Notes under the pieces: model-generated
The model's input: only the letters and a program-made list of their open reading frames with translations
Told to the model about the DNA's origin: nothing
Databases searched by the model: none
NCBI GenBank assembly: GCA_963817895.1
Contig: CAWFQB010000001.1
Span: forward strand, 224,001 to 288,000
Reading direction: 5' to 3'
Source of the DNA: an uncultured Chthonomonadaceae bacterium
GTDB taxonomy: Bacteria; Armatimonadota; Chthonomonadetes; Chthonomonadales; Chthonomonadaceae
DNA length: 64,000 bases
Position numbers and translations under genes: made by a program
Part shown: piece after piece, positions 1 to 64,000 of the stretch
Position numbering within the stretch: position 1 is the stretch's first letter
Layout of the letters: the number at the start of each line of letters is the position of its first letter

Positions 1-888
1 CAGAAAGGTGTCAGAATCTCTGCTCTGGGCACTTTCTTTAGTTCGCAGGCGCAGATACAGGCTACAGGCTACAAATTCACCGATGCCTCAGGCGCTCTCA
101 TTGTAGACCCTTCCTCATCCTCGCCAAGCCAGGCCATGAAATCACTACTGCTACAGGTTAATTTCACACCTGGGTCAAATCCCAGCTTCACACCATTCAT
201 GTTCAAGCCGGGGGATTTATCTACTTACACGCCGGAGGCCATCAATGAAACCATGCTGGCGCTCAGCGGCAAGAGCAATTACTTTGAGGACGTTATTCTC
301 GCAAACGCCTACACATTCCCCGACGGCAAAAAATATCTCCTTTTTACATGGAGTAACAGCGGCATGACGTCTTCGCAGTTCAGCCAACTGAGCAGTACCT
401 TCACGGAGAACAGTTGGACTTTCGACTCCAGTGACTACGTCGGAGTGAGTGGAGGATTGGGCGCTGATTTCTTCGGATTGGGCGAGGACGAGTCCTTCAA
501 ATTCCTCGCCGGATTTACGGTCTCTCTTTCCGGGGAGCAAAGTTTAAGTGGCACTGAGGAATGGGGCATCCAGGTTGGTACTGATGGAGATAACTGGGGA
601 CCGCCCACTATTGACGACAAGAGTTCGGAAGCGGCCATTGCAGAGTATACCTTTCTGGTCTTCTTCCTCCCTGTCCCCTCGAACGGAACCCTCGAGCCCA
701 ACGCCTGGACACAGGAACTCATAAAATATCTTCCGAAAGTCCCTGACCAAGAATTCAAGTCCGTAAAAGGGATTGACACAAATTCAGGCGCATGGCGAAT
801 TACATTCGCCGTCATCAACTATCTCACAAATGGTGATGCTAACAAGGGGAAGCACAATACATATTTGTACAAGGGAAATCTTCTCTAA
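1..888 (+). CDS. Hypothetical protein, 5'-truncated by window edge
   Basis: The frame of ORF 136..888 is open back to base 1 (QKGVRISALGTFF...). More AT-rich than neighbours; no motif recognised. Confidence 0.7.
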   Translation, partial: QKGVRISALGTFFSSQAQIQATGYKFTDASGALIVDPSSSSPSQAMKSLLLQVNFTPGSNPSFTPFMFKPGDLSTYTPEAINETMLALSGKSNYFEDVILANAYTFPDGKKYLLFTWSNSGMTSSQFSQLSSTFTENSWTFDSSDYVGVSGGLGADFFGLGEDESFKFLAGFTVSLSGEQSLSGTEEWGIQVGTDGDNWGPPTIDDKSSEAAIAEYTFLVFFLPVPSNGTLEPNAWTQELIKYLPKVPDQEFKSVKGIDTNSGAWRITFAVINYLTNGDANKGKHNTYLYKGNLL

Positions 889-1006
889 TTGCCGCTTCAG
901 TGCTGTCACACGGATATTCTGAATAACGCCATGTTATGCTAAAAGCATGATATAGCCTGCGGATATCCTGACAACATCGAAAACGGGAACAAAGGCAACA
1001 TGCCTC

Positions 1007-1033
1007 AGAGCCTATCCTAACAGGATAGGCTCT
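1007..1033. terminator. Perfect 12-bp stem hairpin, possible terminator between convergent genes
   Basis: agagcctatcct-aac-aggataggctct; U-tail is weak. Confidence 0.45.
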
Positions 1034-1372
1034 TAACCTGCTTATGTAATGCAGCTAAGTCAGCAATGGCGCGCGTAATACGCTGATAGCGTTCTTCTGC
1101 TGTTGCTCGCCTGCTTTGATTTGCCGGGGCGGTGTCGGACAGATACTTATCTTTCTAAACGTTCCAGAAAAGAATTGTCAACATCAACTACCTCCGTGTG
1201 GGCCTTTATTTTAGGACCAATATGTGCGGTGACATGCAGGTTTTTTTCCCCGCGCTCGTAAGCAATGCCTTCCTCCAGCCCTCTTTTAATCTATCGAATA
1301 ATCGAGGGCGTTCTGTTGCCATATCTATCGTCCTTTCCGTTGCTGACTGTGTCGCGCTTTCTTGCGGCAGAA

Positions 1373-4300
1373 CTACGGTAGGGCGAAGGCGATGTAGGAG
1401 TCGCCGGATTTGGTGCGGAGTTTGCCGCCGCCGCCGCAGGCGATCACGACGTACTGCTTGCCGTTGACCATGTAGGTGCAGGGCGTGGCGTAGCCGCCCG
1501 CTTCCAGTTTGTAGTCCCACAGCAGTTTGCCGGTTGTCTTGTCGAAGGCGTGGAACTTCTCGTCTTTGGTGCCGCCGATGAAAACCAGTCCGCCCTGCGT
1601 GACAATCGTGCCGCCGAAGTTTTCCGTGCCGGTTTGCGGGATGCCCTTTGCCGTCAACTCGGGAAACTCGCCAAGCGTGATGCGCCACGCGAATTTGCCA
1701 GTGTTCAAATCCACAGCCGTCAGATTGCCCCAGGGCGGCTTGCTTGCCGGGTAGCCGTTGGGATCGTTGAAGTAGTTGTAGCCCTGAAAATCGTAGCCGC
1801 CACCCCCGTTGGGCTTGACCGAGCAGATGTAGGGCGTGTTGTTGGTGTTGACGTACAGCAGATTGGTGGTCGGGTCGAACGACGCCCCGCTCCATGTCGC
1901 GCCGCCGTGAAAACCGGGCGAAACAACGGTTCCCTCCACACTCGGCGGCAGATACGGCTGGCCGAAACGATAGCCTTTCAACGATTTTAAAACCGCGTCA
2001 TGCGCTTCGGGCGAAATGTTGGTCACGTCGTATTCAGTAAAGGTTTGCGGCGACAGCGGAAGCGGCAGGACGGGTTCCGGCTGCGTGGCCCACGCCTGTT
2101 CTCCGGGTATATCAGACGGCGCGGCGGGAACTTCGTGAACCGGAAACAGGGGCTTGCCGGTCAGCCGGTCGAACAGGAAGATAAAGCCCGTTTTGGTAGG
2201 CTGCGCGACGGCTTCAATGGTTTTGCCGTTGCGTTTCAGGGTACAGACAACGGGCGGGCAGGGGTTGTCGTGATCCCACAGATCGTGATGCACTTCCTGA
2301 AAGTGCCAGATGCGTTTGCCCGTTCGGGCGTTTATGGCGAGAGTGCAGTTGGCGAACAGGTTGCTGCCGTGTCTGTCCGCGCCGTAAAAGTCCGACGCCG
2401 CCGAACCCGTGCCGCAAAACAGGATGCCGTGTTGCGCGTCTAAGGTGAAACCGGACCACGGATTGACGCCCGGACGCTCCTTCCAGCTATCGCCCTCCCA
2501 CGTCTCATTTCCTATTTCGCCGGGACGCGGCACGGTATGGAACCGCCATACCTCTTTGCCCGTTCGCGTGTCAAAGGCGCGTATGTCTCCGGGTGCGCCC
2601 GGCCCGCCCTCGCTGCTCAGAAAACCCAAAATGACGTTGTTCTCAAAAACCATCGGCGCGGACGTTGCGCCGTACCCGAATTTAGAAATGTCGCGCTCGA
2701 TGCCCGCCCGTAAATCCACAATGCCGTTTGTGCCGAACTCCCCATCCAGTTTGCCCGTTTGCGCGTCCAGCGAATACAAATTGCCGTCCGTAAACGACAC
2801 GAGAATACGCCGTTTACCATTGGGCAGGTTGTCCGACCAGTAGGCGACGCCACGATTCACGCCGCCCGCTTTGCTGTCGAAACGCCATATCTCCTTACCG
2901 GTTGCCGCGTCCAAAGCAACCACGCTCAACTTTACGGTTGTCAGGTACATCACGCCGTCAACCACAATCGGCGTACACTCAATCGTACTCCCGCCCTGCG
3001 CCGCGTCGCCGCCGTGAAATGTCCACGCCGGTTTCAGGCTTTTGACGTTGCTCTTGTTGATCTGCGTCAGAAGCGAGTAGCGCATCCCGCCTTTGTCGTT
3101 GCCAACTTCCGCCCAATTCACGCTTGTTTTCGGGTTGACATGCGGCAGGGACACGAATACGCGGGGGAGGGGAGGAAGGGGGCGCGTATCCGCAATCGCC
3201 TGCGCCCGCGTTTCCAATTGGGCGGCGTTGTGGGTTGCGGACGCATCGGCAAAGCGTCCGCTTTCCAGTTTATCGAAATGCCATAGCCCGATGGTATCCG
3301 CGTCGGCGGTAAACGGCGCAGTGGGAGTTTGTTTGATGTCGCGGGCGATTTTGGCAATGCGAACCTCGTCTATCAGTCCGTCGCAGCCGATGTTCTGGGG
3401 CGGATAGCAGCCGAACCAGAGCGGCCCGATGTTGGGCGTCTGGTGCGGCGAACCGATCTCCTGATCTTTCACCTGTTTGCCGTCCACGAACAGGCGCACC
3501 CGTTCGGGCAGCATGGTCATGGCGACATAGTGCCACTTGCCATCCACGATAGAAACGCCCAAATCGATGTTGGGCGGCGTCACTCCGGGCAGAAACGCGC
3601 TCAGGGTTCCGGTTCCCGCTGTGGTGTACAGTTCCCAGTGCTTGGGCGATTCTTTGGGGCTGTTGGCGACCAGAATGTTGAAGCCGTCTTTGCCATCGAG
3701 TTTCGCCCAACACTCGACGGTGAGCGGCGGCTCCTGATAAATGGCTTTGCCCGTTGCGGCAAAGGATACGCCCTGCGGATTCAGCGCGTTGCCGAAGCGT
3801 CCGGCAGGGTTGCGCTCCGTAATCGCCACATGGGGCGGCGCGGGAGTTTGCGGCAATGCCAGAACCGGCTGCGGCAGAACTTCGCGCTTCGCCGCCCATG
3901 CCGCCGCCCGCCGGATGATTTCCGCATGGGCAGGGTTGCGCAATGCCGCCGCGTCATGCCCTAACAATGTCTGAAAAACGCGCCCCTGCCTTTCCTCATA
4001 CGCGAAGGCAAGCGGCTCGTCCTGCCCGGTTGTTTTGGAACGGGCGGTCAGCAGGGGATCAATGGGAAGGTCGCCCTGCTGATGAAAATACAGTTCGTCC
4101 GTCGTGCCAAAATCGGCAATTCCCGACGTGAGCAGATGGCCGGGATGCGTGACGTGAACCGTAAACGGCCCGTAAGCGTCATGCCCACTTTTGTCGTCCA
4201 CCCAAACCCGACGCGCCAGCCGTCCATAATAGTCGCGCCAATCCCGCCACGCGCCATTCGCGAAATGAATCACCAGCAGACCGCCGCCGTTACGAACGTA

Positions 4301-5413
4301 ATGCAGCAGTTTCTCGCGCGACGCGGAACTTAAACTCGGCCTGTCCCAATTGCAGTAGTTCTGAACTAATACGTCATAGCGCGACAGGTCTTCCGTCGCC
4401 AGTTTTTCCGGGTTTTCCCATACAGTCGTCTGGATACGCTTGTCCTGTCCTAAAATCTCCTGCAAGGCGGGCGTGGTCGTTCGCCAGTCGTGCGCGGGCA
4501 TGTGGTAGCCGGTCAGAATCAGGGCGTGAATGGTGTCCCAATCGGGCGAAACCGTAGATTGTACGCCACCGGGTGGAACTTCGCCCTTTGCCGACCACAC
4601 AATGGCGTTCAGTATCACGCGGCGCATATTCTCGTTCTGCCAGTTGGAATACGGATGCCCGCCCGTAAACGCGAACCCGCGCCCGCCGTCCCCGCGCTCT
4701 ACCGCCCACGCGACGGTTTGGGGCGCGGCTTCCCCGGCAACGGCAATGTTGAGAATGGGCGTTCGGCGCGCGTCCCCGTCCTGAAACCGCATGTTGTAGT
4801 AATACTCGTCGCGCAGGGGAAACGCGGCCACGCCCCGGCTGATGGGGTGGGCAGGCGCGGCGGGTGTAGGCATGGCGTCCAGCGTATTGATTTTGCTGAA
4901 CCAGTGATTGGCCGCGCTTCCGGTTTCGTAATCGAAATAGCCGCCCGCCCAATCCAGATACTCCGGCCCGCCATGTTTCACGCCCGCAAAGGTGGCGTAG
5001 TGCAGCAAAACAAGGCCGCAGCCGCGTTTCATCTGCTTCTGAATTGTCGCCAGTCGGTCGCCGACTAAGAGGGGATGATCCGCCTCGTTGTGGTCGGAAC
5101 CGTCCGCGTACAGCACAATGGTATCGGCATCGTCCAGAATTTTGGGGTCTGTAGGCCAGCCGTACAAAGCCACTTCCGTATGGTAGCCCTTGAGGTTCGG
5201 GGAAGTTTCCAGACAACGCGCCAGCAAGCGGCATACCTTTTCGTACTCGTGTTCCCCTGCCCCGTGACTTTTCTTCCCCGCCAGAAACACGATTTTCTTC
5301 GCGTGAGGGGCGGCTTGCGCTACACTGTTCACCGTTATCAGCATTGCCATAATTCCGATTATCAGCGACAGCCACCATTGGCTGAATTTTAACGCCGCTT
5401 GCTTGCTCTGCAT
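1373..5413 (-). CDS. Secreted multidomain protein: 2x ThuA-like + LamG-like + PQQ-dependent (glucose/quinate-type) dehydrogenase
   Basis: Signal peptide; ThuA motifs (LAGKKSHGAGEH, DEYYY, DELY, TLLGHD); LamG (TVECW, DGKWHYVA, IDEVRI); PQQ-DH motifs (HHDLWDHD, PPWG, GTENFGG, YATPCTY). Start placed at the ATG of MQSKQ, downstream of the REP-like palindrome. Confidence 0.88.
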   Translation of the reverse strand: MQSKQAALKFSQWWLSLIIGIMAMLITVNSVAQAAPHAKKIVFLAGKKSHGAGEHEYEKVCRLLARCLETSPNLKGYHTEVALYGWPTDPKILDDADTIVLYADGSDHNEADHPLLVGDRLATIQKQMKRGCGLVLLHYATFAGVKHGGPEYLDWAGGYFDYETGSAANHWFSKINTLDAMPTPAAPAHPISRGVAAFPLRDEYYYNMRFQDGDARRTPILNIAVAGEAAPQTVAWAVERGDGGRGFAFTGGHPYSNWQNENMRRVILNAIVWSAKGEVPPGGVQSTVSPDWDTIHALILTGYHMPAHDWRTTTPALQEILGQDKRIQTTVWENPEKLATEDLSRYDVLVQNYCNWDRPSLSSASREKLLHYVRNGGGLLVIHFANGAWRDWRDYYGRLARRVWVDDKSGHDAYGPFTVHVTHPGHLLTSGIADFGTTDELYFHQQGDLPIDPLLTARSKTTGQDEPLAFAYEERQGRVFQTLLGHDAAALRNPAHAEIIRRAAAWAAKREVLPQPVLALPQTPAPPHVAITERNPAGRFGNALNPQGVSFAATGKAIYQEPPLTVECWAKLDGKDGFNILVANSPKESPKHWELYTTAGTGTLSAFLPGVTPPNIDLGVSIVDGKWHYVAMTMLPERVRLFVDGKQVKDQEIGSPHQTPNIGPLWFGCYPPQNIGCDGLIDEVRIAKIARDIKQTPTAPFTADADTIGLWHFDKLESGRFADASATHNAAQLETRAQAIADTRPLPPLPRVFVSLPHVNPKTSVNWAEVGNDKGGMRYSLLTQINKSNVKSLKPAWTFHGGDAAQGGSTIECTPIVVDGVMYLTTVKLSVVALDAATGKEIWRFDSKAGGVNRGVAYWSDNLPNGKRRILVSFTDGNLYSLDAQTGKLDGEFGTNGIVDLRAGIERDISKFGYGATSAPMVFENNVILGFLSSEGGPGAPGDIRAFDTRTGKEVWRFHTVPRPGEIGNETWEGDSWKERPGVNPWSGFTLDAQHGILFCGTGSAASDFYGADRHGSNLFANCTLAINARTGKRIWHFQEVHHDLWDHDNPCPPVVCTLKRNGKTIEAVAQPTKTGFIFLFDRLTGKPLFPVHEVPAAPSDIPGEQAWATQPEPVLPLPLSPQTFTEYDVTNISPEAHDAVLKSLKGYRFGQPYLPPSVEGTVVSPGFHGGATWSGASFDPTTNLLYVNTNNTPYICSVKPNGGGGYDFQGYNYFNDPNGYPASKPPWGNLTAVDLNTGKFAWRITLGEFPELTAKGIPQTGTENFGGTIVTQGGLVFIGGTKDEKFHAFDKTTGKLLWDYKLEAGGYATPCTYMVNGKQYVVIACGGGGKLRTKSGDSYIAFALP

Positions 5414-5432
5414 TAAATTTCGTCTCCTGAGA

Positions 5433-5585
5433 ACCTCACCCCGGGCGTCCACTTGTGGACAACCTCTCCTTGCCGCTCGTTCCTCGCTAGGAGAGGGGCT
5501 TTACGTAAGTGGCTCCCCTCTCCTAGCGCGTTGCGCGGCAAGGAGAGGGGTGTCCTTCCCTTCGGGTGGACGCCCGGGGTGAGGT
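5433..5585. repeat. Long nested palindrome, REP/MITE-like
   Basis: acctcaccccgggcgtccac (5433-5452) pairs perfectly with 5566-5585; inner arms cctctccttgccgc/gcggcaaggagagg and cgctaggagagggg/cccctctcctagcg. Confidence 0.85.
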
Positions 5586-5587
5586 AG

Positions 5588-7672
5588 TTATGTCAGTTGA
5601 AACGCCGGGGAGGTGGACGCCGCAATTAGAGTTGGCACATCATTATTGCCTTCGCGCATAGTGGCGTAGTTGTAAAGCTGGTGAATGATCTGGTTGACGC
5701 CGTAGCCGCTCGGCAGCAGAATGAAAGGCTTGTTCTGCGCCCGCATCCATTCGCGGCCCTTTTCGGTCATTTCATGGCTGGCAAAGTTCTTCACGACGAT
5801 GAGAATGTCGGCTCGGTTGATGTCGCCCTGAAACTTGCCTGCCCGGTCGCTCTTCTTGCTGTTCGGCCACTTCACTTCGGCGCAGCCAAGCTGTTTTTCC
5901 AACTCCTCGCACACGCGCTGGCGCGGCACGCCGCCGAGTATCAGCAGTTTGTGGCCCTCCACGTACAGCGACGCGACCTGCCGGTAGTTCTCCATCTGGC
6001 TGTCGGCAGGCTCGTCTTCCTCCTCAATGCCCGCTTCTTCCTCCGCGCTCTTTTCGGGCGGGTCCAATCCCTTGCGCTTGCGCTCGGTTACGATGGCGTC
6101 CAAAAATTTGCGATACTTCGCCAGATTTTCCAGCAGCAACGGCCCGATGTCCAGCAGCGCGCTCCGCACCTGCAAATGGGTGGGCGGCACTCCCGCCGCA
6201 ATGCACTCGTCCAGCAGTTGCGCCAGTTCCAGTTTTTGCTTGTCCAGCGTGAATTTGGAAAGCGCCTGCGTTTTGCGCTGAACACACCATTCCAGCACCC
6301 CCTCGATAGCTGCCGCTTTACGCGCTTCTTTGGCCTTGCGCTCCAGATTGGCGACGTAAACGCGCTGCGTGTTTTGCAGCAGGGAGGGGAGCTGCGCGGC
6401 GATACTCTCCCGTTCGTTCCATGCCATATCAGGGTTCATGGCGGTAAGATAGCCTTCGGTGTCGGCTGCGGCGCGAAGGTTCAGGTACAAATCCGTTTGC
6501 AGCCGATCCTTGCTGTCGAACTCCTCCAGTATGCAAAACAAGCGCTGCTGCACGGCGGCAATGGCGTTGAGCAGCGACCAGCGGGTTCCGCTTTCCAGCG
6601 CGTCTTTGTGTTCCATGTACCACTCATACGCGGCCTGCGCCTCGCCAGCCGCGCCGTACAAACCCGCCAGTTCCGCCCAGTCCTCTTCAGAGAGTTGCGC
6701 GACCACATTGCTCCAGAAGGTGGATTCAAACGGCAGGCACGGCGCGTTGTCGCCCGCATACCCCCGCGCCAGTTCCATGCGTTCGCGTAGTCCGCCGATT
6801 GCCCCTCGCATCTCCTTGCCCACGCCCTGCTGATTGGCAAGGGTATTCAAACGGCCCAATTCACAGGCGAGGGCGCGGGTTTGCAGGCAGCGGGGACGAT
6901 GCAGGCCGCCTTCTGACCGTCTCAAACTCTCCCGGTCAATTGCCTGCCAGCGCGTTTCTATCGCGTCCAGTTCGGCGTTGAGAATTGCCACCCGCGCATC
7001 GCGTTCCTCCTCGGAAAGCGGCGCAGGTTCGATGGGGGCAGGGGGAACCGGGGCGGCAACAGGGGTGGTTTCAACGGCGACTTTAATCTCGGCAACGGGC
7101 GCGTCTTCAAATTGTGGTTTGGCAGATGACTCTTCTGCCGCGTTGATGTCTGCCTCAACGATTGTATCTTTACGGCTGGTTTCTATCAAAGCGGAAATCT
7201 GATTGGTTTCCAGTTCAGGCAAAAGGAGGTCGTTGCGGGCTTCCTCAATGGTGAGTGAAACGTCTTGCGGGGAGGGGACGGTTGGCAGTAAATTCTCGAG
7301 TGGCGAAGAATCGGGTAGCTGGAAAGTGGGCGATTCCGATAGCGCATGTTTGAACGTGACGGACTCGGCGGCAGGGGAATTGACGACGGCAAAGGCGTGG
7401 GGCAGTTCCGCTATCAGCAACAGCCGCTGCGTAAACTGCTGCAACACGGCTTCCAGTTCCAGAATGATTTCCGCGTCGGCATCCGCTTTCGCCGCGTCTA
7501 ATTCTGTCGTGACCAGCGCGATTGCCGTTTCTAAGCGTTCCCGTTCGGCGCGGGTAAACTTCCGATGCTCCCGGCGTTCGCGCACTTCTTGCAAATAGGT
7601 TTTCAGGGCGTCGTTCGACTCGAAGATACTGCTGCTGTTGGACTGGCTGACAACGGTTGGGTTCAGGGCCAT
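5588..7672 (-). CDS. Large helical protein with C-terminal DUF2325-like domain
   Basis: C-terminal LLILGG...ADILIVVKNFASHEM...PFILLPSGYG matches the DUF2325 pattern; acidic, Pro-rich linker. Confidence 0.7.
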   Translation of the reverse strand: MALNPTVVSQSNSSSIFESNDALKTYLQEVRERREHRKFTRAERERLETAIALVTTELDAAKADADAEIILELEAVLQQFTQRLLLIAELPHAFAVVNSPAAESVTFKHALSESPTFQLPDSSPLENLLPTVPSPQDVSLTIEEARNDLLLPELETNQISALIETSRKDTIVEADINAAEESSAKPQFEDAPVAEIKVAVETTPVAAPVPPAPIEPAPLSEEERDARVAILNAELDAIETRWQAIDRESLRRSEGGLHRPRCLQTRALACELGRLNTLANQQGVGKEMRGAIGGLRERMELARGYAGDNAPCLPFESTFWSNVVAQLSEEDWAELAGLYGAAGEAQAAYEWYMEHKDALESGTRWSLLNAIAAVQQRLFCILEEFDSKDRLQTDLYLNLRAAADTEGYLTAMNPDMAWNERESIAAQLPSLLQNTQRVYVANLERKAKEARKAAAIEGVLEWCVQRKTQALSKFTLDKQKLELAQLLDECIAAGVPPTHLQVRSALLDIGPLLLENLAKYRKFLDAIVTERKRKGLDPPEKSAEEEAGIEEEDEPADSQMENYRQVASLYVEGHKLLILGGVPRQRVCEELEKQLGCAEVKWPNSKKSDRAGKFQGDINRADILIVVKNFASHEMTEKGREWMRAQNKPFILLPSGYGVNQIIHQLYNYATMREGNNDVPTLIAASTSPAFQLT

Positions 7673-7771
7673 GATGTTCTCCGGTTCGCGTGTGGTCTTC
7701 CTGATTAAAGCTCAATCTGGTTGAAGCTCAATCGGGAGGATTTAAGGGTTTCTTAACATCTGGCATTGTTC

Positions 7772-8783
7772 TTAATCTCTGGCGTAAAGTCCTGCATTGC
7801 GGCAGATATTCTCTGTATTCTCTTCATTTCCCGTATTTTCTGCGCGGAATGGATCAGACGGGGTTGTTACGCGCTGAAAGCCCGCTTCCTGCAAGACCGT
7901 AATCTTCTGCGCGTCTTCGGCATCCGCATAGCAGTGGATTGCGCCGGCAGGCAACGGCAGCGACTCCAGCAGGGTGAGCAGGGACGCGGCGGCAACGGCA
8001 GGATGCGCGAACATATCCAGCAGTGAAATGCCCGATTGAACGGTATCGGGAACGCAGGTGGCGAAGGCGACCACTGCGCCCTGTTGGTTTTCCAGTACGC
8101 CTGCCCGCGCGTCGGGACGCTTGCGGTCAACCGCCATGAACCGGCAATACGGCCCCTCCAGCAGTGTCGCGCCCTGAACATTCAGCGTCCTGCTGCATAC
8201 AGAAGGCAATTCAGGGCAGGCGGCGAGCAGGGCAACGAGAGGCCAATGTTTCCAGTGGGCGGGAACAGGGGCGCAGGCATTGGGCGCGAAAAACCGGGGT
8301 TCAAACACATTCTGCGGTTCCCGGTCGTAGCGCATCAGGCCGGGTTTGCCATTGGGCCAATCGCCGAAATCCGTGACGGGAGTAAATGTGGTAAGCGGGA
8401 CTCTGATACCCCGTGCCGAGCAGTAAAACATGCCCGTTGCGCCGGTGAAAATCCCTCATCTGATGCCGCATGATAGCGTCGCAAATACCCTTGCGCCGCT
8501 GGTCTTCGCGGGTGTGGACGTGGCCGAGGATGCCGATACCATGCGCCTCGACTGTCATAATCGTACCCACAACCTCGCCATTCAGCAGGCCGGCATAAAA
8601 CCGCGTTTCCAACTCGTCGCAGTTCCCCTTTAGAGCCGCTTCAATGTGTTCGCGGTAGTGGGGCGGCTTGTGCGCCAGAAAGGGGCGTATCTGCGCGTCG
8701 CGCTCCGCATCGGGCGGCACGACACACTCAATAGCGAGTTGCTCCCCTGTTTTAAGCGTTTCCACTGCAAGAGTCGTTCGCAT
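7772..8783 (-). CDS. GNAT family N-acetyltransferase (frameshift near 8370, probably a sequencing error)
   Basis: VHTREDQRRKGI acetyl-CoA motif and AYHIYSRHGF; continues in ORF 7772..8431 (GDWPNGKPGLMRY). Confidence 0.75.
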
Positions 8784-8811
8784 ACATCGGCCTTTGGAAG
8801 ATATTAGAGAG

Positions 8812-8878
8812 AAGATACGAGATACGAGATACGAGATATTGGGCTGTTATTCGCGTTTATTCGCGTTCATTCGCGGCT
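8812..8878. repeat. Short tandem repeats (AGATACG)n and (ATTCGCGTT)n
   Basis: agatacgagatacgagatacgagata; attcgcgtttattcgcgttcattcgcgg. Confidence 0.8.
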
Positions 8879-10295
8879 ATTTTCCCATTGGTATGTCGCG
8901 CGGCCATGCGGGTTTGAGCGTCCAGCATTGCAGGCGGGTCTGTTCCAGCAGGTTCGTCAAGTCCATGTTGTCGGGGTGGATGGGCCATTCGGGAATGACT
9001 CGCGCCACTTCTGCGGCAATCGCGTCGGCGGCAACGGGATAAGGCGTTATGGCAGTCAGGGAAATTCGCGAATGTCCGGCAAGCGCTTCGGCAAGCGCGA
9101 CGAAAAAGGTTCCCAACCCAACCGTTTGCCCGCCAACCTCGACACTGGCAGGCAAGTACCTTGACCGCGCTGCTTCCAGAACGGTTTTTGCCGCCTGCTT
9201 GATAGCCTGCGCATCCGTCTGCTCTGGCGTGGACACGGGCGGCATGGTCAGCGGGCCGTAGATATTCGGGCGGACGTAATGTTCGCGGGGTTCTACAACG
9301 GACTGGCACAGCATCAGCAGAATTTCCCCGGCTGTGAAGAAGTCGGTAAACAAAACCTGCTGTTCACCGGCAATTTGCCGCGCAATCGCTTCCAGTTCGG
9401 TGTGACTCGCGCCGGAACGCTGGCCGTCATAGCGGGCAATCATGTCGCCCCAACCGATGATTTCCAGTTCCTCATTGTTGCGCAGATACGCGCACAGGCG
9501 GCGCAAATTCGCCTGCATGGTGGGGATCAGGGCGGGATCATGCTGCGCGGCTGGCTTCCATTCGTGGCGGGGCGGATTGGCTCCTCTGGCGAAATTTACG
9601 GCGTCCCAAAACTCTGTGCTGATGGCCCGCGTGGGGTGGCAGATGAAGAAATTCAGCCATTCCGCCCCCTTCCGCTCGGAACCGATGTACTCCCGCAATT
9701 GCCGCTGAACCCGCTCCAACCGGGCGTCGAATATCGCGTCGTCATAAAACGCCGTGTCGAAACCGCCGAAACCGCCATCGAAATAGAAGTTCAGGCAGCC
9801 GCCGTACCAGCAGATGTTATGACCGGGCAGGCGAACCTGACTGTAGGCATACGCGCGGCCCATGCGCCCCATCAGGCCGACAACGGAGGGCGACCAACTG
9901 TTGCCCGTTCGCGCCCATCCGAGCAGGGGACGGCCCAAAATGCGCTCCGTATCCTGCCAGCCCTGTTGGTCCCAGTTCCAAACCGTGTCCATGCCCTGCG
10001 CGAAATCCGTTGGCAGGCAGAGTTCCGTGGTTGTTGGATGCGTGGAGTGCCATGTGGAATGAAAGGCGAGATGATGGCATTTCAGCGCTTCGATCACGTC
10101 CTGCCGTTCGCGACGTTCCCACAGGCGGACATTTTCGCCCACGAGCATAAACGAGCCGGTCAGCCCGTACTCGCGCAGGATTTCGGCCATCCACAACACC
10201 GCGTCGTCGGCTTCGGGCGCAATCAAGTCCTCGACATCGAAGCATAACGCCGTTGGAATGCGGCAGGAATTTGATACTGTTGATAATTCAGGCAT
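8877..10295 (-). CDS. Polysaccharide deacetylase-like (NodB/CE4 fold) protein
   Basis: CFDVED motif, HHLAFHSTWH His pair, FICHP; start at MPELS with upstream GAAAGGA. Confidence 0.65.
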   Translation of the reverse strand: MPELSTVSNSCRIPTALCFDVEDLIAPEADDAVLWMAEILREYGLTGSFMLVGENVRLWERRERQDVIEALKCHHLAFHSTWHSTHPTTTELCLPTDFAQGMDTVWNWDQQGWQDTERILGRPLLGWARTGNSWSPSVVGLMGRMGRAYAYSQVRLPGHNICWYGGCLNFYFDGGFGGFDTAFYDDAIFDARLERVQRQLREYIGSERKGAEWLNFFICHPTRAISTEFWDAVNFARGANPPRHEWKPAAQHDPALIPTMQANLRRLCAYLRNNEELEIIGWGDMIARYDGQRSGASHTELEAIARQIAGEQQVLFTDFFTAGEILLMLCQSVVEPREHYVRPNIYGPLTMPPVSTPEQTDAQAIKQAAKTVLEAARSRYLPASVEVGGQTVGLGTFFVALAEALAGHSRISLTAITPYPVAADAIAAEVARVIPEWPIHPDNMDLTNLLEQTRLQCWTLKPAWPRDIPMGK

Positions 10296-10464
10296 GGCAG
10301 CGTTCCTTTCAAAAAGAGGAGTTATAGAAATATGCCGTGATTTCCTGCTCAATTGCCATGAGAAGAGCTGTAATCTCGATGTTTCCGTCACAGCCTCTAC
10401 AGGCAATCTTTTGTATCTCCAATCTTGATAGCTCGCGTTTGCGCCGATATAAAACCACTATTCG

Positions 10465-10473
10465 TGGTATAAT
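10465..10473 (+). promoter_or_regulatory. Extended -10 promoter (TGnTATAAT) for the ATPase-RloB operon
   Basis: tggtataat about 40 nt upstream of ATG 10514. Confidence 0.55.
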
Positions 10474-10513
10474 CACAAAAACAACGCCTTGCCGCTCTTA
10501 GAATGAGGTTTAG

Positions 10514-11917
10514 ATGCTGATAGAATTCAGTGTTGAAAATTTTCGCTCCATACGCGAACATGTGACACTTAGCATGATTGCCGCTAAAATCCGGTCGGGT
10601 AATGCGCAACTGGATACCGACAACTTGATTCGGGTAAGTGATAAGTTATCTCTGCTGCGCTCCTCGGTGATTTATGGCGCAAATGCAAGCGGCAAGAGCA
10701 ACATATTCAAAGCAATGAATTTTATGCGGCAATTCATTCGAAATTCCGCGCGTTTGCAGGATGAAGACACCATTCCTGTCGAACCGTTTCTTTTCGATAG
10801 TGTTGCGGCTGCCGGTCCCTCCACTTTCGAGGCTGTCTTTTTACTGGAAGGCTTGCAGTACCGATACGGCTTTTCGGTGACGACAAAACAAGTTGTAAAA
10901 GAATGGCTTTTTTATACGCCGACAATCCGCGAGGTTCCGCTGTTTACGCGAGACGAAGAGGGCATTGAGATAAGTGACCGCTTTCGGCAGGGCCGGGGGC
11001 TGGAAGAACTTAATCTGGACAATAAACTTTTTCTCTCAGTGGTTGCTCAGTTCAAAAAGGGCGGAACTGCCAAGCGCATACGCGATTGGTTTCTAACCTC
11101 TTGTCGCACCCTCAACACCGTGGAGGATAAAGGATACCTGCCCTATACGATGCAATGTATAGAACAGGGAACTTACCGCGAACAAATCGAAAACATTGTT
11201 CGTCGTCTCGACCTCGATATTACTGGCCTATCTGTTGGCGAAATCCCTACGCCTGCGTCTGTCGCGCGCCTACAGGAGTTGCTGGCAAATGAAGCTGCGA
11301 GTAATGACAAAGACTCGCTCGTGTTGCTCCCAGATGTCCCGCAAAATCGCGTGTGGCGAGAATTGCGCACCCGCCATGCAATCCGAAACTCTGATGGAAG
11401 GATTGAAGAGGCTAAAACCTTTTCTGCCGGAGAAATCGAATCGGAGGGTACGCAGAAACTGATTGCGCTTACAGGGCCGCTTGTGGATGTTCTCACGCAT
11501 GGTTGGGTGTTGTTTATTGACGAGATTGATGCTCGTCTTCATCCACTCATCACGGCTGCGATTCTGCAGTTGTTCCACTCGCCGGAAACCAACCCTAAAA
11601 ATGCGCAGCTTATCTGCGCGACGCACGACACCAACTTGCTGGATCGCCATCGTTTGCGGCGGGATCAAATCTATTTTGTCGAAAAAGATCGTACTGCCGC
11701 CTCACATCTGTATTCTCTGGCAGAGTTCAAGCTGCTCTCCCCGAATGGATCGGGCAAGGCCATTCGCAATGACGAACACTTTGAAAAGAACTATATTCAG
11801 GGGCGTTACGGCGCAATCCCGTACTTAGGCGATCTGAGACGAGTGTTTATCGAAGAATTCCGGCGCGAAGAAAATGAGGCGGAAATTGACACCGGGCTGC
11901 AACAGGTGAGCGCATGA
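10514..11917 (+). CDS. AAA_21/RloA-type (AbiLi-like) ABC-family ATPase
   Basis: MLIEFSVENFRSI, Walker A GANASGKS, ESEGTQK signature, Walker B LFIDE, ATHD, YIQGRYGAIP. Confidence 0.9.
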   Translation: MLIEFSVENFRSIREHVTLSMIAAKIRSGNAQLDTDNLIRVSDKLSLLRSSVIYGANASGKSNIFKAMNFMRQFIRNSARLQDEDTIPVEPFLFDSVAAAGPSTFEAVFLLEGLQYRYGFSVTTKQVVKEWLFYTPTIREVPLFTRDEEGIEISDRFRQGRGLEELNLDNKLFLSVVAQFKKGGTAKRIRDWFLTSCRTLNTVEDKGYLPYTMQCIEQGTYREQIENIVRRLDLDITGLSVGEIPTPASVARLQELLANEAASNDKDSLVLLPDVPQNRVWRELRTRHAIRNSDGRIEEAKTFSAGEIESEGTQKLIALTGPLVDVLTHGWVLFIDEIDARLHPLITAAILQLFHSPETNPKNAQLICATHDTNLLDRHRLRRDQIYFVEKDRTAASHLYSLAEFKLLSPNGSGKAIRNDEHFEKNYIQGRYGAIPYLGDLRRVFIEEFRREENEAEIDTGLQQVSA

Positions 11918-12567
11918 CAAAAGGAAGACAAACCGGGAAACAATTCGGGTTTGCGGGAACCCGTACAAGCGACAGCCGAAGCGAGAGGCTGGAGATTCGC
12001 AGCCCGTTGCCTCGTATTCTCATCGTTTGTGAGGGCGAAAAGACGGAACCGAACTATTTCCATCAATTCAGAGTGACCAATGATGTGTTTGGCGCGGGTT
12101 TGGAAACTATCCGGGTGGTTGAAGAAGCAGAGCGTCTGTATGAAAAGGATGGGCCATTCGATCAGGTGTGGTGTGTTTTCGACCGTGACAGTTTCCCGGC
12201 AGATCGGTTTGATAACGCCATCAGCAAAGTGCAGAGCCGCGAACATGAAGGTTTTCATGTCGCCTACACCAATGAGGCTTTTGAACTATGGTATCTCCTG
12301 CATTTTGAGTATCAGGATGCCGCCCTGCACCGCTCCAGCTACAAAGATCGGTTGAGCAAGCATTTAGGACGCGCGCACGAAAAGAATGACCCGGAAATTT
12401 ATGCATTGCTCCAAACAAAAGGAGATGAAGAACTTGCGACGCGGTATGCGCAAAGACTGCGTAACTTTCACGCGGATGATGTTCCCTGTTCCCGCCAAAA
12501 TCCTGTAACGACTGTTGACAAGTTGGTACAGGTTCTGCGTCAAATTCAGCGGCAACATAGCTTCTAA
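11914..12567 (+). CDS. RloB family (TOPRIM-like) protein
   Basis: ILIVCEGEKTEPNYF, VWCVFDRD, NEAFELWYLLHF, NPVT; ATGA overlap with the ATPase. Confidence 0.9.
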   Translation: MTKGRQTGKQFGFAGTRTSDSRSERLEIRSPLPRILIVCEGEKTEPNYFHQFRVTNDVFGAGLETIRVVEEAERLYEKDGPFDQVWCVFDRDSFPADRFDNAISKVQSREHEGFHVAYTNEAFELWYLLHFEYQDAALHRSSYKDRLSKHLGRAHEKNDPEIYALLQTKGDEELATRYAQRLRNFHADDVPCSRQNPVTTVDKLVQVLRQIQRQHSF

Positions 12568-12637
12568 TGCGAATTCTCCGCTCTCCCCACGGTTAGAAGC
12601 GAATCGGCCATCCCTGCTTTGCTCTGTATCCCACTTC

Positions 12638-13453
12638 TCACGGCTTTCGCGGCAGGTAGTACGTCCATTCGTCCATCATGTTTTCGATCATCAAGTCCTG
12701 CGCGTCTATCCAGTCGGCTAATACGAACGGGTGGCCTGCAACCCGGCTCAGGGGGTTGCGGACGCGCATATAGCCGTGCAGCCCTTCGGTCGCGTCCGGC
12801 AGCATCAGGTAGAACCCGGCGTGCGTTTCCACATACCCGGTTTCGTAGCTGAAGCCGTACAGCGGGTCGAAAAAGTAGCGGCTATTGGCGCGGCGCGGCT
12901 CGTCCAGAACGCCCAGAACAACGGCATCCGCATGGCAGATTTTGGCGACATCGCGAACCGCCTGCGGCAGGGGCAGGGGAAACTTCGTACCCTTCATGCG
13001 CCCCTCATTCTCGAACATCTTTTCGGGCGTTAGTTGCAGGTCTTTCAGCGCGGAAGCGAGTTCTTCGGCGGACACGATTTCCAGCCCGGCGCGTCTGGCA
13101 AGCCGCTGCGGCAGGGTGGCGCGAACATCATCCTGCAATTTGCGCAGGGTTTCGGCGTTCTGAAGCAGGCGCGCGTCTTCGGGCTTGCGGTTCGGGGGAG
13201 TAGGCGCGGGGGCGTTGCTCGGCGTGTCCTGTCCGGCTTTGGGCTTGTTGTTGTCGGCCAGTTTGTCGGCTTTGGTCAGCGTATCCGTGCCGAAAAACGC
13301 GGGAATCACGACGACGCGGTGAACATGGGCAAGCAGGGCGCGTTTCTGATCGTCGCGGGTATCGCAACGCGCATCGGGCGCAAGATGACACAGCAGAGCG
13401 GCAAGGCTCAGGCAGGCGAATACAGATAACAAAGGTGAGTGAAACCGCAGCAT
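12638..13453 (-). CDS. Secreted hypothetical protein
   Basis: Signal-peptide-like N-terminus; 271-aa ORF. Confidence 0.7.
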   Translation of the reverse strand: MLRFHSPLLSVFACLSLAALLCHLAPDARCDTRDDQKRALLAHVHRVVVIPAFFGTDTLTKADKLADNNKPKAGQDTPSNAPAPTPPNRKPEDARLLQNAETLRKLQDDVRATLPQRLARRAGLEIVSAEELASALKDLQLTPEKMFENEGRMKGTKFPLPLPQAVRDVAKICHADAVVLGVLDEPRRANSRYFFDPLYGFSYETGYVETHAGFYLMLPDATEGLHGYMRVRNPLSRVAGHPFVLADWIDAQDLMIENMMDEWTYYLPRKP

Positions 13454-13769
13454 GGGTTTTCTCCAATTTCAAAAATAGCCCTCTCCTCTGACCCTCTTCC
13501 GAAGTTTAAGAAGGAAACCAATACGCTCAAGTTCGCGGGCGTACTCTGCACAGGAAGGCTACTTCGATTATACAGGAAGTAAAGAAAAACGTAACGGTTT
13601 CCGAGGTGAACACGATAACCCACTCCGCTTCAGCCTTGCTGCGCTCTTGTATGTGTTGTAGTGTTCACGTTTGCGCGGGCAGAATCCTGTATTTGCTCCG
13701 AAGCGGGTAAACGCTAAAAGTTCGTAGTTCCTGTCTTACTATCAACTACGAACTCTCAACTCTCACTCC

Positions 13770-14027
13770 TTAGCGTCCGCTCTGGCCCGGACCGGGAACG
13801 GAAACCGGGCCGCCTGCGCCCGTACCCAAACGTTGGGTGCTGCTGCCGGTCACGACGTTGCCCTGTCCCTGTGTGCTGCGCGCCCCGACGCCCGTGCCGC
13901 CCGCTCCCTGCGCGGCTGCGCCCATCGAACCGGCGTCCGGGTCCATGCTTTCCGAACTGCGGCATCCCGCCAGCCCGTTCGACAGCAGCAACGCGCCCAA
14001 AACTATGTAACGTGTTTGTATCTTCAA
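13770..14027 (-). CDS. Small Gly-rich lipoprotein
   Basis: Hydrophobic stretch plus LAGC lipobox; TTG start with GGGAG RBS. Confidence 0.7.
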   Translation of the reverse strand: MKIQTRYIVLGALLLSNGLAGCRSSESMDPDAGSMGAAAQGAGGTGVGARSTQGQGNVVTGSSTQRLGTGAGGPVSVPGPGQSGR

Positions 14028-14038
14028 TTGGTTACTCC

Positions 14039-14362
14039 CTACTGCCAGTTATCGGCATCATTTTGGTTTAAGTTTGAGTGGGGAACGGCGAAATTGCGGG
14101 CGGATTCCTGTGGCGTGAGCAACAGGCAGTAGGTCATGTGCAGCATTTCGGTTTTTGGCACGGGATCGAAGACGGGATAAAAAAACGCCTCCCGTTCCAG
14201 TCCATCCTTGCCCTCGAACAGGCGCGACACCACCCGCATATCTATCTTGTTGTCTTTGCGCAGGGTCGTGGAAACCTCTACATCGGGATCATTCTCGCCC
14301 CATCGTTCGCGTACTAGCGTTTCCAGCCGTTCCCGCAGTTCCTCGATCTCGCCTGCTTCCAT
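14039..14362 (-). CDS. Small hypothetical protein, BolA-like features
   Basis: VVSRLFEG...ER...LLLTPQE resembles the BolA pattern; GAGGAG RBS. Confidence 0.55.
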   Translation of the reverse strand: MEAGEIEELRERLETLVRERWGENDPDVEVSTTLRKDNKIDMRVVSRLFEGKDGLEREAFFYPVFDPVPKTEMLHMTYCLLLTPQESARNFAVPHSNLNQNDADNWQ

Positions 14363-14399
14363 AGCTGCGCTGCTCCTCTGGCCCTGTCATGCGGATGCA

Positions 14400-14452
14400 A
14401 TAGCCCACGCGGACACAGTAGCCCATGCGGACACAACATGTTGTGTCCCTAC
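14400..14452. repeat. GTAG-type REP-like palindrome with degenerate direct repeats
   Basis: Perfect palindrome ggacacaacatgttgtgtcc (14429-14448) followed by ctac (GTAG on - strand); tagccca(c/t)gcggacaca x2. Confidence 0.6.
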
Positions 14453-14561
14453 GTTGATGGTTTTTTCGCTTCGGAATTGTAGCCGTTTTGTGGAACCGAT
14501 TGCAACCCCGGCACAAAGGGGCAGGTATACTATCCTCCATATCTACGCAGGAGAAAAGCAA

Positions 14562-15542
14562 ATGATTGACCGGGAGTTTCTAAAGGCATTGACGGAAGTT
14601 CCGTCTGTGGGAACCGCGTGTGGGCCATGCGTTCAATTGCTGGCGGGGCGGTTCGGCGCGGGCTATGCGCAAACGCTTGTGCCGGACGGATTTTGCCTGT
14701 TTCAGAAGGCGGGCGCGGCAATTTCGGACTTGCAGGTCGTGTTTGTCGCGCACATGGACGAGATCGGTGGCTGCATTTACGGCGCGCGAACCGAAGCGCA
14801 GGGGAGTGGCTATAACGCCCGCTTCTGGGGCAACAAACCCCACATTTTCGCGGATGCCCGACTTCAGGCGTTCGATTACCTTGCCGACAGCGCGGATACC
14901 TTTCCCGTGCAGGGCGAAGTCGTTACCGAAGATGAGGACGAACGACTTGTCATGCGCGGCGAACATATCCGCCCCTACCGCACCGTCTGGACATTTCAGG
15001 AAGAAACCACATTTGACGGCGATGTGATTGAAGGCAAAGCCCTCGATCCCCGCGTCACGCTGTATTCCGTTGTGGAGGCCGTTCGCGCGCTCGACAGCCC
15101 GCATGTGGGCGCGATGCTCGTCATGGCCGAAGAGTGCGCGATGGACGTGGCGAAAAAAGGCGTCACCTTCCTGCAAAAACACGCGCCCAACCTGAAACTG
15201 ATCGCCAACGCCGATGTTCCCTACATCAACAACATCGGGGACGGGCAACTCGACCTGCCCGCCATCCGCGTGTTCGAGGGCCGCAACTTTATTGACCCCT
15301 CGTTCGGTATCCGCGTGACCGACATCCTTCAGGCGCAGGGCGTGGAACTGCACCTGTCCGCCGCCCGCAGCGGCAGCCAAACTCTCCTGTTCACGCCCCT
15401 CGCGCCCACCCTTTCCATTGCCCTGCCCAGCGACGGCGTTCACCTGCCCCGCGTGAAAATGAGCCTGCATGGAACCGAACGCTGCACCAGCCTCTTGACC
15501 GCTATCGGCGAAAATGCCCTGTCCGGCAAACTGCCGATTTGA
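14562..15542 (+). CDS. M42/M20/M28-clan metallopeptidase
   Basis: AHMDEIG, GKALDPR, AEE, NAD and C-terminal His; AGGAG RBS before ATG 14562. Confidence 0.75.
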   Translation: MIDREFLKALTEVPSVGTACGPCVQLLAGRFGAGYAQTLVPDGFCLFQKAGAAISDLQVVFVAHMDEIGGCIYGARTEAQGSGYNARFWGNKPHIFADARLQAFDYLADSADTFPVQGEVVTEDEDERLVMRGEHIRPYRTVWTFQEETTFDGDVIEGKALDPRVTLYSVVEAVRALDSPHVGAMLVMAEECAMDVAKKGVTFLQKHAPNLKLIANADVPYINNIGDGQLDLPAIRVFEGRNFIDPSFGIRVTDILQAQGVELHLSAARSGSQTLLFTPLAPTLSIALPSDGVHLPRVKMSLHGTERCTSLLTAIGENALSGKLPI

Positions 15543-15793
15543 ACGAACCACCCGCCTGCGGCTAGGAACACAGGAACACAGAGGAAAAACCAATACGAGA
15601 AAGACACAGGAGAGTGGAACCGCAAAGGGGCAAAGGAGGGCAAAGGGCAAGGAACATCACATCTCGCGCGGAGTATGTGAACGCGGCAGAGCGCCGGTGT
15701 AACGCAATCCCTCCTGCATCCGTCCAAAGACGAAATATACCCTTTCGTTTCTTTGCGCGGTCTGCGCCGCTGCTGCGCAGGAAGGAAAATACC

Positions 15794-17689
15794 ATGCGCT
15801 TTCGCTCCCCCACCCCTTCACCATTCTTCTCGCTGCCCTTCTTCCCGATGCGTTCACTTTTCCCAATATGCGCAATGCTGTTGCTGCCGCTTTCGGGACG
15901 CGCAGATACTGTTGCCCCTTTCGCTCAGGACGCCCGCTTCAAGCAGAAGGTGTCGCTGCGCGTGGAGGGAATCCCGGTCAGTGACCTGCTGACACAGTTA
16001 TCGGCGAAAACCGGCATACCACTACGCGCCGAGGGCAATGTGGGCGACGATAAAGTAGCCGCGTTTTGTCCCGCGCGTCCGCTTGGCGACACGCTCAACG
16101 AACTGGCCGCCCTGTACAACGACGAGTGGCAAATGGCCCCGCTTCCCAACGGGCAAACGCGCTGGCTGCTCATCCGGCGGTTGAGCGCGCGGCACTACGA
16201 GGACAATCTGGAACAGGCCGCCGGTAATCGTTTCCGCGCGCTCTTGGACGAACAGGTAAAGGCATTGGACGAGACGCCGGAACAGTTCGCCAAACGGCCC
16301 GCGAATGACCGTATTCGCAAAAATCTGGAAGACCCGAGCGCGCACGGGCGGCAGGCGACCCGGCTGTACAGTCAACTGAGCCGCGAACAGCGCGATACGC
16401 TGTTTGCCGCCGGGTTTGTCAACATCTCCTTTGCGACCTCCACGCCGACGCAGCAGAACATCGCGCGCGAGGGGTTCAACGAAGTGGTAACGACCCTGAA
16501 GGCGCTGGACGAAAAACAGCGGGCGGAATTTCCCGATGTTCACATCGTCATTGACGCGCCCGAATCACTGGAACAGCACGGCGCGCGGTTCCGCCTGACT
16601 CGCACCAACAATGCCGGGTTGAGCGCATTACAGGTACAGGTGGTTCTGGGACAGCACACGCTTTTGTACGTGGGCGAGTTTGAAAGCGCGGACGAGTGGC
16701 TGCTGCCCCCGCATGGCAACCCTTATACGCGCAAACCGACAGTCCGGGGCAAAGCGACCACAATCGAAAACAGGGCAAAAGTGGAAGACATGGCAACAAC
16801 CGACCTGCCCACTGTGGACGTTTTGCGCAAGATTGGTAAGGAGGGGTTGTGGCTGGACCGCCTGCGAACGCTTTCCACGATTGCCGAAGTTCCGGTTCTG
16901 GCCGATTGTTACCGCAGTCCCGCCCTGATTCACGATCTCAGCCCGGATGACGCGCCCTCACATAGTCCCGTCGCCCTGCTCGACGCTTTTTGTAAACATA
17001 GCGGTTATTTGTGGTGGATGCAGGGCAAGACCCTGCTGCTGCGCAAGCGCGACTGGTATGCGCAGCGCCGGTACGAGGTGTCTGACCGCTGGATGCGCGA
17101 CATCGCAACTCGCCTGCGCCGCCAGAAGAACATCCCGACGTATGGCGACCTGTGCCGCCTGCTGGAACTTACGCCCAAACAAATCAGCGGCATGAACGCG
17201 GCATTAAGTAACGACAGTGGCGGGGAAGCAATGGCGAATTTGGACGCGCAGGAGGGGTTGCGCGAACTGCTGACGCTGATACAGGCCGGCAGCGAGTCGT
17301 TCGCGTCCCTGCCGACGGGAGAACCGTCCATATCCATAGGAGAACCATCGGCGGACGAGGCCGCGCGGCAGCGCCTGTCCTCCATATCCCCGCCGCCGCA
17401 ACAGGCCGCGCTGACCGGCGCGTTTCTAAACATCATGCGACAGCCAACTACGCCCGCCAACCTGCGCGGTTTTTCCGCGCAGGTACACTGCGCGACGCCC
17501 GCCCTGCTCAAGATCGCGCAAGCCCCGGCAACGCAAAACACGCAGATCATCATTTCATGGAAGTTGGAAGGCAACACAAAGCCCATCCCCTTTTTCGATC
17601 AGCACTGGTTGCTCTGGCTGCCGCTGCAAATCCCCAACGACCGCAGCGACAAAACACAGATCGAAGTCACACCCGAAGACAAGAAGTAG
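15794..17689 (+). CDS. Secreted hypothetical protein with N-terminal STN/secretin-N-like segment
   Basis: Signal peptide, then DARFKQKVSLRVEGIPVSDLLTQLSAKTGIPL; start uncertain (15794 or 15848). Confidence 0.65.
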   Translation: MRFRSPTPSPFFSLPFFPMRSLFPICAMLLLPLSGRADTVAPFAQDARFKQKVSLRVEGIPVSDLLTQLSAKTGIPLRAEGNVGDDKVAAFCPARPLGDTLNELAALYNDEWQMAPLPNGQTRWLLIRRLSARHYEDNLEQAAGNRFRALLDEQVKALDETPEQFAKRPANDRIRKNLEDPSAHGRQATRLYSQLSREQRDTLFAAGFVNISFATSTPTQQNIAREGFNEVVTTLKALDEKQRAEFPDVHIVIDAPESLEQHGARFRLTRTNNAGLSALQVQVVLGQHTLLYVGEFESADEWLLPPHGNPYTRKPTVRGKATTIENRAKVEDMATTDLPTVDVLRKIGKEGLWLDRLRTLSTIAEVPVLADCYRSPALIHDLSPDDAPSHSPVALLDAFCKHSGYLWWMQGKTLLLRKRDWYAQRRYEVSDRWMRDIATRLRRQKNIPTYGDLCRLLELTPKQISGMNAALSNDSGGEAMANLDAQEGLRELLTLIQAGSESFASLPTGEPSISIGEPSADEAARQRLSSISPPPQQAALTGAFLNIMRQPTTPANLRGFSAQVHCATPALLKIAQAPATQNTQIIISWKLEGNTKPIPFFDQHWLLWLPLQIPNDRSDKTQIEVTPEDKK

Positions 17690-17790
17690 CGTGAGAAAAC
17701 AAGAAGGAAGAGGAAAAAGCGGCGTTCCGGCGACCGTACATGCTAAACTACAGTTCATAGTGGCATAGTCTATTGTGAAAGGAGTTTGGC

Positions 17791-19116
17791 ATGAGCGATG
17801 CGGAAGCGTTGAGCGATTATGTGGGGGCCGAAGATGGGGCGCTGCAATGGACATTGCAGAATATGTCCTCCCATGCGTATGCTACGGTTTACGAGTTCGC
17901 GCTCACATCGCAAATCTGGCAGGGGCGGGCGTGGACGCACCGACTGCAACTGTTCGCGCCTCATTCGCTTACGGCAATCGGCGCGGATGCCGTTCTGCTG
18001 TACATCACCACGCAGGGCGGAAATGCCGAAACCGAACTGGGCATACAGGCGGCGGCGGCTACGGGTATTGCCTGCGCGTTTCTGTACGACGTTCCCAATC
18101 AGCCGCTATTTGACGGACTGCTGGAGGACGCGCTGATTGCCCATACCCTCGTCCGCTATCTGGAAACGGGGGACGCGACATGGCCCCTGCTGTTTCCGAT
18201 GGTGAAAAGCGTGACACGGGCAATGGATGCCTTACAGGAATTCAGCCAGCAGGCGGCGAGTGGTTCATCGGGCGCAGCCCAACGAACGGCCACAGGACAG
18301 GCGGCAGACGGTCAAAATGCGGATTCGATAGTCGCTCCACTCGTACCCTTTACGCGCTTTCTGATTACAGGAGCCTCCAAGCGGGGCTGGACTTCGTGGC
18401 TGACCGCTGTTGCCGAAGCCCAATCGGGCCGCGTCGCCGCTATTCTGCCGATGGTGTACGACAACCTCAACCTTCTCGCGCAGATGCCACATCAGCGGGA
18501 AATCACGGGCGGATATAGCGCGTCCATCCACGACTACACGGAACTGGATTTGCAAACGCGAATGGCGACTCCCGAAGGCGCGCGATTGGCGCAGATGATT
18601 GACCCCTATACGTATCGCGACCGCCTGACACTGCCCAAACTGATTATCAATGGCGCGAACAACTCGTACTGGATGACGGACGCGCTCAACCTCTACTGGC
18701 CCGACCTGCCCGATCCCAAACACGTTTTGTATGTGCCGAATACGGGGCATTTTCTGGGCGAACCTTCCCGCGTGTATGCCACTCTGACGGCCTTCGTCCG
18801 CGCCATTGTGGCAGGCGACAACCTTCCCGCGCCTGTTCTAAACGTGACGGACATGGGAAATTTCGTTTCTCTAAACGCCGGAAACCTGACCGAAGATGTC
18901 CGTCTCTGGATTGCGTATTCCACAACGCGCGACTTTCGCGCCGCGCGTTGGAACTCGCCCAATCATATTCCACGCGACAAGTGGGAGGAGTGGCGGACCA
19001 GCCTTCGTAAACCCGCCGAAGGATTCATGGCGCTGTTCGGCGAATTCGGCTTTGTGTATGATGGTCTGCCCTATACCCTTTCCACGCCCATAAATATTTT
19101 CGCTTGTGCAACGTAA
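17791..19116 (+). CDS. PqaA-like (PhoPQ-activated pathogenicity-related) alpha/beta hydrolase
   Basis: TSQIWQG, EDALIAHT, WPLLFPMVKS, GASKRGWT, DPYTY, VPNTGH. Confidence 0.85.
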   Translation: MSDAEALSDYVGAEDGALQWTLQNMSSHAYATVYEFALTSQIWQGRAWTHRLQLFAPHSLTAIGADAVLLYITTQGGNAETELGIQAAAATGIACAFLYDVPNQPLFDGLLEDALIAHTLVRYLETGDATWPLLFPMVKSVTRAMDALQEFSQQAASGSSGAAQRTATGQAADGQNADSIVAPLVPFTRFLITGASKRGWTSWLTAVAEAQSGRVAAILPMVYDNLNLLAQMPHQREITGGYSASIHDYTELDLQTRMATPEGARLAQMIDPYTYRDRLTLPKLIINGANNSYWMTDALNLYWPDLPDPKHVLYVPNTGHFLGEPSRVYATLTAFVRAIVAGDNLPAPVLNVTDMGNFVSLNAGNLTEDVRLWIAYSTTRDFRAARWNSPNHIPRDKWEEWRTSLRKPAEGFMALFGEFGFVYDGLPYTLSTPINIFACAT

Positions 19117-19243
19117 TAAGTTAAAAATCAGAAGGAATGTACCGCGTCCTGCGCGAATTAAACGCGGGAAGAATAGTAGACACAAAACCGTAGACAAACG
19201 AGACGTTTCTACCCTTCCACACCCCACAGGAGAAAACAATACC

Positions 19244-19711
19244 ATGTCCAACACGATGCAGGAGTATCTCGCCACCGCCACAACAAAACAGGCGGAGAAT
19301 TTAGTGACCGCGTTTCTGCGCCTGCCGGAAGACAAGCGCGGCTGGAAGCCCGAAGAGAAAGCCCGCTCGGCGCAAAACCAGTTTGCCGAGTGCGCCCTGC
19401 TCAACGGCTATACCGCCTCGCTGGTTGAAACACATCAGTTTCCGATAAGCGGCAGCGCGATGGATGTTTTCTTTCGCGACATGGCCGAAACGGAAGCCCT
19501 GCCGTGGGATCAGCTTCACGCGCGCCTGCTGGAAAACACGGAAAAGGTTGCCGCCGCCATTCGCGCCACCCCGGACGACGCGCTTCCCATCGAGATTACC
19601 ATGCCCTGGGGCGTCCAAACGTTGGGGCAAATTCTGGCGTATCCCAATTGGAATATGGCGTATCACGAGGGACAAATCAACTACATCGCATCCCTGCTGG
19701 GCAGTCTTTAA
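19244..19711 (+). CDS. DinB family protein
   Basis: WKPEEKARS and YHEGQINY; AGGAG RBS. Confidence 0.75.
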   Translation: MSNTMQEYLATATTKQAENLVTAFLRLPEDKRGWKPEEKARSAQNQFAECALLNGYTASLVETHQFPISGSAMDVFFRDMAETEALPWDQLHARLLENTEKVAAAIRATPDDALPIEITMPWGVQTLGQILAYPNWNMAYHEGQINYIASLLGSL

Positions 19712-19714
19712 TAC

Positions 19715-19806
19715 AGGGAGTAGGGAGTGGGGAGTAGGGGGTAGGAAAACGTTGTTCAACTCGCGCGTTTGTCCTACTCCCCATTCCCTACAACCTACAA
19801 CCTACC
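19715..19806. repeat. Heptamer-based inverted repeat (GGGAGTA / TACTCCC)
   Basis: agggagtagggagtggggagtagggggtagg ... cctactccccattccctacaacctacaacctacc. Confidence 0.7.
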
Positions 19807-19819
19807 CCGGGAGTTACTC

Positions 19820-20983
19820 ATGGCAATCATTGACGTGCCTGTTCCGCAGATGGGCGAGGGTTTGCAGGAAGTCATTATCCAGAAGTTTTTGAAACAGCCG
19901 GGCGATTTTGTGCGGCGGGATGACCTGCTGTATAACATGGAGACGGACAAAGCCGTTATGGAAGTGGAGTCGCCTTACGAGGGTATTCTGAAGGAATGGC
20001 TTGGCGAAGAGGGATCGGTCATGCCCATTGGCGCGGCCATTGCGCGTATGGAAGTGACGGAAACCGCCGACGCTTCCGCTGCCGCCGCGCCGACTCATAT
20101 TTTCCCCGCAGCGGAACATCTGTCCATTCGCGAGGGCGCGGATATTGTGATACCGCCCCGTACCCGCGCGTATTGCCGCGAAAAAAACATTCTGGAAGAC
20201 GAGATGCGGCAGATACCCGCTGTCGGGGGTAAAATGCTCCCCTCGGACGTGGACGCTTATCTTGCCCTGCGCGAAATGGGCGAAACTTCTGCGCCTGCCG
20301 CTACGACGCCGGAAACCATTCTCCGCTATTCGGAACGCGCGCTCACGGCGCAGCAGCGCACTTTTATCTATCGCATCAAGCGCAGCGCGCAAATCGTTGT
20401 ACCCGCAACCGCCAAGCGATCCATTGAATGGGGCAGTCTGCGTCAGCTCGCGGAACGCCTGCGCGGGCAAAACCCGGAATTGCAGCCCTCCTCGTTCCAG
20501 ATTTTCGCGTTTTGCGTGGCGCAGGTTATCAAAGAGCATCCCAAATTCCGCTCCACGCTTGTCGGCGAAACGGTTCAGCGCGAATACGAGCATGTGAATA
20601 TGGGCATTGCCGTTGGGCTGCCACATGGAGAATTGACCATAGCCACCGTACCCGACGCGGATACGCTGGACTTCGCGGCCTTTGTGCAAACCGCGCAGGC
20701 TAATATTCAGCGGGCGCGCGAAGGCGAAGATCAGGCCAGCGATACGACGCAATTCCTGCTAACCTACATGGGGCCGTATGAACTCACGGACGCGATTCCG
20801 GTGCTTGTCGCGCCCGCCGTCGCCGTGCTGTTCATCGGTTCCACGTTCGAGCAGGGCGGGCAGATCGTCGCCAATCTCGCGCTCACCTTCGATCACCGGC
20901 TGATTCAGGGAATCGAAGCGGCGGAATTCCTGCGCGCGATTGTACAGCAGTGCAAGCAGATTGAAGCCGCCATTGCTTCATAA
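19820..20983 (+). CDS. 2-oxoacid dehydrogenase E2-like dihydrolipoamide acyltransferase (divergent)
   Basis: VPQMGEG and lipoyl-Lys ETDKA; C-terminal TFDHRLIQG..AAEFL. Confidence 0.85.
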   Translation: MAIIDVPVPQMGEGLQEVIIQKFLKQPGDFVRRDDLLYNMETDKAVMEVESPYEGILKEWLGEEGSVMPIGAAIARMEVTETADASAAAAPTHIFPAAEHLSIREGADIVIPPRTRAYCREKNILEDEMRQIPAVGGKMLPSDVDAYLALREMGETSAPAATTPETILRYSERALTAQQRTFIYRIKRSAQIVVPATAKRSIEWGSLRQLAERLRGQNPELQPSSFQIFAFCVAQVIKEHPKFRSTLVGETVQREYEHVNMGIAVGLPHGELTIATVPDADTLDFAAFVQTAQANIQRAREGEDQASDTTQFLLTYMGPYELTDAIPVLVAPAVAVLFIGSTFEQGGQIVANLALTFDHRLIQGIEAAEFLRAIVQQCKQIEAAIAS

Positions 20984-21111
20984 AGTCATCTGTTACCCGA
21001 ACAACGGAAATTTGGCGGGAGCGCGTGAGAATCGAACTCACCCATGACGGATTAGCCGCCACGCAAACGGTTTTGAAGACCGCGAAGGCCACCAGACCCC
21101 ATTCGCCCCCA

Positions 21112-21222
21112 TGTTGAGGTTGTTAGGGTGTTAGTTGTTAGGTTGTTAAGGTAATGCGTGTCACAACACATTTCCTTATGGTTGGCATGGTAAACCTAAC
21201 AACCTAACAACCTAACAACCTA
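21112..21222. repeat. Inverted repeat of TGTTAGG-like tandem units
   Basis: ggttgttagggtgttagttgttaggttgtt ... aacctaacaacctaacaacctaacaaccta. Confidence 0.8.
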
Positions 21223-21621
21223 CTCCCCACTCCCCACCACTGCGATATGCGCTTTCGCGCCGAGCAGGACGCCCGCAAACGTTTCGCTTGCTACAATCAC
21301 CGCGAACGTCAGGAAGTACATGCCGCCCCAGAACGCGCCCAACTCGTCGCCGATGAACCGGGAGATGTGGTAGAAAAAGTACATCGGCAGGAAACTTAGC
21401 AGCAGGCTCCACCACAGGTTCATGCGTTTGGCGCGGCTCGGCCCGACAATCAGCCCGACCGTGAAGCCCCACGTAAACTGAATGCCCAGTATCGTCCACA
21501 GGGCCAGCAGAAACATCCATTCGGGCGGCTCCTGCCGCGTTTCAAACAGATACAGCCACAAACAGCAAAACAACAGGTGCAGTATAAGCAGCGGCTTGCC
21601 CCATAAACGCGGGTTTTTCAT
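21220..21621 (-). CDS. Membrane protein (about 4 TM segments)
   Basis: Hydrophobic segments; AAGGAG RBS. Confidence 0.75.
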   Translation of the reverse strand: MKNPRLWGKPLLILHLLFCCLWLYLFETRQEPPEWMFLLALWTILGIQFTWGFTVGLIVGPSRAKRMNLWWSLLLSFLPMYFFYHISRFIGDELGAFWGGMYFLTFAVIVASETFAGVLLGAKAHIAVVGSGE

Positions 21622-21763
21622 GGACGGCTCCTTTTCCCTCTTCTGACTCCGATCTCCCGATGCGAGTCCGGCATTATGTGTTGGACGACACAGCCGCCCC
21701 TTGCGCTACGCTATTTTCGCCGTTAGCAAGCATTTTTCCTGTACCCTCTTTCTATTCCCTGCG

Positions 21764-22006
21764 CTACATGGAAACCGGCGCGGCGTAAGCGCATAGAATT
21801 TCGGCATTGGACTTGCCTTTCCACTCGGCGCGAATGTCTTCCGGTTCGAGTCCCTCTCCCAATAACTCATCAAAGACTTCGAGAAGTTGCTCTTCCTGAT
21901 CTAATTCTTCTTCAGTCTTCCCGGCTTCTATCCATTCTTGCCGTATGATTTCCCGCGCCTGCTGCATGGCGCGATTAGTTCTTTCCTGTTGTTCTGGCGT
22001 GTTCAT
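21764..22006 (-). CDS. Small acidic hypothetical protein, copy 1 (80 aa)
   Basis: MNTPEQQ...EWIEAGKTEEELDQE...EWKGKSNAEILCAYAAPVSM. Confidence 0.75.
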   Translation of the reverse strand: MNTPEQQERTNRAMQQAREIIRQEWIEAGKTEEELDQEEQLLEVFDELLGEGLEPEDIRAEWKGKSNAEILCAYAAPVSM

Positions 22007-22019
22007 CGGTCATCCTGTG

Positions 22020-22262
22020 CTACATGGAAACAGGCGCAGCGTATGCCTGTAAGAATCTCCGCGTTAGACTTGCCTTGCCATTCAGCGTCTATCTCTTCTT
22101 CCGCGCGACCAGAAGCAAGCAGTCTGCCAAAAAGCGTAATGAGTTGTCTTTCCTGATCCAGTTCTTCTCTGGTTTTCCCGGCATCCAGCCATTCCTGATC
22201 CATGATTGCCAGGCAGGCTGATAGATTTGTTCGTAGTGTTTCTGTTCTTCCGGCGTGTTCAC
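22020..22262 (-). CDS. Small acidic hypothetical protein, copy 2 (paralogue; two compensating indels)
   Basis: GTG start gives MNTPEEQKHYEQIYQ; core EWLDAGKTREELDQE...EWQGKSNAEIL; alternate frame ends AYAAPVSM-TAG, like copy 1. Confidence 0.7.
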
Positions 22263-22325
22263 TATTTTTCCTTATTCCTCTCCGGCGCAGGCAAAAACGC
22301 AACTGTTACAGGGATTTATTAACTG

Positions 22326-22365
22326 TTACAACCCCGTACAGATTTATATCCGTACGGGGTTGTAA
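22326..22365. terminator. Strong hairpin
   Basis: ttacaaccccgtac ... gtacggggttgtaa, 14-bp stem. Confidence 0.55.
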
Positions 22366-22554
22366 GCCCATCTAATGGACAAACCATTTGAACATTGCAC
22401 AATCCTCAGTCGGCAGGACGGTTGGCCGCAGGCCTAATAACCGGCATTTTATATGCCGGGGCAGCGCGATTGTCCAATGTTATACTGATTTGTCCATAAG
22501 GCATGAATGGGTAAACAAACTTGTTTGCAGCGCTTCTGTCTTGCAGCGCGTTTC

Positions 22555-22818
22555 TCAGATGTCTCTGTTACGAATCTGATCGCAAAATGCCATGAGAAAC
22601 AGTCCCAACATAAATGCGGCAATGTGAACTATGGCGGACGGCAGGAGAACACTGCCGGTTCCGGCTGGCTGATGAGCTGTGTAAACGTTGGCAATGATTA
22701 CTACAAGGCAAAGCGTTATTAGCAGCAGCAACCCCCCATTTACATTCAAAGACATGCGCGTTGAACGTATGCTACCGGATTGTTTTGTCAGCATCGGAAC
22801 TGTTTGTTCGCTGCTCAT
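22555..22818 (-). CDS. Small membrane protein (2 TM)
   Basis: Two hydrophobic segments in an 87-aa ORF. Confidence 0.5.
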   Translation of the reverse strand: MSSEQTVPMLTKQSGSIRSTRMSLNVNGGLLLLITLCLVVIIANVYTAHQPAGTGSVLLPSAIVHIAAFMLGLFLMAFCDQIRNRDI

Positions 22819-23333
22819 CGTTTGTCTCCTGCTTGTCTTGATTTGCTTGCTGCCCTTTACCGAACACTTGTGTCAGCATTGCCATCACAAACTTGCCCGA
22901 CAAAGGGTAAAAACTTGCGCCAAGCGCCAGAAAACCTTCCGTAGGATAACCTTTGTTGACCAGAAACGCGCCTAATCCCATGCCGCAACGTCATCGCCGC
23001 TTTGTAGAGCATCTGCCAGTAATCCATGCGGCGGCCATGTCGTTTTTCTTCTAATACAGCGTTTTGCTTCAACAGTTCCGCGCGAATTTTTAGCAATGCC
23101 TCCATGTCGTTAACACTGGAAGCGCGGCCTATTCGCGCATCAAGTTCGGCAATAACATCACTTCTAACAATTTCATTCTTTTGCTGTAGAATTGCTTCCG
23201 CAACGGCTTGCGTTTGCTGCGTTATTTCCTGCGACTTTTGGACGACAGGAATTACAAGCGACGTATTGGCAGGAACCTCTTGTTTAATGGTAACTTGCGG
23301 CTGTTGCTCTTCGGGCTGTTCGTGTCGCAGCAC
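22772..23333 (-). CDS. Coiled-coil protein with C-terminal TM segments (frameshift near 22985)
   Basis: ORF 22857..23351 joins 22772..22981; GAGGT RBS before GTG 23333. Confidence 0.55.
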
Positions 23334-23381
23334 ATTTACCTCACACGCCAATTCAAGTCGCTTGAAATATCTTACGTCAAC

Positions 23382-23410
23382 AATATAGCATAGCCGGCTT
23401 CAACAGTCAA
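23382..23410 (-). promoter_or_regulatory. Sigma70-type promoter
   Basis: TTGACT-17 nt-TATATT with TGn extension on the - strand. Confidence 0.65.
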
Positions 23411-23430
23411 CCCCTTTTTGTAGAAGTCAA

Positions 23431-23479
23431 CGGCCTTACGCCACAATCTTCGATAATGAAAGATTGTGGCGCAAGGCCG
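23431..23479 (-). terminator. Hairpin downstream of rnj
   Basis: cggccttacgccacaatctt / aagattgtggcgcaaggccg. Confidence 0.6.
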
Positions 23480-23521
23480 CAGAGAGAAACGCCGCATTTC
23501 CGGAACACCCAACACCTGAAC

Positions 23522-25212
23522 TTAGATTTCCATAATCACGGGAACCACGACGGGGCGGCGGCGTGGTGCGCTTGCGCAGGTATTTGGCTACCGATATCGT
23601 GGACGGTGACGCGAACTGTGTCCACATCCGAGCCTTCCGTGTAGTTGAGTTCTTCCACCGCCTGACAGACTTTTTCGCTGGCCGCCTCGAAGATTTCGTT
23701 GCTGTCTTCGGGCTTGAGAAAGCCCCGCGACAGCCAATCCGGGCCGGAAAGCACTTCGCCTGTGCTGCGATCCATTGTCATCGTGACGATCACGGTTCCG
23801 TCCGTAGACAGATGCTTACGGTCGCGCAACACCACATCGGACACGCCGCCCGCGGAAATGCCGTCTACGAGTACGCTGCCGTGCGGAACCGTTTCCTTGC
23901 CCTTGCGGACGCCGTTTTCGTCCATGACCAGCATCTGCCCGACATCGAACGTCAGGATGTTTTCGGGCGGGTACTCCATGTCCAGCGCCATTTGCCGGTA
24001 CGCATGGTAGTGCCGCGCTTCGCCGTGATAGGGCGCGACGAAATCCGGGCGGGTCAGGTTGATCATCATTTTCAGTTCTTCCTGATAGCCGTGCCCGGAC
24101 ACATGCACGTTCTGAATCGCCTCGTATACTACTGTCGCGCCAAGCCGGAAAATGCGGTTGACCACGCGCCATACCATATCTTCGTTGCCCGGAATCGGCG
24201 TGGACGACAAAATGATGGTATCGCTTTTGTCAATCTGGATTTTGGAATTCTCGTCGCGGCTCATGCGCGTCAGGCCCGCAAGCGGTTCGCCCTGACTGCC
24301 CGTTGTCAGAATGGCGATTTCGGTGGGATGGTACTTGCCGATGTCCTCTACTTTTACCAGTTGGTTGTCGGCAATGCGCAAAATGCCCAGTGACCGCGCC
24401 GTTGCCACATTCTGCGTCATGCTGCGCCCGAAAATCGCCACCTTGCGCCCGTACCGCGTGGCCGTATCCACAACCGTTTGTACGCGGTGCAGGTTCGAGC
24501 CGAACGTCGCCACAATCACGCGCCCCTGACTGTCGCGCATAAACCGTTCAAAAACCGGAATCAGGCTGCGCTCGGAAGGCGACCAGCCCTTGCGCTCCAC
24601 GTTCACGCTGTCGGAAATCAGCAGGCGAACGCCCTTGTCCCCGACCTGCGCGAAACGGCTGGCGTCGAACAGGCGGTTATCAACGGGCGTGTTGTCAATC
24701 TTGAAGTCGGACGTATGCACGACCGTTCCCGACCGGCGATGTCAATAATCAGGCTGGCCGCGTCCGGCAGGCTGTGCGTGACGTGAACGGCGCGAACCGA
24801 CAGCGGCCCGAACTTGAACGGTCCCGCTGTCCGCCGGATAGGGGTTGAAACTGGTACTCGCCACCAGTCCATGTTCGCTGAGTTTTTCGCGCACCATGCC
24901 CAAAGTCAGAGGCGTACCATACAGCGGAAGCGGCAGTTGTTTCAGCACATATGGCAGCGCGCCGATATGGTCTTCGTGCCCGTGCGTGAGGCAGATGCCC
25001 TTGACCATTTCGCGGTTTTCCAGCAGATAGGTAATGTCGGGAATAATCAGGTCAACGCCGGGCTGTTCTTCATTGGCGAAACTGACGCCGCAGTCCACAA
25101 CGAGAATCGTGTCCTCATAGCGAAACGCCAGCATGTTTTTGCCGATGTCGCCGCTGCCGCCCAGAGAGATGATTTGCAGTTTGCCGTTCGTGCCGTTTTC
25201 AATATCAGCCAA
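23522..25212 (-). CDS. rnj: Ribonuclease J (several apparent frameshifts)
   Basis: LGGSGDIGKN, THGHEDHIG, DFKID, TGSQGEP, HVSGH, PYHGE, C-terminal RRPVVVPVIMEI. Confidence 0.92.
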
Positions 25213-25236
25213 AATCGTACCTTTCGGGAAGAAATT

Positions 25237-25360
25237 TGAACCACAGAGGCACAGGAACACGGAGGATTCACAGAGAAAAGCGAGAGAGGGAGCGGAATGG
25301 AGAGTACCCTTTCACCTGCCTGTGTCAATCCTCAATGTTGCTATGTGCCTGTGGTTCAAA
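25237..25360. repeat. Imperfect inverted repeat of CACAGAG-type units
   Basis: ttgaaccacagaggcaca ... tgtgcctgtggttcaa. Confidence 0.7.
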
Positions 25361-25426
25361 ATGTGTTCGTATTAAGGGGCGCAGTCCGTACAGCGTACGC
25401 CCTTATGTCTATCTAACCTGTACGTA

Positions 25427-26328
25427 TCAAAGCAGGCCGTAATTAGCCAATGCCGTTTTGACAAGACTCCTTTCTTTATCGTTGGCCTCCACGAGCGGCA
25501 GGCGGAGCGAGCCGGCAGGCAGTCCAAGCATTTGCAGCGCGGCTTTGAGCGGCGCGGGCGAGGGCGTTGTCGGCTGGAAGCAGGCGCGGACAATCGGCAG
25601 CATTTTGATGTTAAGTCGCGCGGCTTCGTCCAGATTGTCCGGCAAAAAAGGCGCGGCACATCGCCTGCATGTCCTTGCCGACAAGATGCGCGGTCACGCT
25701 GACGACGCCCTGCCCGCCAACCGCCAGCAGGGGCAGGGTCATGGCATCATCGCCGCTGTACACGCTGAAACCCTCATCCGTGCCGCCCACGATTTCCGCC
25801 ACCTGCGTCAGATTGTTCGCCGCTTCTTTGGTCGCCACAATATTCGGAACATCGTTCGCCAGCCGAATGGTTGTCGCCGCGTCCATGTTCTGCGCGGTTC
25901 GGGGCGGCACGTTGTACAGCATACACGGCAGTTCAGGCACGGCAGACGGCAATCGCCTTGAAGTGCTGATACAAGCCCTCCTGCGAGGGGCGATTGTACG
26001 GCGGCACAACCAGCAACGCGCCATCCACGCCCAATTCCGCCGCTTCCTGCGTCAGTCGGATACTCGCGGCGGTGTCGTTGCCGCCCGTACCCGCAATCAC
26101 CTTGCCCCGATTGCCAACCGCCTGCTTCACAAGCGTAAACAGGCGCAGTTTCTCGTCATGTGAAAGCGTGGGCGACTCGCCCGTCGTGCCCGCCGCCACA
26201 ATGCCGTCCGAGCCGTTGTCCAGCAAATGCGCGACCATCCGCGCAATGCCATCCTCATCCATGCGCCCCTGCGCGTCAAACGGCGTCACCATCGCCGTCA
26301 GCACCCGCCCAAATACCGCCGTCCGCAT
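25427..26328 (-). CDS. dapA: 4-hydroxy-tetrahydrodipicolinate synthase (apparent frameshifts)
   Basis: TAMVTPF, GTTGESPTL, PPYNRPSQEG, LYNVPPRT, TKEA, YSGDD, LRLPL. Confidence 0.93.
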
Positions 26329-26344
26329 ACTAAACCTCCATGTT

Positions 26345-26515
26345 CACCACAGAGACACAGAGACACAGAGGTTTCACAGAGAGTTGACGAGGAGAAAAGA
26401 ACAACATGCCTTTGCCGTTGTTTATCATGTTCATCCTGAAAAATCCTGTTAATACTGTCTATTTTTCTCTCGTTCTTTCTCTGTGAAACCTCTGTGTCTC
26501 TGTGTCTCTGTGGTG
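26345..26515. repeat. Perfect 38-bp inverted repeat of (CACAGAGA)n units with internal AATCCTG units
   Basis: 26345-26382 is the exact reverse complement of 26478-26515. Confidence 0.9.
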
Positions 26516-26520
26516 CAATC

Positions 26521-27538
26521 TTAACTATTCATTCGCATCCATTTTTCCGCGATCTGGATGCCGTTGAGCGCCGCGCCCTTGAGTATCTGGTCGCCCGATA
26601 GGAACAGTTCTATGGCGTCGTCATTGGACAGGTCGTAGCGCAATCGTCCTACCAGAACCTCGTCGCGCCCGCTGGCTTCGATGGGCATGGGGAAATGGTT
26701 TTCCTCGCGGTTGTCCACGACTTGTACGCCGGGGAAACGGGCAAGCGCGGCGCGGGCGGCTTCCAATGTGGGGCGCTGTCCCGCCTCGAACTCGATGTTG
26801 ACGCTTTCGGAATGGGCGCGCACAACGGGAACGCGGATGCAGGTTGCCGAAATTTTCAGGTTCGGGTCGTGCAGGATTTTGCGCAACTCGTAGATCATTT
26901 TGCGCTCTTCCTCGTTGTAGCCCGTGTCGTCAATTTTGGTGTTGTGCGAAAACAGGTTGAAAGCAATGGGGTGCGGGAACACGCGCGGCATGATGGCTCG
27001 ATCCCGCAGAACATCATTGGTCTGTTCCAACAGTTCCTGCATGGCCTGCGCCCCTGCGCCACTCGCCGCCTGATACGTGGACGCCACAATGCGCCGAATG
27101 GGAGCCAATTTGCGCAGGGGCGCGACCGCCATCAGCATCACAATCGTTGAGCAGTTGGGATTGGCGATAATGCCTTTGTGTTCGGCAATGTCGTCCGGGT
27201 TCACTTCGGGAATCACAAGCGGAACATTCGGGTCCATGCGGTACGCGCTGCTGTTGTCAATCACGAGCGCGCCGGAACGGACGGCAGGCGGCGCGAACTC
27301 CTTGCTGCGCGAACCCCCGGCGGAAAAAAAGGCGATGTCAATGCCCTTGAAACTGTCTTCCGACAAGCAGTTCAACGGTATGCGGCTTGCCGCGAAAGGC
27401 GAGCGTTCGGCCTACGGAGCGTTCCGAGGCCAGCAGGCGCAGGGATTGCAGGGGAAACTCGCGCGATTCCAGCAGTTGCAAAAATTCCGTGCCAACGGCT
27501 CCGGTCGCGCCCGCAATGGCGACGTGATAGGTTCTCAT
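26521..27538 (-). CDS. asd: Aspartate-semialdehyde dehydrogenase (frameshift near 27365)
   Basis: GATGAVG, IDNSSAYRM, PEVN, ANPNCST, RVPVVRAHSE, KGAALN. Confidence 0.95.
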
Positions 27539-27765
27539 AACCAAGTTCTTCCTGTATCAAGGGTTTATTGCTTGCCCAATGGCGTCAATCTTAATACAAG
27601 TGTACTCTACGCGCCCGGTCAGCGTCAACCGTGAACAGACAATGACACTGAGGCAGGACAAAAACAGGAACACGCTGTATACTGAATAGAGCAAATAGTG
27701 AATGATCGCGTAACCTTGGCCGCTTTTCGCTCTCTAACCCTTAAAAGGCTGGCAGGAGGATTTGC

Positions 27766-28113
27766 ATGACCGCTTTAACTGCTGAATTGCCCAACGCCAA
27801 TGCGCTAGCGCGGCATTATACATTGCGCTGTTCTGACGCGATAGTTGATTTTGTCAGCGCATATTCTTTTCTGTTGCCGTTGCTTCTGGAAGCGCCCGCG
27901 CATGTTCAGCGTTGCTTTGGCGCGGATGCGCAACTGGCGCTGAAATTGTTTTTCGACGAGGAGAGCCATTCTTCCCCTGAACTTTTCCTGTTGATTGAAA
28001 CATCTGAAGAAGCCGGAAAAGCCATGCAAAAACAGGAACGTTTGTGGCAGTCATGGTGGAGGGACGCTTCACGCCGGACACAACAAATGAATATAAGCGT
28101 GGAGTTCGTTTGA
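27766..28113 (+). CDS. Small hypothetical protein of the type found upstream of HEPN-like toxin genes
   Basis: FLLPLLLEAP...CFG...ELFLLI...WW...ISVEFV pattern; GGAGGA RBS; TGATG overlap into MLFDWAD. Confidence 0.6.
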   Translation: MTALTAELPNANALARHYTLRCSDAIVDFVSAYSFLLPLLLEAPAHVQRCFGADAQLALKLFFDEESHSSPELFLLIETSEEAGKAMQKQERLWQSWWRDASRRTQQMNISVEFV

Positions 28114-28160
28114 TGCTTTTCGATTGGGCAGATGCTTCACAGATAAAAGAACCAAAGGTT

Positions 28161-29546
28161 ATGAAGAACCAAGCACACCGGCACGACGTGGGCGTATTTC
28201 GCCGCGAACTGCTGCAAATAGGGTTTTTGGGCGCGTTCGGCATGATGCTGCCGGATGCGTTTACGCCTGCGCAGGCGGCGCAACGGCGCGGGCCAAAAGC
28301 GAAGAACATTCTGCTGGTGTGGATGCCGGGTGGCCCGCCGCAAATGCACCTGTGGGATGTCAAGCCCGACTCGCCCGCGCAGTGCCGGGGTACGGCGCAA
28401 CCCATTAAAACGAGTGCGCCGGGAATACAGTTAGGTTCCGGCCTGCCGCTGACCGCGAAAGTGGCGCATCATCTCGCCCTTGTCCGTACCATGACGCTCA
28501 ACAAGGAGGACGAGAACCACATTCCCGGCCACCAACTGCTGCTGTCCGGCATTGACGAGCGGCCCGCCACCTTTAAGTTTTTCGCTACCCGCAACGACTG
28601 GCCGAGTATCGGTTCCGTGATTTCCGCGCTGAAACCGGCGCAAAATGGCCTGCCCACTGCCGTACACCTGCCCGTTCGTATCAAGTTTGAGGGCAGCCCC
28701 TGTCCCGGCGAAACGGCGGGGTGGATGGGCAGCAAGTACGACCCGTGGCTTATCGAGCGCGACCCGAACGATCCGAAGTTTGCCGTACCTGATTTATCGC
28801 CGGTTGCCGGAATGACGGTTGATCGCCTGCGCAATCGGCAGCAGCTTCTCACGGACGTGGACGCTTACCGCAGGGATTTGGACAAAAATCTGGATGCGCG
28901 GCAATTGACAGACGCGCAGCAGAAAGCCTTTACGCTCACGACCTCGCCGGATGTGCGCAAAGCGTTCGATCTGGCGCAGGAACCCTCTGCCCTGCGTGAC
29001 CGGTACGGACGCCATACGTGGGGACAATCGCTGCTGCTGGCGCGGCGTCTGGTGCAGTCGGGCGTGACGTTCGTGCAGGCGAATATGGGCGGGCTAAACC
29101 ATTGGGACTACCACGATAAGGAAAACGATGGCCTGAAACGCGACTTGCCCCCGTTCGATCAAGCGTTCAGCGCGTTAATTGAAGACCTGAACCAGAAGGG
29201 TATGCTGGACGAAACGCTTGTCATCGTGATGAGCGAAATGGGCCGCAACCCGGTTATGGGCAAGCCTGTTACGGGTTCTACCGACAACGGCGCGCGGGCG
29301 GACGGGCGCAACCACTGGCAATGGGGCTGGACGGGCGTGTTCGCGGGCGGCGGCGTCCGGGGCGGCAATGTCATCGGGCAAAGCGACGAGTGGGCCGGCT
29401 TCCCCAACAGCAAAGCGTTTTATCCGTCCGACCTGAGCGCGACTATCTTCAGCGCATTGGGTATCGCGCCCCAATCAGAAATTCATGACATGCAGAACCG
29501 TCCCGTCGCCATTAGCAAGGGCAATGTCATGTCGGAATTGTTCTAA
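28161..29546 (+). CDS. DUF1501 family protein (Tat-like RR leader)
   Basis: RRELLQIG, WMPGGPPQ..WDVKP, RYGR..GQSLLLARRLV, WDYH, SEMGR, GRNHW, GGGVRGG. Confidence 0.92.
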   Translation: MKNQAHRHDVGVFRRELLQIGFLGAFGMMLPDAFTPAQAAQRRGPKAKNILLVWMPGGPPQMHLWDVKPDSPAQCRGTAQPIKTSAPGIQLGSGLPLTAKVAHHLALVRTMTLNKEDENHIPGHQLLLSGIDERPATFKFFATRNDWPSIGSVISALKPAQNGLPTAVHLPVRIKFEGSPCPGETAGWMGSKYDPWLIERDPNDPKFAVPDLSPVAGMTVDRLRNRQQLLTDVDAYRRDLDKNLDARQLTDAQQKAFTLTTSPDVRKAFDLAQEPSALRDRYGRHTWGQSLLLARRLVQSGVTFVQANMGGLNHWDYHDKENDGLKRDLPPFDQAFSALIEDLNQKGMLDETLVIVMSEMGRNPVMGKPVTGSTDNGARADGRNHWQWGWTGVFAGGGVRGGNVIGQSDEWAGFPNSKAFYPSDLSATIFSALGIAPQSEIHDMQNRPVAISKGNVMSELF

Positions 29547-29569
29547 AACCGGCGTCAGGAGAGATTTTA

Positions 29570-30220
29570 ATGTTTCCAATCCTTGTTTGTCTTTCTCTGC
29601 TCGGAGGGGTTTGTAATATGCCTCCCGCGACACAAACTTCTCAGCAAAAGGCGGAAACCAAAACTAACGGTTCGCCACTGCTCCGTGAGCGCGTTGACAT
29701 GGGAGCATCCACATTCCCTTCTGTAGACGAGGCCCTGCGGACGCTTGCCCGACGCACCCATGCCCGGATCAATCTCCAATTGTTTTCTGATGGAGCCGAG
29801 GCTTCACAGAAAGAAAAGGCTTTCACATTGGCCGCGCAGGAAGCGTCCGTTGGGCAGATGCTCGCCAACCTCAAAGCCTCCGTTCCCGGCCTGACATGGA
29901 CGACGGATGAGGTAAGCATTACCATCACAATATGGCGCTCCAAGAATGTCAATCCTCTGGATGCGCCTGTCACCACTGAAGTAAACAGGAAATTCACGGC
30001 TTTAGAACTGGCTATGTGGATGAATTTTGTCTATGTGGAGGATTACGGCTCCTTTGACAGCAAGCAGACATGCGAAATGCACATACTGCCGGGAGTGACG
30101 CGGCGCATGGTCCTCAACTCCTTTGCCGGCAAAATGCAATTGCGCTGGATCGCTCAAGTCTCAAACGCCCGGATACAAAATCCTGTTCAGTTCGTGCAGA
30201 AATTTTCGTCCGGAGAGTAA
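29570..30220 (+). CDS. Secreted hypothetical protein
   Basis: AGGAG RBS and signal-like N-terminus; 3' end may be frameshifted. Confidence 0.6.
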   Translation: MFPILVCLSLLGGVCNMPPATQTSQQKAETKTNGSPLLRERVDMGASTFPSVDEALRTLARRTHARINLQLFSDGAEASQKEKAFTLAAQEASVGQMLANLKASVPGLTWTTDEVSITITIWRSKNVNPLDAPVTTEVNRKFTALELAMWMNFVYVEDYGSFDSKQTCEMHILPGVTRRMVLNSFAGKMQLRWIAQVSNARIQNPVQFVQKFSSGE

Positions 30221-30328
30221 GTTCCTTGACCGTATCTTTCCCTGCGGGTGGATGCCTGGTGAAAAGGTCGGCCTGCGCGGACTGAAGGCGAACCTTGTTA
30301 CCAAAGCTTAATTAGTCATCAGTTGTTT

Positions 30329-32614
30329 ATGTTAAATTTCAGACATACTTTAATCGCTTGTTTGTGGGCGGCAACAGGGCTGTGTATCCCTCATGCGTCT
30401 GCCGCGCAGTCACGCCCCATCTCACAAACAACCACCCAACACCGAACACCGAACACCGAACACCGCGAACCCCAACCACCAACCACCAATCACCAGCCAC
30501 CAGCCACCCTCTTCGGTCGAGACGTGATGCCCGTTTTGACACGCGCGGGCTGTAATCAGGGCGCGTGTCATGGCGCGAACGCGGGCAAGGGCGGCTTTCA
30601 CCTGTCGCTGTTGGGTTACGACCCGGAAAGCGATTATCTGGCGCTCACGCGTTTTGTCGGAGCGCGGCGCATCAGTCCGTCACAGCCGGATAACAGCCTG
30701 ATGCTGCGCAAAGCGACGGGGCAAATGCCGCATGGCGGCGGCAAACGATTTGCGATAGACACGGCGGAATACCGTACCCTGCGCGAGTGGATCGCATCCG
30801 GGGCGCGTCCGCCCATTCTGGAAGGCGCAAACGCCGAACCGCGCGTAACCCGCTTGAATGTGACGCCTGCGCAACGTACATTGCAAATGGGTGGACAGCA
30901 GCAAATTCGCGTGGAGGCCCTGTTCACGGACGGCATGAAGCGCGATGTGACCCCGCAGACCCTTTTTTCCTCTGCCGACGGCGCGATTTTGAGCGTGACG
31001 CGGGACGGGATTGCGACCGTTGTTGGGCCGGGCGAGGGCGCGGTTGTGATTCGGTATAGCGGCGTGTTTACCACTGCCCGCGTTGTCGCGCCCTTTGCCC
31101 GCGCCCGAACCTTTGTTCCCGCTTCCAACGACATTGACAGCGCAATCAACAGCAAAGCCGCCGCGCTCGGACTAACTCTTTCGCCCCGATGCGGTGACGG
31201 CGAATTCCTGCGCCGCGCCACTCTGGACGTGACCGGGCGTTTGCCCAAAACGGAAACAGTTCGCGCCTTTCTTGTGGATACCGACTCGCAGAAACGCGAA
31301 AAACTGGCGGATCGCCTGCTGGCTTCGCCCGAATACGTGGATTTCTGGACGCTGAAATGGGGCGACCTGCTGCGCAATTCCAAACGCGCGCTTGGCAAAA
31401 ACGGCATGACGGCGTTTCACAAATGGATACGGCAAAGCGTGGCCGACAACAAGCCGTGGGACACAATGACGCGCGAAGTTTTAACGGCGCAGGGCAGCGT
31501 ATTGGAAAACGGCGCGGCCAACTTCTACCGGACAGGGTTGGAAACCGAAAACGACGCCATTCTGCCGCCCGAAGACATCGGCGAAACTGTCGCGCAAACC
31601 TACTTAGGCGTTCGGCTGCAATGCGCCCGCTGCCACAACCACCCGTTTGAAAAGTGGACGCAAAACCAGTTTTATCAACTCGCCGGGTTCTTCGGGCGGC
31701 TGCAATCCACGCCGGGGAAAGCGGAGGGTGAAAAGATCATCGGCAATCGAACATGGGGCGAAGTGACTCATCCGCGAACCGGCGCGGCAATGCGCCCCGC
31801 CGCGCTGGATGGCCCTGCTCTTGCCGCCAATTTCAGGGGGGATCGCCGCCAATCCCTGACCGACTGGATGACCGCGCCGGACAATCCGTTTTTCGCGTCC
31901 GTGATTGTCAACCGCGTGTGGAAGCACTACATGGGCCGGGGACTGGTGGAACCCGTTGACGATTTTCGCGTTACCAACCCCGCCGTCAACGAGTCGCTGC
32001 TTGCCTGTCTTACTTCGGACTTACGCGCCCACCACTACGACCTGAAACACCTGATGCGCGAAATTCTGTGTTCGGAAGCCTACGGTCGCCAGTCGCAAAC
32101 GCAGCCGGGTAACGAGCGCGACAACCGCTACTACAGCCATTTTCTCGTCAAGCGGTTGAGCGCGGAACAACTGCTGGACGCGCTGAACGATGTGACGGGC
32201 GAAGCGGAAACCTTTGAGGGCTATGCGCAGGGGACTCGCGCCACGCAGCTTATGGATACCAGTGTCGGCTCGTTCTTTCTGGATGCGTTTGGCCGCCCGC
32301 CCCGCCAGACAACTTGCGAATGTGAGCGCGGCAGCGAAATCGGCGTTACCCAAACCCTGCACCTGATGAACAACCCGCTGGTTCAGGCGAAATTGACCTC
32401 GCAAACCGGGCGCATAGCCGCATTGCTCAAAGCCAAAGTGGAACCGGGCGCTTTCGTGGAAGAGTTGTTCCTGTCCGCCCTGTCGCGCCTCCCGACCGAA
32501 CAGGAACGAACCCGCAGCATAAACTGGATTACGGCATCCTCCAACCGCGAACAGGCCGCGCAGGATTTGCTCTGGGCCATTCTCAATACCAAAGAGTTCG
32601 TGTTCAATCATTAG
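30329..32614 (+). CDS. DUF1549/DUF1553 (PSCyt2/PSD1) protein with Ig-like domain
   Basis: GCNQGACHG, FLRRATLDVTG, CARCHNHP, VNRVWKHYMGRG, FGRP.R...CECER, KEFVFNH. Confidence 0.92.
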   Translation: MLNFRHTLIACLWAATGLCIPHASAAQSRPISQTTTQHRTPNTEHREPQPPTTNHQPPATLFGRDVMPVLTRAGCNQGACHGANAGKGGFHLSLLGYDPESDYLALTRFVGARRISPSQPDNSLMLRKATGQMPHGGGKRFAIDTAEYRTLREWIASGARPPILEGANAEPRVTRLNVTPAQRTLQMGGQQQIRVEALFTDGMKRDVTPQTLFSSADGAILSVTRDGIATVVGPGEGAVVIRYSGVFTTARVVAPFARARTFVPASNDIDSAINSKAAALGLTLSPRCGDGEFLRRATLDVTGRLPKTETVRAFLVDTDSQKREKLADRLLASPEYVDFWTLKWGDLLRNSKRALGKNGMTAFHKWIRQSVADNKPWDTMTREVLTAQGSVLENGAANFYRTGLETENDAILPPEDIGETVAQTYLGVRLQCARCHNHPFEKWTQNQFYQLAGFFGRLQSTPGKAEGEKIIGNRTWGEVTHPRTGAAMRPAALDGPALAANFRGDRRQSLTDWMTAPDNPFFASVIVNRVWKHYMGRGLVEPVDDFRVTNPAVNESLLACLTSDLRAHHYDLKHLMREILCSEAYGRQSQTQPGNERDNRYYSHFLVKRLSAEQLLDALNDVTGEAETFEGYAQGTRATQLMDTSVGSFFLDAFGRPPRQTTCECERGSEIGVTQTLHLMNNPLVQAKLTSQTGRIAALLKAKVEPGAFVEELFLSALSRLPTEQERTRSINWITASSNREQAAQDLLWAILNTKEFVFNH

Positions 32615-32615
32615 A

Positions 32616-32773
32616 TTGTCTGAACCCGGATTTTCAGGATTATTGGATTAACAGGATTTAGAACGAAAGTCTATCCCTCTTGAATTATCATTCCCCTGAT
32701 TAGAAGAATAGAGTGGCAACGCGCCTCCTCAATCCTGTTAATCCAATAATCCTGAAAATCCGGGTTCAGACAA
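32616..32773. repeat. Perfect 43-bp inverted repeat with CAGGATT/AATCCTG units
   Basis: 32616-32658 is the exact reverse complement of 32731-32773. Confidence 0.92.
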
Positions 32774-32783
32774 CGCCAAACGT

Positions 32784-34814
32784 ATGAAAGCACATTATCT
32801 TCTCACACTGTTTATCATCAGCACTATGTGGCTGACGGGCGTGTCTTCAACATACTCCCTGCAAGCGAAAACAGCCGTTACAAAGCAGGGCGCGATATTG
32901 CCTGCCGTCGCGCCGCCCGTAACGGCCCTTGCCTGTGCGCCGAACAGCGGAGTTGTGGCGGTCGGCGCGTACCGGCAGGTTCAGTTGTGGAATGTGGAAA
33001 CGGGGCGCAAAACGGGCGTGTTGGCAGGGATGCCGGAGAATGTCTGTTCGCTGGCGTTTTCGCCGGATGGCCGCATTTTGGCGGCGGGCGGCGGCGTTCC
33101 CACCCTTCGCGGCGAAGTACGCCTTTATGATGTGGCGTCGGGACGGCAAACGCAGGTTCTGGCCGGACACGCCGACATGGTATACGCGCTGGCGTTTACG
33201 CCGGATGGCAAACGACTTGTCACGGCAAGCGGCGACAAGACCCTGCGTATCTGGAACTGGCGGTCGGGCGTGACCCTGAACGCGCTGAAAGACCATGCCG
33301 ACAGCGTGTACGGCGTGGCTTGCAGTCCCGATGGCAGGCGACTGGCCTCAACCGGAGTGGATCGCAGCATCAAAATATGGGACGCCCCAACGGGAAAGCC
33401 CCTGTTCACGTTCACCGGGCGGGCGCACAACGATACCGCTTACGCCCTCGCGTTCTCGCCGGATGGCAAACTGCTGCTATCGGCGGGGGGCGACCATGTT
33501 GCCAAACTGTGGACAGTGGGACCGGATGCCGACAACACTCGCGAATTTCGGCGTCTGCCCGGACACAATAAAGCCGTTCATGCAGCCGTGTTCAGTTCCG
33601 ACGGTTTGCTGATCGCGACGGGCGGGGCGGATGGTATGGTCAACCTGTGGAGTGGCGCGGGGGGCGGCTGGCTGCGCGAACTGCATGGCGCGAATGACTG
33701 GATTTATACCGTTTGCTTCACGTCTGACAATCGGCATGTCGTTGCGGGCGGGTACGACGGGCAGGTTCTGGTATGGCGCGCGTCCGATGGCGTGTTGGAA
33801 AACACTTTTTCAACCCGACCCAACGCCACGCGCTTTGATGCGCCGCGTCCGAACGCCCCGCGCCCCAATGTAACTCTTACCGCGTTAAAACCGGGGGCGG
33901 TTAGGGCCAATCCCGCCGGAGCGTTAGCTATGATGCCGCAGAAAAACGCAGACACTCTGTATCAGCCGGTTGTCGTGGCGGAAGGGTTCGCCTTTCCCGA
34001 AGGACCGGCCTATGACGGCAAGGGCAATCTGGCTGTGTCTAACTGCAATTCCGATCATATAGACAAGGTGAGCGCGGAGGGACGGGCGATTCTGTTCAAA
34101 GCCGACCTGAACAAATTCACTTTCGAGAAGAGCAACGGCCTGACTTACCACGAAGATGGCAGCCTGTACGCCTGCGACTTCGGGCGCAAAGCCATTTTGC
34201 AGATTTTCCCCGATGGCCGGACGGAAATCGTTGCCGACAAGTGCGATGACGTTGGCTTCAAAGGCCCCAACGATCTCGCCTTTGACCCGGAAGGCAACCT
34301 GTACTTCACCGATCCCGCCGGTTCCGATCTGGAACACCCTGTCGGCTGCGTGTACCGCATTGCCCGCGCGACCCGTAAAGTAACGCGGGTTGCAAGCGGC
34401 ATGGGATTCCCCAACGGGCTGGCCTTTTCCGCCGACGGCAAAACCCTGTATCTTGCCGAGTCGTCCCGCTGCCGCATCCTGAAAGCCGCCGTTAAACCCG
34501 ACGGTTCACTGGAAACGCCGCAACCGTTCTGCCAACTGCCGGACAAGCACATCCCCGACGGCATCAATTTCGATCAGGCGGGAAATCTGTATGTAGGCAC
34601 GGTCGGGCCGGGGCTTGTAACAATCATAGACAAATCCGGCAAAATCGCCCGAACCGTATCTATCCCCGGCACGGACGTTACCAACGTAGAATTCGGCGGC
34701 AAAGACCTGAAAACCCTGTACGTCACGGAAGCCCAGAAAGGCATCGTCTACAAGATGCAGGTGGAAACCGGGGGCCTACCGCTGTTCCGCGCGCCCAACA
34801 ATCAGGTGAAGTAG
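32784..34814 (+). CDS. Secreted WD40-repeat + SMP-30/gluconolactonase fusion
   Basis: Repeated GH...AFSPDG...D...W motifs; FPEGP, PNDL, YFTDP, PNGLAFS, PDG, TNVEFGG. Confidence 0.88.
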   Translation: MKAHYLLTLFIISTMWLTGVSSTYSLQAKTAVTKQGAILPAVAPPVTALACAPNSGVVAVGAYRQVQLWNVETGRKTGVLAGMPENVCSLAFSPDGRILAAGGGVPTLRGEVRLYDVASGRQTQVLAGHADMVYALAFTPDGKRLVTASGDKTLRIWNWRSGVTLNALKDHADSVYGVACSPDGRRLASTGVDRSIKIWDAPTGKPLFTFTGRAHNDTAYALAFSPDGKLLLSAGGDHVAKLWTVGPDADNTREFRRLPGHNKAVHAAVFSSDGLLIATGGADGMVNLWSGAGGGWLRELHGANDWIYTVCFTSDNRHVVAGGYDGQVLVWRASDGVLENTFSTRPNATRFDAPRPNAPRPNVTLTALKPGAVRANPAGALAMMPQKNADTLYQPVVVAEGFAFPEGPAYDGKGNLAVSNCNSDHIDKVSAEGRAILFKADLNKFTFEKSNGLTYHEDGSLYACDFGRKAILQIFPDGRTEIVADKCDDVGFKGPNDLAFDPEGNLYFTDPAGSDLEHPVGCVYRIARATRKVTRVASGMGFPNGLAFSADGKTLYLAESSRCRILKAAVKPDGSLETPQPFCQLPDKHIPDGINFDQAGNLYVGTVGPGLVTIIDKSGKIARTVSIPGTDVTNVEFGGKDLKTLYVTEAQKGIVYKMQVETGGLPLFRAPNNQVK

Positions 34815-34935
34815 GTTGTTAGGTTGTTAGTTGTTAGGTTGTTAGGTTGTTAGGACGCAGAGGTTTCGCAATACTTGATTAGCGCCATGACAATTACAAA
34901 CCGAACAACTAACAACCTAACAACTAACAACCTAC
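34811..34935. repeat. Inverted repeat of GTTGTTAG units, with ends overlapping both convergent stop codons
   Basis: gtaggttgttaggttgttag... / ...ctaacaacctaacaactaacaacctac. Confidence 0.88.
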
Positions 34936-35342
34936 GTCTCAACGGCCTTTGTGTGGATACCCGCGAAATCGCCGGACGCGGTTTTGCCGACGACGTAGAT
35001 GTCCTGCTTCGTGTCCCCGAACGTGTAAACATGCAGGTCGGTAAGATTGGCTTGCAGGGTTTTGACAAGCTGCTGATACTTCTGCATGGTGGCCTTTTCG
35101 TCGTCGCCGTACCATGATTGCGCAGTGGTCAGGGGCGCGGAAAAGTCGGAAAGGCTGGATTCCGCAGCCTTCTGGCCGGCGGCTATCTTCTTAAACTTCT
35201 GAACCGCGTCGGGCGTCAGGGTATCCGCGCCAACGTCTGCGTGTTTCCACACAAACGCATCTACGGGCATATCGGACTCGCTGGTATAAAGCAGCCCCTT
35301 AACCTCCTGCTGCAATTGCTTCAAAAGCGCGTCGTTTTCCAT
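34932..35342 (-). CDS. nuiA: Nuclease A inhibitor (NuiA)-like protein
   Basis: GLLYTSESD.P...F.W, WYG..EK, L..NLTD..VY..G, YVVG, C-terminal TKAVET. Confidence 0.85.
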   Translation of the reverse strand: MENDALLKQLQQEVKGLLYTSESDMPVDAFVWKHADVGADTLTPDAVQKFKKIAAGQKAAESSLSDFSAPLTTAQSWYGDDEKATMQKYQQLVKTLQANLTDLHVYTFGDTKQDIYVVGKTASGDFAGIHTKAVET

Positions 35343-35556
35343 GTTTTTCCTCTTTGAGTCGGCTCGGCTGAAACTATTCTGTGCCGCTTTGCCCGCGTTT
35401 GCGTATTCGTCAATGTCGTTTTTCAAACGCCATGTATTGTCTGCTTTGTATACGGGCGCAAGCGCAATTCAGCGGCATGTCGGGTTGTTCTGCAACTTTA
35501 CACGCTTGTATTCCGGTCAAGGTTGAGAAAATCATTTTGAAGTGGAGAATTTTGGA

Positions 35557-38500
35557 ATGACATTGGCGGAATTACAGGCGGAACTGGAAACTCTGGCGTA
35601 TTCGGCGCGGATTGCCCGCATGATTGCGCTTGGACGGGACGCGCGGAACACGGCCTTAACAAAGAGTTTATTAGATGAGATGGAACACGGCGGCTTTGAT
35701 TTGCGCTGGCTGGCCCTCAACTCGTGCTATGGCAGCCGGGACGGGAACGCGCCCTGCGGATGCTGACGGATGGTTCACAGTTGATACGGCGCGGCGCCGC
35801 AGCGATGCTGGCGCAGATCGGCACAATAGAACAGATTGTCGCCGCGCAGGATCGGATACAGCCGAAGAAATGGCGCAATCTGCTGCTCGGCCTGCACAAG
35901 CGGCACCGCTATGATGTGATCGAGGCGTATCTGCAAAATCTGGAAACGCGCCGTGATGAGGATAATTTGCGCGATTGCCTGCCGTTCGGTTCCGCAAGCG
36001 CGGTTCGCCGTCTGCTGCCGCAGGTTGTGAAACGCTTTTCCGCTTACAATTGGGCGAGACTGGCGCGGTTTCATCCCGATATCGCGCTTGAAATTTTGCA
36101 GGCGCAGGCCGATGCCGCTGACCGCCCGGACGCCGGTTTGACCTACCGCGCCAACGCCGTACTGCCAATCACCGCGGAAACGCGCCCGCCTGCCACGCTC
36201 GTTCTGATCCAAACTCTGCTGCGCCACATTCCGTTGCCGCAACTGCATTTCCAGAAACTGGCGTCCTATCTGCCCCGTGAAACAGCCGATCTGGTATTGC
36301 GCAGCGAAGCGCGGCCTACATTACCCCTCGAACGTCTGCTGCCCCGTCTGGACGCAGAGCGCGCCCTTGCGCTGTTTCAGCGTTATGAGGCGAAGTTTCA
36401 TCTGGTCAGCCGAATTTTTGCCCGCAAACTGACCCCGGATGTACGCGACCAATTATATAAGCAGTTCGGATTGGGCTGGCAAAATGGCGATAGCTGCGTT
36501 CCCCACGCGGTTGTGGGCGGCCTGTCGCAGCCTTTGCGCGAGATGGAAGCCCGACGCCACCTGCGCTTGCCGACGCTGCTGCCGCGTCATGCGGAGCGCC
36601 TGCCTTACGCCGCATACCTTTTTTGGAACGAGGCGCGGGAAACGCTCGATCCGTTTTTGCGCAATCCCGATCCCGACCTGCGCGTTCTCGCCCATACCAC
36701 GCTTGCCAACGCCGTCCGCTACAACCGCAGCCACCTATCCGACCTGCTGACAATGCAGTTGGCGCGAAAAAACGAGCAGGACCCGGTTCGGCTTGCCACG
36801 CTGAACGGACTGGCCGAATTGCCGCCCGGAATCTGGAAACCCGAACATCTGGACGATCTGGCGCAAATTCTGCGTAACGGATTGAACGCCGCCGACCTGT
36901 CCGGCGCGACGGTGGGCGCGATGGAAACTCTGGTTGTCAAACTGCTGAAGTTCTATCACCACTGGTGCGCCGGGTGGATGGCGACCCTGGCAAAAGAGCG
37001 GGGTTCGCTCAACATCAGCAGTCTGGAAAACCGGCTTTCCGATGCGGATGTGAAAACGCTTGCGCCCGTTCTGCTGCCGATCCTGCGCGGCTGGGAAACC
37101 CGCGAAGGCTGGCATACCCTGCTGAATTTCGCGGGCAGTCTGGGAAGGCGTCTGCGCGTGTTCGACGAACTGGCCGTGATGCTGGAACGGATCGTCCAAA
37201 CGTCGGCGGCGTACCGGTCGCAAACCGCCCTGCATCTGCTGGCGAAACATCGTCACGAACGGATGGCAATTCTCATTCCCAACCTGATTGCCGCCGATCC
37301 CAGTTGGGCCACGCGCCCGACCGTGTACACCTATCTGCATCGCCATCGGCAGGATTTAATCACGCCGTTTCTCGGCTTCAAAGCGTATTCAGGCCGCTTT
37401 TCGACGGGTAAAACGCGCTTTGTGCTGCCCCTGGCAAATGGCTTTGAGCGTTGGACGGCCATGCAGCAGCAGATTTTCGCCCGCGTATTGGCGGAAGTGA
37501 CACAGGATGAGGGACGCGATACGCCTGCCATTCAATCGGTGATAACCCAACTCGCCGCCCTGCCCGCCGTGTTTCCGACCCAGCTGGTGGAATTGGCGCA
37601 ACTGGAGAGCAAACCCCTGGCCGCTCGTGACGCCGCCCTCCGCGCCCTTGCGAAACTGGACAGCGGCGAAGGCGTTCCTATCCTGCTGGAAGCGATGGGC
37701 GATGACCGGGGCCGTATCGCCATTTACGCCCTGCGCCGCGCCATGCTGGAAATGCCCGCCGAACGCGCCCTGGTACTGCTGCGCGGCCTGCCGATGGAAA
37801 AGGTGACGGTTGCTAAAGAGGTAATTCGACTGCTTGGCGAATTGAAAACCGAAGCCGCGTATCAGCAATTGCTGCAATTGGAAGCGCGCGATCTGCACCG
37901 CGACGCCCGCATTGCCCTGCTGCGCGCGTTCTGGGATTTTCTGGAGCGCGACGCGACGTGGGAGAAACTCGACAGCGCGGCCCGCAACCCGGAACCCGCG
38001 ATTGCCGCGCATGTCAGCCGTATTCCGGCAACAGGATTATCGCAATCGGCGCAAACCCGGCTTATCGGCGTACTCGCCCTCCTGCTGCAGCACCCGGACG
38101 CCCGCGTTCGCCTGGATACGCTGAACCGCTGCGGCTTGTTGCCCGTCACGGATCGGGAACACCGCTTGTTGCCCTATTTCCTGCAATCCGTCGGCTCGGC
38201 CATCAGCGACGAACAAAAAGCCGCGTCCGCAGCCGTGTTTATGACGTATACGGGACGCGACGCCGCGCTTGTCGGCCAGACCGTTCAAACTCTGCGGCCC
38301 AACCGCCGCGCCCTGCAAACGCTGGTCACGGCTCTGGTCACGCAGATCGGCGTCAATCGCGCCCGCCTGCTGCCAACCGCCCGCGCCGTCCTGAACGCCC
38401 TGCAAACCGACCCGCTGACGGGCAATCTGCAAATTGGCCTTGTCATGCAGGCGCTTCCCGCCGGGGAAATTATTGCCATCATGCGGCAGATCGCGGCAGA

Positions 38501-38777
38501 TCGCGCCCTTCACGCCGATGCGCTGCACACCGCCAACTTTTGGATGACAATCCTTGAAACCAATCGGCGCGACATAGATTTGTTCCAGATAGAAATCGCG
38601 CTTGCCGCCAGTGACGACCGCTACGTTCGCCGCCTCGCTCTGGCCGCGCTTGTCGCGCAGGCCAACGGCGCAACGGGTTGGACCGACGAACGCCTGGCCC
38701 GCCTGCAAACCTACCGCGCCGACCCCGCGCCCCTCGTTGCCGAAGCCGCGCAATTCACTTTTCCGCCGGGAGAGTAG
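35557..38777 (+). CDS. Large HEAT/alpha-solenoid repeat protein (frameshift near 35740)
   Basis: ORF 35542..35766 joins 35724..38777; repeated D..VR..A..AL helices. Confidence 0.75.
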
Positions 38778-38828
38778 ACCTGAGACGCATTTCGCGCTTT
38801 GTTCGCGTTCTTTGGCGTCTTTCGCGGT

Positions 38829-40469
38829 TTACAATGTTTGCGCGAGATGTTCGGCGTTGCGAAAGGCGAGGGCGAGGATGGTCAGGACGGGATTGAAGCC
38901 GCCATTGGTGACGTGCAGGCTGGCATCCATCACATACAAATTATCGTGGGCGTGAACCCGCCCCCATTTGTCCGTGACCGAGGTTTGCGGATCGTTGCCC
39001 ATGCGGCAGGTTCCCGCCTGATGCTGTCCGCCGCTCAGATACAAAGCCGGGGGCGCGCCCCATATTTTGATCGCGCCCGCCGCTTTCAGCCACTCCACAT
39101 TCCGGTTCCACATATATTCCGCCGTTTTCAGGGTTTCCGGGTGCGCCGTGCCGGACAGGTGGCACACGGGAATGTTGTACTTGTCTACGACATTGGGCGC
39201 GACGCGGACGCGGCTTTCCGGGTTGGGAATGTCCTGAATGGGGCCATAAATTAATTGAGTCCGCTTGAAGTTGTCGCGCATCCACTGCTTGTTCGCCAGT
39301 CCCCATCGCGGCAGGTCTGTGGCGGGCGGCAGATAGCGATACCAGTGCGTGATGGGCAGGCGAATGAAATCATCGGCCATCATGCCGCCGCCGATAATGC
39401 CCGGATTGCCGTGACTGAATTTGCAGGTGGCAAAACTCGCGCCCGGCCCGATGCCGTCATAAATGTCCTCTTCCATCAGGCCACACGCGCCGGGATAATA
39501 GTGTCCCTGTAGATTGCGCCCTACTATGTCATGCGCGTTGCCCAAACCCTGCGGGTGCAGGTCGCTGTGGGAATTAAGAAGCAGGCGCGGTGTTTCCGTT
39601 CCCCCGCCCGATACCACAACCGCTTTGGCCTGCGCCGTGTGCCGCGTAATCTGCCCGCCGTCATCAATCAGGTAGGTAATGCCCGTCACTTTGCCCTGCG
39701 CGTCCGTGTCAATCTTTTCCGCCATCGCATGCATGACGAGATCGCAGTTGCCGGTGGCAAGAGCGCGGGGGATGAGCGTATTTTGCGTCCCGTTTTTGCC
39801 GTCAGTCGGGCAGTAAAAGCCGACACAATGCTGGCAGTTGATGCACCGGTCGCGCCCGTTGTACGGCACGGAGTTGACGAGCAGAGGCAGGGGAAACGTA
39901 TTCCAGCCGAGCGATTCTGCGGCTCTCTTCATCGTGGCGCGGGAAACCGTATCGGGCGTGGGCGGCATGGGATAGCCTTTTTTGCGGGGAGCCTGATGCG
40001 CGTTCGCGTTCCCATCCCCCGACACGCCGATTTCCCACTCCGCCCGCTCATAATACGGTTCCAAATCCTGATAGGTGATGGGCCAGTCCGCCAGGGAACT
40101 GCCTTCGGGGACGCCGTATTCCGTCGCCATGCGGAAATCTTTTTCCAAGAAGCGCCACGCCTGCGCCCCGTAAACGGCTGTGCCGCTGCCCACGCCCGCC
40201 GCGTTGTTCTGATACCCGCCCTCGTGCGGGCGGACGATTCGGACGTTATTGCGGGTATCCGTCGCCACGCGGGGATTGCCGTTTATGTCCGGCCCCGCGC
40301 TATGCCCGTACAGCGAAATGCGCTGATTGCGCAAATGGTCGCGCCCCACCGTCTGAAAATTCAGCGCCCCGCCCCGTTCCAGCAGCAAAACGCGCTTGCC
40401 CGCTTCGGCCAGCACACCCGCCGCCACGCCCCCGCCCGCCCCCGCGCCCACAATAATCACATCGTACAT
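38829..40469 (-). CDS. GMC family FAD oxidoreductase (glucoside 3-dehydrogenase/gluconate 2-dehydrogenase large-subunit type)
   Basis: GAGAGG, DWPITY.DLEPYY, C..C..C...C Fe-S motif, HQAGTCRMG, NPVLTI. Confidence 0.92.
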   Translation of the reverse strand: MYDVIIVGAGAGGGVAAGVLAEAGKRVLLLERGGALNFQTVGRDHLRNQRISLYGHSAGPDINGNPRVATDTRNNVRIVRPHEGGYQNNAAGVGSGTAVYGAQAWRFLEKDFRMATEYGVPEGSSLADWPITYQDLEPYYERAEWEIGVSGDGNANAHQAPRKKGYPMPPTPDTVSRATMKRAAESLGWNTFPLPLLVNSVPYNGRDRCINCQHCVGFYCPTDGKNGTQNTLIPRALATGNCDLVMHAMAEKIDTDAQGKVTGITYLIDDGGQITRHTAQAKAVVVSGGGTETPRLLLNSHSDLHPQGLGNAHDIVGRNLQGHYYPGACGLMEEDIYDGIGPGASFATCKFSHGNPGIIGGGMMADDFIRLPITHWYRYLPPATDLPRWGLANKQWMRDNFKRTQLIYGPIQDIPNPESRVRVAPNVVDKYNIPVCHLSGTAHPETLKTAEYMWNRNVEWLKAAGAIKIWGAPPALYLSGGQHQAGTCRMGNDPQTSVTDKWGRVHAHDNLYVMDASLHVTNGGFNPVLTILALAFRNAEHLAQTL

Positions 40470-40703
40470 TCGCGTCCTGTCCTCGCTTCCAATGGTTGCG
40501 CCGCCTGCCGCGCGTTTACTTCCCGGCGTCCATCATCCTTCCGGTCATAAATCTGCGTGGTTCTCGAACAATCGTCATCCGGTTGAAATCTTACGGCAAA
40601 AAACCCCTTCCGTTTATCTTTTCAAACGAAGTGGTAACCACTTGCTTCGTGTGAACAGACTTTCGAGAGGAGGCTTTAAGTTCGCGTTCAGTTGCGGAAA
40701 TTC

Positions 40704-41288
40704 CTACCGGCCCTGTTTACGGCGTCGGGAAAGAAAACCTGCGCCACTGAGACACGCCCCGGTAAGCAGGGAAATGCAGCCGGGTTCGGGAACGGGCGTG
40801 AATTTTGTCACGCTGATGTTGTCAATCTGCGTATAATCAGGATCATTGGATACAGTGAGCCGGAGCAGTGTGGCAGTGGAGGTCGCCGTAACCAGATAGG
40901 TATACTGTTGATAACCCGGATCGTCGGGAACCGTAAACGGACCGTCAATCAATTTGCCATCAAAGTAGACGGCAAGCGAATTGGGAAAACCGGGAGGATT
41001 GATAAAGAACTCCGGCGTCCTTGCAAACAGGGTGAGGGTGTACTGCTGTCCGGGCTGCGTGGCAAGCATCTGGCTAAAATCGTCCACATCCGGCGAATGA
41101 GAGCCGCAAGAGATCGCGTACGAGCCGTCAATTCCATCCCCGGCCTGAATAGTGCAATTGTCCCCGGCCACTGTCCATCCCGTCGTATCCCCGGTTTCAA
41201 AGTCCCAATTTGTAACAAGGTTCTGCGCCTGTGACGCAGAGGCAAGGCAAGCGAACAGCCCCGTTAAGGCCAGTATCCGTCCGCGCAT
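40704..41288 (-). CDS. PEP-CTERM surface protein with CBM-like domain
   Basis: Signal peptide, NLVTNWDFETG, IDNISV, VPEPG-hydrophobic-RRRK. Confidence 0.88.
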   Translation of the reverse strand: MRGRILALTGLFACLASASQAQNLVTNWDFETGDTTGWTVAGDNCTIQAGDGIDGSYAISCGSHSPDVDDFSQMLATQPGQQYTLTLFARTPEFFINPPGFPNSLAVYFDGKLIDGPFTVPDDPGYQQYTYLVTATSTATLLRLTVSNDPDYTQIDNISVTKFTPVPEPGCISLLTGACLSGAGFLSRRRKQGR

Positions 41289-41326
41289 AAGCGGTATCTC
41301 CTGTTTCGAAATATAGTGTCATTGTT

Positions 41327-42853
41327 TTAGCGCGGGAACTGTGCATCCATTCCATTGCGCAGCGCGGCCCGACTGACCACGCTGGAGGATACGGGAAACG
41401 CCCGGTAAGAGAAGTACGGGGCCGGGAATGTAATGCGGAACACTCGGCTGCCATCCGGGGCCAGTTCAGTGACAACGGGGTTTCCTCCCCACTCCATAAC
41501 CCAGTTGCCGCCGGAAAGCTTGGTGGCGCTCCCGCAACAGAGGGAATTAGGCACGTCCGCATCCGTCACCTGTTCTACGGGCGTAGCAGTTTTGGCCACC
41601 GGGTCAATGCTGTAGCGCGCGGCGCGTGGAGGCCGCCCCACAAGACTGCCGTTGTCATGAAGGGCAAGCGTATGATCGGGCAGAATGCGCGCGTCGTGCT
41701 GTCCGCTGAAGTTGCCGTAAGTATCTCCGACAAACGCCAGACTCTCCGGGCGGGCGGAACCTCCCAGTTTCCAGACAATGCTGCCGCTCGCCCTGTTAAT
41801 GCGATAAACCGCGTTGAGATGGCGGAACGAAACCACATAGCCATCCCCATCCAACTCAACAGAATTCATGTGGTACGGATCGGTGGGAGAAAAGGTCGTG
41901 ATATAAGGCGTCCGAAATATATCGCCAGTCTCCGCGACGGAGATGTGATCCATGGCCGACCAACTCCAGACAAGCGAGCCATTGGGCGCGAACTCCTCAA
42001 TCACCTGGTCGCTAACGGTGGCAGTTGACGAGCCTCCGTAGGCGCTGAGGTCTACCGGACCCTTGTTCACGGCTGCAATGTAGACGTAATTTCCGTTCGG
42101 CAACAGCAGCAGTTCGTGAGGGTCCAACTCTCCCCCTATCTGGCTGTCGACAGCAAAAGTATGCGCGAGCGATCCATCAAGTTTCCGCTCCTCGCCGTTG
42201 GGCGGACTGATCCACGCGAAGTTGCCGTCGGGTAAAAGTTTGGCATCTATAGACGCGTTCTCTGTTTTATACCACCACAAAGGAACGCCGTAGTTGTCGG
42301 CAAGAATCACATAATGCCGATTAGGTCCAATGAACGTCAGGTTGGGCGCGAAAATGTAATACTCGGATTGAGGAGTTCCGGGGCGCTCGGTTGACCAGGT
42401 CGGAAAATCGGGGGGCAGGCAGCGGACGCAGTAGGTTTTGGAACCCTCCAGAGAATTCACCACAAAAGAAAAGCTCTGTCCCGGCGTCACGTTGACCTGC
42501 TGCGTGAAAATGAGTTTCTGGAACGCCTTGCCATCAATGGAGAGTTTCGTGTTTCGGGGCGCGTTCACCGAGATACGCAGGGGCGAACCGGCAGTGTCGG
42601 GGATAACATAGTCGGTGATGTTGGGATTGAAGGCCGGGGAAAGCGGCGAGGACATCGTTATCTGAAGGCCGTTCGCGGCTTGTAGCGGCGTTACGACATT
42701 CTGCGGCGAAGATGCAAAGGGGTGTGGCGCGGGCGCGGTCAGCAGCGCCATGCCGCCGGCGAGAAGCGCTCCCCCGACGAGATGCAGCAGCCGCGCAAAC
42801 AGGGGGCGGCGATGATGGCGTTGACGCGGCCTGGAGGGTGGAACCTGAGACAT
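41327..42853 (-). CDS. Arylsulfotransferase (ASST)-like protein with N-terminal cadherin-like domain
   Basis: PAFNPNITDY, DPHE, DPYHMNS, SFRH, WKLGG, GQHDAR, YRA. Confidence 0.85.
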   Translation of the reverse strand: MSQVPPSRPRQRHHRRPLFARLLHLVGGALLAGGMALLTAPAPHPFASSPQNVVTPLQAANGLQITMSSPLSPAFNPNITDYVIPDTAGSPLRISVNAPRNTKLSIDGKAFQKLIFTQQVNVTPGQSFSFVVNSLEGSKTYCVRCLPPDFPTWSTERPGTPQSEYYIFAPNLTFIGPNRHYVILADNYGVPLWWYKTENASIDAKLLPDGNFAWISPPNGEERKLDGSLAHTFAVDSQIGGELDPHELLLLPNGNYVYIAAVNKGPVDLSAYGGSSTATVSDQVIEEFAPNGSLVWSWSAMDHISVAETGDIFRTPYITTFSPTDPYHMNSVELDGDGYVVSFRHLNAVYRINRASGSIVWKLGGSARPESLAFVGDTYGNFSGQHDARILPDHTLALHDNGSLVGRPPRAARYSIDPVAKTATPVEQVTDADVPNSLCCGSATKLSGGNWVMEWGGNPVVTELAPDGSRVFRITFPAPYFSYRAFPVSSSVVSRAALRNGMDAQFPR

Positions 42854-43039
42854 TGACAGTTCATCCTTTCGACGGAAAGCTCTTCTCGAAATACATGTAC
42901 AACGGGGACTTCACGACATTAAGAGCGGCGAGGCCCTGTTATAAACCGGTTTCGATAGGCTAACGTCTGCTGTCGTAGGGACGGCGAGGTTCCCATGCCT
43001 GCAATGTCAGGTAACTTGTTTAATTTATACCTCTTTAGA

Positions 43040-43069
43040 CTTATACCTCCATTCGGGTTTACCTGTCAA
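43040..43069 (-). promoter_or_regulatory. Putative sigma70 promoter for ASST/PEP-CTERM
   Basis: TTGACA-18 nt-TATAAG; nearby direct repeat ttatacctc x2. Confidence 0.45.
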
Positions 43070-43153
43070 CTTAACAGGTAATTTTATTCACCAATGTTCT
43101 AAAACGGATATAAATACCTGCCTGAGAGCCTATTTAAGTCATTGCCCGTGAAT

Positions 43154-43564
43154 TCAGCCTGTGACGATGTAGCCGATCATGTCCCACGAGGCTCGGCTAA
43201 GATTGCTGCCCTGGCCGGGATCGCCGTAGTAGCCCTCCGCCGTGTGCGCGATCATGAGGGACAGGAACGCGGTGGAGGAGACAGGCCAGGGAGCCTGCGC
43301 GTCGCCGTTTTCAATCGCCGTGAACAGTTCGGCGCGTTGTGCCGGTTCCAGCAGAGCAAAGGGCTGTTTGTAGACCGTCTGCGCTTCGCGGTCCAGCGCG
43401 TCCAATCCTAACCGGTACTCCTGCGTCAGATGCGCCAGATCGCCGTTAAACTGACGCAGCAGATAATCGCCCGCGCCGTTATCCCACGCGCCGGGGTACT
43501 CATCCGGCGGAATCAGAGTATCCATCGCCGCGCGCAGGGTTTGCAATTGTGTTTCCGTCAGCAT
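43154..43564 (-). CDS. Gluconate 2-dehydrogenase subunit 3 (gamma)-like protein
   Basis: LIPPDEYPGA...YL, EGYYGDP..G.N...SW.MIGY. Confidence 0.88.
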   Translation of the reverse strand: MLTETQLQTLRAAMDTLIPPDEYPGAWDNGAGDYLLRQFNGDLAHLTQEYRLGLDALDREAQTVYKQPFALLEPAQRAELFTAIENGDAQAPWPVSSTAFLSLMIAHTAEGYYGDPGQGSNLSRASWDMIGYIVTG

Positions 43565-43594
43565 GTGTTTGATCCATGTGCCTTCCTAAACAAC

Positions 43595-43638
43595 GCCCCT
43601 TCTCCCATAATTGGGAGAAGGGGCCGGGGGTTGAGGGC
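43595..43638. repeat. REP-like hairpin related to 5433-5585
   Basis: gccccttctcccataattgggagaaggggccgggggttgaggg. Confidence 0.65.
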
Positions 43639-43641
43639 TAT

Positions 43642-45027
43642 CTACCGTAGCGAATCCGACGCGGCAGGCGCCGATGAAGCGGATTTCGACGAAGACATTT
43701 CCACGATGCGGATGTTGCGAAAGGACAGGTCGGTTGTCGGGTCGTGTCCCTGTAGGCCGATGCATCCGGCTTCGGTACGGACGCCGTTGCGGGCGTTTTT
43801 ATCGGCAGTGGCCGGACGCATATCCGTAAAGTCCGCTGCCAGATAGCCGTTGACATACGAGCTGATATGGTTGCCGCTCACGAACAGGGTCATGGTGAAC
43901 CATTCGCGGTCGGACGAAACCACTTTGCGGGCGCGCAGACGATTGTAAATGGCTCCTGTGCCGTAATCCACGGGCTTTGTGCGGTCTTCGCCCTCCCACT
44001 GGTTGCGGATTTGATCCTCATAGCCCGCCCAGAACTGACCGGGAATTTCGCGGAAAAACACGCCGCTGTTGAGATGGTCGCCGTTGGAATATACGTCGAG
44101 GGTCAGGGCAAAATCGCCGTACACGCCCTCCGATTGTATCTCCCCGTTGCCGTTTTTGATGTTGAGCGCGCCGTCTTTGGTGACGCTGAACACGGATTTA
44201 TGATCGGGAACCTCTTTCCAGCCTGCCAAGTCTTTGCCGTTGAACAGGCTCTTCAGTCCCACCGGGCGCAATTTCAGGCTGCGGAACTTTGCCGTACCCC
44301 TGCCGCTTCCGGTCAGCGCGATCACGCCGCGTTTGGGCGCGATGTTGGCTTCCATGCGCTTGCCCTTGCTGTCGGCGAGGTGCGTGAACTTGCCGCCCTC
44401 CAGCGTCACGGCAAAGGGCTGCCACTTGCCCTGTGGAACCAGATAGGTGTCGGGTTTGGCGGCAGTCCGACCGGCAGGCATGAACTTGATCTGCACGGCG
44501 TTTTTGGCGGTGATGCCGCCCTCGGCGGGCGCGCGCAGGCTCAGAGTGGCCCCGCCCTGATTTTCCAGCCAGCACTCGCCTGCCAGTTCAAAATCCCCGA
44601 ACTCGGCTCTGGTGGCAAGCGTTGCCGCGCTGTCTTTCACCTGAAGCGCGGCCTGGTCAATGCTCCAGCCTTTGGCCGCGCTGCCGTCCGCTTTCGCCGC
44701 GTCGGTCTTCGTCGCGTCACCGCCGCCTGCAGGACCGGAACCGCCCGCAGTGGAAGGCACGCCCCGTTCCTGCCAGCCGTAGGTGGTTTCGCCATCGAAC
44801 AGGCGTACCCACGCGGCTTCAAACTCGTCGCGCGACAGCGGCCCGCGATACCCGTTCGGTCCGGGCGTATCGGACTGCTGCGCCCGAGTCGGCAAAACGT
44901 TACTCCCGCCCAATAGTAAGGAAAGGGTGCAACCCTCCGAAAACCGCAAACCGTGTAAACTGCATCGGTTACTCCTATCTAATCTTATGCTAATGTCGTT
45001 CTTATGCTTATGTCGCTGCGGAAACAT
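43642..45027 (-). CDS. Tandem DUF1080 (3-keto-disaccharide hydrolase-like) protein
   Basis: LFDGETTYGW, LFNGKDLAGW, NSGVFFR, GYEDQI, TGAIY, GLQGHD, FRNIRI; true start uncertain. Confidence 0.88.
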   Translation of the reverse strand: MFPQRHKHKNDISIRLDRSNRCSLHGLRFSEGCTLSLLLGGSNVLPTRAQQSDTPGPNGYRGPLSRDEFEAAWVRLFDGETTYGWQERGVPSTAGGSGPAGGGDATKTDAAKADGSAAKGWSIDQAALQVKDSAATLATRAEFGDFELAGECWLENQGGATLSLRAPAEGGITAKNAVQIKFMPAGRTAAKPDTYLVPQGKWQPFAVTLEGGKFTHLADSKGKRMEANIAPKRGVIALTGSGRGTAKFRSLKLRPVGLKSLFNGKDLAGWKEVPDHKSVFSVTKDGALNIKNGNGEIQSEGVYGDFALTLDVYSNGDHLNSGVFFREIPGQFWAGYEDQIRNQWEGEDRTKPVDYGTGAIYNRLRARKVVSSDREWFTMTLFVSGNHISSYVNGYLAADFTDMRPATADKNARNGVRTEAGCIGLQGHDPTTDLSFRNIRIVEMSSSKSASSAPAASDSLR

Positions 45028-45267
45028 TCACTTCCGCAATCCTGTATTCCTGCACAGCTTCGCAGATGCGACGGAACGCGCTCGGATTTTGTTCGCTGCG
45101 GAGGCACAGACTTTCCGTTGACCTGATCTATTGTCGTGTTCATCCGTCCTGTCCACTTCAAAACCCTCGATAAAGGTTGTTTTCAACAACTTGCAGGTTT
45201 CTTGCTTTCTGAAATATAATAGCCCACGTTACACGACAAGCATTTTTGCATCGCAGGAAAGGGTTCT

Positions 45268-46896
45268 ATGGACGAACCGGATAACAATTCTTCACACCCG
45301 TCTGCACCACCTTCCACCCATCCCTACGCCGAAGAGGCGCAAATGACTTCTGCGCTGTACCTGGCCGGGGAAGCCCTTGTAGCAGAGGATAAAGCGGACA
45401 CTAATGCTTACGCCGTGCCGGAGAACGACTTCAGCGCGCCCGCTCTGACAGAATTCGATTGGCTGCGCAAGATTGTTTCCGATATTCGGCAGACGTTGGC
45501 CGAAGACCCACGCCGCGCCGAAATGCTGCGCCGCCTGCCGTCCCTCCTGGGAAACGGCGAAGTCCTGCAAGTCCTGTTCGGCAATTTGTTTCCCGAACAG
45601 CGCCATCAGCGCAAGGAAGCCGTGACCGAGAATGGCAAAAAGCGGCTGACCCAAACGCAGATCGAAGTTTTGACCCATTTCGCGCAGGGCAAAACGCCCG
45701 CGCAAATTGCGATGCAGCGCGGCTGCGCGCCTGCTAACATCAACAACATTCTGCATACCATTGAGGAACGCCTGAACACGCAGAGTCCGCAGGAGGCAGT
45801 AGCCGTCGCGATTTCGATGGGGCATTTGCCGCTGGACGTGATGAAGTTCGTACACGATACGGCACGATGCGCGCCACGGGATTACTCGCCCCTGGACTGC
45901 CTGATTTCCATGCACAGCCTGGAGAACCTGCCGGACGCGGCGCAGTGGCAGGAGTTGGCGTCCTTCGGCATGCTGCTGATGCTGGCAACCAACGCGGCTT
46001 CCGTTCCGTTGGCCTATGCGGCAAACCCGTTTTCCGCTTCCGGCGTCCTGTACCGCCTGGAACCGGAGGCAAAGGGAGCCTATCGGGCGCGACAGATCGT
46101 CGGGCCGGGGCGGCTGCGCTATCCTTCCGGGCTTGTGATTGCGCCGCACGTGGCGCGGCGTCAGGGCTTTACCCCTGGGCATGTATATGTGGCGCATAAG
46201 CGAGCCATGCGGGAAGGGCTAAATCAGCAGGAGGTTATGGAATTTACGCCGGAGGGCGTGGAGCAGCACGTCTTTTATGGTGGGCGTACCACTCTGAGCA
46301 GTCTGCGCGATTGCAGGGGCATGGTGTTCGACGCTTCGGGCAGGCTGCTGATAACTTCGGGGAATGCGCTGCAACGCTTTTCAGAGGGTGGCGGGCGCGT
46401 ACAGCCCTTGATCGAGCAATGCTGCACCGGAGTCGCACTGGCGGCAAAGGAGCGTCTATACTTGGCGCACTACAGCACGCGCGGCGGTTCCATCGGCCTA
46501 TATACGTCCGGGGGAAAGCTGCGACAAACGTTCGCGCAACTGCCGATGGACATTTTCTTTCCCGGCCTTCAGTCGCTTCCTGGCGGGGAAGTTGCCGCGC
46601 TGCGTGTCAGTCTCAGCCGAGACAAACCGGAAGAACCGATGATGCAGATTTACAATGCCGAAGGCGAGTTCCTGCGCTGCTGGCGGGCGGTAGGCGCAAG
46701 TCTGGGAGCGTTCGCCTTCCATGCGAAAGAGGAACGTTTCTATATTCCCTGTGATATAAGCCGCGATATTGCCGTTTACGCGGCAGACGGCAAATTGCAG
46801 CAGCGTATTCCACTCCCTGCCGAAGTAACGCCCCGCGCCATCACCTTCGGCAGCGACGGCGCTCTATGGCTTGTCGGCTCTGTTCTGGAAGCGTAG
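45268..46896 (+). CDS. LuxR-type HTH regulator fused to an NHL-like beta-propeller
   Basis: LTQTQIEVL...AQGKT..QIA...I..I...I.ERL...EAVAVA; C-terminal PSGLV, GMVFD, PRAITFGSDG repeats. Confidence 0.75.
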   Translation: MDEPDNNSSHPSAPPSTHPYAEEAQMTSALYLAGEALVAEDKADTNAYAVPENDFSAPALTEFDWLRKIVSDIRQTLAEDPRRAEMLRRLPSLLGNGEVLQVLFGNLFPEQRHQRKEAVTENGKKRLTQTQIEVLTHFAQGKTPAQIAMQRGCAPANINNILHTIEERLNTQSPQEAVAVAISMGHLPLDVMKFVHDTARCAPRDYSPLDCLISMHSLENLPDAAQWQELASFGMLLMLATNAASVPLAYAANPFSASGVLYRLEPEAKGAYRARQIVGPGRLRYPSGLVIAPHVARRQGFTPGHVYVAHKRAMREGLNQQEVMEFTPEGVEQHVFYGGRTTLSSLRDCRGMVFDASGRLLITSGNALQRFSEGGGRVQPLIEQCCTGVALAAKERLYLAHYSTRGGSIGLYTSGGKLRQTFAQLPMDIFFPGLQSLPGGEVAALRVSLSRDKPEEPMMQIYNAEGEFLRCWRAVGASLGAFAFHAKEERFYIPCDISRDIAVYAADGKLQQRIPLPAEVTPRAITFGSDGALWLVGSVLEA

Positions 46897-47218
46897 TCGA
46901 ATTTTCTCGTTTCGTTCTGCTTGCATGCGGCAGGATACTGTTGTGAAAGGTGGTTCCAGTGAAGACATTCGCATACAATACCGCACTTGTTTGTTGCTTT
47001 TTCCTGCTCACGTTTGCCCATGCTGTACAAGGGCAAAACAGGCCAGATATTGTCTGGATGCGCGGACACCACGCCAGTAGCATTGTCAGGGTTATTGCTT
47101 ACTCACCGAACGGCAAATTGATCGCCTCTGGCAGTGGGAATGACGACGCGGAATGTGTCAAGGATTTTGAGACAAAAAGCGAAAGTATTTTATGTAGCGA
47201 GCAGTCATTCCTCGCCAC

Positions 47219-48250
47219 TCAACCGGCAACCGGTGCTGTGCCTTCGCCAACGGGCAACGCAGGCGCATTGATCCAGACAACGTCGGGTAACTGCCCCGCC
47301 TGCGGACGCTCTCGAAAGCGTTGCGGATGCGCGGCATAGGCGTTATCTAACGTGACTTGCCGCTGCGCCAATACCTGCGTTGCTTCGCCGAAATGCACCT
47401 GTTCGGGCGTAAGCAACACCAAGCCGGTATGGTGGTGGCACGTATTGTACCCGACAAAGTAGTCCTGGCAGAACGTCTGCGCGTCTTCCTGGCTGCTAAA
47501 GCGCTCCGGGAAGTAGGCGCTGTACTTCATCGTTTTGAACCCGGCTTCCGAGTACGGGTTGTCGTTGCTGACACGCGGGCGGCTGTGCGAACGGGTCACC
47601 TGCAACGAAAGTAAGAGCTGCGCTACCGACTGGCTTTTCATCGGCCCGCCGCGATCCGCATGGAGGGTGAGTTGGTTAGGCGCGATGTTGTATTTACGAC
47701 AGGTTTCTTGCAGCAGCTTGTGCGCCAGGTATTGACACTCCCGGTCTGCGAGCATCCAGCCGACCACATAACGACTGTAGATGTCCATAACCACATATAA
47801 GTAATAGAAGCGACCCCGAATGGGCGTCTTCAAGTAGGTGATGTCCCATGTCCACACCTGATTAGGGCCGGTTGCCTTAAGTTCAGGTTTGCTATACGCC
47901 GGATGCCTGCGAACCCGCCGACGCTCACAGATGGCTTGGTGTTCGTGCAGCAGGCGATACATCGTGCGATAGGAAGCGTGATACACGCCTTCTTGCAGCA
48001 ATTGCGCATACACCTGCCGGGGCGAAGCGTCTACAAAGCGTTCCGACAAGAGTAGATTGAGCAACAGGGCGCGTTCCTCTTCCGACAAGCGGCGAGGAGA
48101 ACCCCGTTGTGCTTTGGGAACAAGGACGCCTTCTTGGATTGTGCCCGTACCAGCGTGTTGCTCCCGGTAGAAGCGGGCGCGGCTCAGTTGCACCGCATCA
48201 CAGGCGCGGCCAATCCCGGTCGTTGCGCCCGCTTCGGCAACCAGGCTTAT
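47219..48250 (-). CDS. IS3-family DDE transposase OrfB
   Basis: PNQVWTWDITY, DIYSRYVVGW, HADRG, DNPYSEAGFKTMK; start approximate. Confidence 0.93.
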   Translation of the reverse strand: MSLVAEAGATTGIGRACDAVQLSRARFYREQHAGTGTIQEGVLVPKAQRGSPRRLSEEERALLLNLLLSERFVDASPRQVYAQLLQEGVYHASYRTMYRLLHEHQAICERRRVRRHPAYSKPELKATGPNQVWTWDITYLKTPIRGRFYYLYVVMDIYSRYVVGWMLADRECQYLAHKLLQETCRKYNIAPNQLTLHADRGGPMKSQSVAQLLLSLQVTRSHSRPRVSNDNPYSEAGFKTMKYSAYFPERFSSQEDAQTFCQDYFVGYNTCHHHTGLVLLTPEQVHFGEATQVLAQRQVTLDNAYAAHPQRFRERPQAGQLPDVVWINAPALPVGEGTAPVAG

Positions 48251-48693
48251 TCGGGCGGCGTTTCTTCCAGTGTCAGGTCGAGCAAGGCCGCTACTTTTTT
48301 TTGGAGTTCCAGCAGAACGCGCAGTTTCTGGTTCTCGGTTTCCAGAGCGGCCATCCTGCGGGCATCGCGTTGGCGGGCGGCTTCTTTGTCTTTGCGCTGC
48401 TTCTGCGCCTGGGCAGAGTTCTTCTCGCCCAACTGACCCGCCTCGCGCAGTTTGCGGAAGTTGGCAAGCGTGGAGGAGTACAGCCCTTCGCGGCGAAGCA
48501 GCGCCCCCAACTCTCCCGGCTTGACGCAGGCGTCGGCTTCTTTAAGGATGCGCAGCTTGTACGCAGCGGTAAAGCGGCGGCGCGTGGGGCGCGTTTGCAC
48601 CTGCGCCTCCGGGCGCAGCGCGGGGGAGGGCGCGCTGTGGTGTCCATTGTTGGTGAGGCGAGTGGTTGGGCTGTCTGTCAACGGCGTATTCAT
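48247..48693 (-). CDS. IS3-family OrfA (HTH)
   Basis: RRRFTAAYKLRIL.EA, LLRREGLYSS, C-terminal QKK. Confidence 0.9.
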   Translation of the reverse strand: MNTPLTDSPTTRLTNNGHHSAPSPALRPEAQVQTRPTRRRFTAAYKLRILKEADACVKPGELGALLRREGLYSSTLANFRKLREAGQLGEKNSAQAQKQRKDKEAARQRDARRMAALETENQKLRVLLELQKKVAALLDLTLEETPPE

Positions 48694-51600
48694 CTGAGAA
48701 ATCCATTCTCCGCCCTGGCGATCTACACTATTTCGTGTACGGGATTTTGTCTCAACCTATTGTGGCACACAGGGACGGATGGGACTTTACCGCCCGCATC
48801 TGGCGTGTTTCGGACGGTATGCTCCTGCGTACCTTCAACCATAGTGGCTACGTCACTTCGCTTGCCTTCACTCCTGACAGCACAGGGCTTCTGGCAGCGG
48901 ATACGGCAGGAGTAGCCGAGTATCGGCGTGTCACAGATGGCGCTCTACTGCATACCTGGAACCAATTTGGAGGCAGCATCCTGTCTCTGGCGGCTTCCCC
49001 TAATGGTCAGACCTTTGCAACGGGAACCTCGGATGGCAACGCGCAAATATGGCGTTTCGCGGATGGAGCGTTGTTGACGACGATCAAAGCGCAAAATGGC
49101 GCTGTTGCTTCGGTAGCGTTTGCGTCCAACGGTCAATGGCTGGCGACAGGATGCGGGTTGACGCCGCAAGGGAACGATCCCATAGTCAAGATATGGCGTG
49201 TCGCAGACGGAGCTTTGCTTAAATCCTTTCAGGGACCGACAACCATTGGCGATCAAGGTTTCCAAGTCGCGTTTTCTTCGGATAACGCACGTCTGTTGTT
49301 GGCAGCGCGAGGGAATAACAACTCCAGCACCCCCGTTCTATGGGGTTGGCGTATCGTGGATGGCGCTCTGTTACAATCCAGCTATCGCCCTGGAAATAGA
49401 GTAGATAACGTAGCATTTGCTGCTGATGGACAGTTCGCTGTCATAACAAAAACCATTTATGGCCGTTTTTCCAACGGTACTGCTATAGATTACTGGCGTT
49501 TATCGGACGCGAACCTCGTCTGGTCCCAATCAGGAGTCAATTATGCCACTCTCTCGCTGGATGGCAAGAGCATTGCTCTATACAATAACGGGGATAGAAT
49601 TGACATTGGGCAGCTTGTAACACTGAACGCCAGCGATGGCACTTTAGATCATAATCTGATTTTTCCTGGTGAAAATCATCCCATCAGAACTCTTTACCCT
49701 GTCACCCGATGGCAAAACGACTGCCACCGTTGCCGGACAGCAGATATTACTGCGCAACGCTTCAGACGGAACGGTGTTGCGGCGTATTTTCCCGGGTTAC
49801 GGCTTCTCCAGCATCGCCTTTTCTCCTGACAGTACCCTGATCGCTGGACTGTACTATGGAGACGAGGGAAATCAGCATGGGGATTACGTTTCTATATGGC
49901 GCGTGTCCGATGGCACAATGCTGCAAACTACCATTAAAGGCATTGAAATTAACTCGGCTGGCATCGCTTTTACGCCGGACGGGAAAAACGTTCTTATCCA
50001 CAATGACGTAGGAACACAGTTATACCGGATTTCAGACGGTGCGTTGCTTCGCACACTCGCTATTTCCGGCAAGCCTACCTTCTCCCCAGATGGCAAGTAT
50101 CTTCTTGCCAACACTAGTCTTTATCGCGCTTCCGATTGGTCACTCGTCCGCAACTTCGGCCCATTTGACTTCAGATATGTTTTATCTACGGCGTTTTCAG
50201 CGGATTCTACAATGTTAGCCGTTGCTGGCAGACAGCCTGGAGCTAGAAATACGGACAGTTCTGGAACAGATTTATTTGATGTGTCCACAGGCGAAAAGCG
50301 GTTTTACATTCCGGCCAGCATCGGTGTAACCTCCTGTGCCTTCTCACCCGATGGAAACGTCCTGATGCTGGGAACTGGCGATGCGAACCTGAGTTTCTGG
50401 TCAACCCTGGATGCCAGTCTGCTTAACTTGTACTCGGACGAAACCGGTAAACCTGGTTTCGACGGCTTTGGTGCCATTGGCGGTATTACAAACGTCGCGT
50501 ACTCACCGGATGGTAAGTTCATTTACGATAGTCGAAAAGATGGAGGAATTCTGCGCCGCTCTCAACCCCTACCGCAACGCCGTCTTTCCTAATCACGGCG
50601 GCACCACCGGCAACGTCACCGTCAAAATCATCACATCTCCCGACTTTCCGCTTACTAACGGCACGACTGTAAGATTGACTGCTGAAAGGCAACCCGATAT
50701 AGTTCCCGTCAGCACGACGTTGGATCGCAACACCAACTACGTCATGTCTGCTACATTCGCCTTGAATGGCACTTCACCTGGTGGGTACAATGTTGTTATT
50801 ACTCTGCCGGACGGTGAGATGCGCACCTATCCGCAGGGATTCAGGATTGAGAGGGGAAGCATTTCGTCGCTTGTAGTAAACATCATTGGACGTAAGCAAG
50901 TACGTGCTGGTCAACCGGCAACGTATTTGTATCAAGTTGCTAACCTTGGTAACACCGACACTTCTGGTGGGACGCTATGGGTAGCAGTGCCGAAATTCAT
51001 GGACTGGCATTTGCAGAATGAAACGGCCTTCCTCAACCGCATTGAAGCGAAGGACTACACGTTCTTGCTACTTCGCCTTGCGCCTATTTATGCCAATTCG
51101 TCAGAGTCTACTGTACTCCGTCTTACGGTGCCAGATGTACCCACAAACGCTCACCGCGCCTTCCGTCTCGGTTCGTGGTTTTATTCTGCCTCTGGTGGCA
51201 TATCAATTCAATCTGCCTCATGTGAACTTCCTCTCCTGACTTTGAATAGTGATGATCTTCGCACTCCTTGTCCTGCATGCTTGCCAGCTTGGCAAATAAT
51301 GTACGTTGCGTGGCTGGCTGCGGCCAATGAAGAAGAACGCCACCTGAACTACTGCTTCTCCGCCAGAAATTTGTTGAATGCGTTAGAATTCCAACGTAAT
51401 TCGTTTTACCTCTCGATTGCTACTGCCATTACTCTCGCCGTGTTAGCTCCCCCCGAAGAAGCTGAGATCATAACTACAGCACTAACCGCAATCAAGGTAT
51501 TCACACTCCTTGAGGATGACCCTGATGGCGCGGTCGCCCAATTGGACGGTGCGATTTCAAAGCTGGAATTAGCTCTCTCTGCTCTCAGATTGCTTCCGAT

Positions 51601-53044
51601 TCCTGGCATTGGAGCGTTAATTGATGATGTAGCGCAAGTTCTGAACCTAGCTGGCCCAATCAGACTTAACATGGAAGCGTACGCCCAAGCGTTCCATAAT
51701 GAAAAAAATTCACGAGCTGAGTTTAGCAGGCTGAACGATGATTTCATGAACAAACTGGCCCTATACCATGAGTGCCAACTCATAGACGATGATTGTGACT
51801 TAACGGGCAAACTCTTGGGTGAAAGCATTACGTCCAATGACCCTAACGCTCTTTCCGGCACATTGGGTTATGGACAGTCATTTTGGTCTTCTGGCGTATC
51901 GCCGCTTGCATATAATGTCTTCTTCGAGAATATGCCTACAGCTTCTGCCCCTGCTGCCGAGGTACTCGTCACGGACCATTTGGACGCGATGAAGCTGGAC
52001 ATGACGACGGTGAACCTGCAAAGCATTACCTTTGCCAATCAAACCGTCACGCCCACGCTGGATGTCAGCCTGCCCGTCGGGATGCGGCAGTTCAATGCGG
52101 ATGTGGACTTGCGGCCTGCCAAAAACCTGATCGTTCGCATCAACGCCAATGTGGATATGCTCACCGGCGATCTGACGTGGCATTTCCTCTCGCTTGATCC
52201 TGCTACGATGCAGCCAACGCAAGACCCAACGGCAGGTTTCCTCGATCCGGGACAAGAAGGAAGCGTATTGTTTTCCGTTCTGCCGAAGAACACGCTGCCG
52301 ACAGGAACGGTTATCACCGATCAGGCGTCTATCAAGTTCGACTTCAACGCCTGGATAGATACGCCCTCGTGGTTCAACACCATTGACAACGATAAGCCGA
52401 ACAGTCAGGTCAACAGATTGGCGGGGATACAGAGCGGCCTGAGTTTCCGGGTGTCCTGGCAGGGACAGGATGTGGGTTCGGGGTTGCGCGACTTCACCAT
52501 TTATGTGTCGGACAATGGCGGCGCATGGACGCCCTGGTTGACCAACACAGCCGACACGAGCGCGACGTTTACGGGCGTGGGTGGACACACCTATGCTTTT
52601 GCCTCACAGTCGCGGGACAACGTGTTCAATCTGGAAGGACTGCATCCGCTGGCGGATACGGTCACGCAGGTTCCCAACATCGCCACGGACGTTTCTTCAC
52701 GGGTGAGCGTCACGCGGGGCGGGTTCCGGCTCAACCGCGCCACAGGAAGATTTGTGCAGACCGTCACCCTCAAGAATACGGGCATTTCCGCCATTGCCGG
52801 ACCAGTTTCACTTGTGTTGGATGGACTGAGCGGCAACGCCACATTGTTCAACAAAACGGGCGTGACCAGCGCGACCTCTCCCACAGGCAGCCCGTACCTC
52901 AGTGTATCGGCGGGCAATATGGCGGCGGGCGCGAGCGTAACCGTGACGCTGGAGTTCACCAACAGCAACGTCAGCAAAGGCATTACCTACAACACCCGCG
53001 TTCTGGCCGGTACGGGCAGTCGCTAATAAGGAAGAAACAATCGC

Positions 53045-53722
53045 ATGAAACGTAACCCTTCTGCCTGTATCCGCCTGTTTGCGGCTTGCCTGCTCGGACT
53101 GTCGGCAATCTCCTGCTGTCAGGCGCAGACCAACTTTCACGTCAGCCTGAACACCGCGTCGCTTATCGGCAGCCCGAACGGACTGTTCTCACTCGATTTT
53201 CAACTCACGGACGGCAGCGGAACCGGCGACGCCAATAACACGGCAACCGTCTACAATTTCGATTACGGCGGGGGCAGGGCGGCGGGAGCGCCCATGCTCA
53301 CCGGAGGATCCACCGGGAGCATTATTACGTCGCTGACACTGATTGACAGCCAGTTTTTCAACGAACTGTACCAGACGTTTCTTCCGGGCGCAACCCTTGA
53401 CTTCAACGTCACTCTGACCGCGAACGATGATGCGGGAGGCACACCGGATCAGTTCGTGTTCGGCATCCTGGACAACACGCTTGCCAACCTTCCCACAACG
53501 GATGCCGGCGGCGCGCTGCTGACAGCGGACATTACCTCCACCGGCGCAACGATAGGAACCTTCACCGCACTTGCGCCTTATGATGCTCTCGGAACGCCTG
53601 TCGTCACCTTTCCGCAGGCTCCGCCCCCGCAAAATACGCCGGAACCGGGCGCATGGGCGTTCCTTCTGACCGCAGCCGTTCCGGGTGGACTGCTCTTGGC
53701 GCGACGCAGGAAACGTCACTGA
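53045..53722 (+). CDS. PEP-CTERM surface protein
   Basis: Signal peptide; SLDFQL, PDQF.F; TPEPG-hydrophobic-RRRKRH. Confidence 0.9.
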   Translation: MKRNPSACIRLFAACLLGLSAISCCQAQTNFHVSLNTASLIGSPNGLFSLDFQLTDGSGTGDANNTATVYNFDYGGGRAAGAPMLTGGSTGSIITSLTLIDSQFFNELYQTFLPGATLDFNVTLTANDDAGGTPDQFVFGILDNTLANLPTTDAGGALLTADITSTGATIGTFTALAPYDALGTPVVTFPQAPPPQNTPEPGAWAFLLTAAVPGGLLLARRRKRH

Positions 53723-53831
53723 TGCGATGATGGCAAAAACGACGTTCTGTTTGCCCTGCGAAGTCCTGCTGCTATGTCGGCAGGGCTTCGCGGCGTGTTG
53801 GCAGTTGCGTATCGTCACTCCTGACTGGCTA

Positions 53832-53840
53832 TGGTATAAT
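53832..53840 (+). promoter_or_regulatory. Extended -10 promoter for xisH/xisI
   Basis: tggtataat followed by AGGAG RBS and ATG 53861. Confidence 0.55.
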
Positions 53841-53860
53841 TCAGCAGGAGCCAACACACT

Positions 53861-54283
53861 ATGTCCGCGAAAGACATTTACCATGACGCCTTCGTTCGCG
53901 CCCTGCAAAAAGATGGATGGACGATTACCAAAGACCCGTTGACCGTTCCCGTAGACGGAACCAACTTGCTGATTGATATCGGCGCGGAGCGGGTTGTCGC
54001 AGCCGAACGCGATCAAGAGCGCATTGCCGTTGAAATCAAATCGTTTTTGAGCCGGTCAGCTGTGCAGGACTTGAAGGAGGCCGCAGGGCAGTTTTTGCTT
54101 TATGAACTGGCGTTGCGGCAATTTGAGGCAGAAGCGGGCCGGGTTCTGTATCTCGCTGTTCGCGCTGTTACTTACAACACGGTATTTCAAACTGGTGTCG
54201 GCAAACTGGCGCTGCAAAACAAAGCCTTACGCCTGATCGTGTTCGATACGGAGAGGGAGGAGATAACGCAATGGATAAAATAG
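53861..54283 (+). CDS. xisH: XisH family protein
   Basis: MSAKDIYHD....ALQKDGWTIT.DP, IDIGAE, IAVEIKSF, GQF..Y, EI.QWI. Confidence 0.92.
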   Translation: MSAKDIYHDAFVRALQKDGWTITKDPLTVPVDGTNLLIDIGAERVVAAERDQERIAVEIKSFLSRSAVQDLKEAAGQFLLYELALRQFEAEAGRVLYLAVRAVTYNTVFQTGVGKLALQNKALRLIVFDTEREEITQWIK

Positions 54284-54612
54284 AATGTTATCGTCACATC
54301 GTGGGCAATGTTCTCATGCCCCTCGCGCAACTCCGCTTTTCCAGTCCCAGCGTGACAAATGAGGCCATTTTCGATCAGGAGCGCGACCGCTACATGATTG
54401 TCACGACAGGTTGGGAAGGAAATACGAAACGTATCTATTTTCCGTTCGTTCATCTGGACATTATCAACGGGAAAGTTTGGATACAACGGGATGGAACCGA
54501 GGACGGCATTGCAGACGAATTGGAAGAAGCAGGCATTCCCAAAGCGGATATTGTACTGGCTTTCCATCCCGAAAAAGATCGCGCTCTGATCCCGGAGTAT
54601 GCTGTCGCCTGA
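54271..54612 (+). CDS. xisI: XisI family protein
   Basis: D.ERDRY....GW, HLDI..GKVWIQ.DGTE.GIA.EL..AGIPK.DIVLAFHP. Confidence 0.93.
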   Translation: MDKIECYRHIVGNVLMPLAQLRFSSPSVTNEAIFDQERDRYMIVTTGWEGNTKRIYFPFVHLDIINGKVWIQRDGTEDGIADELEEAGIPKADIVLAFHPEKDRALIPEYAVA

Positions 54613-54668
54613 CAATGAGCGCGAGAATGATGATTGCGCAGTGTTGGGCGATAAAGGAGGTTTAGGTC

Positions 54669-55028
54669 ATGGGTGAAAACAATTCCGGTTCAACTTTGAT
54701 TCTTGATGCAGTGGCGGAACAGAGTGAAGCGCAGGAGAGGGAAGTCTCTCCTGAGCCGATTTTTGCAAATGCGCCGTGGAGATTGCGCAAAAGGCCGTCC
54801 GCAGAGGAAGCAAAAGAGATTGGGCGACGAGGCAGAGAGATTTACCAGAAGTTGCGCTGCGACCTCGAAGCCAGCTATAACGGTCAATTTCTCGTGATTG
54901 CAACGGACACTGAAGAGTTCGCCATTAGCGAGACTGTTACTGCTGCTACGGACACAATTCTAAACAACCGTCCCGATGCGCCTTTATACGGCCTCCGCAT
55001 AGGGGACGACGTTTTGGGCCGCATTTAG
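54669..55028 (+). CDS. Small hypothetical protein (DUF5678-like), partner of the aspartic protease
   Basis: G.EIY....LE..Y.GQF..I..DT.EF.I......A......PDA.LY.LRIG. Confidence 0.65.
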   Translation: MGENNSGSTLILDAVAEQSEAQEREVSPEPIFANAPWRLRKRPSAEEAKEIGRRGREIYQKLRCDLEASYNGQFLVIATDTEEFAISETVTAATDTILNNRPDAPLYGLRIGDDVLGRI

Positions 55029-55043
55029 GAATAAGGATGAACA

Positions 55044-55409
55044 ATGATGCGGGGGCATGTCAACAACAAGTTGGAGCCGAAACTCAAAATCCGCCTTTAC
55101 GCTTCCACGGGCCGCAGCATAAAAGTGGAAGCCCTTGTAGATACGGGCTGTACATTCTCACTCATTGTGGAAAAATCCCTTGTTGAATACGTGCTCCAAT
55201 TGAACTACGCAATGGAAGCCGATGTCAAGCAAGTAGATGGCAGTATAAGCCAGCATCCTGTTTATGAGGGGCAAATTGACTGGCAAGGCGCTTTGAGAAA
55301 CGTGAAAATTGTCGCAATGGGTGATGAGGCAATTATTGGTATGGAGATGCTGCGCGGTTTTCATTGGCAGATGGATGTGCCCCCCGGCGGTGACTTGATC
55401 ATTTCATAA
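55044..55409 (+). CDS. Clan AA (retropepsin-like) aspartic protease
   Basis: ALVDTG catalytic motif and IIGMEML. Confidence 0.85.
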   Translation: MMRGHVNNKLEPKLKIRLYASTGRSIKVEALVDTGCTFSLIVEKSLVEYVLQLNYAMEADVKQVDGSISQHPVYEGQIDWQGALRNVKIVAMGDEAIIGMEMLRGFHWQMDVPPGGDLIIS

Positions 55410-55578
55410 TGTTCGTTGTGTGTTCCCCGTTTCCAAGCCTCTCTGTGTTTGTCGGAATCCTCTCCTCTTTTGCGATTGTGCCGGATTGTGGTAACATAAC
55501 AATATATAGCGCGTCCGTTGTTGTACTCGCCTTTGTTGTCGCTTCCTCCCATCCTCACCATTTTGCAAGGAGTTTCCG

Positions 55579-58188
55579 TTGAAGCCTTTTCCCATTCTGT
55601 TTTCGCGGGCCGGTTTTGCCGCGCTTGCCACCCTCGCCGGCCTGAGTTTGTCGGCTGCCACTACACGGGCGCAGGGGCAATTCGGCGGCAATCAGGGGGC
55701 GCGGCCCGCCCTCACCGCCCATTCGCCGCGCGTTCGTGATTTTCATGTTCGGCATTTGAAACTGATTTTTGACATCAACGCCAAAGACCATTCCGCGCAT
55801 GGCGTTGTCACGCACTACCTGATGCCCCTGCGCGACTCGCTTACAGACTGTTGTTCTGGACGCCCGCGACAACCTGAAAATCGAAGCCTGTAAAATTAAC
55901 GGCACGGATGTCACCTTCGCGCAGAAAGACAACCAACTTACGATTTCGCCCGTCACGCCGCTTGCCATGAATAAGGAAGTGGCGGTTGAAATCTCCTACA
56001 CCATGCCGTCTGCCAATTCGCGCACTGGCGGGGGCGCGAACGGCGCGGGCGGGTTTACGTGGATTGATCCCCGCGCCGCGCAGCCGACCCGCAAGGTCGG
56101 GTTCTGGACGCAGGGCGAAACCAATACCAACAGTTCATGGGTTCCCTGCTACGATTTCCCCAACGACAAATGCACCAGCGAAACCCATACTACCGTGCCG
56201 GAAGACTGGACCGTGATCGGCAACGGAGCGGAAACGCCGTCCACGCTCAATGCCGACGCGCATACCCGCACCTTCCACTGGACGATGAAGCAGCCCCACT
56301 CCACCTACCTGCTGTCGCTCGTCGGGCGGCGAAATGGACGTGCAAAAAGATACGTGGCGCGGCGTTCCCCTGTATTATGCCGTGCCCAAAGGCATGGGAA
56401 ACCTGATTCCCAACGCGTTCGGCAACACGCCCGATATGCTCAGTTGGTTTTCCGACAATCTGGGCGTCAAGTATCCCTGGCCCAAGTACGCGCAGTGCTG
56501 CCGTGTTCGATTTTCCCGGCGGCATGGAAAACGTCAGCGCGACCACGCTGGGCTCGTTCAGCCTGACCGACGCCCGCGCCGGCAAATTCCCCATGTCCAG
56601 CCTGACTTCGCACGAACTCGGCCACCAGTGGTTCGGCGATCTGGTGACGTGCAAGGATTGGGGCGACATCTGGCTCAATGAGAGTTTCGCCACGTTCTAT
56701 CGAGATGTTTTATATGGAGCATCTGAACGGCAAGGAGGCCTATGAGGCCGACGTGGAAAACTACACGCGCCAGTATCTGCCATCCGCGCGCGCGAGCCAA
56801 ACGCGCCCTCAGCACCAACATGTACGCCAGTTACGACGCCATGTTCGAGTCGGGCCATACCTATTCCAAGGGCGGCGTGATTCTGCACATGCTGCGCCGG
56901 GAACTGGGCGACAAAGCCTTTTTCGCCAGCCTGCATCGCTACCTCGAAAGCCTACGAGTACACAGCCGGTGGAAACCGGTGATCTGGAAAAATGCCATTT
57001 CGGAAGAGACCCATCGCGACATGAAGCCGTTCTTCGACCAGTGGGTGCGCAAACCCGGCCATCCGGTTCTGGACATGACATGGACGTATGACGAGGGGCG
57101 TAAAGAGGTCATAGCGACCGTCAAGCAGCTGCAAAACACGACGGACGGCACGCCCATTTACAACACGCCCCTGACGTTCGGACTGGCGCGGGGTATGGCT
57201 GAAAAACCGTCCGGCTTCAAGCAGGTCAGGACTGGCGGGGGAAAAGACCAGACGGGTTCGCAAACGGGCAGCGATATGCTGCAGCGGCAGCGCGTGGTTC
57301 TCAATCAGGCCACGCAGGAGTTCCATTTGCCCTGCGCCCAAAAGCCCGCCCTTGTGCTGCTGGACCCGGATCACGACATGCTCAAAGAGGTGCCGGACAC
57401 GCATCTGACCGACGCGGACATGGCTCTCCTGCTGCGCATCGCGCCCAACTCCACGGACCGGCGACTGGCGGCAAGCAAACTGGTGGGCGACAATCTGGAC
57501 GCGAGCAAAATCGCCCTGTTTACGGACGTTCTGAAAGCGGAACCGGGCGACGCGCTGGGCGCAACCCTGATTGACAGCCTGGGTACCGCCAAAAGCGAGG
57601 AACTGCGCCCCCTGTTCCACGCGGAAGCGCAGTCGAAATTGCCGCGCCGCCGCGCCGCCGCCCTCGCCGCGCTTGGACAATTGGCCCCGACGGATGAGGA
57701 TACGCGCCTGCTGCGGAGCGTCGCCCTCGAGCGATACGGAACCCTACGTCCGTTGTGAGCGGCGCGCTGACTCGGACTAAGCGGCGAACATCGCGAAGAA
57801 CATGGACGTGTTTCAGCATCAGATCACGCAGACCGGGTCGGGGGAAACGCTGGCTTCGGCAAGCGTGGACGCTCTGGCCGCCGCCAAAAGCGACGCGACG
57901 GTTCCCCTGCTCCTGCTCGCCATGAAGCCGGAACACAGCTCGTTCACGCGCATGAAAGCCGCTGGCGCGTTGGGAACATTCGCGCCCGGTGACGCGGAAG
58001 TCCACGACGCGCTGGTGGCGATGCTCAACGACCCGTTGTTCTTTGTGCAGAATGCCGCCATACGCGCCCTTGCCGCCCGCAAGGACAAAGGCGCGCTGGA
58101 CGCCATTCGCGCCGTCGCCGCCAACGCCAAAAACCCCAACACGCAGGAAGCGGCGAAAACAGCGATAGAGCAGATAGAGGCGCAGTAA
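55579..58188 (+). CDS. M1 family aminopeptidase with C-terminal HEAT repeats (multiple apparent frameshifts)
   Basis: WTQGE, PCYD.PNDK, YPWPKY, GGMEN, HELGHQWFGD, WLNES, YSKGG..LHMLR; HEAT repeats. Confidence 0.88.
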
Positions 58189-58305
58189 GATACGAGATAC
58201 GAGATACGAGATATGAGATACGAGTAGATGATTATTGCTTTCCTTTTCAGTAGAAGAAAACAAAGCAGGAGTCACTCGTATCTCGTATCTCTTATCTCTT
58301 ATCTA
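58186..58305. repeat. Inverted repeat of AGATACG heptamers between convergent stop codons
   Basis: taagatacgagatacgagatacgagatatgagatacgag ... ctcgtatctcgtatctcttatctcttatcta. Confidence 0.85.
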
Positions 58306-58467
58306 CTTCTTCTGTCCTGCCGGGGGAGCGCCCGTCGTTTCCGTGCCGGCGTGAGCGGGCGGGGGAACAAGCGCGGCGAGACTGACAAGCAGGCAGGCCG
58401 TCAGGCAAAGTCGCGTCCACAAAGAGCGTGGGGGCAGGGGACGCGACCGGATGTTAAGCGTTATCAC
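58303..58467 (-). CDS. Putative small secreted peptide
   Basis: GGAGG RBS + GTG; signal-like segment ending AHA; 14-aa tail GTETTGAPPAGQKK. Confidence 0.4.
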   Translation of the reverse strand: MITLNIRSRPLPPRSLWTRLCLTACLLVSLAALVPPPAHAGTETTGAPPAGQKK

Positions 58468-59055
58468 GGGAAACAAACCTCCAGAAACCCGACTGTCGCG
58501 CTGAAAACACCGGGCTGTCTTTTTATGCACGTTTGTAAACTACGGCTTGCAGCCTGCATCGTGACAATGGCTGCCGCCTGATTTTCCTTGCCTCTTCTGC
58601 TTTTCTCCCTGTTCATGCCGCTTCCCACTCCACGCGAAATCTCGCGCTTCCTCCTCTTCCATATCCGCCGCAAGCCTCTGGCCGATGGCGAAAATTTCCC
58701 ACCTCTTTATTCCGAGCAGGTCACGCCGGAAATGTTTATACATTCCGCGCCTGCCTGCTGTTGTATCGTAATGAGAGAATTGTATCAAAGTGGTTCAATT
58801 AAATATTTTTGTGGTATAGGTATGGCATAGCTTCAAGTACAGGTGTATGTATGTGAGGGGAAATTTGGTTAAAAAACGGACGGAATAATAGTCAGAAAAA
58901 TTTTCCAAAAAAGTATTTGCTTTTATATTGATGATATGCTATCATTCCTGCACGGATTGTTGCGCCCGAACTCATCGCGTAGTACGGATGGCGTGAGGCA
59001 AAACCGGAGTTCTCCGCAGATGAGAACCCATTCCCCGTAAACAAAGGAGACATGA

Positions 59056-61004
59056 ATGCCCGAGTACCTTGCCCCTGGTTTGTTCATCGAGGAGATTGAC
59101 AGCGGCAGCAAGCCCATTGAGGGCGTCGGAACCAATACCGCCGCGTTCATCGGCTACGCGAAAAGCGGCGACTTCAATAAACCGATCTTCATCTCCAACT
59201 GGACTCAGTTTTGCAGCGAATTCGGTGAGGAAGAGAACGCGATCACAGAAGCGTTGTGCCGATTTCTAGGCATGTCCGTTGCTGCAGTGCGCAACAAAAA
59301 AGCAAAGTCGCGCAAAGGATGGATGGAGTATTGTACAATCCGTTCACTCTGAGGCGGTGCGCAGCAAGAAAACGGAAACCAAAGAGTTTCAACACGTTCA
59401 TTGAGAATTTGAACGTGCCGGTGAAGAACTCGCCCTACATCAAGAACAGCTATCTTGCGCATGCCGTGCGCGGCTTCTACGACAATGGGGGCGGGCGCGC
59501 CTACATTGTTCGCATACCCCGGCCCGAAGATGTGACGGCTATCAAGGCGAAATACGCGAATGGCGCAGCGGCCGATGCGGGCCACCCCGCCGTAGCCGCG
59601 AGCAAGACGTATGGCGCGCTGACGTTTACGTCGAGATTGATTGGCGCGGCAGGCAACGGCACCAAAGTGGACATCGTTCACACGGACAAAGAGAACAAGC
59701 CGCTGAAGGACAACGAGTTCCGCATCATCATCAAGCAGGGCGACCGGACGGACGAGTTGCCGGACAGAGGCGCCTTCACCGCGTTGGAACAGGCGGTGGA
59801 AAGGGTAAACACAAAATCCACGCTGGTTCAAATGGAAGTGCAAGCCGGGGTTGATGTGAAGACCGCGCCCCGCCCGGAGATATTCTCCAGCCTTCTTGAG
59901 GCGGGAACAAACGCGGCTGCTAATATGAGCCGCGCTGCGCAGGCCGGCGCCGCCGCCGCTTCCGGGCCTTCGCTGTCGCGCGCGTTGATGGATTTGACGC
60001 CTGATGTCTGGGACGGGGATGAAGACAATGGCCTAGGACTGGGCAGCATGTATGCCGTTGAAGACGTAGATATGATCTGCTTTCCCGACCTGATGAACGG
60101 TCTCTACTCCCGTGATGAGTACAAGGTGGAGGTAGATGGCGGCAGAAGAACCGAGACGCGCTTCTCCGAAGAGCAGTGTCTGCTTGACAGCCTGGACGGA
60201 CGGCGCGCGGCAATCCTGGGTGTGCAGAAGGCGCTGGTAGATTACTGCGAACGCGCCGGCAACCGCATGTGCATTCTCGACCCCATTCCCGAACTCAAAC
60301 CACAGGAGATGGATGATCTGATCTACAAAGAGATCAAGCAACTTCGGATGCTCCAAAGGGCAGGCGGCCATCTACTATCCCTGGATCAAAATCGCCGACC
60401 CGGTGAACAAGGGACGAGCAGATACTGGTTCCGCCGTGCGGCCATATGGCGGGCGTGTGCGCGCGCGTGGCTCTGGAGCGCGGCGTTCACAAAGCCCCGG
60501 CCAACGAAGTCCTGATGGGCGCGGTGGACTTGGAGCGGAAGTCACGAAAGGCGAGCAGGAGAAACTCAACCCGAACGGCATCAACTGCATCCGCGCGTTT
60601 CCCGGCAGGGGCATCCGCATCTGGGGCGCGCGCACTCTGGCCACCGTCGGCAACCCGTCGTGGAAGTACGTCAACGTGCGTCGCCTGTTCAACTACCTTG
60701 AAAAGTCCATGGAGCGCAACCTGCAGTGGGTGGTTTTCGAGCCGAACGACGAAGACCTGTGGGGCCGCGTGCGCCGCACCATCTCCGCGTTCCTGTATAC
60801 GGAATGGAGCGAGGGCAAGCTGTTCGGAACCACGCCCGGCCGAAGCGTTCTACGTGAAGTGCGACGCGGAGACCAATCCGCAGGAGATGATTGACCTGGG
60901 CCGCCTGTACTGTCGAGGTCGGCATCAATCCGGTCAAGCCCGCCGAGTTTGTCATCATCCGCATGGGCCAGTGGTCGGGCGGCGGCAGTATGAGCGAACA
61001 GTAA
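59056..61004 (+). CDS. Contractile tail sheath protein of an eCIS (several apparent frameshifts)
   Basis: MPEYLAPGLFIEE...IEGVGT.TAAFIG, AVRGFYDNGG, YYPW, HKAPAN, LNP.GINCIR.FPGRGIRIWGART, YVNVRRL, FEPN, PVKPAEF. Confidence 0.93.
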
Positions 61005-61009
61005 ACAGA

Positions 61010-61110
61010 GGGTGTTCGGTATTCGGTATTGGGCGTTCAGAGACTCAAGTTGCCGCGATTTACGCAGATGCGCAGAAGCTGAACACCCGGTACCCAACCC
61101 GACACCCGAT
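61010..61110. repeat. Degenerate heptamer inverted repeat between sheath and tube
   Basis: ggtgttcggtattcggtattgggcgttcag ... ctgaacacccggtacccaacccgacacc. Confidence 0.6.
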
Positions 61111-61163
61111 TGCTGCAACACCGAAATGCCTGCATAGGCATTTGCAACGAAAGGAACGCCATC

Positions 61164-61599
61164 ATGGCTGAAGCAGTAGGCGCATTGCGCTGGTATCTGG
61201 AAATTGACGGCATCACCGAAGGCATTTTCAAAGAGGTGTCGGGGCTGGACTCGGAGAACGAAGTGATCGAACATCGCGCTTCGGGCAAAGGGCAACCTGG
61301 TCGTGCACAAAATCCCCGGCGCGCTCAAGTGGTCGAACATCAGCCTGCCGGCGCGGAATCACCGACGACCGCAAGCTGCACGACTGGCGCAAAAAGATCG
61401 AAGACGGGCAGATCGAGGCCAACCGCAAGAACGGCACGCTCACCTGCTACGACCCGACCGGCAAGGCCGTCGCCAAGTACACCTTCAAAAAGGGCTGGCC
61501 GTGCAAGTGCAAAGGGCCCGTCTGTGGACGCCTCGCAAAAACGAAATCGCCATCGAAGAACTCGAAATCGCCCACGAAGGGCTGGAGCGCCAGCAGTAG
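61164..61599 (+). CDS. T4 gp19-like tail tube protein (frameshifted)
   Basis: LEIDGI..G.FKEVSGL.SE.EVIEH, KIPG.LKWSNI, DW.K, RKNG, GWP.K, IEELEIAHEG. Confidence 0.9.
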
Positions 61600-61618
61600 A
61601 CGTGACGCGCAATAAGGC

Positions 61619-61986
61619 ATGAGCGCGTCAACTATGAATAAATCCGCCCGCAACAGCGGTCTGCAAACCGAGTACGACTTCACTCTGCCGCGCGGCTATA
61701 TCGGCGCCGATGGCACACTGCACAAAAAAGGCAAGATGCGCCTGGCGACGGCCATGGACGAGATCGCCCCGCTGCGTGACCCGCGCGTCCGCGCCAACCA
61801 GGCGTATCTGGTCATTATCCTGCTGGCGCGCGTCATCACGCAACTGGGAACCCTGGAAGTGATCGATACCGGAGTCGTCGAGAACATGTTCTCCGCCGAC
61901 CTGGCTTATCTGCAGGACCTGTATCGGCGCATCAACGAGACTGGAAGCGACCGACGCGGAGGAGGACGGGACAGCTGGGGGAATAG
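61619..61986 (+). CDS. CIS tail assembly chaperone-like protein
   Basis: TEYDFTLPRGY...DGTLH..G.MRLATA.DEI....DPRV..N.AYL..ILL.RVI...D.AYLQ..Y.RIN; probable true end LGE-TAG at 61986. Confidence 0.8.
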
Positions 61987-62144
61987 CGCGCTACCCCTCA
62001 GAGGCCTTATATGAGGAGGTAGCCTACATCGCCTACCACTTCCACTGGCCGCTCGACGACATCCTGAACCTGGAACACGCCGAGCGGCACAAGTGGATCG
62101 AAGAGATCAGCAAGATCAACAAACGCTTGACAGAGGGCGGATAG
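61983..62144 (+). CDS. DUF6760-like protein lacking a canonical start codon
   Basis: YPSEALYEEVAYIAYHFHWPLDDILNLEHAERHKWIEEISKIN; absent from the ORF track. Confidence 0.82.
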   Translation: MARYPSEALYEEVAYIAYHFHWPLDDILNLEHAERHKWIEEISKINKRLTEGG

Positions 62145-62286
62145 CGACGCGGCAGTTTTTGCGGAGCGCCGGTCTCTGTTAAGCATTATCTATTTAGCGG
62201 GAAGCGCTTCTGTCTACCGCTAAATTTTCCTTCAAATACTCTGTACTCGACACGCAACGCTTAAGGGAAAGGGGGTGAAAAAGTAA

Positions 62287-62751
62287 ATGAGACAGACGGT
62301 CAACAACCGAACTCTTAGTAATTCAGGCAAAACAGCCCTGCTGACGCATGAAGGCTTTAGCAGTCATTTGTACCATGATACATCAGGCCATTGCACCATT
62401 GGGTACGGGCATCTGGTGCATTATGGCAGCTGTAACGGCAGTGAACCGGGCGAGTTCAAAACCGGCATTAATAAAGACCGCGCCGCGCAGTTGTTCAGCG
62501 CGAAAGTGAAAGAGTTCGAGCAGGCCGTGAATACACTGACAAGTGTTCCGCTTTCCCAGAACCAATTCGACGCGCTGGTAAGTTTTGCCTACAATGTCGG
62601 GGTTCCCGCGTTCCAGAATTCTACGCTGTTGCGCGAACTAAATCAGGGGCATTACGCGTCCGTCCCGGGTGAAATGGCGAAATGGGTCCATTCAGGCGGC
62701 AAGCGTACCAAAGGGCTGGTCACGCGGCACGCGGACGAAGCGGCTCTCTTT
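62287..62751 (+). CDS. GH24 (phage-type) lysozyme domain
   Basis: HEG...Y.D..G..TIGYGH (E-x8-D-x5-T), NQFDALVSFAYNVG, STLL..LN, GLV.R..E..LF. Confidence 0.9.
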
Positions 62752-64000
62752 ATACGGGTCAGTGAAAACACTCCTGTTAGCCGGGGCTGTGGGCGGCGCC
62801 GCTGCCGCATTGGGAAAGCAACTTCAGGAGCAGCATGGAACCGCGAAAGCAGGCAAAACCACGCCCGGACTGGCCGCGCAGCAGTTCGCGCAGGCAAAGA
62901 TGCAGGGTTATGGCGCAGTGGACGCGGATCAGGCGGAGGCGCTGACGCAGCGCCTGAGCGGGCATGTGCATTACCACTGGGGCGGTAAAATCCGACCGAC
63001 AACGAGCGTGGATGCCATCCTCGGAGACCCGAAAAAATATGGCTCCATTGACTGCTCGGGCTATGTGCGCTGGCTGGTCTACCAAACTTCGGGCGGCGCG
63101 CTCCAGTTGGGCGAAGGCTCGATACAGATCGGCAAAGATTTAGAGCGGCTGGCGCAAAAAGGCGTGGTGACGAAGTGCGGCTATGAGGATGCGGGCAAGC
63201 AGGACGGTGTGATGCGAATCGCCGGCTTCGATCATGGCGGCGACCATCGGCACGTATGGGGCGTGGTAAATGGCGAAACGATGGAGAGTCGCGGCGGTCA
63301 GAACCATATTGGCGTAAGCCGCCAGCCGTGGAGAGTTTATGCCCGCTCGAAAGCCTGGTGCTATGCTCTGCCTACGAGCCACTCCCACGCATTGCAAGCC
63401 GCCCATGACCCCGCGCTTCCTCACGCGGCGCATGCGAACATAGGACAGGCCGGACACGGCGCGGCACACCTGGCGCAGCTGAAAATTCAGCAGGCGCATG
63501 TCGCGGGACACATTGATACCGATGAGGCTATCGCTCTGACCGCACGGCTGCGGGGGCATGTCGGCTACGGCTGGGGCAGCAAACTGAGTCCCAATACCGA
63601 CATCGAAACAATATTAAAAAATCCACAAAAATACAAGCAGATTGACTGCTCCGGGTATGTTACCTGGCTGGTGCGGCAGACCTCGGGGGGCAGCATTCCC
63701 CTGAGCGGTGGCTCCATCCAGATCGGAAACCAGCTGCATGGATTGGCGCAAAAAGGCGTGGTGACGCAATGCAGCTATGCGGATGCGGGCAAGCGCGATG
63801 GCGTGATGCGAATTGCCGGGTTTAATCATGGCGGCAGGCATCAGCATGTATGGGCCGTTGTGAATGGCGAGACGCTGGAGAGTCACGGCGGCAAGGGCGT
63901 GGATCGGCTGCCCTGGGCGCACTACGCCCCTCGTACGCAGTGGTGTTACGCCCTGCCGTCTCACTCCCACGCCGGAGGCGACACGGACGGACCCGCCTTG
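62750..64000 (+). CDS. Two tandem NlpC/P60-like (papain-fold) domains, open to window end; probably fused to the lysozyme
   Basis: Manual translation: HYHWGGK...IDCSGYVRWLV...HRHVW....ETMES and GYGWGSK...IDCSGYVTWLV...HQHVW....ETLES; no stop codon. Confidence 0.8.

Follow-up and report, generated by a model that had tools for sequence, protein, structure and literature searches.

Wall hydrolase domains beside DUF4157 in an injection locus of a Chthonomonadaceae bacterium: candidate front part of a giant cargo protein

Near the end of a 64,000-nucleotide stretch from an uncultured Chthonomonadaceae bacterium (assembly GCA_963817895.1, contig CAWFQB010000001.1, positions 224,001 to 288,000; hereafter the window), the structural genes of an extracellular contractile injection system (eCIS) are followed by a lysozyme gene whose reading frame gives way to a +1 frame with two related repeats. 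This arrangement raises the question whether these frames encode one protein or several, and on whose cell wall the product would act. A sequence-only reading had proposed a lysozyme-peptidase fusion as cargo of a bacteria-targeting particle, or else a lysin releasing particles from the producer cell.

The upstream order assumed in that reading, with the GH24 gene after sheath, tube, a chaperone-like protein and DUF6760, is borne out (Table 1). Behind the hydrolase region the locus continues with a second tube gene, a long conserved protein, a LysM tube protein, VgrG, PAAR and baseplate genes. Profile searches of the downstream part matched gp19 tube, CIS_tube, Phage_base_V, PAAR, Baseplate_J and Tail_P2_I, and the Afp/PVC-like set of sheath, tube, VgrG spike, PAAR, baseplate and cap genes is present. 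The next stretch had been suggested as the place to look for baseplate, spike, ATPase and immunity genes: baseplate and VgrG spike genes are there, no immunity gene was recognised at the locus, and the ATPase of the G306 locus, used as query, found no AAA+ ATPase near the locus and matched only distant AAA genes (at C1:637 kb and on C3, E 3e-13 and 7e-10). Two unique small ORFs after the proposed giant gene gave neither a Pfam family nor a useful PDB match. The LysM tube protein is preceded by a separate conserved protein of 1,226 aa, which may be the tape measure.

Table 1. Features of the hydrolase region and of neighbouring injection genes (window coordinates unless a contig is named)
Feature	Position	Strand	Basis
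Tail sheath gene, five frame pieces in the assembly	59056..61001	+	Pfam Phage_sheath_1C E 1.4e-11; Phage_sheath_1
First tube gene, gp19 type, frame-broken	61164..61600	+	two pieces, weak Phage_T4_gp19 matches
Conserved 131-aa protein in tail-chaperone position	61619..62014	+	72-81% identity to counterpart in 15/15 related loci
DUF6760 small protein	61965..62146	+	Pfam PF20546 E 9.1e-18
Hairpin then UUUU, between DUF6760 and lysozyme start	62192..62225	+	9-bp stem in fold of 62140-62290
GH24 muramidase domain; aagggaaagggggtg just upstream of ATG	62287..62745	+	PF00959 E 2.6e-40
Frame junction; homology in lysozyme frame ends, +1 frame takes over	62745..62765	+	three-frame view
Hydrophobic Ala/Gly stretch (VKTLLLAGAVGGAAAAL) and Gln/Ala/His-rich linker	62762..62866	+	Kyte-Doolittle mean 1.68 over 17 aa
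NlpC/P60-fold repeat 1; DCSG Cys at 63053-63055	62867..63391	+	AlphaFold2 pLDDT 93.9, pTM 0.89
His/Ala/Pro-rich inter-repeat linker	63392..63457	+	translation
NlpC/P60-fold repeat 2; DCSG Cys at 63647-63649	63458..63973	+	65% identity to repeat 1, same invariant residues
Start of linker toward SLT; frame runs past the window	63974..64000	+	frame to window-equivalent 64627
Pvc16_N (Pvc16-like cap, broken)	C1:327158-327683	-	domain match

Several of these genes are interrupted in the assembly. Sheath proteins from 7 related loci align in frames 1, 3, 1, 2 and 3 of the sheath gene (pieces 59056-59337, 59361-60320, 60322-60846, 60836-60916 and 60912-61001), and the tube proteins of relatives align to 61164-61292 (frame 3) and 61283-61525 (frame 2). 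A Pfam scan assigned the 131-aa protein to no family, and the DUF6760 protein bears a weak likeness to GpE of phage P2 (E 0.013, under the cut-off). The stretch 62140-62290 as a whole folds no better than its shuffles (z 0.69), the hairpin within it is absent from the output of the terminator scan, and a promoter and terminator scan of 58200-64000 yielded a number of sites not above that of shuffles.

The identity of the lysozyme is clear. The ORF 62287..62988, whose frame meets no stop until 62988, matches Pfam Phage_lysozyme (PF00959) with 138.1 bits against a cut-off of 22.3, the match spanning residues 21-151 and profile positions 3-125 of 125. The best solved relative is 6et6_A (E 1.6e-25), and among the PHROGs the domain falls into the endolysin family PHROG 7 (E 4.6e-41). 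The translation has a putative catalytic triad E22, D31 and T37 with spacings of 9 and 6; in T4 lysozyme the triad is numbered E11/D20/T26. No hydrophobic stretch was found in the first 20 residues. The GH24 identity, the intact E/D/T triad and the lack of a signal peptide, all noted from the sequence alone, are confirmed.

The +1 frame had been described as starting at a T-run near 62749 and extending over more than 410 codons. A TTT is indeed located at 62749-62751, and from 62669 onwards the frame meets no stop before the window end, which gives 444 codons, or 412 if counted from GTG 62762. It includes the predicted Ala/Gly/His-rich linker (62762..62866) and the two repeats, which are related as claimed: their DCSG motifs start at 63050 and 63644, 594 nt apart, and Y-x-WG, DCSG, HVW and ES were found in both. 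In an alignment of 72 sequences D-C-S, H and E are invariant (C63, H129 and E140), and the DCSG of the repeats aligns with that of SagA (6b8c). The third catalytic residue usual in NlpC/P60 enzymes is His or a polar residue, whereas the third invariant residue of the repeats is E140.

The model of repeat 1 was compared with 48,161 chains using VIA-align. The best matches were 7v6s_A (Z 14.1, rmsd 2.6, 121 aligned) and MepS (8xud_I, Z 14.0), and all of the 30 best structural matches (Z 8-14) were NlpC/P60 or CHAP wall hydrolases. Among type VI amidases the model matched Tse1 (3vpi_A, Z 10.8), 4hz9_A (Z 8.2) and 4jur_A (Z 6.0), and the repeat profile matched Tse1 with an E value of 0.025. The NlpC/P60 identity thus holds in the comparison with CHAP and Tae amidases that had been suggested, and the papain fold with a Cys-His pair is supported by model confidence (pLDDT 93.9), by structural similarity (Z 14) and by the invariance of C63 and H129. 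Sequence profiles are less telling: PF00877 matches the two-repeat protein with 26.5-26.8 bits (cut-off 23) with only profile positions 3-29 of 105 aligned, and it matches 14 of the 33 relatives scanned, 13 of them under the cut-off (16.6-20.9 bits) and P0023 at it (23.1 bits). A PHROGs scan found no family for the repeats, and three relatives had weak tail-protein matches. Judging from the model, the repeats are putative Cys-His-Glu peptidases of the NlpC/P60 (papain-like) fold.

The repeat profile found 224 proteins at E <= 0.001 among 1.84 billion, mostly phage-linked. Because of these 224 matches and the invariance of D-C-S, H and E in the 72 sequences, the repeats are more than a chance resemblance. 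Elsewhere, members of the family have Mu-like portal and head genes, terminase genes or amidase genes as neighbours (prophage-like DNA). A linkage of the repeat gene to contractile injection loci in relatives, on which the sequence-only reading had staked its case, did not emerge: the eCIS and other locus queries had no tblastn match in any of 20 repeat-family loci, and a Pfam search detected no contractile injection family in the 104 ORFs of 9 such loci. Among proteins of 341-1087 aa the search for close relatives of the two-repeat protein returned the protein itself only, and in 40 related genomes only its SLT part was matched, apart from one 71-aa piece in G006. The locus scan covered a phylum sample of 401 genomes.

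On the contig, the +1 frame stops at window-equivalent 64627 and has 652 codons in all (ORF L003:4669-6627). Its residues 486-592 match the SLT domain PF01464 (98.1 bits, cut-off 21.3, E 3.2e-28), and the Glu-Ser motif of this family appears in the translation as IQIESRGN. The stop at L003 6627 is followed by an ATG at 6665, and this junction also allows a gene boundary. The next piece, L003:6665-7060, contains a Cys and resembles Peptidase_C39_2 (PF13529) with 16.3 bits (cut-off 24, E 0.015), the domain being cut by a frame break; in a search of a tiny database, a His block, GHIMRLQGVGESG, matched the C39_2 region of P0151 (E 0.015). After the break, a cut piece matches eCIS_core (DUF4157) with 30 bits (cut-off 22) and has HELTH, an HExxH motif, in its translation; the eCIS_core proteins of 13 relatives align at L003 7417-8158. 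The C-terminal tail contains hydrophobic Gly/Ala-rich segments. Altogether there are six successive overlapping frame pieces from window position 62287 to window-equivalent 68354, each +1 to the preceding one; behind the lysozyme-repeat junction the remaining four lie at window-equivalent 64480-64625, 64939-65189, 65243-65400 and about 65630. As the frame continues into SLT, a weak C39-like part and DUF4157, the unit is probably about 2,020 aa long.

Breaks of this kind are common in this part of the assembly. We verified 16 single-extra-base breaks at +1 and found no clear one at -1. The aminopeptidase gene has 11 single extra bases relative to an 80%-identical intact ortholog (one 893-codon frame), the sheath gene shifts clearly to +1 three times, a +1 break divides the eCIS_core domain at L003 ~7630, with the proteins of 9 of 13 relatives aligning on both sides, and VgrG is split +1 at L003 ~18490-18510. 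The density of breaks in nearby genes is one per 160-400 nt; no extra base was found in 8.6 kb of the window between 30 and 47 kb. Each of the +1 breaks can be explained by one extra base or, less parsimoniously, by two missing bases, and none by one missing base. Genome-wide counts of overlapping ORF pairs (1559 at +1, 1138 at -1) were rejected as a measure of error bias, shadow ORFs being too noisy. We infer that the five breaks between the six frame pieces would be assembly artefacts. Of the lysozyme-peptidase fusion proposed earlier, the break stands as one that fits the +1 error type of the assembly; the size does not, the unit probably having about 2,020 aa and not about 570 aa. The 1.9-kb frame of repeats and SLT is without a break despite the dense breaks nearby, and this counts against the one-protein reading.

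At the lysozyme-repeat junction, deletion of any single base in 62730-62824 leads to read-through to codon 779. Insertion of one base in 62730-62763 leads to a lysozyme stop at TGA 62763 (codon 159), that is, to a 158-aa lysozyme; this TGA (62763-62765), in the -1 frame, overlaps GTG 62762-62764. An extra base masking a lysozyme stop was considered and dismissed, no single-base deletion in 62730-62824 yielding a nearby stop. With fused genes the segment 62762..62866 would be an inter-domain linker, with separate genes a signal-like N-terminus. It resembles the linker after repeat 2 with a score of 38 (shuffle p 0.046), and GTG 62762, unlike the starts of most genes of the operon, has no AGGAG-like site before it. 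The break is isolated and lies exactly at the domain end, and solved relatives stop three residues after ALF; these observations count against the one-protein reading. An N-terminal motif shared by the giant proteins of relatives (pattern like IGAAGRGAAALA) was tried as a marker of the true start and proved uninformative either way. A profile of 12 relatives' N-termini gave no significant match in G000 (best E 0.22, elsewhere), and a 22-column weight matrix ranked LLAGAVGGAAAALGKQ fourth, with 4.3 bits against 26-40 for the relatives and with the two pre-repeat linkers above it.

The order sheath, tube, 131-aa protein, eCIS_core and second tube is the same in each of the 15 related loci. Among the 13 loci with listed ORFs, 8 have a single eCIS_core ORF of 1,822-2,583 aa in the slot between the chaperone-like genes and the second tube gene, and therefore we read the open frames as one protein. 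The hydrolase region follows DUF6760 and the chaperone-like genes, where relatives keep their eCIS_core (DUF4157) protein, which agrees with the cargo-gene position suggested earlier. In these 8 giants eCIS_core lies at residues 686-1482, and six of them share an alpha/beta-hydrolase-like module at varying offsets before it; enzyme modules ahead of DUF4157 are thus usual in the lineage. The slot of locus G306 holds an SsdA-like deaminase gene. GH24, the repeats, SLT and the C39-like part are absent from all 15 related injection loci; this, with the phage linkage of the repeat family elsewhere, counts against the cargo reading. Elsewhere GH24 is fused to DUF4157 in P0225 (376 aa) and to C39_2 in P0151, P0202 and P0215.

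On balance we lean towards the view that GH24 and the two NlpC/P60 repeats would form the front of a single eCIS_core (DUF4157) cargo about 2,020 residues long, which would be ejected and cut peptidoglycan in target bacteria; that bacteria would be the target we infer. The polypeptide would consist of GH24, two NlpC/P60 domains, SLT, the C39-like peptidase, DUF4157 at about residue 1,100 of the joined protein, and the Gly/Ala-rich hydrophobic tail, in this order. It would be loaded into the phage-tail-like particle in the way of AlgoCIS Cgo1/Cgo2 or of Tme from Streptomyces and then ejected; in the target wall, muramidase and transglycosylase would act on the glycan strands and the cysteine peptidases on the stem peptides. 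The front part of the cargo is likely a variable region, here with wall hydrolases. A bolder version, which we regard as possible but doubtful, is that a wall-demolition kit of muramidase, two Cys-His-Glu peptidases, transglycosylase and C39-like part stands ahead of DUF4157 in a reversal of the known cargo layout, in a swappable front bay of a bacteria-killing particle. With the known layout (loading signal, DUF4157, effector) reversed, the loading signals of this lineage would have to lie in or behind DUF4157.

The same domains would serve the producer cell if they belonged to a lysis or release module of separate genes, a 158-aa cytoplasmic GH24 endolysin and a second protein that has GTG 62762 as its start codon, a Gly/Ala-rich N-terminus of signal or SAR type, two NlpC/P60 domains and SLT, which together would open the producer wall and free the particles. 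One base added in 62730-62763, with its stop at codon 159, would create a GTGA overlap typical of coupled genes, single-domain relatives end three residues after ALF, and VKTLLLAGAVGGAAAAL is hydrophobic (Table 1). The repeat family and the lysozyme both have phage-lysin relatives, a hairpin and a good ribosome site separate the lysozyme from DUF6760, and particles are freed by lysis, to which toxins might contribute in the account given in Geller 2021 (PMC8213781). Separate genes require a missing base, yet 16 of 16 verified breaks fit one extra base; if the assembly is read as free of error, the lysozyme acquires an 80-aa Arg-rich tail and overlaps the next gene by 227 nt. Moreover, GTG 62762 has no AGGAG-like site, the hydrophobic stretch is similar to an internal linker (p 0.046), no holin was noticed, and the module occurs in none of the 15 related loci and is therefore not a conserved release function. 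Taking all this into account, we consider a release module unlikely.

If the hydrolases are ejected, they could also be a penetration tool instead of a toxin, opening the target wall locally for the spike, the hydrophobic tail or other effectors in the manner of phage tape-measure and tail-tip lysins. The position after the chaperone-like pair would suit this, being the tape-measure position in P2-type tails, as would the weak likeness of DUF6760 to P2 GpE (E 0.013) and the occurrence of NlpC/P60 domains in contractile particles, namely in the baseplates of diffocin (8v3w_H, Z 12.5) and phi812 (9euf_A, Z 9.3). The C-terminal Gly/Ala-rich hydrophobic segments recall the membrane helices predicted for Tme in PMC11126660. 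We nevertheless judge such a tool to be quite improbable: the corresponding protein of related loci lacks a wall hydrolase, so the machine does not generally require one, the front region shows the variation of polymorphic payloads, and the 1,226-aa protein may be the tape measure. That the frame breaks are real mutations of a decayed island, with the hydrolase frames as remnants of a non-functional locus, appears very improbable. In favour of decay, breaks affect sheath, tube, eCIS_core, VgrG and the Pvc16-like cap alike, neither congener has the island at the DNA level, and the completeness of the genome is only 81%. Against it, the adjacent housekeeping aminopeptidase with its 11 extra bases still shows 80% nucleotide identity, with protein likeness retained across all its frame pieces, the clear breaks are all in the same direction, and long frames (1.9, 2.7 and 3.7 kb) are uninterrupted.

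Most characterised extracellular injection systems target eukaryotes. DUF4157 marks eCIS toxins (Geller 2021, PMC8213781), and the DUF4157 proteins Cgo1/2 of AlgoCIS were proven to be cargo in the tube lumen (bioRxiv 10.64898/2026.05.27.728243). According to that preprint, the Cgo proteins are 498 and 1,228 residues long, depend on a disordered front for loading, and carry their effector part behind DUF4157. The DUF4157-bearing protein here is likewise encoded inside an extracellular contractile injection locus, but unlike in Cgo some 1,100 residues of folded wall-hydrolase domains, the first beginning 20 residues in from the N-terminus, would come before DUF4157; this reversed order counts against the one-protein reading. 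Tme of Streptomyces davawensis (BN159_7576) is described in PMC11126660 as a giant DUF4157 effector of 2,247 aa with predicted membrane helices; tme and 'tme-like' genes keep their place near the tube initiator and VgrG, and Tme co-purifies with spike proteins (PMC11126660). We liken the two by size (about 2,020 aa here), domain and place, and by the hydrophobic Gly/Ala-rich tail; they would differ in the central place of DUF4157 here and in the wall-hydrolase domains that make up the front.

Wall hydrolases have been read as antibacterial payloads of eCIS loci before, in EAT10 and in pesticin-domain eCIS genes. EAT10, an eCIS-associated peptidoglycan hydrolase of Pseudoalteromonas luteoviolacea, was 10^4 times more toxic in the periplasm of E. 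coli than in the cytoplasm (PMC8213781), and Table 1 of that paper gives it as single-function with no DUF4157 association. Here, unlike in EAT10, three or four kinds of hydrolase domain in five copies would join DUF4157. The antibacterial use of eCIS, as presented in Geller 2021 (PMC8213781), rests on a few toxins tested in E. coli.

The injected antibacterial wall peptidases Tse1/Tae1, Tae3 and Tae4 share the papain-like NlpC/P60/CHAP fold of the repeats. In contrast to these effectors, the repeats match housekeeping and phage NlpC/P60 enzymes better (Z 12-14), have Glu as third residue, and lie outside a type VI secretion context with no adjacent immunity gene recognised. Lytic domains in ejected or tip proteins are also known from phage tape measures, tail and baseplate proteins and the diffocin baseplate (8v3w_H Z 12.5, 9euf_A Z 9.3, 8ej5_A Z 6.5), and the TM4 tape measure reportedly has a hydrolase motif. 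Those domains serve the entry of a genome or pore-former, whereas here there is no capsid and the domains stand ahead of DUF4157. The lysozyme domain is 49-54% identical to those of P0151, P0202, P0215 and P0225, of which P0151 consists of C39_2 and two GH24 copies joined by His/Gly/Thr/Pro linkers; these multi-domain proteins differ in having neither NlpC/P60-like repeats nor SLT, and in P0225 DUF4157 comes first.

The domains are of ordinary types, wall-hydrolase toxins of eCIS loci had already been predicted, and DUF4157 cargo is known as well; the hydrolase-bearing front is the variation, and the main claim for it rests on a noisy assembly. If the proposed cargo is real, payload could be placed on either side of DUF4157, which would bear on the engineering of particles for protein delivery; on the bolder version its front bay, occupied by wall hydrolases in this locus and by an alpha/beta-hydrolase-like module in six relatives, would be freely swappable. 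The repeats offer a testable Cys-His-Glu peptidase family of the NlpC/P60 fold with 224 representatives, mostly phage-linked. A DUF4157 protein with chained peptidoglycan hydrolases would then make a clear marker, at the genome level, for a particle directed against bacteria.

The lysozyme, the +1 frame following it, the repeats and the positions of their DCSG motifs were all found in the DNA as the sequence-only reading had described them. The lysozyme ORF matches the Pfam family Phage_lysozyme over the whole profile (residues 21-151, E 2.6e-40) as well as PHROG 7 endolysin, and its matches among solved structures are GH24 lysozymes, the best being 6et6_A (E 1.6e-25). Residues E22, D31 and T37 are present in the translation, which has no hydrophobic N-terminus, and past residue ~153 the frame continues as an 80-residue, Arg-rich, junk-like tail. 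Between the DUF6760 gene and the lysozyme start lies a 9-bp hairpin (UUUAGCGGG...ACCGCUAAA) followed by UUUU, which might be a terminator or attenuator setting off an inserted module. DUF6760 itself shows a weak Pfam match, below cut-off (E 0.013), to GpE of phage P2, which in that phage is the small chaperone of tail assembly located ahead of the tape measure.

The two repeats are 65% identical. A profile built from them and run against 1.84 billion representatives detected 224 proteins with E <= 0.001, almost all of them single-domain proteins of 140-320 aa, and in a 72-sequence alignment D62-C63-S64, H129, E140 and G149 are invariant. Pfam NlpC_P60 matches to the repeats and their relatives were marginal. 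The same profile gave 16 weak matches to PDB sequences (E 0.01-0.2), of which those with a name are all NlpC/P60 enzymes, among them SagA, Tse1, Spr/MepS, LytE, CwlO and the RipB type. An AlphaFold2 model of the repeat (72-row alignment; pLDDT 93.9, pTM 0.89) was compared with 48,161 solved chains: the top matches were 7v6s_A (Z 14.1), MepS (14.0) and Acd24020 (13.5), then LytE, SagA and CwlO, with a diffocin baseplate chain at Z 12.5 and Tse1 at Z 10.8, and every one of the best 30 entries (Z >= 8) is a wall hydrolase of the NlpC/P60 or CHAP type. Look-up in the ESM Atlas returned unnamed, largely phage clusters together with NlpC_P60, Amidase_5 and CHAP clusters. Taken together, these results place the repeats, as predicted peptidases with a Cys-His-Glu set, in a divergent branch of the NlpC/P60 fold that is linked to phages; the earlier assignment, made from the DCSG and His motifs, holds in the structure comparison. 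Directly before each repeat lies a helix (AGKTTPGLAAQQFAQAK and ANIGQAGHGAAHLAQLK) resembling the N-terminal motif of the giant proteins found in related loci; these are the best, though weak, matches to that motif in the locus (7.0 and 9.4 bits), the relatives' giants themselves scoring 26-40 bits.

Linkage of the gene to contractile injection (CIS) loci in relatives, on which the cargo proposal had been made to depend, was not found. Of 401 genomes sampled from the phylum, 42 have the repeat family (E <= 1e-5), including 19 of the 29 in one family (f29), and in 20 fetched neighbourhoods none of 16 other queries from the present locus had a match. Among 104 ORFs from nine neighbourhoods, Pfam searches identified genes for a Mu-like portal and head as well as for terminase, amidase and endonuclease VII, and no member of a CIS family. 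In five genomes possessing both the repeat family and an injection locus, the two are on different contigs or megabases apart. In L053 and L056 (genomes G284 and G231), two of the fetched loci, a single-domain family member adjoins the gene for a Mu-like portal; in L053 it also has a gpT head gene beside it. Such a context may reflect a conserved element of Mu type or the remnant of something resembling a gene-transfer agent.

How the frames of this region are to be read depends on the assembly (7.48 Mb, 14 contigs, 81% complete). The aminopeptidase N gene directly upstream is a single 893-codon frame in a congener, whereas here it is in six pieces, each +1 relative to the preceding one; nucleotide alignment of the orthologs (80% identity) located 11 single extra bases in the interval 55846-57770, one 2-base gap and, at 55539, a single missing base that is probably 5' of the start codon. 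Sheath proteins from seven relatives align with the sheath gene in frames 1, 3, 1, 2, 3 (three clear +1 steps and an ambiguous one), and alignment of relatives' proteins placed one further ambiguous step in the first tube gene. The eCIS_core (DUF4157) domain is split by a +1 step at L003 ~7630, across which the eCIS_core proteins of 9 of 13 relatives align, and VgrG has an isolated +1 step at L003 ~18490-18510, as judged from two relatives' proteins. In contrast, the window is clean at 30-47 kb, where 8.6 kb compared with the congener contain no extra base. Every break in the patch that could be checked was +1 (16 verified breaks). These comparisons indicate that the assembly errors are local and patchy, each checkable one fitting one extra base. 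Gene calls within the patch suffer from these frame breaks, and so perhaps does the completeness figure.

Features of the locus. Window positions beyond 64,000 are window-equivalent; L003 is the segment C1:282001-302000 of the same contig, and adding 58000 to an L003 coordinate gives the window coordinate
Feature	Window	L003	Remark
Extra-base patch	55846-61350; 64480-65630; about 76490-76510		breaks aminopeptidase N, sheath, tube, eCIS_core, VgrG
131-aa protein	61619-62014		tail-chaperone position
DUF6760	61965-62146		
Hairpin and UUUU	62192-62225		
GH24 lysozyme ORF	62287-62988		
+1 frame	62669-64627		stop at 64627
Helices before repeats	62849-62914; 63434-63499		
Repeat 1	62867-63391		DCSG at 63050
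Repeat 2	63458-63973		DCSG at 63644
Subsequent open frames		6554-7189; 6939-7400; 7243-7875; 7673-10354	
C39-like piece		6665-7060	
Unbroken reading		4287-10354	2,020 codons, given one +1 step per overlap
Two small genes	68361-69415	10361-10930; 10927-11415	189 and 162 aa, TTGA overlap
100-aa ORF	69434-69736	11434-11736	
1,226-aa protein	71044-74724	13044-16724	Ser/Pro/Gly/Ala-rich
Pvc16_N cap-like gene			C1:327158-327683, minus strand, two frames

The frame of the repeats runs past the window end into an SLT lytic transglycosylase domain (E 3.2e-28). According to coordinate arithmetic, the pieces that succeed the lysozyme piece each lie +1 relative to the one before and overlap their neighbours, and one +1 step per overlap yields the unbroken reading. 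One piece matches Peptidase_C39_2 weakly, below cut-off (E 0.015); the block presumed to hold its His lies in the next frame and can be aligned to the C39_2 portion of P0151, a multi-domain protein in which GH24 is followed by His/Gly/Pro linkers. The last piece starts within the eCIS_core domain, with HELTH, and ends in Gly/Ala-rich hydrophobic segments. A multi-enzyme protein of the kind proposed earlier would extend through the SLT and eCIS_core pieces by way of these +1 steps.

Whether lysozyme and repeats are one protein hinges on the first of these steps. Fusion is supported by the step being +1, like the 16 verified breaks, and by the lack of an AGGAG-like site before the GTG at 62762, whereas the sheath, tube, lysozyme, LysM-tube and PAAR genes, among others, have one. 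The hydrophobic stretch after the junction resembles the internal linker following repeat 2 (p 0.046), the giant ORFs of relatives start at this place, and GH24 is found both in P0151 and joined to DUF4157 in another protein, P0225. Separate genes are favoured by other features: adding one base would bring a stop at lysozyme codon 159 that overlaps the GTG (GTGA), solved single-domain relatives end three residues after ALF, and the residues after the junction resemble a signal or SAR segment. Moreover, the hairpin and a strong ribosome site separate the lysozyme from DUF6760, and the break is isolated and exactly at the domain edge. On balance we consider the fusion fairly likely and separate genes the less probable arrangement.

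At the DNA level neither congener has the locus, and synteny stops near 58524. The second tube protein was detected (E <= 1e-10) in 25 of the 401 genomes, the source genome included. Fifteen of these injection loci were fetched, and ORFs were listed for 13 (L085 and L086, which share a genus with L078, were omitted). Sheath and tube, a counterpart of the 131-aa protein at 72-81% identity, an eCIS_core protein and the second tube are present in all 15. In none did tblastn (E <= 1e-4) find a match to the lysozyme, to the repeats, to SLT or to either of the two pieces after it. In 8 of the 13 a single ORF of 1,822-2,583 aa spans the gap, with eCIS_core at residues 686-1482; two of these giants are from single-contig genomes (G231 and G166). 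Four others have an eCIS_core protein of 285-814 aa. The G306 locus L074 (G306:C3:58500-71500) carries, after the chaperone-like gene and ahead of the second tube gene, genes for a Pvc16-like cap and an AAA ATPase, for a protein of 753 aa bearing an SsdA_C deaminase-toxin domain and for an eCIS_core protein of 980 aa. Searching with this ATPase detected no close homolog near the present locus; the Pvc16_N cap-like gene lies ~15 kb past the baseplate genes on the opposite strand.

Six of the eight giants (L073, L075, L076, L079, L080, L081) share a module of ~200-250 aa in front of eCIS_core, with a motif like VVYVNGMNN...PVVGVYN, which begins anywhere from residue ~60 to ~760 and in L080 weakly matches alpha/beta-hydrolase families in Pfam. 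The varied offsets look like domain shuffling in the payload region and, with the hydrolase match, suggest that the region before DUF4157 is modular, variable and enzyme-bearing in this lineage. The wall hydrolases here lie at the equivalent place, which would put eCIS_core near residue 1,100.

Two small genes separate the giant gene from the conserved small ORF that follows; they match no Pfam family, gave no useful PDB match and lack a counterpart in the 15 related loci, and may encode immunity proteins, adaptors or additional payload. The 100-aa ORF shows homology, at 42-57% identity, to the C-terminal ~70 residues of short eCIS_core proteins in four relatives (L077, L083, L084, L087), and loci with giant proteins have a separate ORF of 101-112 aa at this position, from which it appears that a conserved C-terminal piece is fused in some loci and has its own gene in others. 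The 1,226-aa protein, which comes after the second tube gene and before the LysM tube protein, has a centre 44-55% identical to the proteins (1,245 and 899 aa) that G231 and G166 encode at the corresponding place, and may be the tape measure.

DUF4157 has been described as a marker of eCIS toxins (Geller 2021, PMC8213781). The AlgoCIS DUF4157 proteins Cgo1 and Cgo2 were reported in the tube lumen, their disordered front part being required for loading (bioRxiv 10.64898/2026.05.27.728243), and Tme of Streptomyces davawensis, a 2,247-aa DUF4157 protein, to co-purify with spike proteins (PMC11126660). The main departure from these cargoes is the reversed order, with the enzymes before DUF4157. 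Wall-hydrolase eCIS toxins (EAT10, pesticin) have already been described, and predicted eCIS toxins carry peptidoglycan-binding domains (PMC11297309). No description of a multi-hydrolase array before DUF4157 was found in papers on DUF4157 and contractile injection and on eCIS peptidoglycan-hydrolase effectors; their supplementary tables may list such arrays. The reading as one array is limited by the unverified assembly. Particle release by self-lysis and local wall penetration are live alternatives to a role as toxin. By analogy with Cgo1, Cgo2 and Tme, the protein would be packaged into the particle and ejected from it, whereupon GH24 and SLT would cut the glycan strands of the target bacterium's wall, and the two NlpC/P60 domains, perhaps also the C39-like one, would cut its stem peptides.
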